Source: Candidatus Latescibacterota bacterium (lineage in GTDB: Bacteria > Latescibacterota > UBA2968 > UBA8231). Taken from it: a stretch of 64,000 bases of DNA. Position 1 is the stretch's first letter; every line of letters starts with the position of its first letter. Below, piece after piece: positions 1 through 64,000 of the stretch. The stretch spans positions 3,552,001-3,616,000 of the forward strand of contig CBDFJF010000002.1 in NCBI GenBank assembly GCA_965248265.1. Reading direction: 5' to 3'. The position numbers and the translations under genes were made by a program. Below the pieces are notes generated by a model, which was not told the origin of the DNA, searched no databases, and saw nothing but the letters and a program-made list of their open reading frames with translations.

Positions 1-370
1 AGAATCGAGCAGCCGACGATAGATGCCCATCTTGTCGACGGGACCGCCTATGGTGATCACTTCCGGCGCAATGCCCTCCAGCCGTTGCCACATGCCCCTG
101 ATGCGTTCGCAGGCGGCGATTTCGAAAGCCAGTGAGCGTTCCCCCAAGCCGTAAACGGAACCGTCATCCAACAGAATTTTGCCGAGCCACTGGTTCAATT
201 CATCCAGGCCAGTGCCTGAGCGCAGGCGCTTCCCATAGTCCAGGTACCGGCGCAACGATCTCGGCGATTGCGATTCCGTCAGCTCGCGAAGGTCCTGCAG
301 ATCCTCGTCCGTCAATCGGGGACGGCCTTCTGTGCGCAGGTCTGGATTTTTCCGAGCATCCAAGGCGACA
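1..370 (-). CDS. Partial hypothetical protein running off the left edge (start uncertain)
   Basis: Manual minus-strand translation is open (…DARKNPDLRTEGRPRLTDEDLQDLREL…GGPVDKMGIYRRLLDS) down to position 1; not in the ORF track because it has no stop in the window. Confidence 0.45.
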
Positions 371-377
371 TCCCGGG

Positions 378-1870
378 TCAGGTAGAATCCGCAGTGACAG
401 ACGTGGACCCGCGTTGCGACTGGGCGGTTCGTGAGTACTCCGGATAGTAGGCTCGAATGAAATCGCGAGCGGTACGGCCACCGATGAGATCGTGACCGTG
501 CCGCCGGCACCATACATTGAATCTGGCCAGTAACTGCTCCTCGTCCACTTCGATACCAGCGCGCCTGGCGTAGGAAAGCATCATATGCTCGTACTCCGAC
601 TTCCTCGGCAAATCCAGAAACACCTTGAGGCCGAATCGGTCATCCACTGCCCTAGCTGAATCGAGGCGTTCAAACTGTTGCGAGTCGTAAGAAGCCACCC
701 CTGAGTCGGACGCTGTCACGCCGTCGACCTGTAAAGGGGGGGCGCTGTGGGATGTCTTCCCTCCCTATCGACGAGGTCTTTGAAGTTGGACGTTGCATAG
801 AAGATCAGGTTGTCGGGAACACACTCCAGACCACCATCGAGAGCGGTTCCGATCTGTCTAAAGCTGGCATCATGGGGATCCCAGCTCAAGTTGTCGAGTA
901 CGGCAATGAAATGCTGAGGTAGTCTCCGGACTACCTCGAAGAGCTCATCGAAGCGACCGTAGCAATCTTCCCCCAGTTCCAGACCACGCAAGCCGCGGGC
1001 GTAGTATTTAGTTATCAGACCCCTGATTAGGGACGATTTACCGCATCCGCGCGGACCGAAAATCAGCGTGTTGTGGGCGCGAAAGCCATCGAGAAAGTTC
1101 AGCGTGTTCTCTTCAACGATGTCGATGCGGCTGCTATTCCCTTCGAGCCACTTCGAGTCAAACGCAGCGAAATCGGCGATCGGCCGTAGCATCAGTCCGG
1201 CACCGGTTGCTTTGACGCGCAGCGCTGGATTCCCCTGGAGTCTTCCCGTTCCATGGCTGAATGCCAGATCAGCCAATCGGGAAGTGAGTGACGACCACTG
1301 ATCGGACCGCGAGAACAACGCGATGAGTTCATCGTGGACGACCTCAAGATCCCATGCCGTTCGATCTTCTGCTGTATTCGCCACAGTTCCGTTATCGATA
1401 TCCTGCAACGAAGATGCGCCCAGGGTCTCGAGCCAACCGCCGATGTCACATCGTGCCAGTACCATCAGGCTGTTGAGATCCCGCTCCATCGCGCGCACCG
1501 TTGCTGCGGTCATCTCACCATGCGGACTTGAGGCCGCAAGCACCATGAACGGGTGCTCACTGATGAACAGGCGTCTGAGAATGTACTCCTGCAGATGCCC
1601 AACACCCCGGTGATTGCATGCTATCAGAGGTTGCTCAGCCAGGACCTGCAACAGGAGGTCTTGATATAGGCGCTCGGGAACAGCAGGAACGGATCCATGA
1701 TTCGCTGAGATCAGCTCACTCTGCTGCAGGATGGACTCGAACAGCTTGTCGAGGTTGGAACGAACCGTGGGTGAAAGGACGTCACAGAACGAGGAGAGCA
1801 ATGTCAGGTGGTTGCGAGCGCAATCTGCCTGTTGCTGAATTGATGCTGCGGAGGCTGGAGCGCCTGCCAC
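378..1870 (-). pseudogene. DUF815-family AAA+ ATPase split by a 1-nt frameshift (ORFs 716-1870 and 378-719)
   Basis: Walker A GPRGCGKSS and YATSN motif in 716-1870; the family-type C-terminus (DDRFGL…EY…GRTARDF) is in the next frame; the junction is a G7 run at 736-742. Confidence 0.75.
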
Positions 1871-1874
1871 CAGG

Positions 1875-3791
1875 TCAGCCCTTGGTTTCTATCCAGGCGC
1901 CCTCGCGATTCCTCTCGATGTGCCTCTTCTGCCCCCTCTTCTTGGCGGGCACCAGTTCCTGGGTCTCCGGGTCGCGCGAAACGATGACAAACAGCGTTGG
2001 ATCATCCGGATCCGGCATGATCTTCTGAGGTATTCGCCGCGTGCTGCCAGCCACCCGCATTTCGACACGGCCGATCTGAACACCCTTCTGGATTTCTTCT
2101 TCTGACAGCTCCATCTCGTCGCCATCACCAGACGCTGGCTTTTCTGTCGCCGCCGCGGTTTCCTTCTTCTCGCGAGCTTCCTTGGTCTGAGCCTGCCGCT
2201 CATCGCGGATGCGATCCTCAATCTGGTCCATCATCACTGTACTGCGTTGCTTCAGTTCGGCGGCCTCGTCGGAGGTCATGTCCGGAAACAATCGCCTCAT
2301 GCGCCGGTTGAGAAAATTCTCTGCCTGGTGACGGGCCTCCTTCATATCCGAAGTGCCCTGATAGAATTCCTCGACGGTTCTGGCAATGCGTAGTAGACGC
2401 AATTCTTTGCGAAAGGGTGTCTTCTTGGCTACGTGGTCGACGAGGGAGATCATACAGCGCATGTCGGCCGCCGGCCTCACTCTCTTCAGTTGATCTGAAG
2501 AGTTGAGGCGTTCTGACATGCCATCAGAATCGAGTTTGTCCAGATCCTCGATGAAGGTCTCGTCGATGATCATGTTGCCAATACGTTCGAGGCCGCGCCC
2601 CATGATTGAGTTGTACGGATGTAGACGCACCGAGATCATGCGAAGCTCCTGGTCTTTGCGCTCCATGATGTCGATACAGCGATCCAACATCTCGACATCT
2701 TCCATAAGCGCCTTCAGCGTCGCGCTCAGATCCGTATCGCCCTGGGCGATCACGGCCTGCTTGTGCTCGATCAGGAAGGTCAGCGCGTCATGGTAGCTGG
2801 GATCAATCTTCTGCATTGATTCAAAGACCTGGAGATAGCGCACGGAATCAGCGACCGCTTCCCTGACCTTGCGTTCCAGCTTGTCCCGGGTCTCGCCCGT
2901 GAGAATGCTGTTGCGGATGCTGGTGGCCTCTTTTTCGTCGATCTCCCCCTTCTTGACGCGCTCATCGATCTCTCGCAATTGCTTTATCTGATCGGCTTCA
3001 GTCTCGGTCACGACACCCTGATCCACGAGGGAGTCCAGATTCTTCGGGACCTTCTCCAGCTCCCGCTCTTCCAGTTCGGAGCGTCGCTTTTCCTGCTGCT
3101 GTACGCGCTGCTTGGCCTCGGCCCCATCCACCTCACCGCTGGCGACCGCCTCATCTACGGCTTCGTCTTCCGGGCTCTTGGCAGCCGGGGTGGGCGCCTC
3201 TTGTGGGGGCTCCGGGATGAGTGGCTCAGAGACAACGGGTTGTATTTCGGCCTGCTGTTCGGGGGCAGCTGGTTTTTCCTCTCGCGGCCCGCTGATCTGA
3301 TCGACCATCTGCTTGACGCCGGAAAGCACGTCGATGTTGTCAGTCGACAGATTCACCTCATCGAGGAAATCCCGTACCTCCTCCCGTTGACTGAACCGAC
3401 GCAACGATTGCGCTCCCTTTTCCTGGATCTTGGCCAGATCCCAGTTCAACCGTTTCACCCCTTCCTCGAAGGCGCTGTTGATCTTGTTCTGAAAGCCCTT
3501 GGCCAGGTAGGTATCGGGACGGGACCGGTTCACGGCCTCCACCATGTGGCGTATCTGTAAACGTGTGGTGTCAGATACCTCTGATGCGGTCACATCGGAG
3601 TAAACTTGCTCGGCGGCCTCGACGAAATCGCCATTGGTCAACAATGGCTCGCCGTCTTTCAGCCTGTCCGTTATGCGCGCCCAGATCTCCTTGCACACAT
3701 TCTGCGGCAAAGGTCCGGCAGCGTCGGACGCGGATAGATTTTGATTTGCGGTTTTTGACATCAGCGGTAGATGGAAAACAGTATCCCTCAA
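1875..3791 (-). CDS. Hypothetical highly charged alpha-helical protein (probable ATG start at 3761)
   Basis: 638-aa ORF, E/K/R-rich with a Pro/Ala linker; no family recognised; packed between cysS and the DUF815 gene. Confidence 0.8.
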   Translation of the reverse strand: MRDTVFHLPLMSKTANQNLSASDAAGPLPQNVCKEIWARITDRLKDGEPLLTNGDFVEAAEQVYSDVTASEVSDTTRLQIRHMVEAVNRSRPDTYLAKGFQNKINSAFEEGVKRLNWDLAKIQEKGAQSLRRFSQREEVRDFLDEVNLSTDNIDVLSGVKQMVDQISGPREEKPAAPEQQAEIQPVVSEPLIPEPPQEAPTPAAKSPEDEAVDEAVASGEVDGAEAKQRVQQQEKRRSELEERELEKVPKNLDSLVDQGVVTETEADQIKQLREIDERVKKGEIDEKEATSIRNSILTGETRDKLERKVREAVADSVRYLQVFESMQKIDPSYHDALTFLIEHKQAVIAQGDTDLSATLKALMEDVEMLDRCIDIMERKDQELRMISVRLHPYNSIMGRGLERIGNMIIDETFIEDLDKLDSDGMSERLNSSDQLKRVRPAADMRCMISLVDHVAKKTPFRKELRLLRIARTVEEFYQGTSDMKEARHQAENFLNRRMRRLFPDMTSDEAAELKQRSTVMMDQIEDRIRDERQAQTKEAREKKETAAATEKPASGDGDEMELSEEEIQKGVQIGRVEMRVAGSTRRIPQKIMPDPDDPTLFVIVSRDPETQELVPAKKRGQKRHIERNREGAWIETKG

Positions 3792-3864
3792 AAAAGCCCT
3801 GAAATTCCTAGATTGTCAAGTGAAGCGCTATGCCTTAGGTGGTTGTCCTGGAAAGAGTTCTCTA

Positions 3865-5304
3865 CTATTTCCAGGCCCACTTACTGCCCTCTGGAGAGTC
3901 TCTCACTTCGATCCCGGCCGCGGCCAGCTCATCCCGAAGCCTGTCAGCCTCACTCCAGTCTTTAGAGCGTCGTGCCTCGTCCCGCTGTCGCAATAGCTGC
4001 TCCAATTCTGGAGTCAATGCCTGCGGTTCGGTTGCTCCCTCACCATCTCGGCCGTGGAAGAGACCGAGCACCGACTCGATCTCCTCGAGGAACCCCAGGC
4101 CACTTTTGGCTGCAGTGACATCGACGCCCGTTGTCGTGAATCGCCGCTCAGCCTCGTTGACGAACCCGAAGACGGCAGCCATGCCTTTGGGCACGTTGAG
4201 GTCGTCATCCATACCTTCGCGGAAACCTGAGCGAGCCTGAACGATCATCTCCATCCAGGTTTGATTATCCGTCTGGGGGTTCCCCGAGTCCGCCGTGCTG
4301 GACACTGAAAGGCCTTGGCGCAGCCGGTCTCGCAGCCGACGCAAGCGACTCAGGGCACTCTTGCTGGCGGCGAGTGCCGCCGGCGTGAAGTTGAGGGTCG
4401 AACGGTAGTGAGCGGTGACCGCAAAATAGCGGAACGCCTCTATTTCATCGCGATCTCCGATATCGCTTAGGCGCAGGTTGTTACCCTCACTCTTCGACAT
4501 TCCAACCCCATCGATGTTGACGAACTCGTTGTGCATCCAGCGACAGACGAACGGTTTCCCCGTAGCCCCCTGGCTTTGGGCGATCTCGTTCTGGTGATGG
4601 GGAAATATCAGATCCACGCCACCGGTGTGGATGTCGAACACCTGCCCGAGGTATTTCATCGACATGGCAGAGCATTCCAAGTGCCATCCCGGACGGCCAC
4701 GGCCATAGGGAGATTCCCAGCAGACATCGCCATCGGCTTCCGTCCATGCTTTCCACAACACGAAGTCTCTGGCGTCATCCTTGTCGTACTTATCGGTGTC
4801 GACACGCGCTCCGTCCCTCATCCCAGCCATGTCCAGGCGGGCAAATTCTCCGTACTCGGTAAAAGCGGAAATCGAGTAGTACACAGACCCATCGCGCTCA
4901 TAGGCGACACCCCGTTGGATGAGCGTCGAGATCAACTCGATCATCTCGTGGATGTGCCCGCTTGGACGTGGGTAGACATCGGCGGGCTCAAGGTTGAGTG
5001 CCTCGGCGTCCTGGAAGAATGCTTGCGCGTAACGCTCGGTGTACTCCTCCAGGGACATACCCTCCTGCCCCACCCGCTGGACGATGCGGTCATCCACATC
5101 GGTGAGATTCATCACGTGATAAACCTCGTAGCCGCAATAGCGCAGGTAACGCTTGAGCACGTCAGCGAAGAGGAAGCTGCGGAAGTTTCCGATGTGGGCA
5201 TGATCCCAGATGGTTGGACCGCAGGTATAGATCCGCACCCGCCCCTGCTCCAGCGGCTGGAATGCCGTCTTCTCCCGTGTGGCGGTGTCATATAGTTGTA
5301 GCAT
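3865..5304 (-). CDS. cysS: Cysteine--tRNA ligase
   Basis: CGPT…HIGN, DFVLWK, GRPGWHLECSAM, DIHTGGVDLIFPHHQNE and MSKS motifs. Confidence 0.98.
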   Translation of the reverse strand: MLQLYDTATREKTAFQPLEQGRVRIYTCGPTIWDHAHIGNFRSFLFADVLKRYLRYCGYEVYHVMNLTDVDDRIVQRVGQEGMSLEEYTERYAQAFFQDAEALNLEPADVYPRPSGHIHEMIELISTLIQRGVAYERDGSVYYSISAFTEYGEFARLDMAGMRDGARVDTDKYDKDDARDFVLWKAWTEADGDVCWESPYGRGRPGWHLECSAMSMKYLGQVFDIHTGGVDLIFPHHQNEIAQSQGATGKPFVCRWMHNEFVNIDGVGMSKSEGNNLRLSDIGDRDEIEAFRYFAVTAHYRSTLNFTPAALAASKSALSRLRRLRDRLRQGLSVSSTADSGNPQTDNQTWMEMIVQARSGFREGMDDDLNVPKGMAAVFGFVNEAERRFTTTGVDVTAAKSGLGFLEEIESVLGLFHGRDGEGATEPQALTPELEQLLRQRDEARRSKDWSEADRLRDELAAAGIEVRDSPEGSKWAWK

Positions 5305-5381
5305 TGCTGTCCTGAGATCGCTGGTCTAAGTTAGCTGCCAACACATGAAACTCACTTCACAATCGACCTCTTGAGATCGAG

Positions 5382-6620
5382 TTGATGATGAAACGCATAC
5401 CGCTGCATTGGCAAATCGCCGTGGCCCTGGTGGCTGGTGTTCTGGCCGGCCTGGGTGCCGGGGAATCGGTCCTGCACCTGAAGTTTCTCGGAGACCTGTT
5501 TCTCAAAGGTCTGAAGATGATCATCGTGCCACTGATTGCCTCTTCTATCATCTGCGGCATGGCCGGCATTGGTGCTTCGGGGGCCATGGGCCGCATCGGT
5601 GCGAAGACCTTCGGATACTATCTGTGCACCAGCCTCTTCGCCATAGTCACCGGATTGTTTCTGGCCAACATCGTACGACCCGGAGATGGCGTCGCCCTGG
5701 GACTGCTGGAGCGCCCTGACGAGAGACTTGCTTCATCTCTTGAGAAGTTCGGCGATTCTCCCTTCTCCGCCGCCCAGCGTCTCCTGCTCGATCTGGTCCC
5801 GAGCAACTTCTTCGAGGCCATGGCCGAGGGGCACATGCTGCAGATCATCTTCTTCTGCCTGCTGTTCGGCGTTTTCATCTCCCGCGCGGACACGCCACAT
5901 CGGGACCGCTTGGTCGGGTTCTTCGAGGCCGTCTTCGAAGTGGTCATGCGTCTGACACGCTTCGTTCTGGCCTTCGCCCCGATCGGTATCTTCGCCCTCG
6001 TGGCCACAACAGTCGCCACCACCGGACTGGAGGCGTTTAAGGGGTTAGGGCTCTACGCTTTGACCGTGCTTGCCGGCTTGCTCATTCACGCCTGCATCAC
6101 CCTACCCGCACTGCTGTACGTGATCGGCCGTTGTTCGCCCAAGCGGCATGCACAGGCCATGTCTCCGGCCTTGCTGACAGCTTTTTCCACCTCTTCTTCT
6201 TCGGCAACGCTACCCCTGACCATGAACAGCCTGGAAAAACGGGCCGGCATCTCCAACCGGGTCACCAGCTTCGTGGCACCGCTGGGGGCGACCATCAATA
6301 TGGACGGCACTGCCCTGTACGAATGCGTCGCCGCCATGTTCATCGCTCAGGCCTATGGCATCGAGTTGACCATCATCCAGCAGGTCATCCTCGTGGTCAC
6401 AGCGCTGTTGGCCTCCATAGGAGCGGCGGGCATCCCCATGGCTGGACTGGTAATGATCTCCGTTATCCTTACGGCCCTGGGCCTGCCACTGGAAGGTGTA
6501 GGCCTGATCCTGGCCGTAGACCGGGTACTGGATATGTGCCGGACCACGGTCAATGTTTGGAGTGACTCTACAGGTGCCGCCATCATCGCCCGCAGCGAGG
6601 GAGAGCACCCGAATGTCTGA
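5382..6620 (+). CDS. Dicarboxylate/amino acid:cation symporter (DAACS, GltP/GltT-like)
   Basis: AFSTSSSSATLP, GATINMDGTALY, LASIGAAGIP and DRVLDMCRTTVNV motifs. Confidence 0.95.
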   Translation: MMMKRIPLHWQIAVALVAGVLAGLGAGESVLHLKFLGDLFLKGLKMIIVPLIASSIICGMAGIGASGAMGRIGAKTFGYYLCTSLFAIVTGLFLANIVRPGDGVALGLLERPDERLASSLEKFGDSPFSAAQRLLLDLVPSNFFEAMAEGHMLQIIFFCLLFGVFISRADTPHRDRLVGFFEAVFEVVMRLTRFVLAFAPIGIFALVATTVATTGLEAFKGLGLYALTVLAGLLIHACITLPALLYVIGRCSPKRHAQAMSPALLTAFSTSSSSATLPLTMNSLEKRAGISNRVTSFVAPLGATINMDGTALYECVAAMFIAQAYGIELTIIQQVILVVTALLASIGAAGIPMAGLVMISVILTALGLPLEGVGLILAVDRVLDMCRTTVNVWSDSTGAAIIARSEGEHPNV

Positions 6621-6632
6621 GAAGGCACAAGC

Positions 6633-7379
6633 TCAATCGCCGTCGCCCAGATAACTGGGAAACCGCGTCTGGTCGTCGGTTTCGGCTTCGTCAGTTTGTT
6701 GTCGCGTGAGGCCAAGGGCGTCCAGAAAGTCAGCCGCCTGCAGTTGAGTACCCTTCATTTCGACCCCGGCCAAACGCGCATCCTGCACCTGGGCACTGGA
6801 AAGGTCTGCGTCGCTGAGATCTCCGCCCTGCAAGTCCACGTCCTGTAGGTTGATTTCTTTGCAGTTGGCTCTGCGAAGGTCCGCCAAAAACAGGTTGGCA
6901 CCCTTGCAATATGCTCCCTCCAGGTCGGCCCCTTGGAGCCTGCTTTCCAGCAAGTCAGCGTCTCGTAGATCGGCACGCTGCAGGTTGGCTTTGCGCAGAT
7001 CGGCGCCCTGGAGATTCGCCTGTATTAGGTGTGCTCCCTCCATGTTGGCCTCGCGCAGGTTGGATTGCTGCAGACTGGCATGCTGGAGGTTTGCTTGGGT
7101 AAGGTCAGCACGATAGAGATTTGCATTCTGAAGCTCGGCTCCGTGCAGACTCGCCTGGCTGAAGTTGGCACCGCGCAGATCGGCTCCCTGGAAGTAGGCA
7201 TCCTGGAGGAAGGCGCGGTGGAAGTCGGCCTTCTCGCCGTCCTCACCTTTTGATTCAAGCCATTCCCGATGTCTGTTGAGCATCCGTTCCAATTCCTCCG
7301 CTGGAATGGCTTTCGGCTCAGCATTCGCGTCCGGGGCGTCTTCATCCCCCTCTGGCGGTATGTCGATTTGTTCTGTCAT
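6633..7379 (-). CDS. Pentapeptide repeat protein
   Basis: Many A(D/N)Lxx repeats; N-terminal HREWL…G.KADF cap. Confidence 0.93.
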   Translation of the reverse strand: MTEQIDIPPEGDEDAPDANAEPKAIPAEELERMLNRHREWLESKGEDGEKADFHRAFLQDAYFQGADLRGANFSQASLHGAELQNANLYRADLTQANLQHASLQQSNLREANMEGAHLIQANLQGADLRKANLQRADLRDADLLESRLQGADLEGAYCKGANLFLADLRRANCKEINLQDVDLQGGDLSDADLSSAQVQDARLAGVEMKGTQLQAADFLDALGLTRQQTDEAETDDQTRFPSYLGDGD

Positions 7380-7492
7380 GGCTGAGGCTCGATCGCCGGA
7401 CGGCTATCAATGGGCTCCGACGCTGTCCCGGAGGAATCGCGAAACCAACCACCCTCTGGCCTCGCGAAACCCGCCGACTCCCCAAGGGTTTT

Positions 7493-7528
7493 GGAGACTC
7501 TCTACATTAGGGAGACTCTCTACATTAG
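7493..7528. repeat. Perfect 18-bp tandem duplication GGAGACTCTCTACATTAG x2
   Basis: Identical units at 7493-7510 and 7511-7528. Confidence 0.9.
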
Positions 7529-7698
7529 ATAGGGTGGTGAACAGATGGGATAGTGAAAGGAAACTTAACGGCATCAACTCCATACTGCAATCTCCTTGAA
7601 CCACAATTACTTATACCGATTGATTGCAGCACCGTTTGCCGCTGCGGACACCCTCCAGATACGGTGAAACCGCAACCGTTGCGCCAGCCAACAGTGTG

Positions 7699-7773
7699 TG
7701 GTGGTCCCGCCGGGAATCGAACCCAGATTTGAGGATTAGGAATCCTCCGTTCTATCCGTTGAACTACGGGACC
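7699..7773 (-). tRNA. tRNA-Arg(CCT)
   Basis: Acceptor GGTCCCG/CGGGACC, anticodon arm GAGGA-TTCCTAA-TCCTC, T-loop GTTCGA, encoded CCA. Confidence 0.96.
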
Positions 7774-7812
7774 GATCTGCGCCGCGTGTGGCACCCCAGC
7801 TGAATCGGCGTC

Positions 7813-8016
7813 CTACGTCCTCCTCTTCACGTTCACTGCGACCGGCCCCCTTGGGCCTTCCTGGACTTCGAATTCGATCTCGTCCCCGGCCGCCAAGACC
7901 TGTGCAGACTCCTCTTCGATTTCGCTGAAATGAACGAACGCATCCTCACCTTCCCAATCGATAAAACCGTACCCCCGTTTTTCGCTGTAGAACTTGACGA
8001 CACCGGTAGGTGACAT
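7813..8016 (-). CDS. csp: Cold-shock domain protein
   Basis: GVVKFY…RGYGFI…FVHFSEI (RNP1/RNP2); ATG at 8016 preferred over 8046. Confidence 0.93.
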   Translation of the reverse strand: MSPTGVVKFYSEKRGYGFIDWEGEDAFVHFSEIEEESAQVLAAGDEIEFEVQEGPRGPVAVNVKRRT

Positions 8017-8172
8017 GTGAACTCCGGGTAGGGAGCAGATCGCCACGGCGATCCGGCATGAGGTATCCGCTTGGGGTCGCCAACTGCTGCGGCGCCGGCA
8101 CTCGCGCGAAGTTTGCGGCTGATTTCAGACGAGAAGCGCCGGTTTGATTGGTGTGCGTGTAATGGGGATTCA

Positions 8173-8202
8173 ATTATAAAGTGAGGAATTTTGCGCAGTC
8201 AA
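8173..8202 (-). promoter_or_regulatory. Sigma70-type promoter for csp-tRNA-Arg
   Basis: TTGACT-N18-TATAAT on the minus strand; implies a ~150-nt 5' UTR, as is typical of cspA-type genes. Confidence 0.7.
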
Positions 8203-8375
8203 GGCCGCTGCCCTGGCGACCTGGCCTGGATGCACGGAATCCTTGATGTTGACTTTGCCCGATGTAGCATACTTTACTATACTTCATTTTCCGGCTGTAC
8301 CACCACCCCCTTCACATGTAGTTTGGTGGTCGCCTTCCACCTATAGCGGCCCCCAAGCCACTCCGAAAACAGCGT

Positions 8376-9035
8376 ATGCCGCCGCAGATATTCCGCCGCA
8401 GCATCAATTGGTTTGCCAATGTAACCATCATTGGCGCGGTCGTTGTCCCCGGACTGCTGCTGACCATTCTCCTCAACATCAATCGGCTGGACTATGTCAG
8501 TCACGTGGGCATGCCCAAGGATCAACCTGTGCCCTTCAGCCATAAACACCACGTAACTGGCATGGGTATCGACTGCCGCTATTGCCACACGACGGTGGAG
8601 GAAACAGCGTTTGCCGGTATCCCACCGACGGAGACCTGTATGACCTGTCACTCCCAAATTTGGACCGAAGCATCTATGCTCGAGCCGGTGAGGGCGAGCT
8701 TCCGAGATAACACCTCCTTGCAGTGGACGCGCATCCACGACTTGCCGGATTTTGTCTACTTCAAGCACGACATACACATCAACAAGGGCATCGGGTGCGA
8801 GACCTGTCACGGTCGTGTAGACCGCATGCCCCTAGCCATGAAAGCGCAGACACTGAACATGGAGTGGTGTCTGGATTGTCATCGGGCCCCTGAACTGTTC
8901 ATTCGGCCCCGGGAGGAGGTCTTCAACATGGCCTGGACCTATCCCCTCGATCAAGAGGCGGCGGGCATGAAACTGGTCCAGCAGTACGGCGTTCAGACGT
9001 CCCAGCTCACCGATTGCTCAGTGTGCCATCTATGA
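8376..9035 (+). CDS. actA: Alternative complex III pentaheme cytochrome c subunit
   Basis: N-terminal TM helix, QPVPFSHKHH, five CxxCH motifs (CRYCH, CMTCH, CETCH, CLDCH, CSVCH). Confidence 0.95.
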   Translation: MPPQIFRRSINWFANVTIIGAVVVPGLLLTILLNINRLDYVSHVGMPKDQPVPFSHKHHVTGMGIDCRYCHTTVEETAFAGIPPTETCMTCHSQIWTEASMLEPVRASFRDNTSLQWTRIHDLPDFVYFKHDIHINKGIGCETCHGRVDRMPLAMKAQTLNMEWCLDCHRAPELFIRPREEVFNMAWTYPLDQEAAGMKLVQQYGVQTSQLTDCSVCHL

Positions 9036-12000
9036 CCGAAGCATCCGTTACCCGCAAACAGCTGGACATGAACGATCTGCGCGCTCGCCTCGCTGAGGGT
9101 GGTGGCCGGGACTACTGGCGCAGCCTGGAGGAGTTGGCTGAAACCGAGGAATTCGAGGAATTGCTCCACAGGGAATTCCCGGAGAGCGCCTCCGAGTGGA
9201 CCGACGGGGTGAGTCGGCGCAACTTTCTGAGGCTCATGGGTGCGTCGCTGGCATTTGGCGGCCTCACGAACTGTACCATCCAACCTGAGGAGAAGATCGT
9301 TCCCTGGGTAAGGGCACCGGAGAACCTGATTCCGGGCAGGCCACTGTTCTACGCCACCGCGATGCCTGTGGGCGGCATCGGCACGGGCATTCTGGTGGAG
9401 AGCCACATGGGGCGGCCCACGAAGATTGAGGGCAACCCCGGGCATCCCTCCAGTCTGGGCGGCACCGACGCCATCACCCAGGCCTCCATCCTCGACTTGT
9501 ACGATCCCGACCGCGCCACCGCGGTCAAGAACGCGGGTCGGATAGGCACCTGGAGCAGCTTCCTGCAGAGTCTCGACAAGGAGCTCTCTTTCCAGCGGCT
9601 GAAGAATGGAGCAGGACTGCGAATCCTCACCGAAACAGTAGGCTCACCCACGCTCGGACAGCAGCTGGGCTTCGTCCTGGAAGAGTTCCCAGAGGCTCAC
9701 TGGCATCAGTTCGAGCCTGCCAACCGGGATAATGTCCGAAACGGTTCAACGCTGGCTTTCGGTGAGCCCGTCAATACCTATTTCGATATCGCCAAGGCAG
9801 ATGTCATTCTCTCATTAGACGCCGACTTCCTCTACAGCGGCCCCGGCAGTGTGCGCTATGCCCGCGATTTTGCATCACGGCGGCGACCTCGCGATGGAAA
9901 GGGGGATGAGTTCAATCGGCTTTACGTCGCCGAGACATCCCCTTCCGCGACGGGGAGTATGGCCGATCACCGTGTCGCTCTGGACAGCGGCGCCATCGAG
10001 GCCTTCGCCTTGGCTTTGGCTGGGCAATTGGGAGTTAAATTCCGCGCCGAAGGAGAGATCCCGCCTTTCGACGACCGCACTGGATGGCTTGCGGCACTGG
10101 CGCGGGATCTGCGCAAGGCAGGCAGCTCCGGCCTCGTCATCGCCGGCGACTACCAGGCTCCCGTCCTGCACGCTCTGGCCCATGCCATCAACGACTCCCT
10201 CGGCAGCGTTGGTACGACAGTCTATTATACGGATCCGCTGGAAGTGGAACCCGTGGACGAATCCGAATCCATCCGGGAACTGGTGGCGTCCATGAAGGCC
10301 GATGAGGTGGAAGTCCTCATCATCGTGGGTGGCAATCCCGTCTTCAACGCACCGGCTGACCTCGACTTTGCCGAAGCCCTGGGCCATGTGGGGTTCCGGG
10401 CCCAGTTGAGTCCTTTCGAGGACGAGACCTCAGAGTTGTGCCACTGGCACGTGCCTGAGTCTCACTACCTGGAATCGTGGAGTGACATCCGCGCGTATGA
10501 CAGCACTGCCGCGATAGTGCAGCCGCTGATCCAGCCTCTCTACAACAGCAAGTCCGCCCACGAGTTGGTCGGGGCCATGATCGGCCAGGCCGGGTCTGGG
10601 ATCAGAGACCTTCTCAGGGAGTTCTGGCGACAAGAGACCTTCGCCGCGGATTTCGAGGAGTTCTGGGTTCGGGCTCTCCACGATGGCGTGCTCGCCGATA
10701 TGGCCTTCTACCCACGCCGGGTGAGCTTGCGTACTCCAATCAGAATCCCGACGGGATTCGCCCAACCCGCCGGTGAAGAGCAGATGGAACTCGCCCTGCG
10801 TCCCGATCCCCTGATATGGGATGGCCGCTTCGTCAACAACGGCTGGCTCCAGGAGACCCCCAAGCCAGTGACCAAGTTGACCTGGGATAACGCCGCTCTG
10901 GTGAGCCCGGAGACGGCCCAGAGACTGGGTCTCAAGAACGAGCAAGTGGTCGAACTGAGTCACGCTGGAAGATCCGTGAAAGCGCCTGTGTGGATCGTCC
11001 CGGGTCAGGCTCGTGAAGTCGTAACAGTTCAGCTCGGATACGGTCGCCGCCAGTCCGGTCGGGTGGGCCAAGGCATCGGATTCGATGCCAATGCGGTGCG
11101 GACGGCCGATAACATGTGGCGGGCAACAGGTCTGAAGGTTGTCATGTCCTTCGACCGGCATGCGCTCGCCTGCACCCAGGACCACCAGCTCATGGAAGAC
11201 CGACACCTGGTCAGGCACGCCGACATGGAGCACTATCGGCATCATCCCGAATTCGCTCAGCACGAGGTCCATGTGCCCCCTGCCTCTCTCACGCTCTTCA
11301 ACAATGGCGAATTCCAGTCCTCCACAGGCAACTCCTGGGGCATGGCCATCGATCTCAACGCCTGCATCGGTTGCAATGCCTGTGCCGTCGCCTGCCAGGC
11401 GGAGAACAACATTCCCATAGTGGGCAAGGAGGAAGTTCTCAACGGCCGAGAGATGCCGTGGATCCGCATTGATCGGTATTACGCGGGAGATCTGGACGAT
11501 CCCGAGATTCTCCACCAGCCTGTTCCCTGCCAGCAATGCGAAAACGCTCCTTGTGAGCTGGTCTGTCCGGTCGGGGCCACTTTGCACAGCGAAGAGGGCT
11601 TGAACGACATGGTGTACAATCGGTGCGTAGGAACCCGCTATTGTTCCAACAACTGTCCGTACAAGGTGAGACGGTTCAATTACCTCCAGTACGCGGATCG
11701 GGATACTCCCAGTCTCAAGCTCCAGCGCAACCCGGACGTGACCGTTCGGGCCCGGGGGGTCATGGAGAAATGCACGTACTGCACCCAGCGCATCAACGCC
11801 GCCCGCATCGTCGCAAAGAAGCGTGGCGGCCCCATACAGGATGGGGAAATCCAGACCGCCTGCCAGCAGGCGTGTCCTACTGAGGCCATTGTCTTCGGGA
11901 ACATCCAGGATGAGGACAGTCGAGTGTCCAAATGGAAGGGCTCGTCCCTGAACTACAGCATCCTCGCCGATCTGAACACCAGACCGCGCACGACCTACCT

Positions 12001-12040
12001 GGCCAGAGTCACCAACCCCAACCCCGAGATCAAGGGATAG
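9032..12040 (+). CDS. actB: Alternative complex III ActB (molybdopterin-oxidoreductase-like domain fused to Fe-S domain)
   Basis: YWRSLEEL, Tat motif SRRNFL, GRPTKIEGNP, C-terminal Fe-S cysteine motifs (CIGCNAC, CQQCENAPC, CVGTRYCSNNCP, EKCTYC); ATGA overlap with actA. Confidence 0.95.
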   Translation: MTEASVTRKQLDMNDLRARLAEGGGRDYWRSLEELAETEEFEELLHREFPESASEWTDGVSRRNFLRLMGASLAFGGLTNCTIQPEEKIVPWVRAPENLIPGRPLFYATAMPVGGIGTGILVESHMGRPTKIEGNPGHPSSLGGTDAITQASILDLYDPDRATAVKNAGRIGTWSSFLQSLDKELSFQRLKNGAGLRILTETVGSPTLGQQLGFVLEEFPEAHWHQFEPANRDNVRNGSTLAFGEPVNTYFDIAKADVILSLDADFLYSGPGSVRYARDFASRRRPRDGKGDEFNRLYVAETSPSATGSMADHRVALDSGAIEAFALALAGQLGVKFRAEGEIPPFDDRTGWLAALARDLRKAGSSGLVIAGDYQAPVLHALAHAINDSLGSVGTTVYYTDPLEVEPVDESESIRELVASMKADEVEVLIIVGGNPVFNAPADLDFAEALGHVGFRAQLSPFEDETSELCHWHVPESHYLESWSDIRAYDSTAAIVQPLIQPLYNSKSAHELVGAMIGQAGSGIRDLLREFWRQETFAADFEEFWVRALHDGVLADMAFYPRRVSLRTPIRIPTGFAQPAGEEQMELALRPDPLIWDGRFVNNGWLQETPKPVTKLTWDNAALVSPETAQRLGLKNEQVVELSHAGRSVKAPVWIVPGQAREVVTVQLGYGRRQSGRVGQGIGFDANAVRTADNMWRATGLKVVMSFDRHALACTQDHQLMEDRHLVRHADMEHYRHHPEFAQHEVHVPPASLTLFNNGEFQSSTGNSWGMAIDLNACIGCNACAVACQAENNIPIVGKEEVLNGREMPWIRIDRYYAGDLDDPEILHQPVPCQQCENAPCELVCPVGATLHSEEGLNDMVYNRCVGTRYCSNNCPYKVRRFNYLQYADRDTPSLKLQRNPDVTVRARGVMEKCTYCTQRINAARIVAKKRGGPIQDGEIQTACQQACPTEAIVFGNIQDEDSRVSKWKGSSLNYSILADLNTRPRTTYLARVTNPNPEIKG

Positions 12041-12057
12041 GCCCTCACAGCCGCACC

Positions 12058-13437
12058 ATGTCAGAGCAGGCAACGCGACAGCAATACACACCGCCTCCTC
12101 CCGAATTGGGTCCGGGTCAGACGTCCTACACGTCGATAACGGAGAAGGTAAGCTCTTTCGTTCTGACTCCCCACACACCGTGGCAGTGGTTCTTCGTCGT
12201 ATTCGTGGGTCTGATGGGGGTGGGACTCCTGCAGTTGGCCATCGGCTACTTGTTGTACGAGGGAATCGGCATCTGGGGTCTCAACGTCCCCGTCGGCTGG
12301 GGTTTCGCCATCGTCCACTTCGTCTGGTGGATAGGAATCGGCCACGCAGGCACGCTCATTTCCGCCATCCTTCTGCTCTTTCGCCAGAAGTGGCGCACCT
12401 CCATCAACCGGTCGGCCGAAGCCATGACCATCTTCGCCGTCATGTGCGCCGGCATGTTCCCCCTGATCCATACCGGGCGCCCCTGGTTGGCCATATACTG
12501 GCTATTCCCCTACCCGAACTCCATGGATGTATGGCCCCAGTTCCGATCTCCCCTGATCTGGGATGTCTTTGCGGTGAGCACTTACTTCACCGTATCGCTC
12601 GTCTTCTGGTATATGGGGATGGTTCCCGATCTTGCCACTTTTCGCGATCGAGCCAAGTCTCCGATCGTCAAGCGCCTGTACGGGATGTTCGCCATGGGCT
12701 GGCGGGGATCGGCCATCCACTGGGAGCGCTACGAGATGGCGTCCCTCATGTTGGCCGGCCTGGCCACCCCGTTGGTCCTGTCCGTGCACAGCGTCATAAG
12801 TCTGGACTTCGCCGTCTCGATCATACCCGGGTGGCACACCACGATTTTTCCTCCCTATTTCGTAGCTGGCGCCATCTACGCAGGATTCGCCATGGTGCTC
12901 ATTCTGGTGATTCCCCTGAGGCGGCTGTACGGATTGCAAGATTTCGTCACCATACGGCACCTGGAGAACATGGGCAAGGTGATGCTCACCGCCGGGCTTA
13001 TCGTCGCATACGGCTACTTCATGGAACAGTTTATAGCCTGGTATAGTGCCAGCGTTTATGAATCGTTCATGATGCACAATCGGATGTTCGGCCCGTATGG
13101 AAGCTACTACTGGGCCCTCATTCTCTGTAACATCCTCATTCCGCAGGCCCTGTGGTCCAAGAGGGTGCGACGGAACACCACCTGGCTCTTCTTTATCTCC
13201 GTGGTCATTAGCGTGGGCATGTGGCTGGAGCGATTCGTCATCGTCATTACCAGTCTGCACGCAGACTACATGCCCTCTTCCTGGGACATGTTCTACCCCA
13301 CCTTCTGGGATTGGGCCACCTACGCGGGTACCATAGGCTTCTTCCTCCTCGCGTTCTTTCTCTTCGTGCGAGCACTGCCATTGATCGCCGCCCACGAAAT
13401 CCGAACCCTTCTCCCCTTCGGGAAAAAGGTGAAATAG
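12058..13437 (+). CDS. actC: Alternative complex III ActC (NrfD/PsrC family)
   Basis: FVWWIGIGHAGTLISA, INRSAEAMT, HTGRPW, WHTTIFPPYFVAGA, MWLERF. Confidence 0.95.
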   Translation: MSEQATRQQYTPPPPELGPGQTSYTSITEKVSSFVLTPHTPWQWFFVVFVGLMGVGLLQLAIGYLLYEGIGIWGLNVPVGWGFAIVHFVWWIGIGHAGTLISAILLLFRQKWRTSINRSAEAMTIFAVMCAGMFPLIHTGRPWLAIYWLFPYPNSMDVWPQFRSPLIWDVFAVSTYFTVSLVFWYMGMVPDLATFRDRAKSPIVKRLYGMFAMGWRGSAIHWERYEMASLMLAGLATPLVLSVHSVISLDFAVSIIPGWHTTIFPPYFVAGAIYAGFAMVLILVIPLRRLYGLQDFVTIRHLENMGKVMLTAGLIVAYGYFMEQFIAWYSASVYESFMMHNRMFGPYGSYYWALILCNILIPQALWSKRVRRNTTWLFFISVVISVGMWLERFVIVITSLHADYMPSSWDMFYPTFWDWATYAGTIGFFLLAFFLFVRALPLIAAHEIRTLLPFGKKVK

Positions 13438-13464
13438 CGGGGCGTCGAACCTGCTTCGATACTT

Positions 13465-14007
13465 ATGAACCAGACTGGATCTGACACCTACGGCCTCATG
13501 GCCGAGTTCGAGACGCCCGAGGATCTGTTGGAGGCTGCCAGGCGCACCTACTCGGAAGGATACCGAACCATGGACGCCTACGCCCCTTTGCCCATCCACG
13601 GCCTGGCCGCTGCCATCGGATTTCCAAGAACCAATCTGCCCATCTTTACTTTCATCTGCGGTGCCGTGGGTGCGATCGCCGGGTACGCCATGCAGTACTG
13701 GATTCACGTCATCGACTTTCCCTTGAATATCGGTGGAAGACCGTTGCACAGTGGTCCCATGTTCATCCCCGTGACCTTCGAGTTGACCATACTGTTTGCC
13801 GCCTTGGGCACTTTCATAGGTCTGTGGATTCGCAACGGACTGCCCATGCCTTACCACCCGGTTTTTAATGTGGAAGGCTTCGAGCGCGCCAGTCAGGACC
13901 GTTTCTTCCTCTGCATCGAATCCGGGGATCCCCTCTTTAATGCCGATCGCACTGGCTCTTTCCTGCGGGGCTTGAATCCGGTAGAGGTATCGACCGTTGA
14001 CTGGTAA
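13465..14007 (+). CDS. actD: Alternative complex III ActD (DUF3341)
   Basis: AEFETPEDLL…P.PIHGL…IGGRP…FIPVTFELTIL; position in the operon. Confidence 0.92.
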   Translation: MNQTGSDTYGLMAEFETPEDLLEAARRTYSEGYRTMDAYAPLPIHGLAAAIGFPRTNLPIFTFICGAVGAIAGYAMQYWIHVIDFPLNIGGRPLHSGPMFIPVTFELTILFAALGTFIGLWIRNGLPMPYHPVFNVEGFERASQDRFFLCIESGDPLFNADRTGSFLRGLNPVEVSTVDW

Positions 14008-14008
14008 G

Positions 14009-14596
14009 ATGCCGCGATGGCGCCATAGAGCGGCCCTGCCTACAGCACTCGCCCTTGCAGGGGCGCTGCTCCTGGGTGGTTGCGAACTCCGGCAGGCAAT
14101 GTATGACCAGCCGAAGTACGAGAGTCTCGAGGCCTCCGACCTGTTCGAGGACGGACTTTCTGCCCGCCAACCTATGGAGGGAACGGTGGCCCGAGGACAG
14201 CTCCGCCTTGACACTCACCTGTATGAGGGTAAGGTGAACGGCGAGTTGGCAACCACCATGCCTCTGGCGCTCACAGACGAACTCCCCATCCGAGGCAGAC
14301 AGCGCTACGACATATTCTGTTCCCCTTGCCATGACCGCACGGGCACGGGCAACGGAATGATTGTAAAGCGCGGGCTCAAGCAACCTCCCTCATACCACAT
14401 CGACCGTCTTAGAGAGGTCCCTATCGGATACTTCTTCGATGTCATCACCAACGGCTTTGGTGCGATGTACGGTTATGCGGATAAAATTCCCGTCAAAGAC
14501 CGGTGGGCTATCGCCGCCTACATGCGCGCTCTCCAGTTCAGCCAGCGCGCCCGGTTCGACGAACTGCCCGCAGAGGATCAGAGGCAGCTACAATGA
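14009..14596 (+). CDS. actE: Alternative complex III ActE monoheme cytochrome c lipoprotein
   Basis: Lipobox LLGGC, MYDQPKY, GTVARG, CSPCH, DRWAI. Confidence 0.92.
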   Translation: MPRWRHRAALPTALALAGALLLGGCELRQAMYDQPKYESLEASDLFEDGLSARQPMEGTVARGQLRLDTHLYEGKVNGELATTMPLALTDELPIRGRQRYDIFCSPCHDRTGTGNGMIVKRGLKQPPSYHIDRLREVPIGYFFDVITNGFGAMYGYADKIPVKDRWAIAAYMRALQFSQRARFDELPAEDQRQLQ

Positions 14597-15801
14597 ACCA
14601 GGAGATTATTCGACAGTCGGAGGCCCTGAAGCCGCAGTTCGACTCCTATAGGAAGAAAGCCCTCGTCTGCGGCTTGGTGGCGGCCGCCTTCGCGATCTTG
14701 GGGTTATTCCTCGACCACGACCAGTTTTTTCGATCTTACCTGCTGGCTTTCGTCTACTGGGTGAGCCTGTCCCTGGGCAGTCTCCTGCTCCTCATGACTC
14801 ACCACCTGGCGGGAGGAAGGTGGGGATTCGCTATTCGTCGTCTCCTGGAAGGTGGTACGCGGACTCTGCTACTCATGTTCGTGCTGGGCATCCCCGTGCT
14901 GCTGGGTATTCACGAGCTCTACGAGTGGAGTCACGAAGATGTAGTGGCCGGCGACGAGATCCTCCAGATGAAGGCCTCGTTTCTGAATCCGACTTTCTTC
15001 GTGATCCGCTACGTCATCTATTTTCTGATATGGGGCGCTATGGCTGCCCTCCTCAACAGGTGGACAGCTGAGCAGGACTCCACGACGGAGACCTCCCCCA
15101 CGCGGAGAATGCAGATCCTGAGCGGGCCGGGAGTAGTCGTGTTCGTCCTCGTCGCCACCTTCGCCGCCACCGACTGGATCATGTCCCTGGAACCTCACTG
15201 GTTTTCCACCATCTACGCGGCTATTTACATCATCGGACAGATCCTGCTGACGTTTGCCTTTATGACCCTGGTGGCCGTCCGACTGTCGCGATACCAGCCT
15301 TTGAGTGCGCTGCTGACCAACGACCGTTTGAGAGATCTGGGTACCTTCATGCTCGCCTTTGTCATGCTCTGGGCTTACACCTCCTTCTCCCAGTTTCTCA
15401 TCATCTGGTCCGGCAACCTTCCCGAGGAAATCACTTGGTACTATACCCGTCTCACGGGCGGCTGGCAGCACGTGGGGTATCTGTTGGTGTTTTTTCATTT
15501 CGGCCTGCCTTTTGTTCTGCTAGTCTCCAGCCGACTCAAGGCACGAATCCCCATTCTGGTCTCCATTGCAGCCGGCCTAATGGCCATGCGGCTGCTGGAC
15601 CTTTTCTGGATCACTGCCCCTGCTTTCGATAAGACGGGCTTCACCATCCACTGGCTGGACGTGGTGCTGCCCATCGCCATGGGCGGCCTCTGGTTGTACG
15701 TCTTTTACGGGCAGCTGAGGAAGCGATCCCTCGTCCCCCTGAACGATCCGCGCTTCGATTTCTCCGCTCTTGCCGCCGCCAGCGAGGAAGCCCATGGCTG
15801 A
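14593..15801 (+). CDS. actF: Alternative complex III ActF membrane subunit
   Basis: DWIMSLEPHWFST, LWAYTSFSQFLIIWSGNLPEE motifs; about 10 TM helices. Confidence 0.92.
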   Translation: MNQEIIRQSEALKPQFDSYRKKALVCGLVAAAFAILGLFLDHDQFFRSYLLAFVYWVSLSLGSLLLLMTHHLAGGRWGFAIRRLLEGGTRTLLLMFVLGIPVLLGIHELYEWSHEDVVAGDEILQMKASFLNPTFFVIRYVIYFLIWGAMAALLNRWTAEQDSTTETSPTRRMQILSGPGVVVFVLVATFAATDWIMSLEPHWFSTIYAAIYIIGQILLTFAFMTLVAVRLSRYQPLSALLTNDRLRDLGTFMLAFVMLWAYTSFSQFLIIWSGNLPEEITWYYTRLTGGWQHVGYLLVFFHFGLPFVLLVSSRLKARIPILVSIAAGLMAMRLLDLFWITAPAFDKTGFTIHWLDVVLPIAMGGLWLYVFYGQLRKRSLVPLNDPRFDFSALAAASEEAHG

Positions 15802-16210
15802 GCCGATTGCACCTGAGAGTGAGAAGGACGCTCGTGGATACGAGCAGTCGGATGCATCGGCCGGCCCGATGGCAAAGGTGGCCATCGCCCTGGCGGTTTC
15901 TCTGGTGTGTATCTTCGTCGGGATCCTGGTTCTTTTCAAAGTGTTCAGCTATGCGCAACCTCGGCTGTTCGATCGGGAGCCTCACCCGCTGGCCCAGACC
16001 AGGCAACTGGCCTCCGGGACCCGCCTGCAGCTTGATCCTCCGCAGCTGAAGATCGACATGCTGGCCAACGAGAACGAGGTGTTGACTACCCACGCCTGGG
16101 TAGACCGCGAACAGGGGCTTGTGCGCATTCCCATAGATCGAGCCATCTCCATTCTGGCGAAATCGGGCCGACTGCCGCAGAAAACGGACAGCACGGAGGT
16201 CGAGCAGTAG
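15794..16210 (+). CDS. Probable ActG-like single-TM subunit
   Basis: YEQSD N-terminus, one TM helix, WVD…VRIPIDRA C-terminus; lies between actF and SCO. Confidence 0.7.
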   Translation: MAEPIAPESEKDARGYEQSDASAGPMAKVAIALAVSLVCIFVGILVLFKVFSYAQPRLFDREPHPLAQTRQLASGTRLQLDPPQLKIDMLANENEVLTTHAWVDREQGLVRIPIDRAISILAKSGRLPQKTDSTEVEQ

Positions 16211-16212
16211 CG

Positions 16213-17103
16213 ATGATCGCCGTTGACTCCGCCCGATTCAATCTCCGTGCACGAAGTGCGGACGCCTGTCGCAAGACCGGGAGGCGCGGCGCTGTGAGTG
16301 CGGTCGCCGTCGTCGCCATCCAGACGTGTGTGGCCGGTGCACAGCCCCTCGACTCGCAGTTGCTGGACCAGATCGGGCTGGATCAGAATCTGGAGACGCA
16401 AATACCTCTCGACCTCACCTTTTCCGACGACAAGGGCCGCACGGTCGCCATCGGAGACCTCCTGGGTGACAGGCCGGCTCTGCTGACCTTGGTGTATTAC
16501 GAGTGCCCCATGCTCTGCACCCAGATCCTCAATGGACTGACGCGCAGTTTGCGCGTGCTCTCCTTCGATGTGGGGAAAGAGTTCGATGTTATCACCGTCA
16601 GCATTGACCCGGATGAGACTTCGAGTCTAGCCGCGGCGAAGAAGAAGGAGTACGTGAAGCGCTACGGCCGGACCAGCGCCGATCGTGGGTGGCACTTTCT
16701 CACTGGACGCCAGGATCAGATCGACCGACTGGCACAGGCCGTGGGATTCCGTTATCAATACGACCCGGAAACCGATCTGTACCTTCACGCCAGCGGCATT
16801 ATGCTGCTGACCCAAGAGGGAAAGCTGGCCCGTTACTTCTATGGAGTCGAATACGCTCCCAAGGACGTGCGTCTTGGACTCATCGAGGCATCGCAGGGCA
16901 GGATCGGCTCTCCGGTGGACCAGTTGCTCTTGTTGTGCTATCAGTACGACCCGTCAACCGGGAAGTACGGTCTGGTAATAATGAATTCCGTGCGCATCGC
17001 CGGCGGGCTGACGGTAGTGACAATAGTGTCTTTCATTGTCCTCATGCTGCGCCGGGAGCGCCGCGCGAAACTGAGGCACCGGACCGCCGAGCTCCCTGCA
17101 TAG
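16213..17103 (+). CDS. SCO1/SenC copper chaperone
   Basis: YYECPMLC (CxxxC), downstream His (HASG), C-terminal TM helix. Confidence 0.92.
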   Translation: MIAVDSARFNLRARSADACRKTGRRGAVSAVAVVAIQTCVAGAQPLDSQLLDQIGLDQNLETQIPLDLTFSDDKGRTVAIGDLLGDRPALLTLVYYECPMLCTQILNGLTRSLRVLSFDVGKEFDVITVSIDPDETSSLAAAKKKEYVKRYGRTSADRGWHFLTGRQDQIDRLAQAVGFRYQYDPETDLYLHASGIMLLTQEGKLARYFYGVEYAPKDVRLGLIEASQGRIGSPVDQLLLLCYQYDPSTGKYGLVIMNSVRIAGGLTVVTIVSFIVLMLRRERRAKLRHRTAELPA

Positions 17104-17156
17104 GTAATCCGGTGTGCCATCGAGGTGTGACGAATCGTGAGATTAGCTGACTGAAG

Positions 17157-18092
17157 ATGTCCGACCACTTTCCACTATTTCCCGAGCAAGCCTCTACCTT
17201 TGCACTACAGGTGGATGGCCTCTATTTTTTATTGCTCTCCTTGGGTGCGTTCTTCGCGATAGGTGTGGTCTTCTTCATCATCCTGTTTGCGGCCAAATAC
17301 CGACGGCGATCCGAGGACGAGCGCCCGAAACCGATCGAAGGCTCCATCCCACTCGAATTGGCCTGGAGTATCATTCCTCTAGTGCTCTCCGTCGTGGTTT
17401 TTACCCTCGGTGCGGGAGTCTTTTTCAGGATGTACAGTGCCCCGGCGAATGCGATTGATATCAACGTCGTTGGCAAGCAATGGATGTGGAAGATCCAGCA
17501 CCCTCAGGGCAAGCGCGAGATCAATGAGTTGCACGTTCCGGTAAACCAGCCTGTACGGCTTACGCTGGCCTCAGAGGACGTGATCCACGCCTTTTTCGTC
17601 CCCGCCTTCCGGGTCAAGAAAGACGTGGTTCCCGGGCGATATAACACCATGTGGTTCGAGGCCACGAAGGTGGGAGAGTACCACCTCTTCTGCGCCGAAT
17701 ACTGCGGCACTCAGCATTCCGGTATGACCGGGCGCATCGTCGTCATGGAACAGGAGGAGTTTCAGGCCTGGCTAAGCGGCGGAGCTACGGGCGAAACCAT
17801 GGTGGAAGCGGGAGCCCGCCAGTTCCAGCAACTGGGTTGTGAGACGTGTCACAAGGAGTCCGGCCAGGGAAGGGGTCCGAAATTGATGGGTCTGTTTGGG
17901 ACTCCGGTACAAATCACTACGGGAGAAACAGTGCTCGCTGACAAGGATTATCTGCGCACCTCGATCCTGGACCCCGGCAGCCAAATCGTTGGAGGGTACA
18001 AGCCTATCATGCCCACCTTCCAGGGACAGATCAGCGAGGAGACGCTGATGCAGATTATCAGCTACATCCAATCTTTGAGTGATTCCGAGTAA
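17157..18092 (+). CDS. coxB: Cytochrome c oxidase subunit II with fused cytochrome c (caa3 type)
   Basis: CuA motif DVIH…CAEYCGTQHSGM; C-terminal CETCH…MP. Confidence 0.96.
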   Translation: MSDHFPLFPEQASTFALQVDGLYFLLLSLGAFFAIGVVFFIILFAAKYRRRSEDERPKPIEGSIPLELAWSIIPLVLSVVVFTLGAGVFFRMYSAPANAIDINVVGKQWMWKIQHPQGKREINELHVPVNQPVRLTLASEDVIHAFFVPAFRVKKDVVPGRYNTMWFEATKVGEYHLFCAEYCGTQHSGMTGRIVVMEQEEFQAWLSGGATGETMVEAGARQFQQLGCETCHKESGQGRGPKLMGLFGTPVQITTGETVLADKDYLRTSILDPGSQIVGGYKPIMPTFQGQISEETLMQIISYIQSLSDSE

Positions 18093-18116
18093 GGTCCGGG
18101 TGGAAAGCAGATAGAG

Positions 18117-19814
18117 ATGACAACCGACACAGCAATCACCCACACCAACGGCAGGGACGTTAACTACCTGAACGCCAGTTACGGCATCAAGTCCTGGCTT
18201 CTGACCCTCGACCACAAGCGCGTCGGCATACTCTATCTGGTTATGACGACGGTCTTCTTCATGATCGGCGGGATCTTCGCCTCTCTTATTCGTCTCGAGC
18301 TACTGACCCCTCAGGGTGATGTGTTCGAATCAGATACGTATAACAAGCTGTTCACCATGCACGGCGTGGCGATGATCTTCTTCTTCCTCATTCCCTCCGT
18401 GCCGGCTATACTGGGAAACTTCCTCTTGCCGATCCAGATCGGCGCTCGGGATGTTGCGTTTCCCAAGCTCAACCTTCTCAGCTGGTACTGCTACATGGTC
18501 GGCGGCACCGTGGCCACGGTCGCCATCGTCGCGGGCGGTGTCGACACGGGATGGACCTTCTATACGCCTTACAGCAGCACCTACTCCAGCTACTACGTGG
18601 CACTGGCTCTCACCGGCGTATTCATCAACGGCTTCTCTTCCATCCTCACCGGTGTCAACTTCCTGACCACCGTCCACAAGATGCGTGCCCCGGGCATGAC
18701 GTGGTTCCGGCTGCCGCTTTTCATCTGGGCGCAGTACGCCTCCAGCATCATCATGATCCTGGGCACACCGGTCGTGGCGATCACGCTCCTGCTCGTGGCT
18801 CTGGAGAACCTGCTCGGAATTGGGATTTTCGATCCGGCCCTGGGTGGTGACCCGATCCTGTTTCAGCACATGTTCTGGTTCTACTCACACCCGGCGGTGT
18901 ACATCATGATCGTGCCCGGTTTCGGTGTGATCAGCGAGGTGATCGCCTGTTTCGCCCGCAAGCGCATTTTCGGTTACTCCTTTGTCGCTTTTTCCAGCCT
19001 GGCTATCGCGCTTCTCGGCTTTCTGGTATGGGGGCATCACATGTTCACCACCGGTCAGTCCATGTACGCCGGCATGGTGTTCTCCTTTATCTCCTTTCTC
19101 GTGGGGGTCCCAACCGCGGTTAAGATCTTCAACTGGACCGCCACCCTGTACAAGGGGTCGATCTCCTTGGAGACCCCCATGTATTATGCCCTGGGATTCA
19201 TAGGCCTGTTCCTCCTTGGCGGCCTCACTGGCCTGTTTCTGTCCACCATCGCCGTGGACATCCATCTCCACGACACCTACTTCGTGGTCGCTCACTTTCA
19301 CTTTGTTATGGTGGGAGGGATGGTGATGGCATACCTGGCCGGAATCCACTTCTGGTGGCCAAAAATCACCGGCCGCATGTACTCCGAAGGATGGGCCAAG
19401 GCCAGTGCCCTTCTGATCTTCTTCGGATTCAACCTCACCTTCTTCCCCCAATTCGTTCTCGGGTATCTGGGAATGCCCCGAAGATACCACGTATACCCGG
19501 AGGAATTCCAGATCCTCAACGTCATGTCAACGGCAGGAGCTAGCATTCTGGCCGCGGGCTATGTGATCCTCTTTGCCTACCTGATTGTCTCCCTGTTCGC
19601 GGGGCGCAAGGCTGGCTCGAACCCCTGGCGAGCCGTTGGGCTGGAGTGGGAGATACCCTCCCCCCCCGGTCTTCACAACTTCGATGGTACACCGATAGTG
19701 ACGAGGGAAGCCTACGCGTACGAGGAAGAGGATGTCACCCGCGCTGATGCCGGTGCCCCCGCCGGGGAACAGATGCCTCAAGATGCAGATACGCGTAGAG
19801 GCCCAGACCGATGA
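18117..19814 (+). CDS. coxA: Heme-copper oxidase subunit I, A2 type
   Basis: DHK, TMHG, YSHPAVY (YS motif), WGHH, AHFH, K-channel Lys (TAVK). Confidence 0.97.
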
Positions 19815-20455
19815 GCTCGCACTCCCATTCTCCAGCCCTGAATCACCAGTTCGACGATCTGCAGCAGCAGTACGAAGCCGCCAACATGGGTATGTGGGCC
19901 TTCATCGCCCAGGAGATCATGTTCTTCGGCGGACTCTTCGGCGGATACGCCGTATACCGCTACAAGTATCTGGCTGCGTTCGCTGAGGGCAGCAACCATC
20001 TCCCGATCGAGTTGGGCGCGCTCAACACGGCGGTTCTGATCGCCAGCAGCTTTACCATGGCCATGGCAGTTCGAGCCGCCCAGCAAGGAGAGAAGGACGG
20101 ACTCCTGCGGTGGATTCTGGCCACCATGACTCTGGGTACGATCTTCCTGGTCGTCAAGGTCTTCGAGTATGCTGACAAGTATCACCATGGTCTCGTGCCG
20201 GGAGTTTCTTTTGACGGCTCGGGCCAGATGAAGATCTTCTTTTCATTCTACTTCGCCATGACGGGTATGCACGCCCTGCACATGATCATCGGGCTGGGAA
20301 TCATGATTTGGCTGATTCCGAAGATCCGTCGGGGCATCTATACGCGTGAATACTTCTCCCCGATCGAGAACTTCGGCCTCTACTGGCACTTCGTCGATAT
20401 CGTTTGGATCTTTCTGTTTCCTCTGCTGTACCTGATCGGACGGGAGCCGTGGTAA
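19811..20455 (+). CDS. coxC: Cytochrome c oxidase subunit III
   Basis: [31 protein letters not shown]. Confidence 0.95.
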
Positions 20456-20757
20456 ATCATGTAGTTCCGGTAAGGCTGTACTTGACGATCGTGGGGTGCC
20501 TGTTCGTCCTCACTGTGATCACGGTTCTGGCCGCGTTCATCGAGCTGGGCGCTCTGAATACGCCAGTGGCTCTCGGAATCGCCATTCTCAAGGCGACGCT
20601 CGTCGTCCTGTTCTTCATGCACGTCCGCTACAACACCCCGCTGATGTGGGTGTTCGCCGCCGCCGGGTTCTTCATGTTCCTCCTTCTTCTCGTCCTGATG
20701 ATGCAAGACTATATGAGCCGTGATTGGGAGGCGCTTCCAGTGGAGTTCTTGCTCTGA
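20449..20757 (+). CDS. coxD: Cytochrome c oxidase subunit IV (caa3-type)
   Basis: Three TM helices, [16 protein letters not shown]. Confidence 0.88.
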
Positions 20758-20763
20758 CGCGCC

Positions 20764-21492
20764 TCACTTCTTCTTCCTGCTGGGCGGCTTGAGGCCGAAA
20801 TTCACCGTCACCGCACCGTCCGCCACCTCGATCTCCTGTACCTGGTCCGTGAAAAACTCGTGCCACGCCTCAAGGGTGTATTTCCCGGGGGGTACGTTCT
20901 CGATGGCGAAGCTGCCGTCGGCCGCACTCACGGCAAAGAAGGGATGCGGCAGGACGCCGATGTACGCCGTCATCCAGGGGTGTACGTCGCACTTGAAGGG
21001 GACCATGACCTCCGGCTGCGCAAACATGGTGCCCGGCACCGGCAGCTTCCTGATACGGGCTGGCATGGCCTTGTTGAACTCCTCGTTGACCTTGGGCATC
21101 ATGTGCACGTTGTGTAAGAGGCGGTCGCTGTTGAGGATCCTCAGAGGCTGTCCCACCATTAGACCCAGCACCCGCGGCGTGTAGGCGCAGCCGATCTGAT
21201 CCAATTCCCCAGGTCTCTTGGGGGATTCGAACGTCTGCCCCTCCAGGCCGGTCTTTATGTACACGAAGACGTTCTTCACGTTCTTGTCGGCATCGAGAAC
21301 GTAGCGCTCCGACATGTGTGGCTCCGTGTGCTTGGCCACGCAACCGGGATCGGTCTCCATCTTTACCGGCTTCGCCGGAGGGATCTTCTTCGCAACTACC
21401 TTCACCACCCCGCTGATCGTGCCCGACACCACGGGACCGGCCGACAGAGCGATAGCGGCGGCGAGTGCGATTGACAGCTTTCCAACGACCAT
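20764..21492 (-). CDS. Exported cupredoxin-like / carboxypeptidase-regulatory-like domain protein
   Basis: Signal peptide, GTISG, HNVH…CDVHPWM, DGSF.I.NVPPGKY..EAWHE. Confidence 0.85.
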   Translation of the reverse strand: MVVGKLSIALAAAIALSAGPVVSGTISGVVKVVAKKIPPAKPVKMETDPGCVAKHTEPHMSERYVLDADKNVKNVFVYIKTGLEGQTFESPKRPGELDQIGCAYTPRVLGLMVGQPLRILNSDRLLHNVHMMPKVNEEFNKAMPARIRKLPVPGTMFAQPEVMVPFKCDVHPWMTAYIGVLPHPFFAVSAADGSFAIENVPPGKYTLEAWHEFFTDQVQEIEVADGAVTVNFGLKPPSRKKK

Positions 21493-21493
21493 C

Positions 21494-23209
21494 TCATTCT
21501 CCTTCTACAGTTGAGTTTCTGTTGACTAACAATTGACTCCTGCGCCGAAAGCTCCTCCTCGCCGCGAACTGGACGGCGATTGTCAGCAAGGCGCCCACGA
21601 GGCCAAGGAGAATGGGCTTATTGGTGGTGGGCTTCTGCAGAAGCAGGTAGTACCAGGTGGATACCGAGCACCGAGTTCCCGCCTCCCCGTTGGACCCGTC
21701 CCAGGCTGCAAAGGCGATTGGAATGAACGCTCCCACTTCGAGCTGGAGGTCGTTCTTATCCTCCGTCCGCAAAGATCTGTGGATCAATAGCTGGTAGCGG
21801 CCATGCGAATAGGTGATCCTACCACGCACGTCCTGGGTATCAGCCGGTTGCTCCTGGAACCGGGTCATGCCCTTCGCCCTTCCCTCGCTGACTTCCACCG
21901 ACACCCCGCTCGCCTCCGGTGACACAGATGGGCTCGCATGCCAGACCCACGCGTACGCGGCACGTCGCGCATCACCCATGAGGAAGTAGGGACGCACCGC
22001 TCCGTCGGATATCTTGGTGGGAAACTGCACGGCCAGGGCGTCGTCCAGCACCGCCTGCTGCTCTAACACGCCCTGATCTTCGACGGCCGCCTCGCCATTT
22101 GCCTCGTCGGCTGTGGCGATGCTCAGCGAGGGGTCGTGCCAGGTGACGAGAAGCGCCACCTCCTCCCCGTTGTGCATGGACTTGCCGAACACGGCTGTCA
22201 CGGTCGGCGCAAAGAGGCGTGGCTCAATGATCACCTGCCCGGCAAGGGGAAACATTGCGCCCTCCCCTTCCCCCCAGCGCGGGTCATCTGCTCGCTGCGG
22301 CAGCTCCCCTTCCACGAGCGCAGATTCCAGGACGATGGCCACTTCCGGTTTCTGCGCCGGCGACAGCGAACGCACGTAGTTGGCCAGATGCCATGTCTTG
22401 ACGCGTATCTCGCGCATGGCGTCGTCGTACCTCTCCCGTTCCTCAGCAGAGATTTCCTCCTCGTCCTCTATCATGATCTGAATGTCCTCGACCTCCATAT
22501 CCATCGGAAAACTCTCTTTGATCGAGGGCATTGGGGTCCCCGCCAACCCGCCCATGAAGCGCCTGTACAGATCCTCCTCCGCATCCCCGCCCCGAAATCG
22601 CCAGCTCATGGTCAGATCAGCGGGTCGGGTCGGATAATTCCACTCATCCAGCAGGGTCAGAGCCGAAGGACCGTCGCCGCGTCCCTGCTGGCCGTGACAT
22701 TTGGCGCATTCGAGCATCTCGAAGACTCTGCGTCCCTCTGACACGCTTTCCTCAGAACCGGGGACTCTATCCACCAACGCTATCTCCAGCGGCGGGGCAG
22801 TGGCGCGCTCGAAGTGCTTCGCGAAGGTCTTGATGTACGCCACGACCGCGAGTCGCTCCTCGTCGCTGAGTCCGGGCCAGCCCGGCATGGACGTACCCGG
22901 CATGCCGTCGGTGACGATGCGGAGCAGGTCGGCGTCCGTGGGCAGCTCCCGGGACGCGGTGGAACGGATCTTATACAACCCTCGGGTGAAGTCCCGCGGG
23001 CGTGGGTTCAAACGCTCGGCCCCGGAGCCGTCCCCCGCTCCTCCCGCACCGTGACAGTGTGCGCATTTGTTGTCGTATATGGCCTTGCCTGGCCCGATGG
23101 CCCCCACGTTCCCGGCCTGTGCTTGGGCTTGCCCGACAACCCCCGCCCCCAGGGCGCAGGCCATGGCGACCGCAAACAGGGCGAGCTGTTTCGAAACTGG
23201 CATACTCAT
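21494..23209 (-). CDS. Diheme cytochrome c fused to an EbdC/NxrC-like (DMSO reductase type II heme-b) domain, with C-terminal TM anchor
   Basis: CAHCH (PRPRDFT..YK.RST), CAKCH, W.DP…D.LAVQFP…YFLMGD…W.W…AFAAWDG.NGE; ATGA overlap at 23206-23209. Confidence 0.85.
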   Translation of the reverse strand: MSMPVSKQLALFAVAMACALGAGVVGQAQAQAGNVGAIGPGKAIYDNKCAHCHGAGGAGDGSGAERLNPRPRDFTRGLYKIRSTASRELPTDADLLRIVTDGMPGTSMPGWPGLSDEERLAVVAYIKTFAKHFERATAPPLEIALVDRVPGSEESVSEGRRVFEMLECAKCHGQQGRGDGPSALTLLDEWNYPTRPADLTMSWRFRGGDAEEDLYRRFMGGLAGTPMPSIKESFPMDMEVEDIQIMIEDEEEISAEERERYDDAMREIRVKTWHLANYVRSLSPAQKPEVAIVLESALVEGELPQRADDPRWGEGEGAMFPLAGQVIIEPRLFAPTVTAVFGKSMHNGEEVALLVTWHDPSLSIATADEANGEAAVEDQGVLEQQAVLDDALAVQFPTKISDGAVRPYFLMGDARRAAYAWVWHASPSVSPEASGVSVEVSEGRAKGMTRFQEQPADTQDVRGRITYSHGRYQLLIHRSLRTEDKNDLQLEVGAFIPIAFAAWDGSNGEAGTRCSVSTWYYLLLQKPTTNKPILLGLVGALLTIAVQFAARRSFRRRSQLLVNRNSTVEGE

Positions 23210-23964
23210 TCCCATGTCCTCGGAACCTGGCCGGTGGCCTCGTACATGAAGAGGATGACCTGCCAGATCTCCTCCTCCGTGAGCATTTCCTCCCAAGCGG
23301 GCATGGCCGAGCTCCACGGCGCCGAGATCGCGGGCAATCCCGGTCCCCCCTTGCTCACGCGCCAGAACACGAACGATTCCTGGAGCATGGCGAGGGTCCC
23401 GGGATCTGTGAAGTCCGCGGGGGGGGGACTGAAGGCGTGGGCGAACATGCCGTTGCCATCCAGGTCGTCGCCGTGGCAGAAGTGACAGTTCTGATAGTAA
23501 GTGGCCCGTCCCGCCTCCATGTGCCGGTCGTGGTTGCCGCCGTCATGACGCAGCGGGTTCTCCAGGCCGGCCAGGTCGATGTCCCGGCCGCGAAACTGAA
23601 TCGAGGCTGGAGGCGCTGGGTGAACGGTCCTCAGCTCCGCCGGGGGAACGCTGCTGACGGATGAGTTCGTGAACACGACAAAGGCCACCGCCAGAGGCAG
23701 GAAGGTGAAAACGACGATGCGGTGACGGGCTTTGTCTTCGTCGGCCAGCAGCTCCCCGATGGGACGGATGAACTCCCTAAGCCTTTCGTTTTCGACGCCG
23801 ATCTGCGACAGGATCCCGATGATGATGAGACCCATGTACAAGTAGACGATACTCGCCGGCAGCGGCGGCCTGACGCCGTAGGCCAGGCCGACGTAGCACA
23901 CGGCGACCAGGATCACCGCCTTTGAGAAACTCGAAAGCTGCCTCACGGCCTCCTCATTCGGCAC
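23206..23964 (-). CDS. Membrane-anchored monoheme cytochrome c
   Basis: Three N-terminal hydrophobic segments, CHFCH, PADFTDPGT, SAMPAW. Confidence 0.88.
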   Translation of the reverse strand: MPNEEAVRQLSSFSKAVILVAVCYVGLAYGVRPPLPASIVYLYMGLIIIGILSQIGVENERLREFIRPIGELLADEDKARHRIVVFTFLPLAVAFVVFTNSSVSSVPPAELRTVHPAPPASIQFRGRDIDLAGLENPLRHDGGNHDRHMEAGRATYYQNCHFCHGDDLDGNGMFAHAFSPPPADFTDPGTLAMLQESFVFWRVSKGGPGLPAISAPWSSAMPAWEEMLTEEEIWQVILFMYEATGQVPRTWE

Positions 23965-25342
23965 TTTCAGGCACAGAGCCCTTGAGGCTGGCCAGATAGG
24001 CGACCAGGTCGCGAAATTGCCTCACGGTGATGACGTCGTCGAATTTGGGCATTTTGGACTGCACCAGAAGCCTGCGCCCGGCAACGTTGGAGAGATCGCT
24101 CTTGGCGATCGTCAGCGTAGTGTCGGCGCTGCGGATCGTCAGGCTGGCCTCGTCTTCGTGCTCTATTGGGCCGCTCACCTTGTTCTCGCCGTCGCCGACG
24201 ACGGCGCTGATCCAGAAGTAACCCCGATCGGAAATCGACCGCGTATCGGCTATGGGCAGAAGCGCCAGATCGTCACGCTGCACGAGTCGCTCAGCACCCC
24301 CAGAGGCACTTTCGTCAACCGCTACTTCCTCCACCTCCTCCACATCTTCTTCCTCCTCCTCCTCACCCCATCCCCAGTCGTCGTCCTCCGCTTCCTCCAC
24401 CACGTCCAGTTGCAACACCAGCGCATCGCCCTCTTCCCTGACGAGTCTTCCCGCGAGCTCCTCGCCGTTGGCCAGGCTGAGCGTCGTCGATCCGTACCCC
24501 TGAACGATCTTGGCGTTGGGATCTAGGATCGATTCCTCCATGTAGTCCAACGTGTTGAGGGCCCCGATCTCCGTCAATTCGGGACCGACCTCCAGCTGGA
24601 CCTCGGCTGCGCCTACGCGGTGGCATTTGTCGCACTGCAGCTCCTCGACAAAGACCAGTCGACCGGCCTCGGGATCTCCCTGGGCTACCTTCTCGGGGAC
24701 CGCGGCGGCCGCGGTGATATCGATGGGCGGCACGATGGCCGTCAAATCCGGTTCGCCGCCCTGGCTCTGGAGAAAGGCGATCAGCGTTTCGATTTCCAGG
24801 GGGGAGAGGGCGATGGGAGGCTTCCACGCCGGAGGCATTATGTTGCCGTACCCCTTTACCAGATAAGCCTCCGGTAGGTACAGCGCCTCCACCAGATAAT
24901 CCCGGGTCGACGTGTCTTCCTGGCGTCCTCCGCCCGCGATGCCGATATCGCTCAGGTCCGGACAGCGCGGCGTAGTCGCCGACGCTCCGATGACGTGGCA
25001 GGTGGAGCACTTGCCCTTGCCGTAGAAGATCGACTTCCCCGCCGCGACAAAAGCTTCTGGGGTGCGCTCGATGTCACCGACGGCCACGGCGGCGCCGGAG
25101 CTACCCTGGGGGATGAGATTTCCCAGTAGGGCGTAGGACCAGATCACGGCCAGCGCGAAAGTCGCCAGCCGCATCAGATTCTGTTGTAGCGCCATGTTGG
25201 CGCAGATGGCCAGGAAGACCCACACCGACCACGACAGGATGTTCTGGTCAGCCAGGGGAAAAGGCGCAGCTCCCATCAGGAAAGCCCCCAGGCTCAACAG
25301 GAGAAGGGCGAAGATGAGAATCTTTACAGGTGCCCGGTGCAT
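23954..25342 (-). CDS. Membrane-anchored diheme cytochrome c
   Basis: N-terminal TM helices, CSTCH and CDKCH, distal Met motifs IMPP and SKMP; acidic insert. Confidence 0.88.
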   Translation of the reverse strand: MHRAPVKILIFALLLLSLGAFLMGAAPFPLADQNILSWSVWVFLAICANMALQQNLMRLATFALAVIWSYALLGNLIPQGSSGAAVAVGDIERTPEAFVAAGKSIFYGKGKCSTCHVIGASATTPRCPDLSDIGIAGGGRQEDTSTRDYLVEALYLPEAYLVKGYGNIMPPAWKPPIALSPLEIETLIAFLQSQGGEPDLTAIVPPIDITAAAAVPEKVAQGDPEAGRLVFVEELQCDKCHRVGAAEVQLEVGPELTEIGALNTLDYMEESILDPNAKIVQGYGSTTLSLANGEELAGRLVREEGDALVLQLDVVEEAEDDDWGWGEEEEEEDVEEVEEVAVDESASGGAERLVQRDDLALLPIADTRSISDRGYFWISAVVGDGENKVSGPIEHEDEASLTIRSADTTLTIAKSDLSNVAGRRLLVQSKMPKFDDVITVRQFRDLVAYLASLKGSVPESAE

Positions 25343-25359
25343 GGATTTCGTCTCCGCCC

Positions 25360-27087
25360 TCAGTTGGCAGCTTCCTCTTTCTTATCGCCCAACGATCCGA
25401 GCCAGAAGATGAAGCAGATCAAGGCGCCGAAAACGATGACGATGGCGGCGATGATGTTGGACGCGTCACCCACGGTCGGGGTGAAGGCATCTGGTGATGT
25501 GTCCCTCATGACGCCGTATATGTGCCAGTCCTCCCGGATGCCCGACCGCACGTACCCCATGAGTCCCATCATGGCGCAGAATGTGACAGCCAGCAATATG
25601 AGGATGTACTGAGACTGGTCCGTCATCTTACCCCACTGCACTTCGCCGGTGGATGAGGCCCGTCGATAGAGGATGACATCGAGGACGGTCACCGAGAACA
25701 GGACCGCCAGAACGACTACCACCTGTCCAGGGGTCAGGACGTTCACCCGCTCCAGACTGGGCACGTAGTACCCCATAACGCCAAGAACGACCACGATGGC
25801 GGCGGCGGCGGCGAAGATGGTGAACACCACGACGTTGACGGGTTTGGACCACCTCAATGTCGGGGTTTTGCCGGATCTGCGGTAAAAGAGAAAGGTCAGG
25901 AACGTGGTGAGGATGATGAGGTTTACGGCCGTGTTCTTGGCCGACATAACTCCGAAGACTCCCACGAGCGGATGGTGTTCACCGCCGATGGCCGCCTTCT
26001 CCACCGGGCTCAGGATCAGGGTCCTGGGAGTTGCCCACACGGCAATGCAGGCGATGAGGACCGCGAATACGAAAGGTCGGTACCGGCTGTATCGCTCGGC
26101 GCCTTTGATGCGGCCCATCCCCGACCACAGGTAGAAGTTCACGCCCAGGAAGAGTACGCCGATCATGGCCGCCTGAATGATGAACAGCCAGGAGAACAGG
26201 CTGCCCATCATGTTGATGCCCATGGTCTGGTTGAACTCGTAGATCTCCTTGGCGAGCCAGTACCCGGCAAAGGGCAGGGGGATGAGGGCGCAGACGGCGA
26301 TAAAGTTTCCGGTGTACCCCATCCAGTCGTAGTGGGCTTTGTCCGATTCGCTCGTGGCCGTGAGGAATCGGACCGCCGCGTAGGCAGCCACGACGGCTCC
26401 CCCGAAGGCGATGTTGGCGATGAAGCGATGTATGTTGATCGGCATCCAGGTGAAGTTGTAAACCGCATCCCCAAGACTGATCAGAGCTCCCTGCTCATCT
26501 ATTCCTGCCGGGCTGGTCATGAAGGTGAGCCAGGAATTGGCCACGCACATGATCGCCGTACCGAAGACGTTGAGTAGCACGCCGAAGGTCAGGTGCAGCC
26601 ACTTCCGGTTCATCAGCCGGTCCCACGTGTACCAATACAGATAGAGGCTGAAGGTCTCTCCGAAGAAGAGCGCCACGTAGAGGACGTACGTGGGCGTGAA
26701 AATATTGGTCATGTAGCCAAAGAAGCGGGGATAGAACCCGATCATCAGAAACAGCAGCACGGCACCGAACATGGCCGTGGTGGAAAACGCCACGAGACAC
26801 AGCTTGATGAACTCGCGGGCCATGCGGTCGTAGCGCGGGTCGCCGGTGCGCACACCGACGAACTCGATGATGAGGGCAAAGAGTGGGACACCGAGGATGA
26901 AGGCGGCGAACATGAGGTGGAGCTGGGCCGCAACCCAGACCGCGACCCGGCTGCCTACCACGGGGAATTCTCGGTACTCTGGGATGTCGGAGAAGGCGCC
27001 CTGGGACCAGGCCGGTGTGCTCGTGAAGAGAAGTATCAGACCGAAGGAGATGGCCGTCAGTGGCGGTGAACTGTGGCCCTCTGGCAT
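25360..27087 (-). CDS. Cytochrome bd-like oxidoreductase subunit I (CydA superfamily, no CydB partner)
   Basis: AQLHLMFAAF.LG.P, FF.E, ANSWLTFMTSP.G, NIHR and GY.RS..R..W motifs; polytopic membrane protein; ATG at 27087 preferred. Confidence 0.85.
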   Translation of the reverse strand: MPEGHSSPPLTAISFGLILLFTSTPAWSQGAFSDIPEYREFPVVGSRVAVWVAAQLHLMFAAFILGVPLFALIIEFVGVRTGDPRYDRMAREFIKLCLVAFSTTAMFGAVLLFLMIGFYPRFFGYMTNIFTPTYVLYVALFFGETFSLYLYWYTWDRLMNRKWLHLTFGVLLNVFGTAIMCVANSWLTFMTSPAGIDEQGALISLGDAVYNFTWMPINIHRFIANIAFGGAVVAAYAAVRFLTATSESDKAHYDWMGYTGNFIAVCALIPLPFAGYWLAKEIYEFNQTMGINMMGSLFSWLFIIQAAMIGVLFLGVNFYLWSGMGRIKGAERYSRYRPFVFAVLIACIAVWATPRTLILSPVEKAAIGGEHHPLVGVFGVMSAKNTAVNLIILTTFLTFLFYRRSGKTPTLRWSKPVNVVVFTIFAAAAAIVVVLGVMGYYVPSLERVNVLTPGQVVVVLAVLFSVTVLDVILYRRASSTGEVQWGKMTDQSQYILILLAVTFCAMMGLMGYVRSGIREDWHIYGVMRDTSPDAFTPTVGDASNIIAAIVIVFGALICFIFWLGSLGDKKEEAAN

Positions 27088-27543
27088 GCATTTGCCTTGC
27101 GTACGGCAGGGAGCTAATTGGCGGGTCAAAGTTGTTCGAATTCTCCTGCCTTCTTGTGGCCTCGCTTGAAACTGGCCAACCTGTTGAGCAAGGTCCACTA
27201 CATGCAGATGGCAGCTGTCGACCGACAGAGCTGGTGATCGTCAGCTGGATACTCTCAGTCCAGCCGCTGACCCAGATACGCTATAGCAAGTGGTTGCAAA
27301 TAGCAAGTGGTCACAAGGAATTGAGACGATTTCGTCCCACATCGTCGTCGCCATGACTGCCCCACTCCATACGGACACATGTGGAGGGCGTCGGCCTGCC
27401 AGCGCCGCGTTTGACTGCGCCGCACTATACCGTATATCCTGCCTAACCGTCAATCAAGAAAAAGCGGATTGAGCGGGGGAACGGTTTGTGTTGAGGCGAA
27501 TTGGAGACAAAACTGAAAGTGAAAACTAGCATTCGTCTTTTAT

Positions 27544-27565
27544 CATTATGATGTACATCATAATG
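27544..27565. promoter_or_regulatory. Perfect 22-bp palindrome CATTATGATGTACATCATAATG, candidate operator
   Basis: Exactly self-complementary; core TGAT-N4-ATCA; lies in the divergent intergenic region. Confidence 0.65.
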
Positions 27566-27590
27566 CACATCCCTTAACACTCCACGTGAC

Positions 27591-28091
27591 GTGCTTACCT
27601 TCGAAACCTTCATTCTTTGGCTACATCTGGCAGCTGCAGTAATTTGGTTTGGAGGCATGTCCTTCGTGACCTTCGTACTACTGCCACTATTGCAACGCTC
27701 CACCTCCTCCCCGAGAGAATTCTCTGGGATAATCGAGAGGGCAGTGAGGCGTTTTCAAACCATCAGTTGGGAGGCGGTCGCAATCATATTTATTACGGGA
27801 ATTTTCAATCTAACCAATGCCGGGATTGTGCGTGAATTTAATTTTAGCGTGGCCTATTTGCATGTAGTGGCCATAAAGCTGCTTCTCCTTGTCGTGATCA
27901 TTGCCATCCAGTCGTTTCAAAGCTACAGTATTTTGCCAAAACTTATTTGTGCGCCATCGTCGGACGAAAACTTGCCGTCGAGGTCGGACTCCTTCGACAG
28001 ACTTCGCAAGAAGACAATATTCCTGTCAATTCTGAATTTAGTATTGGCCGGCTCAGTGATTTATTTAGGGTTGGGGCTGAGGTATCAATAA
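27591..28091 (+). CDS. CopD/DUF4149-like four-TM membrane protein
   Basis: WLHLAAAVIWFGG.F…LLP, ITG..N, IKLLL motifs. Confidence 0.75.
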   Translation: MLTFETFILWLHLAAAVIWFGGMSFVTFVLLPLLQRSTSSPREFSGIIERAVRRFQTISWEAVAIIFITGIFNLTNAGIVREFNFSVAYLHVVAIKLLLLVVIIAIQSFQSYSILPKLICAPSSDENLPSRSDSFDRLRKKTIFLSILNLVLAGSVIYLGLGLRYQ

Positions 28092-28105
28092 GGAGAAGGC
28101 GAGGC

Positions 28106-28624
28106 TTAGGCTGTTAGGGATCGCTTCCAGTCCATCTGGGCGAAGATAATTCGCAAATCCGGGCTGTCGAGTGACTTGGCCAAGAATTCCCTAAACATCT
28201 CAAATATTCCACACCGCAGGGCATCCGCATCCAGCGCGAATAGGTCTAAGAGGTTCCCGGCGTCTTTTACCATATTGCTCCAGGTGTCGTTTTGCGGCCA
28301 ATCGCCTGTTTCCCTTCTAGAGACGGGTACCATTCCAAGTCTCAGTTCGAAGAAATGATGGAAGCGTTCCAAGGCTTTGAATTCATCCTGAGTGAAATCC
28401 TCCGCAAATTTTGCGATAGCCTTCTCAGAATAGTCGCCCTTCAAACCACCATCAAGATACCGTCTACCCGGCAAATAAATGTCGTCGAACCAGACGCGGG
28501 CTAATTCGAACGCCAATTTTTCGGGAGCGATGAACTTGTGGCACGCCTTCAAACTCTCCTCCGAGGTGAGAAATAGGAGGAAAACGATCACGTGTTCCCT
28601 GGTCTTTACTGTCTCCATCGCCAT
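28106..28624 (-). CDS. Hypothetical protein
   Basis: 172-aa ATG ORF; no family recognised. Confidence 0.65.
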   Translation of the reverse strand: MAMETVKTREHVIVFLLFLTSEESLKACHKFIAPEKLAFELARVWFDDIYLPGRRYLDGGLKGDYSEKAIAKFAEDFTQDEFKALERFHHFFELRLGMVPVSRRETGDWPQNDTWSNMVKDAGNLLDLFALDADALRCGIFEMFREFLAKSLDSPDLRIIFAQMDWKRSLTA

Positions 28625-28703
28625 CTTGTATTGAGACTATTCGATGATAGACTCGGAGTATACCAGCAGGCCACTGCAGCCTCGCTGAGCCGGCGATCCG
28701 TCT

Positions 28704-29219
28704 TCACCTAGCCAACTTTTCAGGCACTTCCGGAGAATAATCGAATTTGTCCGAAAGCGCTGCCTTGGCCGCAAAGGCGAAAAGGGTAATCAATCCCCAG
28801 GATAAACCCACCACAACCCCCACGTCGATGATGCCCCGCCAAGGCTGGTCGATACGCTGTATGACGATAATCAAGATGATTATTGCCGCGGTGAGCACCA
28901 CGATATTTCGCTGTCTATTCCCGAGTACGTGAAAGTAGCCAACACAGAACAGCGGCGCGAGGAAAACATGCAAGGCTTTCGGATTTTGGCGCAGATATTT
29001 ACACCTTGCCGTGACCCTTGGCGAGAAGCTGTTCTGGAAGCCGCGATATCCCTCCGAATAAGCCATGAATAACGTATTGATAACCAGCAACGCCCAATGA
29101 TACCAAACCAAATCATACAGAAAAGCCTCTGCCGCGACCGGCGTCAATCGATATAAGGCAAAACCGATCAACAATGCGATTCCGGCAAATCCCCATATTG
29201 CTCCCAATAAGCCGATCAT
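28704..29219 (-). CDS. Hypothetical membrane protein
   Basis: 171 aa, several TM helices, FMAYSEGYRGFQ..FSPRV and QPWRGIID.GV motifs. Confidence 0.75.
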   Translation of the reverse strand: MIGLLGAIWGFAGIALLIGFALYRLTPVAAEAFLYDLVWYHWALLVINTLFMAYSEGYRGFQNSFSPRVTARCKYLRQNPKALHVFLAPLFCVGYFHVLGNRQRNIVVLTAAIIILIIVIQRIDQPWRGIIDVGVVVGLSWGLITLFAFAAKAALSDKFDYSPEVPEKLAR

Positions 29220-29241
29220 TGTATCAGAGTATCAGAAAAAA

Positions 29242-29604
29242 TCAAAAGTCAATTCCCGGCAAATTCTCCCATTTGGGTTCGCCTTCCGGCTTGAAATTTC
29301 GCGTACAAACGAAATTCAATTCGTGATGATGAAAATTTAGTTTGAATTTGCCGCCGCCAAAATTTTTCAGTAGATAATTCATGGGATCGTTAACCAGCGG
29401 GGTCATATCTTTTCCATTGAAGCGCGCAAGTCCTTTGAATTGGACTGAGTTTTGCCATGGTGTCTGAACCAATACCGTTACCGATGATTCGCGCAATGTC
29501 TGGAAAAAGGCATTTTGCAGGTCATCCTGAGACGGATTCGGATTTCCCAAACGTTCCAGCTCCCGGGTAACGTATTCTTCATACATTTCCCAAACCCATT
29601 CCAT
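29242..29604 (-). CDS. Hypothetical protein
   Basis: 120-aa ATG ORF preceded by GAGG; no family recognised. Confidence 0.7.
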   Translation of the reverse strand: MEWVWEMYEEYVTRELERLGNPNPSQDDLQNAFFQTLRESSVTVLVQTPWQNSVQFKGLARFNGKDMTPLVNDPMNYLLKNFGGGKFKLNFHHHELNFVCTRNFKPEGEPKWENLPGIDF

Positions 29605-30464
29605 ACGTAACCTCTGGTGAAGAACTTCGCTAATATCAGAGCGAAGGAGGGCCTATCCCTCGGCCAGCACTCTCTGCACCACCCTCGTGACACACGGCGC
29701 AACCGTGCCTTTGATATAGCACTTTCCCATGCAGGATCGCTTCGGCTCGGGTCTCTTCTCGCCCCCTCTCCGCCGAGCAACCGACAGCCAGAAGGAACAA
29801 CAGACTGAAACTGGCCGCCAGTACAGGGCTACCCCGGCCTCGTCAGCATCAGCCCAATTCTCCCGTCGGAAGTCTTTCTAAGAGCGTCAGAAGAGCAGGA
29901 TCTCCACTGTTATTTACTACTTAAGTACAAGTTTTTATTGAGCTTATTGGCTGTGGCGAGCATCTGGTTCGAGAGCTCGATTCTGTCTCGGCTCGCCTCA
30001 GATGGCACGCTTAGTCCTCCTCCTGTCGCGAGGCGTAACGGGCTCCGCTCTCGCTCACAGGCAAACAAAAACGCTGGCAGTTGGGAATCGGTCGTAGAGA
30101 GGCACGTGTGGAGTCGTATTCGCTGAATGGTCAGCGGCGTTCAACATCAGCTCGTGTCGGATCTCCAGCGCTGCACGCCGACTGATGACCCATCTCGGCG
30201 CTGAGATGGTTCACAGCGAACAGATGTGTCCGAAGGGCCGAGGTCGTCGTGCGTGCGCGAAGGCCGATCTCCCCCGCTGACGGTCCAACCATGACGTCTC
30301 ATGCCGGTCGAGGTCACCGCCAAGCGCCGAGACGGGCAACGAGGCTCGACCAGAATCCCCTTGACCGCTACCGATAATACAGCTTAATCTTGGAGCTTCG
30401 TACCGCAATTTGCAATCCAAAATCTATTCGACTCAGTCCTCTCTCATCTGATCATATTACGTAG

Positions 30465-31700
30465 ATGGTTTCCCATAACGAGTACCGCCCGTCCCTGATC
30501 TCCTGGAACCTCACGAAGATGTGCAACCTGCGGTGTCCGCACTGTTACCTAGACGCCGGCAAGAAAGAGGAGGATGAGCTCACCACCAATGAGTGCTTTG
30601 CGCTTATTGACGAGATGAAGGTATTGGGAACGGAAATGCTCATTCTTACCGGTGGGGAGCCACTATTGCGAAAGGATATCTATGATATCGCAAAGTATGC
30701 TTCCGAGCGGGGCATTTGGGTTGTTATGGGCACAAACGGCGTTTTAGTTACTGACAAAGTTGTGCAGAAAATGTTGGAATGTGGCGTAAAAGGCGTGGGC
30801 ATCAGCATTGATTCAGTGGATCCCGAGAAGCACGATGGATTTCGCGGGGGTCCCAAATCATGGGAATATTCGGTTCGGGCGTTGGAAATCTCTCGAGCCT
30901 ACGGTTTGGAAGTCCTGGTTCAAACGACGATCATGGAAACCAATTACGACGAGATTCCCCAACTGATTGACTTTGCCAGAGAGAAGGGAGCCTGGTCCTT
31001 CAACCTCTATTTTCTGGTGCAGACAGGCCGCGGCCAGGAAATGAACGATCTATCTCCACAGCAGACCGAGGCGATGCTCACGAACCTGGTTGAGTTACAG
31101 AACGAGTATCGACCCATGCTGGTGCGCTCCAAATGTGCACCGCACTTCAAACGCATTGCCTTTGAGAGAGCACTGGGGGGTCTAGAGAGCGGGGGGTGCA
31201 TGGCAGGCACTCAATATGGGCGGATTACACCTGAAGGAAATGTGACGCCATGCCCGTACATGACGGTCGTTGCAGGCAACATTAGAGAAAACAGACTCAC
31301 AGAAATCTGGCAGACTGCTCCAGTTTTTCAGGAATTAAGGAATCTGAACCAACTGAAAGGCCGCTGTGGAGGCTGTGAGTTTAAGGAGTTGTGTGGCGGC
31401 TGTCGCTGTCGGGCCTACGCTGCTTATGGCGACTATTTGCAGGAAGATCCGGCCTGTACATATCAACCATCCGGCCAGCCATTACAATTCGAAACAATCA
31501 CTTGGAATGCCGAGGCCAAGTCTCGTCTCGGGCGCATCCCTATTGCCTTTATTCGTGAGAAGGTTAAGAAGGGAGTGGAGACCTATGCGCAGCGTATTGG
31601 GGCTCGTGTCATCACCGCAGAATTGATGAAGATGGCTACGGCCGGCATGGAACGGCCGGCGACTTTCAATAAATTAAGAGAAAGTGAACATCACGAATGA
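30465..31700 (+). CDS. Radical SAM/SPASM protein (AhbD/NirJ-like) with C-terminal PCP_red-like domain
   Basis: CNLRCPHC, TGGEPLLR, SPASM cysteines (GCMAG, PCPY, CGGCEFKELCGGCRCRA, DPAC); tail WNAEAKSRLGRIP. Confidence 0.9.
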   Translation: MVSHNEYRPSLISWNLTKMCNLRCPHCYLDAGKKEEDELTTNECFALIDEMKVLGTEMLILTGGEPLLRKDIYDIAKYASERGIWVVMGTNGVLVTDKVVQKMLECGVKGVGISIDSVDPEKHDGFRGGPKSWEYSVRALEISRAYGLEVLVQTTIMETNYDEIPQLIDFAREKGAWSFNLYFLVQTGRGQEMNDLSPQQTEAMLTNLVELQNEYRPMLVRSKCAPHFKRIAFERALGGLESGGCMAGTQYGRITPEGNVTPCPYMTVVAGNIRENRLTEIWQTAPVFQELRNLNQLKGRCGGCEFKELCGGCRCRAYAAYGDYLQEDPACTYQPSGQPLQFETITWNAEAKSRLGRIPIAFIREKVKKGVETYAQRIGARVITAELMKMATAGMERPATFNKLRESEHHE

Positions 31701-31803
31701 CTCATCTAAGCAGAATTCATGATTGAATTAGATACAGCCGCGTTGACGAAACATGTCCATGTGTCAAACGGCGTAGCCCATCTGAGGCAGGACGACACCA
31801 TTC

Positions 31804-32256
31804 GTGAATTCGCAATTTGATCATCTTGTAGACCCCATGCAGCTCAGCAACCCGAAACCCCATTGGAACGAACTCGAATTTCTTAGCTGGAAAGAATTCA
31901 AGCAGATGGCGCCCTCTATCATCCAGCTGGAAATATCCCGCATCGGAGACATAGTCAATGCCCCGGCTACGGACATCGACTTGTGCAACGTGTTCGTGAA
32001 GGTCCGGTTCGAGTTGAGAAAATTTCAGGAGTGTCTGCAGCAGACAAACAGGCCCCCGCTGAAAGATCCTTGTGTTGCACATCTTCGGACTGCGATCATA
32101 TGTCTTTCCATTCAAAATCAAATACAGGACAAAAAGACGGCGACAACAGTGAAGTACGTTTTTGATAGATTGAACTCCCTGCTGAAGAGGACCGATCTGA
32201 TATTCCAAAACACCACTGATATTCCGCCCATGCAGCACCCATCCGGAGGCCAATAA
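31804..32256 (+). CDS. Hypothetical protein (start may be ATG 31837)
   Basis: ORF whose stop directly abuts the start of the USP gene. Confidence 0.65.
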   Translation: MNSQFDHLVDPMQLSNPKPHWNELEFLSWKEFKQMAPSIIQLEISRIGDIVNAPATDIDLCNVFVKVRFELRKFQECLQQTNRPPLKDPCVAHLRTAIICLSIQNQIQDKKTATTVKYVFDRLNSLLKRTDLIFQNTTDIPPMQHPSGGQ

Positions 32257-34206
32257 ATGTTCGAAAAGATCTACGTCCCTCTTGATAACTCTGACCACTC
32301 GATGACGAGCGCTGAGCTGGCGATCGATCTGGCGAAGAGATTCGGCTCAGAGCTGGTGGGCTGCCATGCCTATGCTGCGAGGATGCACGACATCCGATTC
32401 AGGCAAATGGAGTTTACGCTGCCTTCAGAATACCAGGTGGAAGAAGAGATGGAGAAGCAGCGAAACATCCACGACACGTTGATCACGATGGGATTAGAGC
32501 TCATTTCGGATTCCTATTTGGAGGTCATGAAAAAGAGATGCGAGAGCGAGAAGCTTCCCTTCGAACAGAAGATGATGGACGGCAAAAACTTTAAGGTCCT
32601 TGTCGATGACATCAACAACAGCGATTACGACCTGGTAATCCTGGGTGCGCTGGGGCTTGGCGCGGTGCGGGATAGTATGATCGGCAGCGTCTGTGAAAGG
32701 GTGGTTAGAAGAACCAAGACCGATACACTCGTGATCAAGAACACTTCTCCCCTCGAAGATCAACTCAGTGCAAACGGCAATGGCGAGGTCAAGCATGAAC
32801 TTGGCAATGGAGGCAAGATCGTTGTCTGCGTCGACGGCAGCCCTGAGTCCTTTGCCGGGCTTCGAACGGCCATCTCCCTCGGGAGGGCTGTAAACAAAGA
32901 AGTGGAGGCCATCGCCGTTTACGATCCCTACCTGCACTATACCATGTTCAACAGCATCGTGAATGTCTTAACCGACAAGGCATCAAAAGTTTTCAAATTC
33001 AAAGAACAAGAACAGCTGCACGAAGATGTGATCGACACGGGCCTGGCACAGATATATCACTCCCACCTGGAGGTGGCGCGAAAGATCGCCAAGGAAGACG
33101 ACATCGACTTGAAGATAACTCTTCTCGATGGTAAGGCCTTTGAGAAGATTATCCAATATGTCAGACGAGAGAGACCATGGCTCCTGGTCATAGGACGGAT
33201 TGGTGTGCACAGCGATGAGGATATGGATGTTGGCAGCAATAGCGAAAATCTTCTTCGCTTGGCGCCCTGCAACGTTTTTCTCTCCAGCAAGAGATTTATC
33301 CCGGCCATCGATGTTCAGGCGGAAGAATCGATGACCTGGACCGAAACGGCTACCGCACTGTTGAATACCGCTCCGGAAGCGGTCAGGGGCATTGCCCGCA
33401 CGACCATACACAGGTGGGCCATGGAACGGGGGCATTCGGTCATAACGAGGAAAGTGATCGAGAAATCAATGGCTAGCATATTGCCGGAAAAAGCGATGAG
33501 GGCCATGGGGATCATCGCCGAGGAAGTCGCCATAGAAAAAGGAAATCTACTGGAGTCAGAGACCTATGTCTGTCGTGAGTGCGGCTATGCCGCCCGCGAC
33601 GTGGACCCGGTGGTCTGCCCGGTCTGCAATGGACCGGCAGAAGGATTCCAGAAGATCGACAAACAGGCAATTGAGAATCTGGCACCGCTGGAAGGAGACA
33701 TCGAAGAAGAAAAGACCTTCGACAACTTGAAATTGAAATGGACCAGCGAAGCAAAACAAGCTTTACACGGTGTGCCATCTGGCTACCAGAGAAGAAGGGC
33801 GAGAGCGCAAATCGAAAAGAGCGTCAGGGTGCGCAAGCTTCCGGCCATCACCAGGGAGCTGGTTTTTGAGGTTGCCGGGGACATTATCGAAGAGACCAAA
33901 AACCTGGAAGAGCGCGGCCGACTAAAGAAGGAGATGGTTTCCAGCACAGAAAGTGTTTTGGAGCAACACGCCATTCAGGATGGCAAATTTCGATGGAGCG
34001 CTTCCGCCGTGGCTAGGCTGAATCGCGTCCCTGAAGGATTCATGCGTGATCAGACAAAGGATCGAATCATAAATTGCGCCGAAAAGAAATCTGTGGACCT
34101 GGTAACCTTGGAAATCGCCGAGGAGGGGATTGCGGAAAGCCGGAACATCATGGCGGAGACGATAAAAAGGGACAGCAAAGATAAAGGTGAATCCCCCAAC
34201 AAATAA
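32257..34206 (+). CDS. Tandem universal-stress-protein domains plus rubredoxin-like site and three PCP_red-like domains
   Basis: KIYVPLDNS…LVILGALGLG…IGSVCERVV; KIVVCVDGS…GSNSENLLR; CRECG…CPVC; three W-x2-(E/x)A-x3-L-x3-P repeats. Confidence 0.88.
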   Translation: MFEKIYVPLDNSDHSMTSAELAIDLAKRFGSELVGCHAYAARMHDIRFRQMEFTLPSEYQVEEEMEKQRNIHDTLITMGLELISDSYLEVMKKRCESEKLPFEQKMMDGKNFKVLVDDINNSDYDLVILGALGLGAVRDSMIGSVCERVVRRTKTDTLVIKNTSPLEDQLSANGNGEVKHELGNGGKIVVCVDGSPESFAGLRTAISLGRAVNKEVEAIAVYDPYLHYTMFNSIVNVLTDKASKVFKFKEQEQLHEDVIDTGLAQIYHSHLEVARKIAKEDDIDLKITLLDGKAFEKIIQYVRRERPWLLVIGRIGVHSDEDMDVGSNSENLLRLAPCNVFLSSKRFIPAIDVQAEESMTWTETATALLNTAPEAVRGIARTTIHRWAMERGHSVITRKVIEKSMASILPEKAMRAMGIIAEEVAIEKGNLLESETYVCRECGYAARDVDPVVCPVCNGPAEGFQKIDKQAIENLAPLEGDIEEEKTFDNLKLKWTSEAKQALHGVPSGYQRRRARAQIEKSVRVRKLPAITRELVFEVAGDIIEETKNLEERGRLKKEMVSSTESVLEQHAIQDGKFRWSASAVARLNRVPEGFMRDQTKDRIINCAEKKSVDLVTLEIAEEGIAESRNIMAETIKRDSKDKGESPNK

Positions 34207-34240
34207 TGAAGGCTCCAATCCGCTCTCTCTGCGTTAGAAA

Positions 34241-35128
34241 ATGAAAACCTACAAAGACATAGCCGGCGATGGCGGATCGAATATTGTCGAGCAGGTCACC
34301 GCGCAGCAACACCGCGTGCAGTCGAGGATGGCCTCCGTGCGCCATATTGTTGCCGTTATGAGCGGCAAGGGCGGAGTCGGAAAGAGCTCAGTTGTCGTAA
34401 ATCTTGCCTCGGCCTTCGCGCTTGAGGATTACTCCGTGGGAATATTGGATGCCGATATCAACGGTTCCTCTATACCAAAGATGACCGGTGTTCGCGGACG
34501 GCCGCTGGAGACCGGTGAAACCGGAATAATGCCCATGGCGGCCGCTCGTAATCTCAAGGTCATGTCGATTGATCTGTTTTTGCCTGATGACAGCACCCCG
34601 GTTATTTGGGACGCTCCCACGCAGAAGGACGCTTACACCTGGCGCGGCATGATGGAGACGGCGGCAATCCGGGAATTCCTGTCCGACACGGAATGGGGCG
34701 AGTTGGATTTCTTATTCATTGACTTGCCGCCAGGAACAGACAAACTGCCAAATATGTTAGACCTGCTCCCGCAAATTTCGGGTACCATCATTGTGACGAT
34801 CCCATCAGAACTGTCCCAGTTCGTTGTCGGTAAGTCAATCACAATGGCGAAGGAATTGCTTCAGACACCGGTAATCGGCTTGGTCGAGAATATGTCGGCA
34901 CATATTTGCAGTCGATGTGGCCATGAGGAGGAATTGTTTCCGGGAAGAATCGTCGAGGGGCTGGCGGAACAACATGATGTGCCGTATCTGGGCAGGATTC
35001 CGTTCGACCCGAGAATGGCTGTTTGTGCTGATGAAGGTTTGCTCTATATGGAAGAGCACGGCGACTTACCGGCTACCAATGCGATAGGGCAAATTGCTCA
35101 AAGGGTAGGTGAGTTTTTGAAACAATAG
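34241..35128 (+). CDS. Mrp/NBP35 (ApbC-like) P-loop ATPase, Fe-S carrier family
   Basis: SGKGGVGKS, LDADING.SIP, WGELDFLFIDLPPGT, GLVENMS..ICSRCG. Confidence 0.92.
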   Translation: MKTYKDIAGDGGSNIVEQVTAQQHRVQSRMASVRHIVAVMSGKGGVGKSSVVVNLASAFALEDYSVGILDADINGSSIPKMTGVRGRPLETGETGIMPMAAARNLKVMSIDLFLPDDSTPVIWDAPTQKDAYTWRGMMETAAIREFLSDTEWGELDFLFIDLPPGTDKLPNMLDLLPQISGTIIVTIPSELSQFVVGKSITMAKELLQTPVIGLVENMSAHICSRCGHEEELFPGRIVEGLAEQHDVPYLGRIPFDPRMAVCADEGLLYMEEHGDLPATNAIGQIAQRVGEFLKQ

Positions 35129-35218
35129 AACGCGGATGACACAGATTTACGCTGATTGTCGCGGATGAAATGCCAGACATCGAATCCGCGTAGATCCGTA
35201 TGACCTGTGTAATCCGTG
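35129..35218. repeat. REP-like imperfect long hairpin built from (C)GCGGAT/ATCCGC(G)-type units
   Basis: CGCGGAT 35160-35166 pairs with ATCCGCG 35184-35190; the outer arms carry further degenerate complementary units. Confidence 0.6.
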
Positions 35219-35236
35219 CTATTATGAACGGAGTAA

Positions 35237-35746
35237 ATGATGAAATTCTTATGCGTGGAATGTGACGAGCCCATGAAGCTGAAGGACACCAAAGGCCCCG
35301 ATAACGGCTCCATGACGGTTGTCTTCGCTTGCCCCAAATGCGAACGGCAAATCGCCATGCTGACCAACCAAATGGAAACGCAAATGGTTCGCTCGCTTGA
35401 TGTGAAGCTTGGTGGAGGCCCAACTCTGGCAGAGCCCATGGGGACCCTTAGGAGTTCTTTGGCCCAAAAAAGCGACGATGTAGTCACATCATCGATTCAT
35501 TCTCATCAGGAAACAGACCAAAAGGAGTCAGGTTCCAAATGTCCGTTTACCGGTGCTGTTGCCGATGCCTTCGAAACCTCTGGCGAAATCGTCTGGACCC
35601 AGGAGGCCGAGGAACGTCTTAGCAGAATCCCACCATTTGCCAGATCCATGGCCAAGCAGGGAATTGAACGGCACGCCCGCGAAAGGGGATATAAAAAAAT
35701 AAGTGATGCGGTGATGGAGGAAGTGAGGGATCAGTTCGCAATGTGA
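35237..35746 (+). CDS. Small CxxC…CxxC metal-binding protein with C-terminal PCP_red-like domain
   Basis: CVEC…CPKC, KCPF, WTQEAEERLSRIPPFAR. Confidence 0.85.
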   Translation: MMKFLCVECDEPMKLKDTKGPDNGSMTVVFACPKCERQIAMLTNQMETQMVRSLDVKLGGGPTLAEPMGTLRSSLAQKSDDVVTSSIHSHQETDQKESGSKCPFTGAVADAFETSGEIVWTQEAEERLSRIPPFARSMAKQGIERHARERGYKKISDAVMEEVRDQFAM

Positions 35747-35821
35747 AGGTCAGTTGGCATTGCAGCAGTCGCCCGAGGAGCCTGAATCTGGAGCGGTCTA
35801 ATCAACTGAACTGTACGGCAG

Positions 35822-36382
35822 TTGCCGATGTCATCCTCTAGAACGATACATCTGACCCCGAAGCAGTTTGGCGCCACCAATGCCATCGTGACGCTCACTG
35901 CGATGAGCTTCCTCGTCTGGTTGATCTACTTCCACGAGGGGAATGACAGCGCTTCGCAGGGCGCCCAGCTACCCCTGATCAACGCGATCCTGAACGGCAC
36001 CAGCGCGGTGTTGATCTCGGTGGGGCTGTGGGCGATCAAGCAGCGTAAGCGCACACTGCACATGCAGCTGATGCTCGCTGCGTTCGCGTCGTCGGCGCTG
36101 TTTCTGGTGAACTACATCTACTACCATTTTTCTCACGGGGATACACACTTCGCGGGGCAGGGTATCATCCGGCCCATCTACTTCACGGTGCTCATCAGCC
36201 ACATTCTGCTATCTATGGTGACCTTCCCGATGATCTTGACGTCATTGTATCTGGGACTGAGCAATCGTCTGGTAACCCATCGCCGCCTATCCAAGTGGAC
36301 GTGGGTGGGGTGGATGTATGTCTCGGTCACGGGAATTGTGATCTATTTCATGCTCCACGTGATCGGCTGGGAGTTGAGCTGA
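35822..36382 (+). CDS. DUF420 (CtaM/YozB-like) membrane protein, oxidase assembly associated
   Basis: LP.INAILN, H…M..A…S.LFL..Y, Y..L.SHI.L, HRR…W.YVSVTG…Y. Confidence 0.88.
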   Translation: MPMSSSRTIHLTPKQFGATNAIVTLTAMSFLVWLIYFHEGNDSASQGAQLPLINAILNGTSAVLISVGLWAIKQRKRTLHMQLMLAAFASSALFLVNYIYYHFSHGDTHFAGQGIIRPIYFTVLISHILLSMVTFPMILTSLYLGLSNRLVTHRRLSKWTWVGWMYVSVTGIVIYFMLHVIGWELS

Positions 36383-36510
36383 AACGACTCCGCTACGGCG
36401 TTGTCCCAGTAGTCCCCCTTTCGCTCTTCACGAAGCCGCGCCGGGCAATCCAACGGGTAAAACGAGTGCAGGCGTAATGGACGCCACGATCGTAGTGGAT
36501 GATCAGGCCT
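36381..36510 (-). mobile_element. Degenerate IS3-family transposase (integrase core) fragment
   Basis: GLIIHYDRGVHYA (cf. HSDRGSQY) and, after a frame change, RKGDYWDNAVAESF (cf. RKGNCWDNAVAESF). Confidence 0.75.
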
Positions 36511-36912
36511 CTCGGTAGGACGCCGATGGAGGAATACGCTCGGAGAAGGGCAGCCCAACAAACATCATGAAGTCCACCTTAACTTCGCTGCCCGGCTGTC
36601 CAAAGGATGGGGACCACCTCTGCCCAGGGTCCCAGATGGTATCCGGGGTGCATAGGGCGCCGATGGCCCGCCAGGAAGCACTTGACCCACCGCCAAAAAG
36701 AGGCTTTGTTTGTCCACAAGCATTCACCTCCCTGGTAGCCAGCGAAGGCCGCGGAATTTGGCTGAGTTGGTGGAGTACGCCTGGGCAGCCGTCAGGATTC
36801 GGGAGCACTGAAGGGACCACCTCGCTGCCGCGTCCAAGACGGATGGCGAAGACGGACGATTGAGCTACAGCTTGATAACCAATATCTTCGAAAGAAAAAA
36901 GGGAGCTTTTTT

Positions 36913-37566
36913 ATGCTAGATTGGTTACCAGAAAATATATCAACCTATGGAGCAGAGATCGACTCTCTTTTCTATCTGCTGTACTATATCACTTTAGCAA
37001 CCTTCATACTGGTGGCGGGAGCCATGGTCGTATTCATGATCAAGTACCGTCACCGCGAGGGACACCGGGCGAAATATATCCACGGGCACGCTGGTCTAGA
37101 GATTACATGGACTGTTCTTACTGCTGTGACCGTGATTGCATTTGCTTTGATTAGCGCGCCACTGTGGGCCAAGATAAAGCAAGATGTACCCTCTTATGAC
37201 ATTCAAATTCAGGTAACCGGCAAGCAGTTCAACTGGGATGTTCTCTATCCCGGCCCTGACGGAGAGTTTGGTACATCGGATGATCTCGAAATAGAAAACA
37301 TGGTCCACGTTCCGGTCAATAAGGTTGTGAAGGTTCTCCTTACATCGAAGGATGTTATTCACAGTTTCTTCGTGCCGGCCCTGCGCCTGAAGCAGGATAG
37401 CCTACCGGGCCGGAAGATCAATTCATGGTTCGAAGCGACCAAGACGGGAACATATGAGATACCCTGTGCCGAATTGTGTGGATTCGGACACTCCGGAATG
37501 CTCGGTTATCTAATCGTGCACACGGATGAAGATTATGCATCATGGGTGCAGGAGAATTGGCCGTAG
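36913..37566 (+). CDS. coxB: Cytochrome c oxidase subunit II (no fused cytochrome c)
   Basis: Two TM helices, DVIHSF, CAELCGFGHSGM CuA motif. Confidence 0.95.
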   Translation: MLDWLPENISTYGAEIDSLFYLLYYITLATFILVAGAMVVFMIKYRHREGHRAKYIHGHAGLEITWTVLTAVTVIAFALISAPLWAKIKQDVPSYDIQIQVTGKQFNWDVLYPGPDGEFGTSDDLEIENMVHVPVNKVVKVLLTSKDVIHSFFVPALRLKQDSLPGRKINSWFEATKTGTYEIPCAELCGFGHSGMLGYLIVHTDEDYASWVQENWP

Positions 37567-37694
37567 CCGCAGTCGAGGGACTCAGAGTAGACCACGGATC
37601 GGAATCCTGGACATCAACTAGCCGGATCGAACTCAGGTCAGCAAAAAACCAATTAATTACCGACAGAGTTCAACTTAACACAGAGGGATGCCCC

Positions 37695-39539
37695 ATGGAG
37701 GGATCTACCGCTACGAAAGAAACACATGAAGCACATGCCCACGAGGAACTTGGATTTGTGCGTACCTACATTTTCTCGACCGATCACAAGATGATAGGAA
37801 AGCAGTTTCTCTTCTTAGGTCTGTTCATGATGATTATTGGAGGCGGGCTGGCGCTAATGTTGCGCTGGCAACTGGGCTATCCCGAGGAACCGCTACCACT
37901 GGTAGGAGTGTCACAAGAGTTCCTGTCGACGGATGAACCTCAAACCGCGGCGGACAGAATGTGGCAGCAGTGGGACGAAGAAGGTACGGAGAATTGGATG
38001 GTTGAAACCATGCCTTACGGTGTCATGACCGCCGCGTTCTACAACATGGTCTTCACCATGCATGCCACTATAATGATCTTCTTTGTAATCATGCCGATAC
38101 TGGTGGGTTGTTTTGGCAACTTCCTCATCCCTCTCATGCTCGGCGCCCGTGATATGGCTTTCCCGAAGCTCAACATGGCTTCATTCTGGGTCGGTGCGGT
38201 ATCGGGAATTGTGATGCTGGCAGGATTCTTCGTCACCGGCGGACATGCATCCACCGGGTGGACCGCGTATGCGCCGCTGTCCTCTAACGCTACGTGGACC
38301 GGTGTGGATTGGGGACAAAATCTATGGTGTATCAGCATCATTATTCTCGCCATTTCATCCATGATGGGAGCGATAAACTACATCACTACGACCATCAACA
38401 TGCGTGCACCTGGGATGACTCTCATGCGCATGCCGCTCGTCATCTGGTCACTTTTCATCGTGGCTATTCTTCTCCTGTTAGCGCTACCAGTGTTGACCTC
38501 GGCCTTGGCGCTGCTCTTGTTCGACCGCATGGGTGGGACAAGCTTCTTCTCTCCGGCAGGCGGTGGTGAACCCCTCCTCTGGCAGCACCTCTTCTGGTTC
38601 TTCGGACATCCAGAGGTCTACGTTCTTATAGTTCCTGCGATGGGGATTACGTCAGATGTATTGTCCGTTTTTTCTCGCAAGCCAGTTTTCGGCTATCATG
38701 CCATGGTATACGCGATGGTTTCTCTCGCTTTACTCTCCTGGGTTGTCTGGGGTCACCATATGTTCATGAGTGGAATGAATCCCGCACTTGGCATGGCCTT
38801 CATGTTGTCTACTATGGTGATCGCGGTGCCGTCGGCGATCAAGACGTTCAACTGGCTTGGCACTATATGGGGTGGTTCAATCCAGTTCACAACGCCGATG
38901 CTGAACGCGCTGGCATTTGTGGCGATGTTTGTGATTGGAGGATTGAGTGGTATACACATGGCAATCACGCCGGTGGATATATTTATCCACGATACCTACT
39001 ACATCGTTGCACATATCCACTACGTCGTTTTTGGTGGAAGTGTCTTCGGTTTGTTCGCTGGTCTTTACTTCTGGTTCCCGAAGATGTTCGGTCGCCTGAT
39101 GAATGAGTCTCTTGGGAAGATTCACTTCTGGCTAACCTTCATCTTCTTCAACTGTACATTCATCCCGATGCACCTTATCGGAGTGGGTGGACATATGCGG
39201 CGAATCTACAATCCAATGCAGTATGAGTTCCTGCAGCCGATGCAACCAATGAACGAATTCATTACTGTGAGTGCATTCTGTCTTGGAGCAGCGCAACTCG
39301 TGTTAGTGTACAATTTCTGCTGGAGCCTGTATCGCGGGAAAAAAGCGGAGCACAATCCATGGCAGGCAAATACGCTCGAATGGGGAGCCCCATCGCCACC
39401 CCCGCATCTCAATTGGGGCGAAACGATTCCATCAGTCTATCGCGGTCCGTACGAATACAGTTCTCCGGAAGTCACCGAGGACTGGCTGCCACAGGACAAA
39501 CAGCTTCAGCAGGCGACAGCGGGTGGTGGCAGTGATTAG
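37695..39539 (+). CDS. coxA: Heme-copper oxidase subunit I, A1 type
   Basis: STDHK, TMHA, FFGHPEVY, WGHH, AHIH, SAIK; ATG 37695 preferred. Confidence 0.96.
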   Translation: MEGSTATKETHEAHAHEELGFVRTYIFSTDHKMIGKQFLFLGLFMMIIGGGLALMLRWQLGYPEEPLPLVGVSQEFLSTDEPQTAADRMWQQWDEEGTENWMVETMPYGVMTAAFYNMVFTMHATIMIFFVIMPILVGCFGNFLIPLMLGARDMAFPKLNMASFWVGAVSGIVMLAGFFVTGGHASTGWTAYAPLSSNATWTGVDWGQNLWCISIIILAISSMMGAINYITTTINMRAPGMTLMRMPLVIWSLFIVAILLLLALPVLTSALALLLFDRMGGTSFFSPAGGGEPLLWQHLFWFFGHPEVYVLIVPAMGITSDVLSVFSRKPVFGYHAMVYAMVSLALLSWVVWGHHMFMSGMNPALGMAFMLSTMVIAVPSAIKTFNWLGTIWGGSIQFTTPMLNALAFVAMFVIGGLSGIHMAITPVDIFIHDTYYIVAHIHYVVFGGSVFGLFAGLYFWFPKMFGRLMNESLGKIHFWLTFIFFNCTFIPMHLIGVGGHMRRIYNPMQYEFLQPMQPMNEFITVSAFCLGAAQLVLVYNFCWSLYRGKKAEHNPWQANTLEWGAPSPPPHLNWGETIPSVYRGPYEYSSPEVTEDWLPQDKQLQQATAGGGSD

Positions 39540-40398
39540 AAGTACGACGTCGGATTTCCTCGCGCTCACCAAGCCGCGACTAGTTCTGATGGTGTTGGTT
39601 ACCACGCTTGCCGGCTACTATCTTGGCTCCTTGGGAGAGTTTGATTGGATTCGTTTGCTTAACACGCTTGTCGGAACGGCGCTCGCAGCAGGTGGAACTA
39701 TTGCGTTGAACCAATACATCGAGCGCGATTTGGATGCAAAGATGAAGCGCACTAGACTTCGTCCCTTGCCTGACGGACGACTACGGCCCGACGGGGCTCT
39801 GGTATTTGGTATAGTGATTTCCGTCGGCGGAGCGCTGTATTTATTGTTTACGGTAAATGCACTTAGTAGCCTTTTAGCGGCCCTAACTGTGAGTAGCTAC
39901 ATCTTCCTCTACACACCCTTGAAGCGGAAGACCTCCTTCTGCACTGTCGCCGGAGCAGTTCCGGGCGCTCTACCGCCAGTGGGCGGCTGGGTCGCGGCAC
40001 AGGGCAGTTTGAGCCTTGAGGCGTGGGTGCTGTTTGCTATTATGTTTTTCTGGCAAGTACCTCATTCGTTAGCTATCGCCTGGTTGTACCGAACTGACTA
40101 CGAGCGGGCAGACTTGAAATTGCTTCCTGTTGTCCACCCTGACGGCAGGAGCACCGGGCACCAGGTTGTGTCTAACTCTTTGGCACTTCTGACTGTGGGA
40201 TTGATACCAACGCTCATGGGGCTTGCAGGCCCGATCTATTTCTTTGTCGCCTTAGTGCTGGGGATCGTGTTCCTGGGGTACGGGGTTAGTTTCGCACTTT
40301 TCCGTTCGACAGTAGCCGCGCGGCGCCTGCTGTTGGCTTCATACCTGTATATTCCACTACAGCTTGGAACGATGTCATTCGACAAAGTACTTTTTTAG
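39523..40398 (+). CDS. ctaB: Protoheme IX farnesyltransferase (heme O synthase)
   Basis: LTKPR, N..IERD.D..M.RT..RP.P.GR, YT.LKR, GA.PGALPP..GW, FWQ.PH. Confidence 0.95.
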   Translation: MVAVIRSTTSDFLALTKPRLVLMVLVTTLAGYYLGSLGEFDWIRLLNTLVGTALAAGGTIALNQYIERDLDAKMKRTRLRPLPDGRLRPDGALVFGIVISVGGALYLLFTVNALSSLLAALTVSSYIFLYTPLKRKTSFCTVAGAVPGALPPVGGWVAAQGSLSLEAWVLFAIMFFWQVPHSLAIAWLYRTDYERADLKLLPVVHPDGRSTGHQVVSNSLALLTVGLIPTLMGLAGPIYFFVALVLGIVFLGYGVSFALFRSTVAARRLLLASYLYIPLQLGTMSFDKVLF

Positions 40399-40612
40399 TA
40401 GATAGCGCCGCACCCGTGTGCTTCGCTTCGGATTGAGGGGGAGAAACTACCTTGCATAGGTTGTTTCGGGGGAGGAGGTTCTCAGGAGAAGAATGTGGGT
40501 AATCAGGACATACAACAGCAGAACCGACGTGTAAGATTGATCTTAATAGCAATAGTGATTTTGCTCGGTATGATCACGGTAGTCACTGTAATTGTCCGGA
40601 ATTAAAGTGTCA

Positions 40613-41284
40613 ATGGGTACAGCCGTAGAAATCGGCCATACGATAGAGGAAGTTGCCGCGATAAGAGGTATTGGATCGCCTCCAATATCTCCTGAGGAAC
40701 CCGACGGTGACAATGGTAATAATGAAGATGAGCCGCTCGTAGGCAATCTGTACATTGGCATGCTGTTGTTCATCGCGGCAGAAGTGATGCTCTTTGCCGG
40801 GCTGATCGGTGCTTTTGTCATATTCCGTTTCGGAAGCTCGGTATGGCCTCCACCACTTCAGGTTCGTCTACCCGTTGAAGTGACCGCTGTCAACACGGGT
40901 ATCTTGCTTTTCAGTGCGTACACCATGTATCGAGCCTGGAGAGCGGCAAGAAGTGGAAATAGGAGTACGCTCTTACGAGGGTTGTGGAGTACAGCAATTC
41001 TTGGAGCAATCTTTCTTGCTGTCCAAGGATACGAGTGGATTCGGCTTCTGAGTTTTGGTCTCACCATGTCATCGAGCGTTTATGGAGCCACTTTTTATAC
41101 ATTGATTGGATGCCATGGTCTTCATGTGTTTGGCGCATTGTGCTGGTTGCTCGTGGTTCTAACGATGGCGAGAAAGAACAGGTTCTCGGCCAAGAAGCAT
41201 GTTGCTTTAGACCTGTGCGGAATGTACTGGAGCTTTGTTACAGTGCTCTGGCCTGTTCTTTATGGGCTTGTTTATCTGAATTGA
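40613..41284 (+). CDS. Cytochrome c oxidase subunit III-like (first copy)
   Basis: GMLLFIAAEVMLF, NTGILL.S, GCHGLHV, YWSFV. Confidence 0.88.
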   Translation: MGTAVEIGHTIEEVAAIRGIGSPPISPEEPDGDNGNNEDEPLVGNLYIGMLLFIAAEVMLFAGLIGAFVIFRFGSSVWPPPLQVRLPVEVTAVNTGILLFSAYTMYRAWRAARSGNRSTLLRGLWSTAILGAIFLAVQGYEWIRLLSFGLTMSSSVYGATFYTLIGCHGLHVFGALCWLLVVLTMARKNRFSAKKHVALDLCGMYWSFVTVLWPVLYGLVYLN

Positions 41285-41299
41285 GGGGTAAGAAGGCTA

Positions 41300-41581
41300 A
41301 TGCTGAATAGATATTTGCCGATCGCTCTGGGGATAACAATCATAGTGTTGCTCATCCCTATTGGTGTGCAGGCGTGTCCGCTATGTGTGGAAGCCGTTAA
41401 GGGCTCGGAGTTGGGTCGTGGTTTCAATTCGAGCATCCTGTTCCTTCTAGCGATGCCATTTGCCTTAGTTGGCTCGATCGGTGGCGGGTTATTTTTCTAT
41501 GTACGCCGGCATTCGCGTTCAAGTCAGAAACAACATACGTATGTAACAGCCAACTCCAATGTGATAGGAGAGCAAAATTGA
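41300..41581 (+). CDS. Small membrane protein with CxxC after a signal/TM segment
   Basis: VQACPLC…GFN.SIL.LL.MP; embedded in the oxidase operon. Confidence 0.7.
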   Translation: MLNRYLPIALGITIIVLLIPIGVQACPLCVEAVKGSELGRGFNSSILFLLAMPFALVGSIGGGLFFYVRRHSRSSQKQHTYVTANSNVIGEQN

Positions 41582-42195
41582 CTCACGCTACTGCTGTGGC
41601 AGCAACTGTCGAACCTGCGGAATCTCCTCTTACTCCTGAAAGCTGGGGCAAGCTTGGGATGTGGATTTTCCTCGCAGGAGATGCGATGTCGTTTGGAGCC
41701 CTGCTTGCTGGTTATGGTGCCATCCGAGCTGGGAGCACCGACTGGCCTATCCCGGCAGAGGTTCTTGGCATACCCCTAACAGCCTTTATGACCTTTCTGC
41801 TGATCTGCAGTAGTGTGACCATGGTCAAGGCCTTGTCAGCGATCAAGCATGGCAACTCAAAGGGAATGCGGAACTATTTGCTGTTGACCATTCTGGGTGG
41901 AGTGATATTCCTGGGCTGCCAGGCATACGAATGGACCCACCTGATCAATCAGGGTCTTGGGTTTAGTAGCAATCCCTTTGGGAGCTATCTTTTTGGCGCT
42001 ACTTTCTTTGCCATTACAGGTTTTCATGGTGCCCACGTTACTGGGGGCGTCATTTATCTTATATGCATAATGATACGGGGAACGCGTGGCAAATACTCGG
42101 CCGAGAATTACGACCACGTTGAGATCCTCGGGTTGTACTGGCATTTCGTAGACCTCGTATGGATCATGGTGTTTACCTTTGTCTACCTGCTATAG
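41578..42195 (+). CDS. Cytochrome c oxidase subunit III-like (second copy)
   Basis: [31 protein letters not shown]. Confidence 0.9.
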   Translation: MTHATAVAATVEPAESPLTPESWGKLGMWIFLAGDAMSFGALLAGYGAIRAGSTDWPIPAEVLGIPLTAFMTFLLICSSVTMVKALSAIKHGNSKGMRNYLLLTILGGVIFLGCQAYEWTHLINQGLGFSSNPFGSYLFGATFFAITGFHGAHVTGGVIYLICIMIRGTRGKYSAENYDHVEILGLYWHFVDLVWIMVFTFVYLL

Positions 42196-42279
42196 CGTGG
42201 AGCAGGGAAATAACGATGGAATGTAGCTATCAGAAGCTGAATTGCTGGAATCTAGTCATACTCTCAAGTGGGAAGAAAA

Positions 42280-42615
42280 ATGATGACGGATAATCACAAA
42301 GAACCGAACTACATGGGTGTGTTCTATTTGCTGGCAGTGCTCACGGCTATTGAAATCGGTGTGATATATTTACCGGTAGCCAAACTGGTCATAGCATTCA
42401 TGCTTGTCATCCTGGCTGTAGCTAAGGCTGCGCTTGTTGGATTGTATTTCATGCACCTGAAATTTGAGAAACGTACGCTGGGTTTGATTGCTATGACTCC
42501 GCTGGTGCTCTGTACGTTATTGATATTTTCGCTCATCCCAGATTTAACCGGAACTCCTCATCAAACATCATCGGCGCAGCCCACTGAGGGGGAATCTGTA
42601 TCCCTGTCTCAGTAG
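42280..42615 (+). CDS. Cytochrome c oxidase subunit IV family
   Basis: L.VLT.IE, AKA.LV..YFMHLKFE. Confidence 0.85.
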   Translation: MMTDNHKEPNYMGVFYLLAVLTAIEIGVIYLPVAKLVIAFMLVILAVAKAALVGLYFMHLKFEKRTLGLIAMTPLVLCTLLIFSLIPDLTGTPHQTSSAQPTEGESVSLSQ

Positions 42616-42713
42616 TACGTACACCGGGACGGTGCCGGAGTCGCTCAGTCGTACCCGCGTGAAAAACTCCCGAGATCAACGCGCAACACTCACCGAGATG
42701 ACAAGGAACTGCG

Positions 42714-43445
42714 ATGAAACTGATCAGACACCCACTCACAGCTGTGGCGATGATGGCATTGGTCGTGGCCCTTTCCGGCATGGTCCGAGCGCAGGCGTCC
42801 AGCGCAGGAGGGTCAATTAGCGGCGCGGTCAAGTACGATGGCGAGGCGGCGGCGGCGAAAAAGCTGGCGGTTACTAAGGATGTGAAGGTTTGCGACGTGC
42901 ACGAGAAATTCTCTGAGGACCTAGTTGTCTCTAGCGCGGGTGGTATCCAAAATGTCTTCGTGCAGGTGCTCGGGGCGAAGGGTGAAGTCACAATTCCCAA
43001 GGAGCGACCCGCTCTCGTCCAAAAGGGATGTCAGTTCATTCCCCATGTGCAGGTCATCCCTGCCGGTTCGAGAGTGAACATCATGAATGATGATGGCATC
43101 GCCCACAATCTCCATACGCTCAGCGTGGAGAATCCGTCCTTCAATCGACTGCAACCCGGCATCAAGAAGAGGATGATTACCCGAAAAAACGATCTGCTAA
43201 TTCCGGAGATCATACCGATCAAGTGCGATCTTCACGGCTGGATGAAGGCGTGGATCATCGTCGCCGATCACCCCTATCACGCCATATCCGATCAGGAGGG
43301 TTCATTTCAGATTACCGGTATCCCGCCGGGGACGTACACGGTTCAGTTCTGGCACGAAACACTGGGGCAACTGTCGCGGGAAGTGACCGTGGAGACCGGG
43401 GCCGATACAAAGGTCGGTGATGTAGCGTTCAAGGCCGCAATGTAA
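42714..43445 (+). CDS. Exported cupredoxin-like / carboxypeptidase-regulatory-like domain protein (paralog of 20764-21492)
   Basis: Signal peptide, GSISG, HNLH…CDLHGWM, GSF.I.GIPPGTY..FWHE. Confidence 0.85.
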   Translation: MKLIRHPLTAVAMMALVVALSGMVRAQASSAGGSISGAVKYDGEAAAAKKLAVTKDVKVCDVHEKFSEDLVVSSAGGIQNVFVQVLGAKGEVTIPKERPALVQKGCQFIPHVQVIPAGSRVNIMNDDGIAHNLHTLSVENPSFNRLQPGIKKRMITRKNDLLIPEIIPIKCDLHGWMKAWIIVADHPYHAISDQEGSFQITGIPPGTYTVQFWHETLGQLSREVTVETGADTKVGDVAFKAAM

Positions 43446-43503
43446 GTCGAGACCAACGCGGTTGCGGATCCGTGCTCGTCGGATGTCCGTCAGTGCATCA
43501 CAC

Positions 43504-43911
43504 TCATGATTCGCTGTCCAAGCCGATGGCGCCAAGACCATCGAGCAGACCCGTCGAGCGCACGATGACGAGAATGGCCGAATGGGGCACTACGACGAAT
43601 CTCTCATTCTCGAACTTGATCTCCACCCCTTCTTTGCGGGCGAAAATGGCGTGGTCCCCTTTGTGGGCCTGCAGAGGGATGAATCGCATCTGCTCTCCGG
43701 AATTCTCATTCCAGGGCATCTCGTCGTCTTCTGACTTCGGCGGCAACGGAATTCCGGGGCCAACTTCCTCGACACGACCGCTCTGGACATTCTCCTTCTC
43801 CAGAGCTGTGGGCGGCAGGTACAAGCCGACTTCCGTGCGCTCTTCCAGCTCATCCAGTCGGATCAAAACCCTGTCGCCGACTACGATGAGCTCTTTGTCT
43901 CCTCGAATCAT
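43504..43911 (-). CDS. groES: GroES-family co-chaperonin (no adjacent groEL)
   Basis: GDRVLI…T..GLYLP…G.V.EVGPG…GD…F. Confidence 0.85.
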   Translation of the reverse strand: MIRGDKELIVVGDRVLIRLDELEERTEVGLYLPPTALEKENVQSGRVEEVGPGIPLPPKSEDDEMPWNENSGEQMRFIPLQAHKGDHAIFARKEGVEIKFENERFVVVPHSAILVIVRSTGLLDGLGAIGLDSES

Positions 43912-44039
43912 GAATCCATCAATTGGTTTAAGGGTTGATCTGCCCCGCTGTCCCACTCCAATCCCGGAAAAATATTAACAGAAACTCCCCGATGACTCAA
44001 TGACCGGTAAGATCGCGAGTGGCATGGAGGGAATCGCCC

Positions 44040-44789
44040 TCAATTGGCCGAGTGTAGATCAGAGGCCGTCAGGGCGGCACCGATGATACCCGCCAGGTTG
44101 CGAAGCTGAGCTGGAATCACCGGGCAGCCGACACTCAACAGTGGGATGAACTCCTTGTGATACTTGCTGACTCCACCACCCAATACGATCAAATCTGGCG
44201 AGAGATAGAAGTGGACCCGTTCGAGGTAATCGTCCAAGCGCCGCGCCCACTTTCTCCAGCTGAGGTTGTCCTTCACCCTGACAGCACTCGAAGTGTGCCG
44301 CTCCGCGGCCTGGCCGTTCAGTTCGAGATGACCGAGTTCGGTGTTCGGGACCAGTTTCCCATCGACGAAAAACGCCGAGCCGATACCCGTACCCAGGGTC
44401 AACAGCAAAACGGCGCCGGCAACGTTCCTGCCCGCGCCGAAACGCATTTCCGCAATGCCAGCTGCATCAGCGTCATTGGTAATCTCGAACGGTAAACCGG
44501 TCGCTGTCTCAAACTCGGTCCTGGCATCGTGGCCCACCCAATCGTCTGAAAGATTCGCGGTACTGAGGATGAGTCCCCCACCGCAAACTATACCAGGAAA
44601 ACCCACTCCGACCGGTCCTTGCCAGCTGAAATGACCGACCAGCTTGGCAACACTCTCGGTCAGTGCGTTCGGAGTCGATTTTTTTGGTGTCTTGAGCCGG
44701 TAACGGTCCGATGTTAGAGAACCAGTACCCAGGTCGACGATGGCCCCTTTGATGCCGCTTCCACCGATATCGATTCCGAGAGCCTTCAT
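44040..44789 (-). CDS. ppgK: Polyphosphate glucokinase (ROK family)
   Basis: GIDIGGSGIKGA, NDADAAG.AEM.FG, TLGTGIGSA, PNTELGH. Confidence 0.9.
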   Translation of the reverse strand: MKALGIDIGGSGIKGAIVDLGTGSLTSDRYRLKTPKKSTPNALTESVAKLVGHFSWQGPVGVGFPGIVCGGGLILSTANLSDDWVGHDARTEFETATGLPFEITNDADAAGIAEMRFGAGRNVAGAVLLLTLGTGIGSAFFVDGKLVPNTELGHLELNGQAAERHTSSAVRVKDNLSWRKWARRLDDYLERVHFYLSPDLIVLGGGVSKYHKEFIPLLSVGCPVIPAQLRNLAGIIGAALTASDLHSAN

Positions 44790-44817
44790 AGACCGTCAAC
44801 CAACATGACTCCCGGTC

Positions 44818-45651
44818 TCACAAGGGCGTCGATGTTTTCTCGTCGGTGACGGCCTCATCGAGCTGGTCCTGGGTCAAGCCCTCGGCATCGAGAAGGTCGG
44901 CTCCCTTGAGATTCGTCCCCATCAACTCGGCGCCCTGGAGCTTAACGCCCTGCATGCGTGCACCCTCGAGGTTGGCGTCGGACAGATCCGCCCCTTTGAG
45001 GTCAGCGTTGTTCAAGCGTGCCCCCTGGAGTTGGGCTTCTTGCATCTCTGCCATGAACAAGTTCGCGCCTGCGAGGTTGGCGCGTTTGAGATTCGCCCGT
45101 TGCAGGTTCGCCTCACGCAGATCAGCCTCTCTCAGATCCGCCCCCTCCATCGCAGCTTCTTCGAAATCCGCCTGCTCTAGACTAGCACCGACAAGGCTGG
45201 CCCCGTCCATCTTGGAACGCTTGAGAATCGCTTTCTGTAGTGTTGCTTCCAGAAGGTCGATCCCCCGCAAGTCTGCCAGAAAGAAATCCACATTCTGCAA
45301 TTCGGCCTTTTGAAGATTCGCGTCCCTCAGGTCTGCGCCCCGCAAGAGCGCGCCCTGCAGGTATTTCTCACGCAGGTTGCACTTGCCCAGCTCTGCCCTC
45401 TTGCCTTCCTTCGACTTGCTGACGATCCATTCACGGTGATCTACCAGCGTCCTCTCTAACTCCTCGTCGGCGACCTCCCGGAGTGCCTTCTGCCCTGAAC
45501 TGGCCTGATGTTCGGGCGGGGCATCACCCTCCCTCCAGGCGGTAGCTGGTGCGGCAGCGGTCTTCCCTTCGTCAGCTGCTGATTTGGGAGCAACAGCCTT
45601 CTTCTTCGTTTTCTTCTTTTTCTTGCCGGGAGAGGATTCAGAATTCTTCAC
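44818..45651 (-). CDS. Pentapeptide repeat protein with Lys-rich N-terminus
   Basis: A(D/N)Lxx repeats; HREW cap as in 6633-7379; start uncertain. Confidence 0.9.
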   Translation of the reverse strand: MKNSESSPGKKKKKTKKKAVAPKSAADEGKTAAAPATAWREGDAPPEHQASSGQKALREVADEELERTLVDHREWIVSKSKEGKRAELGKCNLREKYLQGALLRGADLRDANLQKAELQNVDFFLADLRGIDLLEATLQKAILKRSKMDGASLVGASLEQADFEEAAMEGADLREADLREANLQRANLKRANLAGANLFMAEMQEAQLQGARLNNADLKGADLSDANLEGARMQGVKLQGAELMGTNLKGADLLDAEGLTQDQLDEAVTDEKTSTPL

Positions 45652-45735
45652 CGATGTCTTTTTGCCAAGAGCTTTTTTGATCTTGGATATCTTTTTTTTT
45701 GCAAAACCGATCCTGCGAGAGATAGCGTGTTTGAG

Positions 45736-46098
45736 TTATTGCTTGTGTCTTTTGCTTTGTTCCAACAACGACCTGATGGAGCCTGCCACCTGTTCAGGCT
45801 CTTGTTGCACCTTGTCTTCTATTCGTGAACGCCCGGTATCCTCGCTCAGGGCAACGGCGTCGACGAAGTCGGCTTTGTCGAAAGCCTTCAGTTCACCCAG
45901 AAATCGAACATTGCGGCCAATCATCAATCGGCGCAACAAAGCGCGCGTTACGATGAGCAGTAAGGCCAGACTCACAAGACCAGCGCCATACGCCAGAACA
46001 GCCGATCCACTGAAAGCCCACACCTGGCTGCCAACCAGCGCGGCCACACCCACTAGCAATACCCCAATCATGAAAACAAGCCCAGCGGTAGGCTTCAT
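45736..46098 (-). CDS. Hypothetical two-TM membrane protein
   Basis: 120-aa ATG ORF with two hydrophobic helices. Confidence 0.6.
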   Translation of the reverse strand: MKPTAGLVFMIGVLLVGVAALVGSQVWAFSGSAVLAYGAGLVSLALLLIVTRALLRRLMIGRNVRFLGELKAFDKADFVDAVALSEDTGRSRIEDKVQQEPEQVAGSIRSLLEQSKRHKQ

Positions 46099-46261
46099 CT
46101 ATGAACCGTGCTTCTCAAGCAACCGTTCCTCAAGGTCTCTCGATCCAAAGGTCCCGTTGACAGCGGCAAACCGTTGACTCGATACTAACCAATCATTACC
46201 TGTGTGGGTTCCTCCACCCTGCCACCATCCACTGCTTTCCCGGGAAGCGATCGTCTCCCCC

Positions 46262-46507
46262 ATGCTCGCTACAGTCATCGAAATGCTGGTTGGGATCGGA
46301 GGTACAGTCATCTACCTGTATTTCTGGAACCAGATCCTGGCAAAAAACAACACAACAGAGTTGGATCCAACCGATCCCACCTACCGTGCCAAAATGGGTC
46401 GACGCCGGGCTTGGCAAATCATCTTGTTCCTCGGGTTGACCCCTTACGTTCTGCTGCTGTTTGCCGCCATCGAGCGGATCAAAGCGACGCTCCTGGTACA
46501 GACCTGA
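46262..46507 (+). CDS. Hypothetical small membrane protein
   Basis: Two hydrophobic segments; ATG 46262 within the 46202 ORF. Confidence 0.5.
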   Translation: MLATVIEMLVGIGGTVIYLYFWNQILAKNNTTELDPTDPTYRAKMGRRRAWQIILFLGLTPYVLLLFAAIERIKATLLVQT

Positions 46508-46761
46508 CCACCGACCAATAAACCGCTCTCCAACAAGAGGTTGGGGAACTCGTCACATATCATCGGCGGTATGGGCAGTAATATGCTACTTTTGCCCGAC
46601 CTTGGCCACCGAATCACCCACCGTGGCCGCGTTCACCGACATCCTGATTTCCCATCGACTGATTGCCCAATGATGCGCCTGCAGCGTGACTGATGGTTGA
46701 GCACGACAAGGAAAACGGTTGCGAGCAGGTAGATAACTGATCTCGCAACCGTCTGTGAGTG

Positions 46762-46837
<76 letters not shown>

Positions 46838-46908
46838 TTTTCAGTTGTTCAGATAGGGGATCTACCGCCGATGGTGGCGCGAAAACATAATGGTGCGACC
46901 ATACATGG

Positions 46909-48030
46909 TCAATCGTGCTGAGTTGCGAACGGCAGCGGATGGAACGGGACATCGGCTGCGATTGCCACGCCGCGGTGAGTGACCATGCCGTGAATGACAT
47001 TCAGACCACGCGCCAACCCCTGGTCCTGCTGGCAGGCCGCTTCCCAACCCTCATTCGCCAGGGCGAAAATGTACGGGAAGGTGGCGTTGCTCAGTGCCAT
47101 GGTTGCTGTGCGTGGTACGGCACCGGGCAAGTTGGCGATACCGCAATGGACAACGTCATCGACGACGTAGGTCGGGGCGCTGTGGGTCGTCGCCTTCATG
47201 GTCTCGACGCAACCGCCCTGGTCCACGGCCGTGTCGACGATGACGGACCCACGCTTCATGTTGCTCACCATTGCACTACTGACCAGCGTCGGTGCTTTGG
47301 AGCCAGGGACCAGGACGGCTCCGACGAGCAAGTCGGCCGCCGGCACCAGTTTTTGGAGGTTATAGGGATTCGACATATGGGTGAACACGTTCGCCGGCAG
47401 CGTGCGCTCGGCAAGCCGTAACTGGTCGACTTCGATGTCGAGCAGATGAACGGAGGCGCCCATGCCGGCAGCGATCAGGGCGGCATTGTAGCCGACGACA
47501 CCGGCTCCGATGATGACGACATCGGCCGATGACACACCGGGGAGACCGCCCAGCAACACACCTCTGCCACCCTGTGGTGCCTCCAGATATTTCGCACCTT
47601 CCTGTATGCTCATGCGCCCGGCGATCTCACTCATCGGTGCGAGAATGGGCAAACGCCCGTCGCGCCCTTCGACGGTCTCGAAGGCGACACCGATGGCCCC
47701 GGTGTCAATGAACGAGCGGGTCAGCTTCTCATCAGCCGCAAAGTGGAAGAACGTGAACATGATCTGGTTCTCCTTGATCATGCTTAATTCATTCGGTTGG
47801 GGCTCCTTCACCTTGATGATCAAGTCACTGGCTTCGAATACCTCGGCCGCGGTGTCGACGACGAAGGCTCCGGCCTCCATGTAGTCTTCTACCGGTACCC
47901 CGGATCCATCGGTGGCTCCCTGTTCCACGTACACGGAGTGCCCTGCTTCGACCAGCATGTGCGCCCCTACGGGCAGCAGGCTTACTCGTTGCTCGTCAGC
48001 CTTCGTCTCTTTCGGAACACCTACAATCAT
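46909..48030 (-). CDS. ald: Alanine dehydrogenase
   Basis: GVPKE.K..E.RV, KVKEP, PMSEIAGR, D.AVDQGGC, ANLPGAVPRT. Confidence 0.95.
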   Translation of the reverse strand: MIVGVPKETKADEQRVSLLPVGAHMLVEAGHSVYVEQGATDGSGVPVEDYMEAGAFVVDTAAEVFEASDLIIKVKEPQPNELSMIKENQIMFTFFHFAADEKLTRSFIDTGAIGVAFETVEGRDGRLPILAPMSEIAGRMSIQEGAKYLEAPQGGRGVLLGGLPGVSSADVVIIGAGVVGYNAALIAAGMGASVHLLDIEVDQLRLAERTLPANVFTHMSNPYNLQKLVPAADLLVGAVLVPGSKAPTLVSSAMVSNMKRGSVIVDTAVDQGGCVETMKATTHSAPTYVVDDVVHCGIANLPGAVPRTATMALSNATFPYIFALANEGWEAACQQDQGLARGLNVIHGMVTHRGVAIAADVPFHPLPFATQHD

Positions 48031-48097
48031 CGGTTGCCTACGCTCTCTTGAAATGGTCAGCTGATAGGGCTTACTCCACCCTCATCTCAACCTATGT

Positions 48098-49150
48098 TCA
48101 CTGCCGCGGAATGTCCACGCGTCTCCGTGTCTCACTGGCCTGGTAGGCCGCCTCGACGAACTGCATCGCTCGCAACGCATCGGTGCCGTCGGTGACGAAT
48201 GCCCCAGGCTTTGAAGCACTGGCTTCCAGAAAGTCAGCGATGAACTTGATACCGACTGCGCCTCCATATCCTCCCACTTCTGTGGGAGCGGTGATGTGGA
48301 CGGTCCTTGCGGCCACACCTTCCCAACCCGGTGCCTGGCTCTTCACTCTCAATTGCTGACCCTCGCCTTCCCCGAAGCCGTGTTGGACCCAAGTGGCCTC
48401 CCCGATCGTTCCCCTTAAAATGATACCGATATCGCCATAACGTTCCCGCAGCACGTACCCCGCGTGTACACTCCCCAGGGCGCCATTGTCCATGGCAAAG
48501 CTGAGCGCAGCCATGTCTTCAACATCGATGTCGGTGTCAGACAGCGTCGACACGTGACCGCTGACGCTGGCGTATTCCAGGCCCGTCAGGTAGCGAAACA
48601 TGTCGATCGTGTGAATGGCCAGCCAGTGAAGAATTCCTCCTCCTGCCTTGTCTTTGGAAAACAGCCAGCTGTCCGGATTGCGCTGTTGCACCGAACTGGT
48701 AACCATTCGTCCCTCTGCTGACACGATGCGCCCCAACACCCCAGCCTGAATCAGACCCTTCAACTCCAGAGCCAGCGGCAACATCCGGTTCAGGAAACCG
48801 GTGGCCCATATGGTGTTGGCGGCGGCGGCGATGTCGTTGAGAGTGGTAATTTCAGCAGCTGTTCGTGCCACCGGTTTCTCAATAATGGTAGGAATGCCAC
48901 GTTCCAGGATCTTCCGCCCCGCCTCGGGATATTGATCGTTACGCAACGACAGAATCGCCATGTCGATATCCGGAAGCTGCAGCAACTCGTCGAGGCTGCT
49001 CAGCTGAACATCAACATCGGTGACTGGATCGACGGCTGGATCTACATCACACACGATCAAGCGATCAACATCCGGGGATAGGCGCAAGGTTTCGAGCCAT
49101 CCGGAGCTGTGTGGCCCGACGGTACCGACGAGGGCGGCTGTGACTGGCAT
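48098..49150 (-). CDS. Gfo/Idh/MocA-family oxidoreductase
   Basis: IEKP motif, GGG.L…H..D, VED. Confidence 0.88.
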   Translation of the reverse strand: MPVTAALVGTVGPHSSGWLETLRLSPDVDRLIVCDVDPAVDPVTDVDVQLSSLDELLQLPDIDMAILSLRNDQYPEAGRKILERGIPTIIEKPVARTAAEITTLNDIAAAANTIWATGFLNRMLPLALELKGLIQAGVLGRIVSAEGRMVTSSVQQRNPDSWLFSKDKAGGGILHWLAIHTIDMFRYLTGLEYASVSGHVSTLSDTDIDVEDMAALSFAMDNGALGSVHAGYVLRERYGDIGIILRGTIGEATWVQHGFGEGEGQQLRVKSQAPGWEGVAARTVHITAPTEVGGYGGAVGIKFIADFLEASASKPGAFVTDGTDALRAMQFVEAAYQASETRRRVDIPRQ

Positions 49151-49169
49151 GACTTCTCCTGTCTACCTT

Positions 49170-50159
49170 CTACACGTTGACGGGGTGGCCGTCGCGGGCA
49201 GAGGAGTAGATCGCTTCCAGCAACGCCACCGATCGACGGGCCTCCACCCCGTCAACGCGCAGCTGGGTGCCATTCTCCAGGTGGGAAACGGCGTCTTCGA
49301 TCACACTGTGAACCGACCCCCCCTCCGCCCCTTCACCCCTATTCATATGGTTCTCCAGGTCGGTACCACATACGCGATACTCGCCTTTCAGCATTTCATC
49401 GACGAGGAAACCGCCTTTGGTACCATGCACCTCGAAACTCCAGTACGCATTCTGTGGAAACGTAGTGGTGCCGACCAGGCCGCCCTTGGCGCCACTGGCG
49501 AAATTTAGGATGGCCATCCCGAGGTCTTCGGACTCAATATCGTGGTTCATCACCGCAGTCTCTGCGTAGACGCTGACGACATCTCCCATGTACCACAGCA
49601 GCATGTCCAGCAGATGCGCGCCCTGATTGGCCAGGGAGCCGCCACCGTCCAGCTGCCACGACCCGCGCCATCCGGTACCGCTCTCGAAGTACTCGGCGCC
49701 ACGGAAGAGTTTGAAACGGGCCTCCCCCAGTATCAGGTCGCCGAGCCAACCACGGCGGATGGCTTCCGCGATGCGGCAATTGCCATCGACATAACGACTC
49801 TGGTAATCGACCGCCAGCATGACGCTCGCATTGTGACATGCCTGTATCAATCGATTGCAGGCTGCGGTGCTGACGTCCATCGGCTTGGTGACGATGACAT
49901 GCTTGCCCGCGCCGGCTACCTGAACACCTATGTCAGCGTGAAGGCCACTCGGCGTCATGACCATGACGGCGTCGACGTCGGCGCGACCGAGCACCTCTTC
50001 GAGGTCGGTTGTCCAGCTGCAACCGAGTTCTTCGCCGACCGTTTTAGCCAGTTCTTCATCCAGATCGACGACGGCCGTCAGCTGGGCCCCCTCCGTCTCC
50101 GTGACCATCCGTGCCCGACTGCGGCCCATTCCCAGGCCTACCACGGCGAAACGAATCAT
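49170..50159 (-). CDS. Gfo/Idh/MocA-family oxidoreductase
   Basis: TPSG.H, GKHV..KP, WRG.W..DGGG.L.NQG.H..D. Confidence 0.92.
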   Translation of the reverse strand: MIRFAVVGLGMGRSRARMVTETEGAQLTAVVDLDEELAKTVGEELGCSWTTDLEEVLGRADVDAVMVMTPSGLHADIGVQVAGAGKHVIVTKPMDVSTAACNRLIQACHNASVMLAVDYQSRYVDGNCRIAEAIRRGWLGDLILGEARFKLFRGAEYFESGTGWRGSWQLDGGGSLANQGAHLLDMLLWYMGDVVSVYAETAVMNHDIESEDLGMAILNFASGAKGGLVGTTTFPQNAYWSFEVHGTKGGFLVDEMLKGEYRVCGTDLENHMNRGEGAEGGSVHSVIEDAVSHLENGTQLRVDGVEARRSVALLEAIYSSARDGHPVNV

Positions 50160-50166
50160 GTTGATT

Positions 50167-51036
50167 TCACCATTTGATGAATTGGCTGATGTAATCGCGT
50201 GACCTCACGAGTCCCTCCTTCTGCAGCTCGGGCGTTTCCGTGAAATGATGGTCCTCCAGTTCGACGCTGAGGACCCCTCCATAGCCCACCTCCTCGAGCC
50301 TTCGAAGGACGAGTTGCCAGTCGACGATGCCTTCCCCCGGAATGGTGTAGCGCCACCAGCCCTCACCGTGACGGTAGGTGCTTGCGTAACTCTCCCCCAG
50401 AATGCCGCTTTCGTAAAGGCCCTCCTGAAGAATCTCCGTGTCCTTGAGGTGCACGTGCTTGACGCGATCACCAAACTCGTGGAGGAGTCGCACGTGGTCG
50501 ATCTGCAATCTGGCGAAGTGAGAGGGATCGTAACAGATCCCCAGGTTGGGCGATGGCACGGCGGCGAAAATCCGCCGCAGACTCTCGGGAGAGCATCCAA
50601 GATTGGGGTAGTGTGGAGGCGGACCGGGCCATGGCTCTATGGCAACCTGGACTCCTACTTTCTCAGCGTGGGCTATGACTCGAGGATAGACTTTCTTGAA
50701 GACCTCGAAGGTCTCTCGCCGCGGGATGGTAGGGTCGTCTGGCTGCAGAACCGTGAACAGGGTGTGGCCACCGTGCCGGGCAATCGCACTCAGATCCTTC
50801 TTCAATGTCGCCAGCGCCACGCTCCGTTTTTTCGCATCGCGCGACAGCAACCCAGACGAATTACCATCGCAGGTTCCCAACGACAGACCCAGGCGTTTGC
50901 AGGTGTCGGCGATCGGTTTGGTCAGCACGGGCGTGTCGACCGCATCGAAATCGTTGTCGGCAAGCCACTCGGCAAAGGCATCAAAGCCAATCTTGCCCGC
51001 AAAACCGGGCATTCGGGTCGCGAGTTTGAAAACCAT
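50167..51036 (-). CDS. Sugar phosphate isomerase/epimerase (xylose-isomerase-like TIM barrel)
   Basis: IEP, YDPSH, HVHLKD, PGEG.VDW, SVELED. Confidence 0.88.
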   Translation of the reverse strand: MVFKLATRMPGFAGKIGFDAFAEWLADNDFDAVDTPVLTKPIADTCKRLGLSLGTCDGNSSGLLSRDAKKRSVALATLKKDLSAIARHGGHTLFTVLQPDDPTIPRRETFEVFKKVYPRVIAHAEKVGVQVAIEPWPGPPPHYPNLGCSPESLRRIFAAVPSPNLGICYDPSHFARLQIDHVRLLHEFGDRVKHVHLKDTEILQEGLYESGILGESYASTYRHGEGWWRYTIPGEGIVDWQLVLRRLEEVGYGGVLSVELEDHHFTETPELQKEGLVRSRDYISQFIKW

Positions 51037-51067
51037 ACAAATATCCCCTATCAGCTGAGCGGACCAA

Positions 51068-52414
51068 TCAGTCCGCTACAATGGATAATGCCGGTTCCGG
51101 TCGAACCCATTGACAGACTACAAGAGAAACGAAAGCCAATGCCGCCCCCGCCAAGAAAATCACCTGGTAGCCGAAATAGTGCCATACCAGACCGCCGATC
51201 AGGGGTGCGAGCACAGCCGCGACGTGGTTCATCGTCACCCCCATCGACAAGGTGGGCTTCAACTCCTCTGAAGAAGTGATCTTGTGCGCGTAAGTCGTCA
51301 GCGCGATGCTGCCGAAGAAGATCAGGTTGTCGACGCAATAGAGAACGTATAACGTGCCAAGATCCTCAACCAGAGCGTATCCGAGAAACACGAAGATGAG
51401 GCCGAAATAGCTGAGGGTGAGCATGAGGCGTTCACCGAAACGATCGACCATGCGGCCCAACAGAGGCGCTGTCAGCGTCAACAGAATCTGGTTGATCAGC
51501 ACCAGGATCATCGTCGTCTCAACGGGCATCCCGTGCACCTTCACCAGCGCGAAAATGGCGAAGGTTATGAACATCTGCTTGCGGCAACCCTGCAGGAAGT
51601 TCAGCAGGTAGAAGACGCCGTAACGTCGCTTGAAAACAAGCCCCCGCTCCTCCGGTCCGGCGCTCTTGCGCGGAGCGAAGAGCAGGGCACCACCACCGAC
51701 AATCGTACACAAACCGGCCACCACGAAGAGCCCCTCGAAGCGTATGTGCGGGAGCAGGTACATGCAGGAGACGATGGTCAACAGCATGGCCAGGCTGTGC
51801 ACGCTCCGCAGCTGCCCCAACCATCGTCCCTTGTTGCCGTCCGGCGAATAGGTAAGAGCCATCGCCGATTCGAGTGGTAGCCAGCAATGGAAGCCAAGAC
51901 TCCAGACCACCGAATACAAGGCCAGGCTCTCCACCGAGTCGACGCCGGCGTAGGCGGCCAATCCGAGACCCATGACCCCAAGGGAAATGGCCGCGACCAG
52001 GGATGGCGCGGCCCGGACCATCAACGCGAGGAAGAAGACGTTGAGAAAGCCTGGTACTTCGCGTAACGCCTCGACGTACCCCAGGTGATGGGGTTCAATA
52101 CCCAGGCGGTCGACGATGAAGTTGTTGAAGAGGCTGAGCTGAACCCCGAAGAAGATGCCGACGGAAAACGTCGCTACCGCGAGGAGGGCAAAGCTCCTGT
52201 TCCACTGTGAAAACGGAGATAGTCTGTCAAACACGGGCTGGGAAGGTAGGTGCGCGGTTGAGCGGCGGCAACTGGCGAAATACTCATTCACACCACCCCC
52301 TGCAACCTGCTGTGGGGACCTTGAACGGACGCTGTCGTTGGTATTATCTTTGTTGGCCTGGAGCCTACAGCGAGCCAACAGTGGTGCTGCGGCCCCTTCC
52401 CTTACCTCCAACAC
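51068..52414 (-). CDS. MFS transporter (true start probably about 120-180 nt downstream of 52414)
   Basis: About 12 TM helices; G.MVDRFGER motif. Confidence 0.88.
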   Translation of the reverse strand: MLEVREGAAAPLLARCRLQANKDNTNDSVRSRSPQQVAGGGVNEYFASCRRSTAHLPSQPVFDRLSPFSQWNRSFALLAVATFSVGIFFGVQLSLFNNFIVDRLGIEPHHLGYVEALREVPGFLNVFFLALMVRAAPSLVAAISLGVMGLGLAAYAGVDSVESLALYSVVWSLGFHCWLPLESAMALTYSPDGNKGRWLGQLRSVHSLAMLLTIVSCMYLLPHIRFEGLFVVAGLCTIVGGGALLFAPRKSAGPEERGLVFKRRYGVFYLLNFLQGCRKQMFITFAIFALVKVHGMPVETTMILVLINQILLTLTAPLLGRMVDRFGERLMLTLSYFGLIFVFLGYALVEDLGTLYVLYCVDNLIFFGSIALTTYAHKITSSEELKPTLSMGVTMNHVAAVLAPLIGGLVWHYFGYQVIFLAGAALAFVSLVVCQWVRPEPALSIVAD

Positions 52415-52433
52415 AATTGGCTAGCGCACTCTC

Positions 52434-53204
52434 GTGTACGTCATTATAGCGGCTCTCGTCGTCGGAGCCCTGTTGCTGTGGGGCGGCATCCTGGGTCTCC
52501 TCAGGATCGTAGACCTCTTTGAGACCAAGCATATTCTGGGTCTGGGTGCCTACACGACGCTCATTTCCGGCCTCGTGATGGGCCTCGTCTTGTTCACGGC
52601 GAACGAGCGCCAGAGGGAGCATCGTCTGGAGTTGCGCGCGCAGGTAGAAACGGTGACAACGAAACTGGGCGAACTCAGCGAGCGCCTGGTCGGGCAGCTG
52701 GAGGAAAAGGTCAATCTCACTGAATCCGAGTTCTCGATCCGCTCTCGCCTGCAGAACGAGCAGGCCGATCATTCCCGAACACAGGAGACCCTGGCCCTCA
52801 CCACAGCAGAGCACGAGCAGCTGCAGAGCAAGTACAAGAAGGAACGCGACCACCGATTGGCCTATCAACGGGAGCTGGATCGCAAATTGGAGCAGCGCTT
52901 CAAGAGCCAGGATGAGCGCTATCAGGATCTCTCCGATTTTCTACACATCCAGAGCCGAAACATCCAGGGCATGCAGAAGCAGCTGGCCAGCATGCAGGAT
53001 GACCTCAGCAACCTCAAAGCCGAAGCATCTGGCCTCGTGAGCCGGCAGAACAGCATGATGGGCAAGGTCAATGCAACCCGTGAAATCCAGGATCTGAACG
53101 CTCAGAGAATCGACGCCCTGTCGCGAAGTCAGGCGGCATTGTACGACGACCTGAGCAGAACCATGGCCAAAGTGGACAGTCTATACCGGTGGAAGAAGAA
53201 GTGA
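52434..53204 (+). CDS. Hypothetical membrane-anchored coiled-coil protein
   Basis: Two N-terminal TM helices followed by a heptad-rich Q/E/L region. Confidence 0.75.
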   Translation: MYVIIAALVVGALLLWGGILGLLRIVDLFETKHILGLGAYTTLISGLVMGLVLFTANERQREHRLELRAQVETVTTKLGELSERLVGQLEEKVNLTESEFSIRSRLQNEQADHSRTQETLALTTAEHEQLQSKYKKERDHRLAYQRELDRKLEQRFKSQDERYQDLSDFLHIQSRNIQGMQKQLASMQDDLSNLKAEASGLVSRQNSMMGKVNATREIQDLNAQRIDALSRSQAALYDDLSRTMAKVDSLYRWKKK

Positions 53205-53261
53205 ACGGCTGGTAGTATCCCGCCACCATCGCGGACCACCACCAGCACACAGGAGATCTCG

Positions 53262-54116
53262 ATGACATTCAGACGAATCAAATCAATACGCCCGAAATTG
53301 CTCCTTCTGACCCTGATGACGCTGAGCCTTTTGGTCACCATGTCCTGTGGCCCAAGCGAAGAAGAGATCATGCTGGCCGAGTTGCAGCTGGATTTGGGCA
53401 CGGCGACGACGACCATTGACTCGCTCAACTACACCGTCGAGTCCGCCAACATGCTCATCGACGAGATGCGCACCCGCGTCGACAGTCTCCAGCACGTCGA
53501 CAAGCTGCTGTTGGAGAACGTCCGAGCGCTCGGCAAAGAGGTCAAGCACTGGCAGAAGGTCGCCGCGGATCACAAACGCAAGAACGTCGAGTTGACTCGG
53601 GAAATCGAACGCATGAAGCGGGAAAAGCAGATCGATCAGCGCAGTATCGCCCGGATGCGTTCACAATCCGACAGCCTGAACACGGCTTTGCTCGACGCCC
53701 ACACCAGCATTCGCCGCCAGGAAGGTCACGTCACCCGCCTTAAAGATCAGCTGGTGGCAGTCGAATTGGATCGCGATCAATTGCGCCTGGCACAAACCTC
53801 GGTTCGGGTGTACGCCGCCACCGAGAGATTTCTCGACGACGGTGGCTACCTGCACTCAGGCCGCTCTCTCGGCCGCGCCTTTCGCAAATCATTCCGCCTG
53901 ACCAAGAAACTGGATCCGACAGATCCCGCGGTGCAGCTGGCGCCCATCGGCGACGCCGTGCTGTTGGACGGAGAGCTCAAAGCGCTCGTTGACCGCTATG
54001 GCAAGCTCAAGAAGGGCGATGCCTACGAAACCCGGAAAGTCGATGGCAAGACGGAGGTGACGTTCATCGATGGTATGCTGGGTGGCGTTGACGTGCTGGC
54101 CATCATGAAGGATTGA
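53262..54116 (+). CDS. Hypothetical coiled-coil lipoprotein
   Basis: Signal with lipobox-like TMSC; long coiled coil; globular C-terminus; AGGAG RBS. Confidence 0.78.
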   Translation: MTFRRIKSIRPKLLLLTLMTLSLLVTMSCGPSEEEIMLAELQLDLGTATTTIDSLNYTVESANMLIDEMRTRVDSLQHVDKLLLENVRALGKEVKHWQKVAADHKRKNVELTREIERMKREKQIDQRSIARMRSQSDSLNTALLDAHTSIRRQEGHVTRLKDQLVAVELDRDQLRLAQTSVRVYAATERFLDDGGYLHSGRSLGRAFRKSFRLTKKLDPTDPAVQLAPIGDAVLLDGELKALVDRYGKLKKGDAYETRKVDGKTEVTFIDGMLGGVDVLAIMKD

Positions 54117-54150
54117 AGCGGGGCGCCTGTTGGCGGGGTAAGTAAGTAGG

Positions 54151-54573
54151 TTACCAGCCGTGCACGAAGACGGCCGGTCGTACCTTGGCACCCTTTTGAT
54201 CGCTCGACAGCAGTGAGTCTGCGAAGGCCGCATGTCTGACGAGGTGTTCGCGACTCCCTCCCCGCAGGAAGAGGTGCAGGTCCGCCTCCGGATCGCTGAC
54301 CAGCGCTTTCACCGCGCGCCGAAAGTCCCATTCGCTCATCGGCTTGGCGACCGCGCGCGCATCCGCCGACAGGCCGAATCTGCGTTCTGCGTACACGACG
54401 ACGACGTCTCCAGCCTGAGGATCGTGCTGGTGCACCCTCCACACCGGCTTGGCCACATTCAGGATCATGATGCCGAGGGTCAGCATCAACATCATGATGC
54501 CGACGAACAACTCCTTGCTGACATCGTGCTCGGCATCGTCGTTTTCACCCAACTGACGCGCGTACCTGGACAC
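54151..54573 (-). CDS. Single-TM protein, putative ExbD/TolR/MotB-like partner
   Basis: Follows the MotA/ExbB-like gene; one TM helix beginning KELFVG; GTG start at 54573. Confidence 0.6.
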   Translation of the reverse strand: MSRYARQLGENDDAEHDVSKELFVGIMMLMLTLGIMILNVAKPVWRVHQHDPQAGDVVVVYAERRFGLSADARAVAKPMSEWDFRRAVKALVSDPEADLHLFLRGGSREHLVRHAAFADSLLSSDQKGAKVRPAVFVHGW

Positions 54574-54578
54574 TTGCT

Positions 54579-55346
54579 CTAGCCCTCGTCCAAGGCGCGA
54601 TTCCAAGCCTCTTCCAGCCTGCCGACTCGACGGATCAGATAGTCAGCGGCCTTGCGCAATGGCAGAAAGGCCAGCAGTGCGACCAGCGTGGTCTGAAAGG
54701 CGAGCACCAGACCGCGAGCCATCGAGCTGAGTACCTTGAAGGTCTCCGTGGCCTCATTGATGTGGCCGATTTCCTCGGCCATCAACAGAATTCCGCACAC
54801 GGTTCCCAGGTAGCCATAAAACGGGATCCTCGACAAATCATGGCGTGTGTTCATCAACGGTGTGCCGATGACGCCGACCAGTTCGTCGACAACCTGGTCA
54901 TCTCTCGTTTTCAGATCGATGTAATGCTTGTGCGAGCGTCGGAGAGATTGGAGTTGGCGCATCCTGCGGTGACTCAAGGTGCCCTGCCCCCGGTCTGTAC
55001 CCGCACTCCAGGCCTTCTCCTCGCGTATCAGGTGCAGACCGGTACGCAACAGGATCAACAGGTGGCCCCCGCTGGCGCCGGCAACGAGCAGATAAGAGCC
55101 GCGACCGATCCATTCAATCAGATTGAATCGATCTGAATCCTCGGCAAAATACAGAATGAGCACGCCGATGACGATTCCGGCCAACGCACCGATGGCGGTC
55201 GCGATCCGTGGCAAATGTGGCGTGCTGACGGAATATCCCCGCTCCCACGCACCCAGGCGACGTGCCCGAAACAACAGCAGGACGCTACCCGTGATGGCAC
55301 AAGCTGCCACCAATAGAATGCCGAGCAATACAGTAAGCCAGTACAC
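54579..55346 (-). CDS. MotA/TolQ/ExbB proton-channel family protein
   Basis: IPFYGYLGTVCGI and GL.LAF.TTLVAL signature helices; extra N-terminal TM helices. Confidence 0.82.
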   Translation of the reverse strand: MYWLTVLLGILLVAACAITGSVLLLFRARRLGAWERGYSVSTPHLPRIATAIGALAGIVIGVLILYFAEDSDRFNLIEWIGRGSYLLVAGASGGHLLILLRTGLHLIREEKAWSAGTDRGQGTLSHRRMRQLQSLRRSHKHYIDLKTRDDQVVDELVGVIGTPLMNTRHDLSRIPFYGYLGTVCGILLMAEEIGHINEATETFKVLSSMARGLVLAFQTTLVALLAFLPLRKAADYLIRRVGRLEEAWNRALDEG

Positions 55347-55395
55347 GAGTGTCCCGCCTCAGAAATAGGTTGACAAAATTTCGGCCGCCGAGGCG

Positions 55396-55503
55396 CCCTG
55401 CTCACAAGGCGCCTGAGCGAGTCGTATCAGTGGGATACGGCGAGCGAAGGTGCTCAGGGACGAGGCCGAACTCCAAGAGTTCGGTCCCACGCCGTGAGCA
55501 GGG
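55396..55503 (+). ncRNA. Candidate structured RNA or palindromic element (multi-stem, unassigned family)
   Basis: Nested complementary stems read directly from the sequence (detailed in findings). Confidence 0.45.
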
Positions 55504-55547
55504 ATGGATCGGCGGAAGAATGTCGACATATTTCTGCGATGGGATAC

Positions 55548-56759
55548 TTAGGTCCACTCCGCGGATGTAAACAGGCGCCACCACTGCCAGCTGGCGGAGG
55601 TGACGTAGGCAGCAAGAACCAGGGTGCTGATCCATACCCAGGCTGGGCTGACGGGCAGCGACAACCGAGTTGATGGATCGATCCCTTGCTGGACGTGGGC
55701 TGTATGGGTCCCCGTCATGATCTCCGGAGGCGGTTGATAGTCGGTTCGCCGATCCTCTCTGTGGACGCTCTCGGAAGATTGGTCCCCAAGGGGCACGGCA
55801 GGAGTGGCATCTTTCCACCCTTTTAGATGCCTCTGAGGTTGTAACACGAGTTCGCGCGCTGTTGTTGGCAATGATTTGGTCCACGCCTGCAAACGTTCGG
55901 AGGCTTGCGTACTCGTGCCCTCCTTCAATGGCGCCGCGCGCCCAAGGGTAAACGCCGCGATAGAGCCAACGGAACCTGAGCGGCTGTATCGCGGAAATGC
56001 GCTCCCCCGCCTCCAGCCAGCCATCTGACTTGCGATATGGTCACGCCGAGCCTCCAGGGAGACCAGTCGACTGACGACCTGATGAAATTCCATCGGACTG
56101 CGCTGTACTCCAGGCGGCATCGACTCCGGTTTGGAATCCGCCTTCATGACGGCCTCTCGCGAGAACTCTACCTGTAGCCACAGCTCTCCGAAAAGATGGT
56201 CACCCCAAATCACCTTGGCTCCTGGGATGTCGGGAACACTGTGGGTGTAGAATATCTCTTGAGCTCTTGCGCTGTCCGTTTGCCAGTTGAAACCATCGGT
56301 CGTGAGGATTGCCGGGCGCAAGACTCCTCCCGGCTCTTGCAGGTAGAGCCCGGCCATGAAGCCGCTCTCGACGCTATCGGTATCCCAACAGTGGACACGG
56401 AGTACATTGTGATCCTCAAGATAAAAGCGCGGGACATCGATCTGAATTGGAGTGAGTCGTGTGCGACCGACAGGATATCCGTTCAAGAAAACTTCCGCTT
56501 CGTCATCGGCCCAGAACAAGAACACAAGCGGGTCTTGCGAGCCCGGCTGTTGGGTCTGTGACGAACGCGTCAGGCGTTCGAGTGAGTCGCTGCCGTAGAG
56601 ACGCATCAGCGTGTCGATGGCAGCGGCAACTGAGTTGTACTCCTGCCGCCACTGCTCCTGGGATGGGCCAGCCGGATCGGGTGTTGTCTGCGCGGCCCCG
56701 GCAAAAACTGGCGCGATCGCGAGAACCAGATAGATGCAAGCTGGTTTGAGTCTCGTCAC
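55548..56759 (-). CDS. Hypothetical exported protein with C-terminal TM anchor
   Basis: Signal peptide, WADD…FLNG beta-sandwich-like motif, C-terminal hydrophobic helix. Confidence 0.75.
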   Translation of the reverse strand: MTRLKPACIYLVLAIAPVFAGAAQTTPDPAGPSQEQWRQEYNSVAAAIDTLMRLYGSDSLERLTRSSQTQQPGSQDPLVFLFWADDEAEVFLNGYPVGRTRLTPIQIDVPRFYLEDHNVLRVHCWDTDSVESGFMAGLYLQEPGGVLRPAILTTDGFNWQTDSARAQEIFYTHSVPDIPGAKVIWGDHLFGELWLQVEFSREAVMKADSKPESMPPGVQRSPMEFHQVVSRLVSLEARRDHIASQMAGWRRGSAFPRYSRSGSVGSIAAFTLGRAAPLKEGTSTQASERLQAWTKSLPTTARELVLQPQRHLKGWKDATPAVPLGDQSSESVHREDRRTDYQPPPEIMTGTHTAHVQQGIDPSTRLSLPVSPAWVWISTLVLAAYVTSASWQWWRLFTSAEWT

Positions 56760-57811
56760 TCGCCGTCCCCCAAACTCTGCTCGAGCATTCGCTTCAACAC
56801 CTTCAACTCGTCGACCTTCTGCTGGATCTCGACTTCGTCTTGAACAGTTGGGGCGACCGACGCTCGCACCTGTTCACGGCCGATTTCTCGCTGCAGCGTC
56901 GCCAACACACCGGAGGCACGTTCGTTCATGTTCTTCTGAACATACAGATTGAACAACTCCTCGAACTCTCCAGGTGTGGCACTGTAGAAATCGATCTTGA
57001 GTTGCAGGATTCGCTGCTTCTCGAAATCCTCATCATTCGCCGGAGTAGCCCCGTCCTGGGCGCTCATGGCGAGGAGGAGTGAATCCTGAGGTACCTCGAC
57101 CCCCAACCCGCTCAACTCAGCGCGTAATTGATCCGCCAGTGCCAGCCATTTCGTTGCCTCCTTGACGTATGACTTGCGACTGCTGCCAGAGACCGCCGTC
57201 GCCTGGCCACGCATCTTGAGCGACCGGCTCTCCGCCGAGCGGATGACGGCCGTGGCGCGATCATGATCCTGAAGGAACAGGTATAGCCGGAACAGGGAGA
57301 GGAACTCATCCTGGCTCGGTGAGTAGAAGTCGACCTGGACCTGTTGTTGATTCGCCCGCTGGCGGATCTCATCCAGCAGGCTGGCGATCAACGGTTGCCA
57401 CAGATTTTGTGCCAGGTCCGGCATCACCTCCTGTGCCATCTCGAGCGTCTGACGGGCCCTGTCAGGTGACTTCATATAGAAGTAGGAGCGTGCCAGGTAC
57501 ACCCAGATTTCACTCTTGTAGCGAAACCGCTGTATCGACTCTTCAAAACTGATCACTGCCTCTTCATAGGAGCCGGCGTAGTAGGTCAGGCGCTTTTCGA
57601 CGCCGAACGATAACCCGACTCCGGTCTCGATGTAGTCGCCTTCGTTGTAGCGCTCGGTTTCCGGCAGCGGCAATCGCTCGTTGAGGAAATCGATCCCCTC
57701 GACAAGCTTCGGAGCCTGTGCCATCCCCGCCGAGGCAGAAAGCAGGAGAACCGTCAAAATCACTACGACCGACACCATGCGAGAGGTAAATATCATTGGA
57801 ACGAGACCCAT
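56756..57811 (-). CDS. Exported TPR-like helical protein
   Basis: Signal peptide; YYAG.YEEA…F…W.YLARSY…A TPR pattern. Confidence 0.72.
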   Translation of the reverse strand: MGLVPMIFTSRMVSVVVILTVLLLSASAGMAQAPKLVEGIDFLNERLPLPETERYNEGDYIETGVGLSFGVEKRLTYYAGSYEEAVISFEESIQRFRYKSEIWVYLARSYFYMKSPDRARQTLEMAQEVMPDLAQNLWQPLIASLLDEIRQRANQQQVQVDFYSPSQDEFLSLFRLYLFLQDHDRATAVIRSAESRSLKMRGQATAVSGSSRKSYVKEATKWLALADQLRAELSGLGVEVPQDSLLLAMSAQDGATPANDEDFEKQRILQLKIDFYSATPGEFEELFNLYVQKNMNERASGVLATLQREIGREQVRASVAPTVQDEVEIQQKVDELKVLKRMLEQSLGDGE

Positions 57812-57824
57812 CCGGATAGCGGAC

Positions 57825-58595
57825 TCAGATGTTGGATTTGGACTGTCCCCCGTCGACGTTGATGCAGGAGCCGGTTACCCAGCTTGCTTTTTCCGAAGCC
57901 AGAAAGGCCACGACCGAGGCAACCTCCTCTGGCTTGCCGAAGCGCCCGGCCGGAAGGTGATCTTCAATGAATTTGGCGATCCACTCCGGATCGGCCTTCT
58001 GCCGGCGCTCCCAACCACCACCCGGGAACAGAATGGAGCCCGGTGCCACCGAGTTCACGCGAATGCTCTTGGGCGCACCCTCGATGGCCAGATTCGCTGT
58101 CATACTGATCATGGCTGCCTTGGCGGCGTTGTAGGAGATCGGTCCACCCGTCTCGCGGCCGAAGATCGATGAGATGTTGACGACGCTGCCTCCACCACGC
58201 GCTTCAAAGATGGGAAATGCCGCCCGTGTGAGGCGAACGGCAGACAACAGATTGATATTCAGCGCATGGAGCCACTCCTCGTCGCTGATCTGTGCGAACG
58301 GGGTCCATGTGGCACCTCCGACATTGTTTATCAGAATGTCCAGACCCCCAAAACGTTCCTCGGTCACACCGACGAGACGCTCCGCATCCTCAGGCACCGT
58401 CATGTCGGCGATCACGGTCTCGACTTCGACTCCACGGCCCGCCAGCGCCTGCGATGTCTGCTCCAGGGTGTCCTGGTTGCGTCCGCAAATACACAGATTG
58501 GCTCCCTCGTCTGCCAGCGCCAGGGCGATTCGATTACCGATTCCACGGCTGCCACCTGACAGCAGGGCAACCTTACCTTGTAATCCCAAATCCAT
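57825..58595 (-). CDS. Short-chain dehydrogenase/reductase
   Basis: GGSRGIG, NNVG, NISS, YNAAK, RVNSVAPG. Confidence 0.95.
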   Translation of the reverse strand: MDLGLQGKVALLSGGSRGIGNRIALALADEGANLCICGRNQDTLEQTSQALAGRGVEVETVIADMTVPEDAERLVGVTEERFGGLDILINNVGGATWTPFAQISDEEWLHALNINLLSAVRLTRAAFPIFEARGGGSVVNISSIFGRETGGPISYNAAKAAMISMTANLAIEGAPKSIRVNSVAPGSILFPGGGWERRQKADPEWIAKFIEDHLPAGRFGKPEEVASVVAFLASEKASWVTGSCINVDGGQSKSNI

Positions 58596-58656
58596 CTGCT
58601 TTGAATCTCCTTGAGGTTGTTATTCCTGACGGCACTCCACGGCAACAGACCGTGGA

Positions 58657-59619
58657 CTATAGAGTAAGGATTAAAACATAGGTGGCGCACAGACACAGCA
58701 GCACTGCACCCTTCCATTTCTCGAAGCGATGATTCAAACGCAATAGAGCCAACATGGTCAGAACGATGATCAACATCGCCGGAAACATGAAATGGATCTC
58801 TTCCGTGGGAACTTCGAGATCATTGACGACGGACGACGCCCCGGCGATCCAACAGATATTGAGGATGTCCGCCCCGAGGATATTGCCGACGGCGAGGCTC
58901 CCGTGGCCTTTGCGGGCCGACACGATACAGGTCGCAATCTCAGGGACTGAAGTGCCCAGGGCCACCAGGAGGAGACCGACGATGACGTTGCTGACTTCCA
59001 ACTCTCGCGAGATGATGTTGGCAGTCTCGACAATCCACTCACTGCTCACCAGCACGCCGGCCAGCCCGACCGCGAACAGCACCGCGATACGGCTCCAGGA
59101 TCGAACCTCCTCCCCCTCATCCAGCACATCCGCCGCTCCACGATTGCGCTGTTGCCTGTACTGGTAGAGCAGGTACCCGCAAAAGCCCAGGACGAGAACG
59201 ATCCCTTCGGGCCGGTCCAGAGTTCCGTCGAAACACATGATGTAGGCAATCACATCGACAGCGACGAGAAATATGGCGGTCGAGCGCAGGACGGCCCGAT
59301 CGATCACCACTACGACGGGAGCGAGAAACGCCACAAGTGGCAATGCCAGCCCATCGTCGTAGATGACCGACCCCACCGCATTGGCCAGCGCAAGTTCCGC
59401 ATTGCCGTCAAGGGCTGCCTGCACTGACACAGCAAGCTCTGGAGCGGTAGTGCCAATGCTGACGATGACGATGCCGATCAGGATGGGAGGGACTTTCAGC
59501 TGGCGGGCGATGTCAATGGCACCATCGACCAGCCAGTCGGCGCATTTGGCCAGCACGGCGAAAGCCGCGGCCATCACCCCCACTGCCGGCCACAGAGTCA
59601 GAGATTCAAATGAAAGCAT
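58657..59619 (-). CDS. Calcium/sodium:cation antiporter (CaCA, YrbG-like)
   Basis: Alpha repeats GTTAPE…N.VGS and GTSVPE…GN.LG. Confidence 0.92.
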   Translation of the reverse strand: MLSFESLTLWPAVGVMAAAFAVLAKCADWLVDGAIDIARQLKVPPILIGIVIVSIGTTAPELAVSVQAALDGNAELALANAVGSVIYDDGLALPLVAFLAPVVVVIDRAVLRSTAIFLVAVDVIAYIMCFDGTLDRPEGIVLVLGFCGYLLYQYRQQRNRGAADVLDEGEEVRSWSRIAVLFAVGLAGVLVSSEWIVETANIISRELEVSNVIVGLLLVALGTSVPEIATCIVSARKGHGSLAVGNILGADILNICWIAGASSVVNDLEVPTEEIHFMFPAMLIIVLTMLALLRLNHRFEKWKGAVLLCLCATYVLILTL

Positions 59620-59855
59620 ATTCCTCCAACAAATAACCCATGATCAATCGATCAACCGGCCAGAGGCAGTCAGATTAGGTACGTGCCTGGCCTGAATGCC
59701 AGCCTGTTGAGGATCGTATGTAGGCTCGATTACAGGATGAATTACGGGGGCGGCGGAGGGGAATCCTGGCCCGCACACAAAGGCCCGAAATACAACGAGG
59801 AGAATGAGTTGGAGAATAGGTGTGGCGAACGCGTCTGTCAAGAAACAGAAGATCA

Positions 59856-59884
59856 TTGACATTATCGGTAGAATACTATATCAT
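59856..59884 (+). promoter_or_regulatory. Sigma70-type promoter
   Basis: TTGACA-N17-TATCAT in an AT-rich intergenic region upstream of 60078. Confidence 0.6.
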
Positions 59885-60077
59885 ATTATGTACTAGTAAG
59901 ATACATCTTTTGTTATAAAAACAGCTAAAGAAACCTCACGGATGGCCGATAATGTAAAAGAAGGTGGAAGAGCTTGGATGATGGGCCCGCGGCGGGCGGC
60001 GCTACGATCCAAACCCTCTTCCTGGACATTCAGAGCTTCTTCAGGCGGAAATTCAGAGCGACTCGGAGCATAGAATC

Positions 60078-60455
60078 ATGGTTAATGACTTCCTTTCGGA
60101 TATCTTGAAGGTCGTAATCGTTCTCGACGTACTCGGCGTCATTGCGTATTTCCTACTCGGATTGAAAACCAAAGCGCAGCCGAGTCCTGCCAGGATGACG
60201 ACTGTGGAGACCAACCAGCCCGTTGGAGCTGAAAGGGGCTTGTTCGGACCTGGTTTCTTGAATCCGGCCGTCGCCGCTTCTGATTCCCCTGCCCAGGTGC
60301 ATGTAGCTACTCCTCCTGGCTTGTGGAGGCGTCTGAGGACCCGACTATCCCGGAGACGCCGCACTCTGCATCGTGCACCTGCTCAGAGCCTGGAGCTGGC
60401 CATGAGCAGGCTTCGCGGGGTCTTCAACAGTTATGAGCGAGGGCTCAGTATCTGA
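60078..60455 (+). CDS. Hypothetical single-TM protein
   Basis: GGAG RBS, ATG, N-terminal TM helix, Arg-rich tail. Confidence 0.6.
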   Translation: MVNDFLSDILKVVIVLDVLGVIAYFLLGLKTKAQPSPARMTTVETNQPVGAERGLFGPGFLNPAVAASDSPAQVHVATPPGLWRRLRTRLSRRRRTLHRAPAQSLELAMSRLRGVFNSYERGLSI

Positions 60456-60646
60456 CTGCTGAACGGCCTGACTGGATTACGATCACCACACCCCACTCGA
60501 CGTCTGCGGGCGTCGGGCGACCTGCATGAGAGCCGACTCTGCCCCTGAGCTACACCCCCCTGGGTATTTTCTGCGCCTACGCTAACGGCAGTTCCAGATA
60601 CCCGTGACTTCCCAATGATAGCCAGGGGCTGAGTCACGCCTGCGAG

Positions 60647-60677
60647 AGAATAATTATTACTTGTCAAGAATAATTAT
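60647..60677. promoter_or_regulatory. Tandem ARG-box-like sites upstream of argG
   Basis: AGAATAATTAT repeated at 60647 and 60667 (20-bp period); matches the GAAT-W4-AT core. Confidence 0.45.
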
Positions 60678-60756
60678 CGATATATATTTGGGACAGTGAT
60701 CCGAAGACTGATGATTTGAGACTGACAATAATTGAGACTACTGGGAAGAGGAGACC

Positions 60757-61995
60757 ATGGAACTCACTGATCTGCAGGGTCGGACTGTGATGCTGGCTGT
60801 CTCAGGTGGGCTGGACAGCTGCACCATCACGCATTGGCTGGCCCAGAATGGGATCGATGTGATCGCCTATACCGCCGACCTCGGACAACCTGACGAGGAG
60901 AATATCGAAGATGTGAGAGAGCGGATGCTCGCCTGCGGTGCCCGGGAGATGATCCTTGCGGATCTGAAGCCCGAGATTGCCGAAGCCGGCATCAAGCTAG
61001 TGCAGGCCATGGCCAGGTACGAGGGAGGATACTGGAATACGACCGCCATCGGCCGTCATGTCGTGGTTGAGGGGCTGGTCAGTGAGATGGACAAACGGCA
61101 AGTAGTCATCCTCGGCCACGGCGCGACGGGACGCGGCAATGATCAGGTTCGCTTTCAACTGGCGGCCCAGATGCTCAATCCGGAAGTAGAGGTTTATGCT
61201 CCCTGGAGAGACCAGACCTTCCTCGATTGCTTCGGCGGGCGCAAGGAGATGATCGACTATTGCAGCGAACATGCTCTCCCGGTAAAGGCCAGCCACCAGG
61301 CCCCCTATTCCACGGATGCCAATATCCTCGGCCTCACTCATGAGGCGGGAGAGCTGGAATCGCTGATGACGCCGGCCTCGAAGATTACGCCCGGAATGGG
61401 CGTGTGGCCGCAGGATGCCCCGGACGAGCCGGAAACGCTGGAGATCGTGTTTGTGGAAGGCAAACCCGTGTCCGTGGGTGGCGAGCAGGTCGACGCTCTT
61501 CAGGCACTGGAAATCTGCAACCGTATCGGCGGCCGGCACGGCATCGGCATCGGACTGCACGCAGTGGAGAATCGCTTCGTCGGTATCAAATCGAGGGGAG
61601 TGTACGAGGCTCCGGGTCTCGAACTGATCGGTATTGCCTACGAATTCCTGTTGCAGCTGGTGGCCGATCGCAGAGCACGCCGCCTGTACGAGCAGGTCTC
61701 ACGGTTCATCGCCGAGCAGATCTACCAGGGTTACTGGTTTGACACCGCAACACAGGCCAGCTGGCGCTTCGTCGAGCACCTCAACGAGTTGACCAGTGGC
61801 ACGGTGATCCTGTCCCTGTACAAAGGCACCGCCAGTTTCCATGGCGCGCGCGATGTGGCTCACTCCCTGTACAGCGAGGACACCTCCTCGATGGAAGATG
61901 TGGGCGAGTTCGATCACAAGGATTCTGAAGGGTTTCTGGCCGTGCTTGGGGTTGGAGCCCGGGCCCTCAAGCGCTCGGGACAAACTGGCCGCTAG
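60757..61995 (+). CDS. argG: Argininosuccinate synthase
   Basis: SGGLDS, HGATGRGNDQVRF, APWR, YSTDAN, VENR.VGIKSRGVYEAPG. Confidence 0.96.
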   Translation: MELTDLQGRTVMLAVSGGLDSCTITHWLAQNGIDVIAYTADLGQPDEENIEDVRERMLACGAREMILADLKPEIAEAGIKLVQAMARYEGGYWNTTAIGRHVVVEGLVSEMDKRQVVILGHGATGRGNDQVRFQLAAQMLNPEVEVYAPWRDQTFLDCFGGRKEMIDYCSEHALPVKASHQAPYSTDANILGLTHEAGELESLMTPASKITPGMGVWPQDAPDEPETLEIVFVEGKPVSVGGEQVDALQALEICNRIGGRHGIGIGLHAVENRFVGIKSRGVYEAPGLELIGIAYEFLLQLVADRRARRLYEQVSRFIAEQIYQGYWFDTATQASWRFVEHLNELTSGTVILSLYKGTASFHGARDVAHSLYSEDTSSMEDVGEFDHKDSEGFLAVLGVGARALKRSGQTGR

Positions 61996-62021
61996 GCCGT
62001 TACCATTGGGGTTCGCCCGAT

Positions 62022-62813
62022 TCACGTTTTTCGCGCTATCCAGATCTGCTCACCTGAACCTTCGAAGGGATTGCCGTCGAAATCTCCGCACAACGCCTGA
62101 ATCTTGAATCCGGCAGATTCCAGCAGCTCTTCGGTCTCAAGCGGGTCCGCATAGCGCAAGATCAAGTGGCCGCGCTCCTCAGTCCCTGACGATCTGTAGA
62201 CGAACTCCTGTCGCAGACGGTGTGAATGAAGATCGTGGCTCCGGCGATACCAGACCTCTACTTCCTTTCCAGTCTCGGGATCCAGGAAGACCGCGTCGCG
62301 CTCCAACTCCGCAGAGGTCCCCTGCCTGTCGATATCCGACCCGGGGTCGAAAACATTGAAGGCCAGAACGCCCTCAGAACACAGATGGTCGTGAATACAG
62401 CGGAGAGCGGCAACTCGATCGTCGTCGGTGAGTAGGTGCTGAAATGTGCGGTAAGGGAGGATCGCGAGGCGAAACTGACAGTGCAACCGAAAACAGCGCA
62501 TGTCGGCACACACCAAGGCGACGTTACTGCCGAAGTCACGTCCCAACTGGGAACTCTCTCCCAGTGCCGTCAGCGTGGAATGGATCTTCCGTCTCGCCAA
62601 CCTCAGCATCTGGGCAGAGGAATCGAGGCCTACGATGCGCAGCCCGTTGGCGGCGATGGGCAGCATGGTGCGGGCAGTACCGCAACCCAATTCGAGGACT
62701 GGTGAGCCGACCTCCGTGCTCAGAGCGGTGTAGAACTCGGATTCACCTTCGAGGCCGGTGAAATACTCGTCGTAGTATCGTGCCTGGGCACCGCTATACG
62801 ACGCGTTCGCCAT
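62022..62813 (-). CDS. Class I SAM-dependent methyltransferase
   Basis: VLELGCGTAR, GLD.S..ML, ADM..F. Confidence 0.9.
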   Translation of the reverse strand: MANASYSGAQARYYDEYFTGLEGESEFYTALSTEVGSPVLELGCGTARTMLPIAANGLRIVGLDSSAQMLRLARRKIHSTLTALGESSQLGRDFGSNVALVCADMRCFRLHCQFRLAILPYRTFQHLLTDDDRVAALRCIHDHLCSEGVLAFNVFDPGSDIDRQGTSAELERDAVFLDPETGKEVEVWYRRSHDLHSHRLRQEFVYRSSGTEERGHLILRYADPLETEELLESAGFKIQALCGDFDGNPFEGSGEQIWIARKT

Positions 62814-62832
62814 GCAACAATCAGAATAGATC

Positions 62833-63819
62833 TCAGAGCAGATCGCTGACCACTGACTTCTCTTCCGCGAGCTCTTTCTCCGTCAGTTCGATCTTGTCTT
62901 TCGCGAAATCACTCAACTCGATGTTTTCGACGATCGACCAATTCCCCTTGCCATCGCTTGTCACTGGAAAGGAGAAAATGAGTCCTTCCTGGATCCCGTA
63001 GCTACCATCTGAAACGACGCCGGCTGAAAACCAATCCCCTGCCGGGGTCGCAGCCTCGACACTCTTTACATGATCCAGGGCCGCGTTCGCTGCTGATGCC
63101 GCGGAGGATAGCCCGCGGGCAGCGATGACGGCGGCGCCCCTTTGCTGTACGACATCGATGAACTCACCCTGGAGCCACTCTGTATCATCGATGACGGAAG
63201 CACATGGCTTGCCCTCGATCCGGGCGTTTTCCGCATCCGGGTACTGCGTGGCGCTATGGTTTCCCCAAATCGTCATGTTCCTGACGTCCGTCACCTTCTT
63301 TCCCGCCTTTTGCGCCAGTTGCACCTGGGCCCGATTCTGATCCAATCGCGTCATCGCGTGAAAGCGGTCGCGAGGTACTCCGGCCTTGGCTGCATGACTC
63401 ATAGCAATCAAGCAGTTGGTGTTGGCCGGGTTACCGACGACGAGTGTTCTGACATCGTCCGCTGCGCGGGCCAGTCCCTCACCCTGACCAACAAAGATCG
63501 GACCATTCTCCTTGATCAAATCGCCGCGTTCCATGCCCTTACCCCTGGGTTTGGCACCTACAAGGATGGCCCAGTTGACGCTGTCGAAGGCAACGTCGGC
63601 CTTGTCGGTGACAACGACGTCATCGAGCAGAGGAAAAGCGCAGTCGTCCAATTCCATGACGACCCCTTCGACCGCCGGAAGAGCCGGGGTGATCTCGAGC
63701 AGATTCAGGCTCACTCTGGTATCGTGACCAAACACCTCGCCAGAGGCGAGGCGTGGCAGGAGGGCATAACCGATCTGTCCGGCTGCTCCGGTTACAGCGA
63801 CGCGCACTGTGCGTGCCAT
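62833..63819 (-). CDS. mdh: Malate dehydrogenase
   Basis: [46 protein letters not shown]. Confidence 0.97.
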
Positions 63820-64000
63820 ATAAAAGGACTCCTTGTGGGTAGTTGTATCGAACGCGAAACGGACGGGCGCACGACGGACGCGTAAACGGCGGACACGTCC
63901 GTTACACGCCGCCGAGAAATTAACAAGATCGATGACAAGGGCAAATGACAGACCGGAGCGGCCTGAGTACCGGGACGCTTCTTGACGAACCAGGGGGTAG

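Follow-up and report, generated by a model that had tools for sequence, protein, structure and literature searches.

A five-gene operon on the minus strand of the 64-kb stretch of DNA analysed here (the window) raises the question of what a cytochrome bd-like membrane protein does when its gene lies beside cytochrome c genes and not beside cydB. A sequence-only reading had interpreted the products as a cytochrome c-linked membrane oxidoreductase, and this interpretation gained support from the residue alignment, the cytochrome partners, and the orthologues in Nitrospira and Nitrospina. The bd-like family is known from nitrite oxidisers and stands here in a non-nitrifying bacterium. We put at about even the chance that the operon encodes a haem-only cytochrome c/cupredoxin:O2 oxidoreductase building proton-motive force by charge separation.

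The operon and its neighbourhood

The first gene encodes a CydA-like (bd-like, OR-N-type) membrane subunit of 575 aa (25360..27087), recognised by Pfam, AF2, Foldseek and hhalign. This length is counted from an ATG; since the frame stays open to a GTG at 27198, the true start may lie up to 37 codons further upstream. There follow a membrane-anchored dihaem cytochrome c of 462 aa (23954..25342), a membrane-anchored monohaem cytochrome c of 252 aa (23206..23964), a 571-aa protein joining a dihaem cytochrome c to an EB_dh (EbdC/NxrC-like) beta-sandwich and a C-terminal membrane anchor (21494..23209; frame open to 23317), and a secreted type-1 copper cupredoxin with a CarboxypepD_reg-like beta-sandwich (242 aa; 20764..21492). 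The tight coupling claimed for these ORFs is borne out by their junctions, which are, in operon order, a 17-nt gap, overlaps of 11 and 4 nt, and a 1-nt gap. A promoter-like site upstream of the operon on the same strand (27424..27453; 10/12 consensus matches) is weak evidence; the scan of the region found 5 sites against 2.0 expected.

The order of the first four genes was identical in 57/57 related loci long enough to judge, so the operon is not a chance arrangement, and the dihaem cytochrome c gene directly follows the bd-like gene in all 57. The related loci were found in Latescibacterota (93% identical), Poribacteria, Acidobacteriota, Rhodothermales, Nitrospinota, Nitrospirota and others, and the bd-like family matched at least 603 genome stretches from many aerobic heterotroph phyla. 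The likeness to Nitrospira and Nitrospina held as well: both phyla carry orthologues 47-53% identical, with the three cytochrome genes in the same order, and the literature describes the module there. The operon is a typical member of this family already described in nitrite-oxidising bacteria. In three relatives (P0121, P0126 and P0130), the bd-like protein carries one or two cytochrome c domains in a natural fusion; together with the conserved cytochrome gene order, these fusions suggest that the operon products would form one membrane complex.

Exactly five CxxCH motifs (2+1+2) were counted in the operon and none in the CydA-like protein, in agreement with the five c-haems read earlier. The 462-aa protein (Pfam Cytochrom_C, 2.2e-12; NCBIfam TIGR02603, 6.4e-24) has three N-terminal hydrophobic helices by hydropathy, the motifs CSTCH and CDKCH, and an acidic insertion within the second haem domain. 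The 252-aa protein, besides its conserved position, is marked by Pfam Cytochrome_CBB3 (3.5e-09), three hydrophobic helices and the motif CHFCH, and 75/76 of its orthologues have one CxxCH. In the 571-aa protein, Pfam detected Cytochrom_C (9.6e-20) and EB_dh (4.1e-12), and two CxxCH occur in 69/69 orthologues. It matched NCBIfam TIGR03477 at 4.6e-24, under the model's own cut-off; PDB searches matched residues 40-234 to 6h5l_B (1.6e-48) and gave EbdC 2ivf_C at 1e-4. The EbdC-like domain proposed from the letters was thus recovered as a fold, but the haem ligands of EbdC, which we take to be Met108 and Lys201, are not kept across the family: Met stands in the first column in 7/70 rows and Lys in the second in 0/70, where Arg (44), Met (12), His (6) and Cys (2) occur. 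Judged from these columns, haem binding by the domain is doubtful. Its counterpart in the literature is called 'alternative NxrC' or 'periplasmic cytochrome b'.

In the 242-aa protein, the cupredoxin domain escaped every Pfam cupredoxin model. Its AF2 model (pLDDT 91.2) matched amicyanin, pseudoazurin and plastocyanin in Foldseek (TM 0.55-0.74), and the ligand set His127/Cys168/His171/Met174 was invariant in 34/34 relatives, sustaining the earlier assignment. The gene lies 3' of the operon in only 16/56 loci and is a lineage-specific addition outside the conserved core. A paralogue on the plus strand (42714..43445; BLASTP, 34% identity, E 3e-39) stands, by its Pfam context, at the 3' end of the second haem-copper oxidase operon (36913-42195).

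The operon adjoins genes for alternative complex III (ACIII), Sco and caa3, as do its relatives in Rhodothermales and some Acidobacteriota loci. Consistent with the heterotrophic-type region described earlier, Pfam identified in the window sugar and amino-acid metabolism genes, a complete ACIII 5 kb from the operon, and two haem-copper oxidases; it found no nitrite oxidoreductase (NXR) and no nitrogen-oxide or chlorate metabolism genes in the 64 kb. A plus-strand set at 30465..36382 (NirJ2/AhbD-like radical SAM-SPASM-PCP_red, Usp+PCP_red, Mrp/NUBPL, a small PCP_red protein and DUF420; Pfam and NCBIfam) possibly belongs with the operon. Among 43 loci of at least 19 kb, 18-24 have members of this set no more than 10 kb from the bd-like gene (DUF420 in only 2), and in locus L009 members directly follow the operon on the same strand.

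Retained and replaced residues of the CydA-like subunit

Pfam Cyt_bd_oxida_I (PF01654) matches the CydA-like protein at 2.2e-19, limited to the N-terminal part. The AF2 model (pLDDT 89.7) has 13 TM helices and an N-terminal helix, all of its top 10 Foldseek matches in the PDB are CydA, and the family profile aligned with eight canonical CydA proteins in hhalign (Prob 98.6, E 8e-16). The motifs quoted earlier, AQLH (H57), NIHR (H220), FFGE (E144) and GYVRSGIREDW (511-521), were all found. The profile alignment to the E. coli CydA sites, whose roles follow a preprint (10.1101/2021.01.16.426971), confirmed the likely haem His residues and the E107-like Glu: over 93 family rows, H57 (H19) and E144 (E107) are each kept in 90, H220 (H186) in 91, and H165 (H126) in 93. 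E75 is invariant (93/93). R518 equates with R448 (92/93) and W521 with W451 (91/93) in weaker alignments.

Other canonical residues are replaced. The K252 and E257 columns hold Gly290 and Gly295, each Gly in 90/93 rows, in accord with the claimed absence of the quinol-binding K…E motif, and the AF2 model and alignment place four helices (residues 296-438) where the Q-loop stands. E99 falls on Tyr137 (Tyr in 90/93). GYVRSGIREDW indeed replaces GWxxxExGRQPW, with Ser515 at the E445 position (87/93) in weaker but repeatable alignments. The M393 position is without Met (Gly in 52, Asn in 20 of 93 rows). The C-terminal alignment to canonical CydA is weak (Prob 16-37%), and the last three helices probably share ancestry with canonical TM7-9. 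Met381, on an inserted helix and Met in 88/93 rows, is a candidate M393 replacement, nothing more. A basic-acidic pair at 280-281 was rejected as a Q-loop remnant, aligning with non-conserved Y243-E244.

Possible electron route and competing functions

As an O2 oxidoreductase, the complex would comprise a 13-helix CydA-like core without CydB and three membrane-anchored periplasmic cytochromes carrying five c-haems, with the secreted blue-copper protein joining the donors in this lineage. Electrons would pass from the neighbouring ACIII or other periplasmic donors to the c-haems, directly or via the cupredoxin, then to a predicted low-spin haem on His220 (H186 position) and on to a high-spin haem on His57 (H19 position) near the periplasmic face. 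O2 would be reduced at the latter with cytoplasmic protons arriving via Glu75, Glu144 (E107) and His165 (H126). Reduction at a periplasmic-side haem with cytoplasmic protons would thereby generate proton-motive force through charge separation in the manner of cytochrome bd, the donor being cytochrome c or a copper protein, not quinol.

The fold, the kept residues at the haem and proton-path positions, the lost quinol-site residues and the helices in the Q-loop place speak for this reading. The adjoining ACIII, Sco and caa3 genes suit an oxidase setting, as does the paralogous cupredoxin that closes a true haem-copper oxidase operon. In N. moscoviensis and Ca. Manganitrophus the module is reported to rank with the most strongly expressed gene sets (PMC6606698; 10.1101/2021.11.15.468770), and in Ca. 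Nitromaricola it is the sole candidate for a terminal oxidase (PMC13768755). Against an O2 oxidase count the two missing di-haem-site carboxylates (E99 and E445), the M393 position without Met in the weakly aligned C-terminal part, an EB_dh domain without conserved EbdC-type haem ligands, the two haem-copper oxidases already in the window, and a module of this kind within the NXR cluster of Kuenenia, a strict anaerobe (PMC3578206). In nitrite oxidisers, the module is described as biochemically uncharacterised (PMC3578206, PMC6606698, PMC13768755), and by the account of PMC13768755 and PMC12342949 no bd-like family member has yet been assayed.

A quinone-linked role also fits the Acidobacteriota loci, where 14/16 loci with both flanks have an ActB-like gene immediately 5' of the bd-like gene, as part of an ActA/ActB-like arm without NrfD-type subunits. 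In L009 the gene order is ActA-like, ActB-like, monohaem c, bd-like, c, c, c2-EB_dh, without NrfD-type ActC/ActF. The enzyme might accordingly be no terminal reductase but an ACIII-like quinol:cytochrome c or cytochrome c:quinone oxidoreductase on a bd scaffold, with the CydA-like subunit as the quinone-interacting membrane part. Lucker et al. 2013 proposed such a role for the module of Nitrospina, Kuenenia and Nitrospira, a module also present in anaerobic anammox bacteria (PMC3578206), Mundinger et al. 2019 tied it to reverse electron flow (PMC6606698), and the loss of E99 and E445 from the O2 site agrees with it. We consider it unlikely: the only known quinol site, K252/E257, is Gly, no other quinone site is recognisable, and the pair at 280-281 is no remnant of one; E75, E144 and H165 (90-93/93) form a conserved path connecting the cytoplasmic side with the His57 haem, of the kind that a proton-consuming catalytic haem requires; and the window already holds a complete ACIII.

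We see only a slim chance for a cytochrome c-dependent reductase of NO, nitrite, peroxide or chlorite at the His57 haem, serving detoxification or anaerobic respiration. Tyr137 and Ser515 make the active site unlike that of O2-reducing bd, the 571-aa protein's dihaem domain is close to PDB 6H5L chain B, an entry that a preprint cites as a Kuenenia HAO structure, nitrogen-cycle organisms, anammox bacteria among them, carry the module (PMC3578206), and canonical bd enzymes are credited with NO and O2 detoxification (PMC10839748). However, the window lacks nitrogen-oxide and chlorate metabolism genes, the genes nearby serve aerobic respiration, the family reaches across many phyla of aerobic heterotrophs, and the sequence points to no particular alternative substrate.

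The absence of cydB claimed earlier extends to the window, where Pfam matched neither Cyt_bd_oxida_II nor a molybdopterin family among 52 flanking ORFs and the five operon proteins, and tblastn with E. coli CydB gave no match; its best match in 80 related loci had E = 2.1. Whereas cydB lay immediately downstream of all eight canonical cydA genes fetched, it was absent from all 80 loci and from the window. E. coli CydA fell outside the family, set apart by a branch of 9.3 changes per column, and the NCBIfam equivalog model gave 25 bits where its cut-off is 968. Although relatives bear the public name 'cytochrome ubiquinol oxidase subunit I' and the Pfam match is genuine, these results, with K252, E257, E99 and E445 replaced and four helices in place of an intact Q-loop, contradict an ordinary quinol-oxidising subunit I with cydB elsewhere in the genome, to which we attach next to no credence.

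Comparison with known systems

The operon subunit has the CydA fold of canonical cytochrome bd (CydAB/CydX; qOR families) and retains equivalents of H19, E107, H126, H186, R448 and W451, but it differs in lacking CydB, the Q-loop, K252/E257 and E99 (Gly and Tyr), E445 (Ser) and a Met at M393, and its partners are cytochromes c. The OR-C family, with haem c fused to CydA, likewise lacks the quinol site and has cytochrome c as presumed donor (10.1101/2021.01.16.426971). OR-C subunit I, however, has CxxCH motifs and about 8 helices, whereas CxxCH occurs in 0/93 members of the present family, the model has 13 helices, and the few relatives fused to cytochrome c have the long form with the haem domains appended at the C-terminus.

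ACIII (ActABCDEF) shares membrane-anchored multihaem and monohaem c subunits with the operon; an ActA/ActB-like pair is co-oriented with it in Acidobacteriota, and in Nitrospirales ACIII is followed by OR-N5 bd-like genes (PMC12342949). Unlike ACIII, the operon has a CydA-like membrane core and neither an NrfD-type nor an Fe-S subunit. The 571-aa protein shares its EB_dh fold with the EbdC/NxrC-type gamma subunits of type II DMSO reductases, but here the fold shares one polypeptide with a dihaem cytochrome c and a membrane anchor, and no molybdoenzyme alpha or beta subunits are encoded in the vicinity. The cupredoxin has the fold and His...Cys-x2-His-x2-Met ligands of amicyanin, pseudoazurin and plastocyanin, to which it adds an N-terminal strand region with a conserved Cys pair and the C-terminal beta-sandwich.

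Judged by its genes and their order, the operon is the known 'bd-like oxidase + two cytochromes c + alternative NxrC' module (OR-N type; TO_1), the OR-N label following the defining features in the Murali et al. preprint (10.1101/2021.01.16.426971) rather than a tree with labelled references. The OR-N-type clusters of Nitrospira, Nitrospina and Ca. Manganitrophus ('TO_1') have the same four genes in the same order, namely bd-like, mono- and dihaem cytochromes c and alternative NxrC; their subunit I also has about 14 predicted helices without quinol-site residues or CxxCH, and cupredoxin-like genes are reported there too (PMC3578206). Two Nitrospira clusters, NIDE0901-like or alt_NxrC_2, are eligible as the orthologue. 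In contrast to these clusters, the host here is a Latescibacterota-like heterotroph whose 64-kb window contains no NXR, a single bd-like gene replaces the two of Nitrospira loci, the cupredoxin gene follows 1 nt after the fourth operon gene, and the operon adjoins ACIII and caa3.

The operon and its relatives

The sequence-only reading had described a tightly coupled five-gene operon without cydB, and both observations were confirmed. Five open reading frames lie head to tail on the minus strand, coding for a CydA-like protein (protein 1; 25360-27087, 575 aa, frame open to a GTG at 27198), a dihaem cytochrome c (protein 2; 23954-25342, 462 aa), a monohaem cytochrome c (protein 3; 23206-23964, 252 aa), a dihaem cytochrome c with an EB_dh domain (protein 4; 21494-23209, 571 aa, frame open to 23317) and a cupredoxin (protein 5; 20764-21492, 242 aa). 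From 5' to 3', the first two genes are separated by 17 nt, the second overlaps the third by 11 nt and the third the fourth by 4 nt, and 1 nt lies between the fourth and the fifth. Proteins 2, 3 and 4 contain two, one and two CxxCH motifs, and three, three and one hydrophobic anchor helices, respectively, the one of protein 4 being C-terminal. No cydB was detected in the window by Pfam or tblastn searches, nor in the 80 related loci described next.

Protein 1 belongs to a large family, with 7130 relatives at E <=1e-3 among 8000 candidates scored, and matches to 1281 clusters of a 50%-identity library (209 below 1e-30). A genome scan covering one genome per species, with a 9-row alignment of closer relatives as the query, matched at least 608 stretches, and at least 603 were confirmed; the best 80 were kept. 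The closest locus among these 80 (L001, 93% identity) comes from a Candidatus Latescibacterota MAG, and its 21.7 kb are syntenic with the window, gene for gene. In the remainder of the best 80, protein 1 is 56-65% identical to its counterparts in Poribacteria, 53-61% in Acidobacteriota, 52-56% in Myxococcota, Gemmatimonadota and Rhodothermales, 52-53% in Nitrospinota, 48-51% in Pseudomonadota and 47-49% in Nitrospirota. In quick IQ-TREE searches with SH-aLRT as the only support measure, the window grouped first with L001 and L002 (support 100 and 99), and 14 Poribacteria joined this group next (99). The phylum labels required 12 changes on the tree, the minimum being 11, and E. coli CydA fell outside the family, its branch measuring 9.3 changes per column.

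Each of the 57 loci that extend 5.5 kb or more downstream, including those from Nitrospirota and Nitrospinota, has the order dihaem c, monohaem c, dihaem-c/EB_dh. The 2+1+2 distribution of CxxCH motifs prevails in most phyla, while Acidobacteriota mostly have 1+1+2. Subunit I itself is devoid of CxxCH in the window protein and in all 93 orthologous ORFs. Among the cluster representatives there are putative natural fusions of a bd-like protein to C-terminal cytochrome c domains, two domains in P0121 (889 aa) and one each in P0126 and P0130. The conserved gene order together with these putative fusions supports the prediction that the proteins of the operon form a single complex.

Two complete, adjoining bd-like + c + c + c2-EB_dh operons were seen in Myxococcota and several Pseudomonadota (L016, L059, L060, L061, L067 and L072), where the second copies form a well-supported clade of their own. 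Another variant operon, in the Acidobacteriota locus L009 (5466-14782) and 13 further loci of this phylum, encodes an ActA-like multihaem cytochrome c, an ActB-like protein (1041 aa), a monohaem c, the bd-like protein, c, c and c2-EB_dh, without NrfD-type ActC/ActF. Of the 16 Acidobacteriota loci with both flanks, 14 have an ActB-like gene immediately before the bd-like one.

Residues of the CydA-like protein

The Pfam model Cyt_bd_oxida_I matched protein 1 (2.2e-19) over the first ~250 residues only, and the NCBI equivalog model for ubiquinol oxidase subunit I scored 25 bits against a cut-off of 968. We modeled the protein by AlphaFold2 from 93 aligned rows (pLDDT 89.7, pTM 0.89), comprising the window, 83 of the 94 bd-like ORFs of the 80 loci and nine distant cluster representatives; fragments, ORFs outside 540-740 aa and four near-duplicates were left out. 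The model has 13 long helices in addition to an N-terminal hydrophobic helix at residues 12-22. CydA chains make up its ten best matches in the PDB (E 1e-10 to 1.6e-6, target-normalised TM 0.50-0.59), and CydB appeared first at rank 15 with an E-value of 0.03.

As the canonical reference, we used E. coli cydA and seven diverse plasmid-borne cydA genes, each of which was followed directly by cydB in the loci fetched (8/8). H19, E99, E107, H186, K252, R391, M393, W441, E445, R448 and W451 are invariant in these eight proteins. Profile-profile alignment with the family was strong over window residues 46-344 (Prob 98.6, E 8e-16). In this part, H19 corresponds to H57 (His in 90 of the 93 rows), E107 to E144 (kept in 90), H126 to H165 (93/93) and H186 to H220 (91 rows). 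E99 is replaced by Y137, and K252 and E257 by G290 and G295, with Tyr, Gly and Gly each found in 90 rows. The C-terminal halves aligned weakly (Prob 16-37%, E 3.5e-4 to 1.6e-3), in a register that was repeated in all three local hhalign runs and in three of the four PDB alignments shown. In these weak alignments, R391 falls on R447 (80/93 rows), R448 on R518 (92/93) and W451 on W521 (91/93); M393 falls on N449 with Prob 16-37%, in a column with 52 Gly and 20 Asn among the 93 rows; and E445 of the GRQPW motif, which we take to be the haem b595 ligand, falls repeatedly on S515 (87/93). Further conserved residues of protein 1 are E75 (all 93 rows), K384 and H522 (91 each), H372 (90) and M381 (88), the last of which sits on an inserted helix.

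The sequence-only reading had noticed likely haem His residues, an E107-like Glu and the absence of a quinol-binding Q-loop motif. The alignment to E. coli CydA upholds this view, as H19, E107 and H186 are kept and K252, E257, E99 and E445 replaced; the K252/E257 positions hold Gly290 and Gly295, and four helices (296-438) occupy the place of the periplasmic Q-loop in the AlphaFold2 model. With the residue roles for E. coli CydA stated in the preprint by Murali, Gennis and Hemp (10.1101/2021.01.16.426971), protein 1 keeps His19, which ligates the active-site haem, His186, which in canonical CydA forms the ligand pair of haem b558 with Met393, and the proton path through E107 and H126. The quinol residues are lost, and so are both carboxylates of the canonical di-haem site. 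Two other assignments were rejected. The equation of M381 with M393 came from an insignificant hhalign run (Prob <1%) in which the C-terminal half was compared with E. coli CydA as the sole reference, and the profile-profile runs put the canonical TM7-9 on helices 444-574 instead. The basic-acidic pair at 280-281 (basic in 72 and Glu in 84 of 93 rows), considered as a remnant of K252/E257, aligns with Y243-E244.

Partner proteins and gene neighborhood

The dihaem part of protein 4 (residues 40-234) matches chain B of PDB 6H5L (1.6e-48), a Kuenenia HAO structure according to a 2026 preprint that cites it. The EB_dh domain was identified by Pfam above the cut-off (PF09459, 4.1e-12), and TIGR03477 matched protein 4 at 4.6e-24 with 84.9 bits, below its cut-off of 169.85. 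The axial haem ligands of EbdC are presumably Met108 and Lys201. In an alignment of 70 family rows, a few of which are frameshifted or translated through a stop, the Met108 column contains Met in seven rows, and the Lys201 column contains Arg in 44, Met in 12, His in six, Cys in two and Lys in none; Lys occurs one column earlier in 33 rows. The window protein has Met411 and Arg513-Cys514 at these columns, and the L001 protein, 82% identical to it, has Arg-Arg at 513-514. Nitrospira proteins have Lys-Met; in Acidobacteriota the first site is Phe and the second Arg-Arg. Judged from these columns, the haem ligands of the EB_dh domain are doubtful. The window contains no molybdopterin enzyme except the ActB of its alternative complex III (ACIII), and no molybdopterin alpha or Fe-S beta partner subunits for the EB_dh protein.

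The cupredoxin nature of protein 5 was revealed by its fold alone, as Pfam and PDB sequence searches found no cupredoxin in it and its sole Pfam match is a C-terminal CarboxypepD_reg-like domain. The AlphaFold2 model (pLDDT 91.2) matches amicyanin, pseudoazurin and plastocyanin, and His127, Cys168, His171 and Met174 are invariant in 34 of 34 relatives. On the basis of this ligand set and the modeled fold, protein 5 is a type-1 copper protein. Downstream of the operon, a cupredoxin gene is present in 16 of 56 loci, namely all 12 Poribacteria loci as well as Latescibacterota, Gemmatimonadota and Myxococcota loci, and in none of the 17 Acidobacteriota, eight Nitrospirota and six Rhodothermota loci. 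We discarded the assignment of protein 5 to the convergent caa3 oxidase operon, because its gene is on the opposite strand and starts 1 nt after that of protein 4. Relatives of protein 5 do adjoin cox genes in other loci (L043, L050 and L053). Within the window, a paralogue with 34% identity to protein 5, the same copper ligands and the same cupredoxin/CarboxypepD_reg architecture (42714-43445, plus strand) closes a second haem-copper oxidase operon (36913-42195, plus strand) made up of COX2 without a cytochrome c domain, COX1, ctaB and two COX3 genes. The proximity of cupredoxin and cox genes in the window and in these three loci suggests that the copper protein could be a shared electron carrier for terminal oxidases.

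According to Pfam, a complete ACIII (8376-15801) and Sco plus caa3 genes (16213-20757), the latter convergent on the bd-like operon, lie on one side of it. On the other side, a CopD-like membrane protein (27591-28091; PF05425, 6.7e-11) is encoded divergently. Three small proteins without a known family (172, 171 and 120 aa) are encoded beside the CopD-like gene (27591-29604 for the group); all four are conserved in L001, and the 172- and 120-aa proteins also occur near radical SAM and cupredoxin genes in the Rhodothermales locus L056. Pentapeptide-repeat proteins (PF00805) are found in the flanks at 6633-7379 (minus strand, 4.9e-44) and 44818-45651 (minus strand, 2.7e-45), unrelated to the operon.

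An accessory set follows on the plus strand (30465-36382), coding for a radical SAM-SPASM protein with PCP_red, a Usp+PCP_red protein, an Mrp/NUBPL Fe-S carrier, a small PCP_red protein and a DUF420 protein. The radical SAM protein is NirJ2/AhbD-like (TIGR04055, 1e-104, 350 bits, below the cut-off of 500), and PCP_red is also known as the C-terminal domain of BchB, a subunit of protochlorophyllide reductase. The set and the second haem-copper oxidase operon are contained in a block (28000-44000) with a GC content of 0.49-0.53, compared with 0.55-0.64 on either side. The part of this block covered by L001 (28106-31700) is syntenic there, so the block is no recent insertion specific to this genome. 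Of the 43 loci of at least 19 kb, 18 have a radical SAM gene near the bd-like gene, 24 have Usp-PCP_red, 20 Mrp, 22 small PCP_red and two DUF420; set members occur in at least five phyla and in none of the 12 Poribacteria loci. In L009, the set (14775-20544) directly follows the operon on the same strand, and in the Nitrospira locus L077 (2000-3286) DUF420 and small PCP_red genes stand beside the bd-like genes. The accessory set may serve to supply or modify haem; alternatively, it may act for the haem-copper oxidases. It could be a dedicated system modifying and inserting haem for an active site lacking both carboxylates. That the bd-like complex uses a purpose-built tetrapyrrole instead of ordinary haem b or haem d is a speculative and rather improbable idea; if true, the enzymes of the OR-N family would represent haem-only cytochrome c oxidases of a chemically novel type.

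Possible reaction and kinship with known bd-like modules

We give about even chances to the complex being a cytochrome c/cupredoxin:O2 oxidoreductase with charge separation. Electrons would arrive from cytochrome c/cupredoxin, O2 would be the acceptor, and energy would be conserved by charge separation. This reaction is favored by the retained His57 haem ligand, His220 and fully conserved acidic/His path E75/E144/H165, by the missing quinol site, by the presence of five c-haems in the periplasm and an oxidase-type neighborhood, and by organisms in the literature that have the module as their only oxidase candidate. Counting against it are the replacement of E99 and E445, an M393 position that holds no Met, an EB_dh domain in which the EbdC ligands are not conserved, the presence of the module in anammox bacteria and, upstream of the bd-like gene in 14 of 16 Acidobacteriota loci, the ActA/ActB-like arm that lacks NrfD-type subunits. 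This arm would also fit the main rival, an ACIII-like quinone-coupled complex, which we regard as unlikely given the missing quinol residues. Less likely still is a reductase for another oxidant, to which the anammox occurrence and the altered di-haem site could be fitted, and against which the oxidase-type neighborhood would count. A canonical quinol oxidase, the reaction implied by the public label "cytochrome ubiquinol oxidase subunit I" on named relatives of protein 1, is excluded for practical purposes by the replaced quinol residues. The residue analysis contradicts this name, so metabolic reconstructions that assume a quinol bd oxidase are likely wrong. The view that this is a cytochrome c-linked bd-like membrane oxidoreductase, put forward in the sequence-only reading, is supported by the residue map, the partner proteins and the absence of nitrite oxidoreductase (NXR) genes from the window.

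Two papers (PMC6606698; PMC13768755) treat bd-like (OR-N) complexes as the presumed main terminal oxidases of the dominant nitrite oxidisers, with a reaction, an oxygen affinity and a subunit make-up unsettled since 2010. Here, the same four-gene core occurs in a Latescibacterota-like heterotroph beside ACIII and caa3 and without NXR. Its presence there, together with the at least 603 genome stretches from many phyla matched in the scan, suggests a general respiratory role, and argues against a nitrite-specific "NXR anchor". The wide occurrence also offers many non-nitrifier sources for biochemical work. The value of the present locus lies in the module outside nitrifiers, the residue map, the doubtful EB_dh haem ligands and the recurrent radical SAM/PCP_red neighbors rather than in a new type of system. 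Our literature searches found no paper on a Poribacteria "bd-like oxidase" and, from 2021, no cryo-EM paper on a bd-like haem protein; for Latescibacter and cytochrome bd, no paper on the module was among the matches listed.

The module itself has been described before. In Lucker et al. (2013; PMC3578206), a conserved set in Nitrospina, Kuenenia and Nitrospira comprises one mono- and one dihaem cytochrome c together with cupredoxin-like proteins, an alternative NxrC and a bd-like protein of 14 helices with haem b ligands kept, no quinol residues and an "enigmatic" function. Mundinger et al. (2019; PMC6606698) report that two clusters of this kind are among the most transcribed genes of N. moscoviensis, and Yu et al. 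(10.1101/2021.11.15.468770) place the module, named TO_1, in the 98th expression percentile of Ca. Manganitrophus. Papers from 2024-2026 still call it biochemically uncharacterised (PMC10839748; PMC12342949; PMC13768755). The family was named OR-N by Murali et al., whose preprint assigns 14 helices to OR-N1 and OR-N2 and often no second cydA-like gene to OR-N2.

We assign protein 1 to OR-N by these defining features (14-helix type, OR-N1/OR-N2) rather than by a labelled reference tree; in our own tree, taken as a proxy, the Nitrospirota and Nitrospinota orthologues lie inside the family and E. coli CydA outside. As in OR-N, the quinol-binding residues are absent, the 13 long helices and the N-terminal hydrophobic helix match the ~14 helices of that family, the three cytochrome c genes match its alternative-donor operons, and the single bd-like gene is as often seen in OR-N2. 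The lack of a haem c motif separates the protein from OR-C, which has CxxCH within subunit I. Protein 4 resembles the EbdC/NxrC-type gamma subunits in fold and does not share their full Met/Lys ligand pair. Nitrospira loci such as L077 contain bd-like, c, c and c2-EB_dh genes plus a second bd-like copy. Either of two Nitrospira clusters, that of NIDE0901 or that of alt_NxrC_2, may be the orthologous one; no complex III or NXR genes were detected by Pfam within 10 kb in the flanks of L077 and a further related locus, L040. The proposed likeness to the Nitrospira and Nitrospina bd-like clusters is borne out by orthologous loci with the same gene order, and the window operon, sharing gene content and order with the "bd-like + two cytochromes c + alternative NxrC" module (TO_1), is by sequence a member of this known module.

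Follow-up and report, generated by a model that had tools for sequence, protein, structure and literature searches.

A phyletic profile that ties a module of PCP_red-domain proteins to one bd-like oxidase is the main new result from the stretch of Candidatus Latescibacterota DNA analysed here (64,000 nucleotides, hereafter the window; Table 1). With a probability of about one half, we consider the module to serve cofactor maturation for this cytochrome-c-linked oxidase, the cofactor probably being an iron-tetrapyrrole. On this reading, the five PCP_red domains flag a conserved set of cytoplasmic proteins as the obligate partner of a single membrane enzyme. A literature search found no published account of the module.

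Table 1. Features of the window around the PCP_red module (positions in the window; TM, transmembrane segments).
Position	Strand	Feature	Basis
21494..23317	-	Fusion of membrane-anchored cytochrome c (2 CxxCH) and EB_dh-type heme-b domain	Cytochrom_C 72 bits, EB_dh 47 bits
23206..23964	-	Monoheme cytochrome c, membrane-anchored	Pfam; 1 CxxCH
23954..25342	-	Diheme cytochrome c, membrane-anchored	Pfam; 2 CxxCH
25360..27198	-	CydA-like "bd-like" oxidase subunit, 612 aa, ~12+ TM, no CxxCH	PF01654 69.8 bits; phyletic profile
27591..28091	+	CopD/HemJ-like small membrane protein, 5 TM	CopD 43 bits, UPF0093 19.7 bits
28106..28624	-	up3, conserved soluble protein, no known family	26/80 loci
28704..29219	-	up2, 4-TM protein, nearest relatives only	2/80 loci; TM
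29242..29604	-	up1, 120-aa soluble protein, no known family	34/80 loci; alignment A5
30465..31700	+	Radical SAM-SPASM enzyme, AhbD/NirJ2 type, C-terminal PCP_red (31497-31649)	Pfam, NCBIfam, cysteine motifs
31719..31820	+	33-codon remnant of conserved ~260-aa gene	tblastn 76% over 33 aa; sequence read
31804..32256	+	orfX, small conserved protein, no known family	36/80 loci; likely start ATG 31837
32257..34206	+	USP protein: tandem ATP-type USP - PCP_red - rubredoxin-like 4-Cys knuckle - PCP_red - PCP_red	Pfam, alignment, AF2/Foldseek
33331-33477, 33733-33882, 33988-34137	+	PCP_red domains of USP protein	Pfam
34241..35128	+	Dedicated Mrp/NBP35-type P-loop ATPase, invariant CxxC	PF10609 256 bits; C223 and C226 invariant
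35237..35746	+	CxxC protein: Zn-ribbon (4 invariant Cys) - variable linker - invariant KCPF - PCP_red (35588-35743)	Pfam, alignment A3, AF2, fold searches
35822..36382	+	DUF420 membrane protein, start of adjacent heme-copper oxidase cluster	Pfam 143 bits
36913..42195	+	A-type heme-copper oxidase cluster: CoxB, CoxA (665 aa), CtaB, CoxC-like, 93-aa 2-TM protein, CoxC	Pfam, NCBIfam
42714..43445	+	post1, secreted/anchored, CarboxypepD_reg domain, travels with module	Pfam; 21/80 loci

The profile covered 405 genomes from three lineages (168 of the own phylum, 151 of the order of G001 and 86 of the phylum of G003), with the USP-PCP_red protein as the marker and orthologs of the window's bd-like oxidase (25360-27198) as the partner. 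The raw counts, in which kin genomes are not independent, were 56 genomes with both, 1 with the marker alone, 0 with the oxidase alone and 348 with neither. In the own phylum, the marker was found in 7 genomes and the oxidase in 6 of those and nowhere else, the marker-alone case being a partial match on a 2.1-kb contig. In the order of G001, marker and oxidase each occurred in 40 genomes, which were identical, and in the phylum of G003 both occurred in the same 10. An ortholog of the radical SAM-PCP_red enzyme (at least 66% identity) was present in 39 of the 40 marker genomes and in 0 of the 111 others of the order of G001; in G202, of the same order, only radical SAM paralogs of 31-34% identity were found. 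All five genomes whose loci lack a bd-like gene within 10 kb carry an ortholog elsewhere (53-64% identity), and in three Poribacteria it lies 5-7 kb past the locus edge. The GC content is 0.49-0.53 across 28-44 kb and about 0.55-0.64 outside, and the module is patchily distributed in all three lineages, so that part of this strict co-distribution could reflect one transferable island rather than need.

The bd-like oxidase aligns with Geobacillus CydA 6-203 and can be placed in OR-N, a family within the cytochrome bd superfamily, by its features, not by a tree. The last gene of its operon encodes the cytochrome c-EB_dh fusion, and the same gene is found 3' of the bd-like gene in the Rhodothermales locus L023.

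The first-pass annotation, made from the sequence alone, had pointed to one motif at five places in the operon, and all five sites were correct, the motif tryptophans lying at 31503, 33337, 33739, 33994 and 35594. Pfam and structure superposition identified the motifs as genuine PCP_red domains with a single fold. Against PF08369 (PCP_red; Pfam cut-off 32.5 bits), the radical SAM protein scored 43.4 bits (E 3.4e-11, residues 347-390), the USP protein 79.7 bits (E 1.6e-22, three stretches) and the CxxC protein 56.9 bits (E 2.2e-15, residues 120-164). Scanning all 7,320,621 bases of the genome in six frames gave five matches, every one in this operon, four of them individually above the cut-off and the fifth at 31.7 bits, and Synechococcus was the only one of 14 control genomes with a match; this concentration is therefore far beyond chance. 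The scan found no BchB/ChlB elsewhere in the genome, which is 92% complete, and none of the 56 window ORFs scanned with Pfam belonged to a bch/chl family, as the annotation had stated for the window. For the CxxC protein, the AF2 model (pLDDT 74.8) superposed on the solved PCP_red structures 2kru (Z 8.1, rmsd 1.8 Å, 55 residues) and 2l09 (Z 6.4, rmsd 2.0 Å, 54 residues), with Foldseek TMt values of 0.78 and 0.70. In a tree of the PCP_red copies, grouping was by position, not by organism, with 6 label changes for a minimum of 5; label shuffles gave a mean of 20.1 changes and a value as low in none of 200. USP d1 and USP d2 each formed one clade (support 100/98 and 100/97). The copies must therefore have had separate roles before the module spread to different phyla, and have retained them.

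The module has a wide distribution and is strongly conserved from phylum to phylum. The USP-PCP_red protein had 4647 relatives with E<=1e-3 among the 8000 scored; identity was 63-100% for the best 120, and the matched part covered at least 94% of the query in 116 of these and less in the remaining 4. Of 587 candidate stretches in genome contigs, 562 were confirmed, in Marinimicrobia, Latescibacterota, Calditrichia, Rhodothermales, Krumholzibacteriia, Poribacteria and Entotheonella. Gene presence was counted over 80 related loci, or over the 55 with at least 9 kb on either side (full-flank loci), in which Mrp and the CxxC-PCP_red gene were present in 55/55 and the radical SAM gene in 44/55. Gene order across loci bears out the proposal that the PCP_red proteins and a dedicated Mrp form one conserved operon: in L023, the genes for the bd-like oxidase, three cytochromes c, the radical SAM-PCP_red enzyme, two unknowns, orfX, the USP protein, Mrp, the CxxC protein and the CopD-like protein lie on one strand, and in 72 loci the CxxC-PCP_red gene follows Mrp with a median gap of 46.5 bp. 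The ATPase, read earlier as Mrp/ApbC-type, is indeed of the Mrp/NUBPL family; it is the third Mrp copy in the genome, with 36-38% identity to the two paralogs elsewhere.

Between the radical SAM and USP genes, orfX is a real gene overlooked in the first-pass annotation; it has no Pfam family and lies a median of 42 bp upstream of the USP gene in related loci. The remnant before it marks a site that in related loci is occupied by the ~260-aa gene and a ~200-aa neighbour, intact in 17-20 of the 80. Both are deleted in this genome, with the rest of the module intact, and therefore not every part is essential; short gaps between the radical SAM and USP genes suggest that they are probably also deleted in the two nearest relatives. 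CopD-like homologs occur in 23 of the 80 loci, mostly directly 3' of the CxxC-PCP_red gene. The up1 protein is 41-84% identical across phyla, with 29 invariant columns, and has no Pfam family; up3 had no Pfam match at E<=1. The post1 gene lies directly 5' of the USP gene in locus L030, which also contains a Rieske/cytochrome b/multiheme c cluster.

The first-pass annotation had suggested that the operon makes or modifies a heme for adjacent oxidases, either bd-like or heme-copper. Its description of the PCP_red fold, the operon, Mrp, the radical SAM type and an adjacent oxidase stood; of the two co-occurrences, that with the bd-like CydA homolog was found in 56 of 57 marker genomes, but heme-copper oxidases do not follow the module, A-type CoxA being encoded in 118 of the 168 genomes of the own phylum and the module in 7. 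That a heme, for instance of the heme O/A type, is made for the adjacent heme-copper oxidase is highly improbable, even though 47 of the 55 full-flank loci have some heme-copper oxidase gene no more than 10 kb away and the module sits among CtaB, DUF420 and SCO1 genes in the window and in Poribacteria. The nearest CoxA is distant or on another contig in genomes G013 and G166, identity of the CoxA adjoining the module is 61-69% in Poribacteria and drops to 43-52% in the loci of Rhodothermales, Calditrichia and others, where the genes are also arranged differently, and CtaA was present in 6 of 6 genomes tested. The DUF420 gene and heme-copper cluster are a neighbour, not a specific partner.

The radical SAM enzyme is intact, with CxxxCxxC, GGE and a full SPASM domain with 8 cysteines, and NCBIfam resemblance supports the tetrapyrrole (AhbD/NirJ2) type. 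It scored 350.6 bits against NirJ2 (model 1-325 of 326) and 322.3 bits against AhbD (1-339 of 339), both with cut-offs of 500, and below the curated cut-off of every named family; the uncharacterised radical SAM/SPASM family TIGR04053 (294 bits) came next, then NirJ, NirJ1, a pseudo-SAM/SPASM family, AhbC and, further down, the peptide maturases. By this resemblance, an iron tetrapyrrole would be the substrate class. SPASM enzymes modify peptides and proteins too. A role in modifying an oxidase subunit, or a small conserved protein such as orfX or up1, post-translationally (for instance by cross-linking) would accord with the peptide/protein maturase families that match at 115-170 bits and with the several small conserved proteins of no known family that travel with the enzyme; it is nevertheless very unlikely, the tetrapyrrole families scoring 350 and 322 bits against at most 170, TIGR04053 aside, and no small gene constantly adjoining the radical SAM gene.

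The enzyme could also be a plain coproheme decarboxylase with AhbD function, making heme b without oxygen and so keeping up the general heme supply at low oxygen; it would be co-expressed with high-affinity oxidases, the other proteins just providing clusters and electrons. The full-length NirJ2 and AhbD matches agree with this, as do its being the sole close AhbD-like gene in the genome, the lack of any ChdC found in the 92%-complete genome and the ChdC-like gene adjoining the module in Poribacteria. We regard it as unlikely, however: both scores are far below the equivalog cut-offs, HemF and HemH are already encoded, no AhbC-like second enzyme was found in the genome, and the gene follows one oxidase exactly, not any heme pathway. 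The same phylum has bona fide AhbC/AhbD-like pairs, but at only 32-42% identity and lacking PCP_red, and their genomes lack the module, except G019. The module is not needed for ordinary heme b, given HemF, HemH and this single close AhbD-like gene. A tetrapyrrole link is also suggested by the neighbours in related loci: besides the cytochrome cluster of L030, L061 carries a ChdC-like and a PBS-lyase-HEAT gene and the Entotheonella locus L045 carries HmuY. L045 has no radical SAM gene within 10 kb of the module.

In an alignment of 45 USP proteins (mean column identity 66%), C439, C442, C454 and C457 of the rubredoxin-like knuckle are invariant. Both USP domains keep G-x2-G-x9-G-S, which would fit ATP sensing, and the AF2 model matches the tandem USPs Rv2623, UspE and TTHA0350 in Foldseek, a fold like that of ATP-binding tandem USPs. 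These features would also fit if the soluble proteins were subunits of the bd-like enzyme on its cytoplasmic side, bringing in electrons (rubredoxin relay) or regulating it (USP ATP sensing), rather than a biosynthetic machine, and OR-N operons with alternative electron donors are described in bioRxiv 10.1101/2021.01.16.426971. This is quite unlikely, since the module has an intact radical SAM enzyme and an Fe-S carrier ATPase, both typical components of biosynthetic systems, and the three cytochromes c of the oxidase operon are already there as donors.

In the cofactor maturation that we favour, the core would consist of the radical SAM-SPASM enzyme, orfX, the USP/rubredoxin protein with three PCP_red domains, Mrp/NBP35 and the Zn-ribbon-KCPF-PCP_red protein, with the CopD/HemJ-like membrane protein, up1 and up3 as usual companions. 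The bd-like oxidase would depend on an iron tetrapyrrole, heme or coproheme-like, that is altered by the radical SAM enzyme; Mrp would load or repair that enzyme's three [4Fe-4S] clusters, and the rubredoxin and USP parts would link maturation with redox and ATP state. The PCP_red domains, each specific to its position, may act as protein-protein adaptors joining the parts. Their docking on Mrp, as had been proposed, is weakly suggested by one complex prediction, in which the Mrp dimer with the CxxC-PCP_red protein scored 0.36 and the best of 3 controls 0.01, with at least 85% of contacts agreeing between runs and partner pLDDT of at least 63. Of 80 solved complexes, 58 passed the mark for such scores, as did 2 of 110 mismatched pairs; a pass at <=0.60 was seen in only 7 of the 80 and in both passing mismatches, so that a weak pass of this kind is more often wrong unless the complex is likely beforehand.

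The PCP_red domain is otherwise known from chlorophyll synthesis, and the copies described here resemble the ChlB/BchB C-terminus: the family profile of the CxxC protein matches the final ~60 residues of solved ChlB/BchB chains (2xdq_B, residues 449-510 of 511, E 1.6e-10). The docking idea of the first-pass annotation took as its premise a reported contact of this C-terminal domain with the L protein. In BchB, PMC12022308 and PMC4071322 describe helix 398-420, which precedes the Pfam domain, as covering the protochlorophyllide in trans.

The tryptophan of each of the five motifs that the first-pass annotation had assigned to PCP_red was found where it had been placed. Membership of Pfam family PF08369 also held, the three proteins scoring 43.4, 79.7 and 56.9 bits against a gathering score of 32.5. 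Taken singly in a six-frame scan of the genome, four of the five domains exceed this cut-off and the fifth reaches 31.7 bits. They are the only PF08369 matches in the whole 7.32-Mb genome, all inside the module operon, and the same scan gave a match in 1 of 14 control genomes, a cyanobacterium. The PCP_red observation is confirmed and a chance pattern is excluded. The coordinates of the module and of the features around it are collected in the table.

Coordinates of the features discussed, in the window unless a related locus (L) is named
Feature	Coordinates	Strand	Remark
Alternative complex III operon, then SCO1 and a caa3-type oxidase	8376-20455		multiheme c, Fe-S, NrfD, ActD
Paralog of post1	20764-21492	-	~242 aa
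CydA-like gene (bd-like oxidase)	25360-27198	-	just outside the GC dip
CopD/HemJ-like gene	27591-28091	+	module companion
GC dip	28000-44000		GC 0.49-0.53, about 0.55-0.64 outside
up3	28106-28624	-	module companion
up1	29242-29604	-	module companion
Module	30465-35746	+	four genes first noted, and orfX
Stub of deleted genes	31719-31820		33 codons
orfX	31804/31837-32256	+	between radical SAM and USP genes
Conserved N-terminus of Mrp	34241-34300		
CxxC-PCP_red gene	35237-35746	+	
CoxA	37542-39539		665 aa
Two CoxC-like genes and the two-TM protein between them	40592-42195		two-TM protein 93 aa; trio kept in Poribacteria
post1	42714-43445	+	~242 aa; module companion
Two extra genes, intact, L008	7917-9440		
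Two extra genes, intact, L023	7725-9576		
Sixth PCP_red, PBS-lyase-HEAT and ChdC-like genes, L061	17009-19690		PCP_red on a 137-aa protein
106-aa and HmuY-family genes, L045	13784-14778		

The common fold that had been proposed for these motifs is borne out for the CxxC protein, whose AF2 model (pLDDT 74.8) superimposes on the solved PCP_red domain 2kru with a Z of 8.1 and an rmsd of 1.8 A over 55 residues, and on 2l09 with a Z of 6.4; Foldseek matches both solved domains too. This fold search on a domain by itself covered the PCP_red of the CxxC protein, one of the five, and the three domains of the USP protein display the strand-helix-helix-strand-helix pattern as well in the predicted model. 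Solved ChlB/BchB chains are matched over their last ~60 residues by the family profile of the CxxC protein. In the VIA structure search the two PCP_red structures were followed by AAA+ lid-like helical domains with Z of 4-5.7, a range that the tool deems common, and ChlB/BchB chains were absent among the best 50 matches listed. Full ChlB/BchB chains were likewise absent among the Foldseek matches listed (ranks 1-50, similar chains per entry dropped). A helix-turn-helix, DNA-binding reading of PCP_red, suggested by a JGI label, finds no support in these structure match lists.

Most related loci carry five PCP_red domains and 13 carry six. In a tree the copies cluster by position rather than by organism, which marks the five as paralogs of old origin, each with its own role. 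Among 1.84 billion representatives, PCP_red matches 2078 clusters at E values of 1e-3 or lower; USP domains occur in 39 of the best 102 of these clusters and the rubredoxin knuckle in 13. The sixth copy found in Poribacteria (L061, also L044) is divergent, with C in place of W. The full-text literature searched held nothing on PCP_red outside the dark protochlorophyllide reductase (DPOR), and its mentions of PF08369 were unrelated.

According to Pfam, the 649-aa USP-PCP_red protein, which served as marker of the module, contains two USP domains (PF00582, 122.3 bits in two stretches), three PCP_red stretches and a putative rubredoxin-like knuckle. The latter (PF21349, cut-off 26.5) scores 20.6 bits in the window protein, 27.7 in that of L061 and 33.7 in P0129, another protein, and its four cysteines are invariant. 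The motif G-x2-G-x9-G-S occurs at residues 130-144 and 313-327, with G130, G133, G143, G313, G316, G326 and S327 invariant in the alignment. G-x2-G-x9-G-(S/T) is the nucleotide motif of ATP-binding tandem USPs, and nucleotide binding is predicted. The protein model (pLDDT 71.2) is matched in Foldseek by Rv2623, UspE and ATP-bound TTHA0350 at E values from 2e-12 to 1e-9. Relatives number in the thousands. Identity ranges from 63 to 100% among the best 120, of which 116 cover 94% or more of the query; their annotation goes no further than "universal stress protein".

The CxxC protein (169 aa) begins with a zinc ribbon of four cysteines, whose predicted fold is NrdR-like, and continues with a variable linker, the motif KCPF and PCP_red. 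C102, P103 and F104, directly before PCP_red, are invariant in 28 of 28 homologs, and residue 101 is K in 26. Cys-Pro motifs are able to bind heme, and KCPF presumably resembles the Cys-Pro heme-regulatory motif.

The Mrp assignment stands, the 295-aa ATPase scoring 256.2 bits against 27.1 for PF10609 (NUBPL/Mrp). All of 31 sequences keep its P-loop GKGGVGKS and C223-x2-C226, and also M1, K2, D10, G12, S13 and Q18 at the N-terminus, where Pfam matched no separate domain family. It is the third copy in the genome, its two paralogs being 36-38% identical, and it fails the equivalog cut-offs of MrpORP (NF041136, 260.7 vs 450) and ApbC (NF008669, 185.2 vs 348). The idea that PCP_red docks on Mrp drew some support from a complex prediction of the Mrp dimer with the CxxC-PCP_red protein, the sole pair run, which scored 0.36 against 0.01 for the best control and which the tool itself rates as weak support. 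Of 80 solved complexes 58 reach its mark, and of 110 mismatches 2 do; scores above the mark and up to 0.60 came from just 7 of the solved complexes, and from both mismatches that passed. At least 85% of the contacts agree between runs, and the partner pLDDT is at least 63. Docking is thus weakly suggested for this one pair.

In a scan of species genomes, 562 out of 587 candidate stretches were confirmed. The 80 best related loci belong to Marinimicrobia, Latescibacterota, Calditrichia, Rhodothermales, Krumholzibacteriia, Poribacteria, Entotheonella and others. Where a locus has 9 kb or more on both flanks, Mrp and the CxxC-PCP_red protein are always encoded (55 of 55), and the radical SAM enzyme is in 44; the gap between the Mrp and CxxC-PCP_red genes has a median of 46.5 bp (72 loci). 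Since orfX is conserved in 36 of the 80 loci, it is considered a real gene. The CopD/HemJ-like gene, up1, up3 and post1 are recurrent as well, each in 21-34 of the 80 loci. Between the radical SAM gene and orfX, 17-20 of the 80 loci have two further conserved genes (~260 and ~200 aa) that lack a Pfam family. In this genome they are deleted, leaving the stub. The short gaps (about 550-655 bp) between the radical SAM and USP genes suggest the same deletion in G103 and G104, two other genomes, and the 2.1-kb gap of genome G163 has room for both. For the larger deleted gene there is a protein-atlas lead only, to a pyridoxamine-5'-phosphate-oxidase-like family (0.95, 209 shared features). Pfam gave nothing credible at E values up to 1 for orfX, up1, up2, up3 and the two extra genes, and the protein atlas no usable match for up1. 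Rfam had no match at E values up to 1 over 27000-44000. Promoter-like sites (16 vs 14.5 +/- 4.2 in shuffles) and terminator-like sites (21 vs 15.9 +/- 4.1) are not above the shuffled level. The cluster look-up returned MAG records only and no cultured host.

Several features of the surroundings were also recorded. Just 7 of the 168 phylum genomes contain the module, yet its identity to copies with the labels Marinimicrobia and Latescibacterota is 87-88%, and the stretch of low GC looks like a transferred island that carries the module and the heme-copper oxidase cluster. Three terminal-oxidase systems are packed within 35 kb of the window. The two ~242-aa paralogs begin with a signal or anchor and end in a CarboxypepD_reg/fn3_3 region; both lie at oxidase cluster edges, and post1 homologs accompany the module in 21 of 80 loci. 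The COX1 domain of CoxA begins at residue 85. For most of its relatives in the phylum the alignment starts only at about residue 160, and the extension is common to the module-adjoining copies (84-90% identical); the CoxA of two module-less genomes is 60-61% identical and aligns from residue 40-58. In Poribacteria (L061 and L044), genes for a PBS-lyase-HEAT repeat protein and a Chlor_dismutase/ChdC-like protein adjoin the module. In the Entotheonella locus L045, a 106-aa protein and an HmuY-family (heme-binding) protein are encoded behind USP, Mrp and CxxC, and there is no radical SAM gene within 10 kb.

Of the 55 full-flank loci, 53 have a gene for a bd-like or a heme-copper oxidase no more than 10 kb away, the remaining two being L030, with a Rieske/cytochrome b/multiheme c cluster, and L045 with HmuY. 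The Rhodothermales locus L023 has the module in one same-strand row behind a CydA-like gene and three cytochrome c genes, and in the Poribacteria locus L061 it stands amid CoxBA, CtaB, SCO1 and DUF420. The first-pass annotation had named both oxidase types as possible partners, and whole-genome profiles decide between them. In the phylum of this organism (168 genomes) the marker is present in 7 genomes and the bd-like ortholog in 6, all among the 7; the seventh marker is partial, on a 2.1-kb contig. Among 151 genomes of the order Rhodothermales, 40 have the marker and the identical 40 the bd-like ortholog, and among 86 genomes of the phylum of a Calditrichia member, both are found in the identical 10. 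Altogether 56 genomes have both, one the marker alone (the fragment), none the oxidase alone and 348 neither, raw counts in which kin are not independent. The distribution is patchy inside each group and joint every time. Where the locus itself is without a bd-like gene, the genome has the ortholog elsewhere in 5 of 5 cases, three Poribacteria having it just past the fetched flank. The radical SAM-PCP_red ortholog follows the marker in the Rhodothermales sample (39 of 40 marker genomes, 0 of 111 others; genome G202 has distant paralogs only). The co-occurrence claim thus holds for the bd-like oxidase and fails for the heme-copper oxidase, as A-type CoxA is present in 118 of the 168 genomes and the marker in 7. 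That the module is a heme machine serving the heme-copper oxidase, as its position in L061 could suggest, is accordingly highly improbable.

The CydA-like protein scores 69.8 bits against 26.2 for PF01654 and aligns to residues 6-203 of 5doq_A, including the conserved His and FFxE...YxYTWDR, so that the N-terminal oxygen-site helices are kept. It has no CxxCH, and the three downstream cytochromes c have 2, 1 and 2. These are membrane-anchored, and one is fused to an EB_dh heme-b domain. The OR-N family is described as having a CydA without a heme c site in an operon with alternative (cytochrome c) donors (10.1101/2021.01.16.426971; PMC10839748). By its features rather than by a tree, the CydA-like protein fits this description. 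The main text of the OR-N paper (10.1101/2021.01.16.426971) does not contain the term 'radical SAM', and our literature search found no report linking a radical SAM gene with bd-like oxidases.

The 411-aa radical SAM enzyme shows Radical_SAM (108.7 bits), SPASM (42.3 bits) and then PCP_red in Pfam, with C20-x3-C24-x2-C27, GGE and eight SPASM cysteines between residues 245 and 331. Its best family scores, over full model lengths, are those of NirJ2 (TIGR04055, 350.6 bits) and AhbD (TIGR04545, 322.3 bits, 320.9 in the genome scan), both failing the equivalog cut-off of 500. With SPASM, the enzyme could be a protein-modifying maturase; peptide maturase families score 170 bits or less, and we find this very unlikely. 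Its radical SAM and SPASM core is matched full length by AhbD/NirJ2 (heme b synthase) and NirJ (heme d1 pathway), and like AhbD of M. barkeri, for which two auxiliary clusters are reported (PMC10452713), it has CxxxCxxC and cysteines sufficient for two such clusters. Unlike AhbD, NirJ2 and NirJ, it stays below all equivalog cut-offs, has an additional C-terminal PCP_red and is linked to a bd-like oxidase and not to the siroheme route or a nitrite reductase. These scores would also fit a plain oxygen-independent heme b synthase. In contrast to AhbD, however, the host genomes have the complete HemF/HemH route and the AhbC partner is absent, and because the genome has HemF and ferrochelatase the module is unneeded for ordinary heme b, which makes this explanation unlikely. 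True AhbC/AhbD-like pairs in other genomes of the phylum are 32-42% identical and have no PCP_red. A replacement of heme A synthase was rejected, as CtaA is present in this genome and in 5 of 5 other module genomes.

From the association with the bd-like oxidase we infer, at roughly even odds (about 0.5), that the module is its cofactor-maturation set. The heme-type radical SAM enzyme would prepare an iron tetrapyrrole, the private Mrp would provide clusters for this enzyme, the USP-rubredoxin protein might couple the process to ATP and redox state, and the PCP_red domains would be adaptors. The knuckle and the predicted nucleotide site could also belong to electron-input or regulatory subunits, a role that we hold quite unlikely. 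A bolder and doubtful version of the maturation reading is that OR-N-type oxidases carry a novel modified heme, made without oxygen by the AhbD/NirJ-like enzyme, which would receive clusters or low-potential electrons from an Mrp that docks on PCP_red, as BchL is presumed to do on BchNB. If true, PCP_red would serve tetrapyrrole enzymes in general as the place where SIMIBI ATPases that bear Fe-S clusters land.

A heme-modifying-type radical SAM enzyme present exactly with the bd-like oxidase predicts a special cofactor or assembly step. OR-N oxidases are widespread, including in nitrite oxidisers, and their subunit composition and function are described as experimentally unconfirmed (10.1101/2021.01.16.426971; PMC10839748). 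The module names the genes to co-express for a first heterologous production of such an oxidase, and a testable function is offered for PCP_red outside chlorophyll synthesis and for a large "universal stress protein" family.

Compared with known systems, the PCP_red domains of the module share Pfam family and fold with the C-terminal domain of BchB/ChlB and with the stand-alone 2kru and 2l09 (Asr4154), and in both DPOR and the module the partner system has a SIMIBI-class ATPase bearing an Fe-S cluster. Unlike BchB/ChlB, all three module proteins lack the nitrogenase-like Oxidored_nitro core in Pfam; the BchB/ChlB equivalog TIGR01278 fails (53 bits vs 490.35) and covers model positions 457-507 only, the last ~50 residues. 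Unlike DPOR, which the genome scan did not find in this organism, the module spreads five PCP_red copies over three proteins. In BchB, the helix 398-420 that covers the pigment in trans lies upstream of the Pfam domain (PMC12022308; PMC4071322). The module Mrp shares PF10609, the P-loop and CxxC with the Mrp/ApbC/NBP35/NUBPL carriers, including MrpORP of Desulfovibrio; unlike these it has its own conserved N-terminal stretch, and the CxxC-PCP_red gene is always next downstream. With the OR-N family of the cytochrome bd superfamily (Murali, Gennis and Hemp), the oxidase shares the N-terminal four-helix core, a CydA without heme-c motif and cytochromes c alongside. The heme d1 nir genes, CtaA/CtaB, CydDC and HemW are accessory genes that accompany a terminal reductase or oxidase and deal with its heme, the same logic as that proposed for the module. 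To our knowledge, PCP_red, a scaffold of USP and rubredoxin parts and a dedicated Mrp are absent from all of these systems. That accessory genes for heme go together with a terminal oxidase is a known logic; the parts of the module and its target are, by the literature searched, new.
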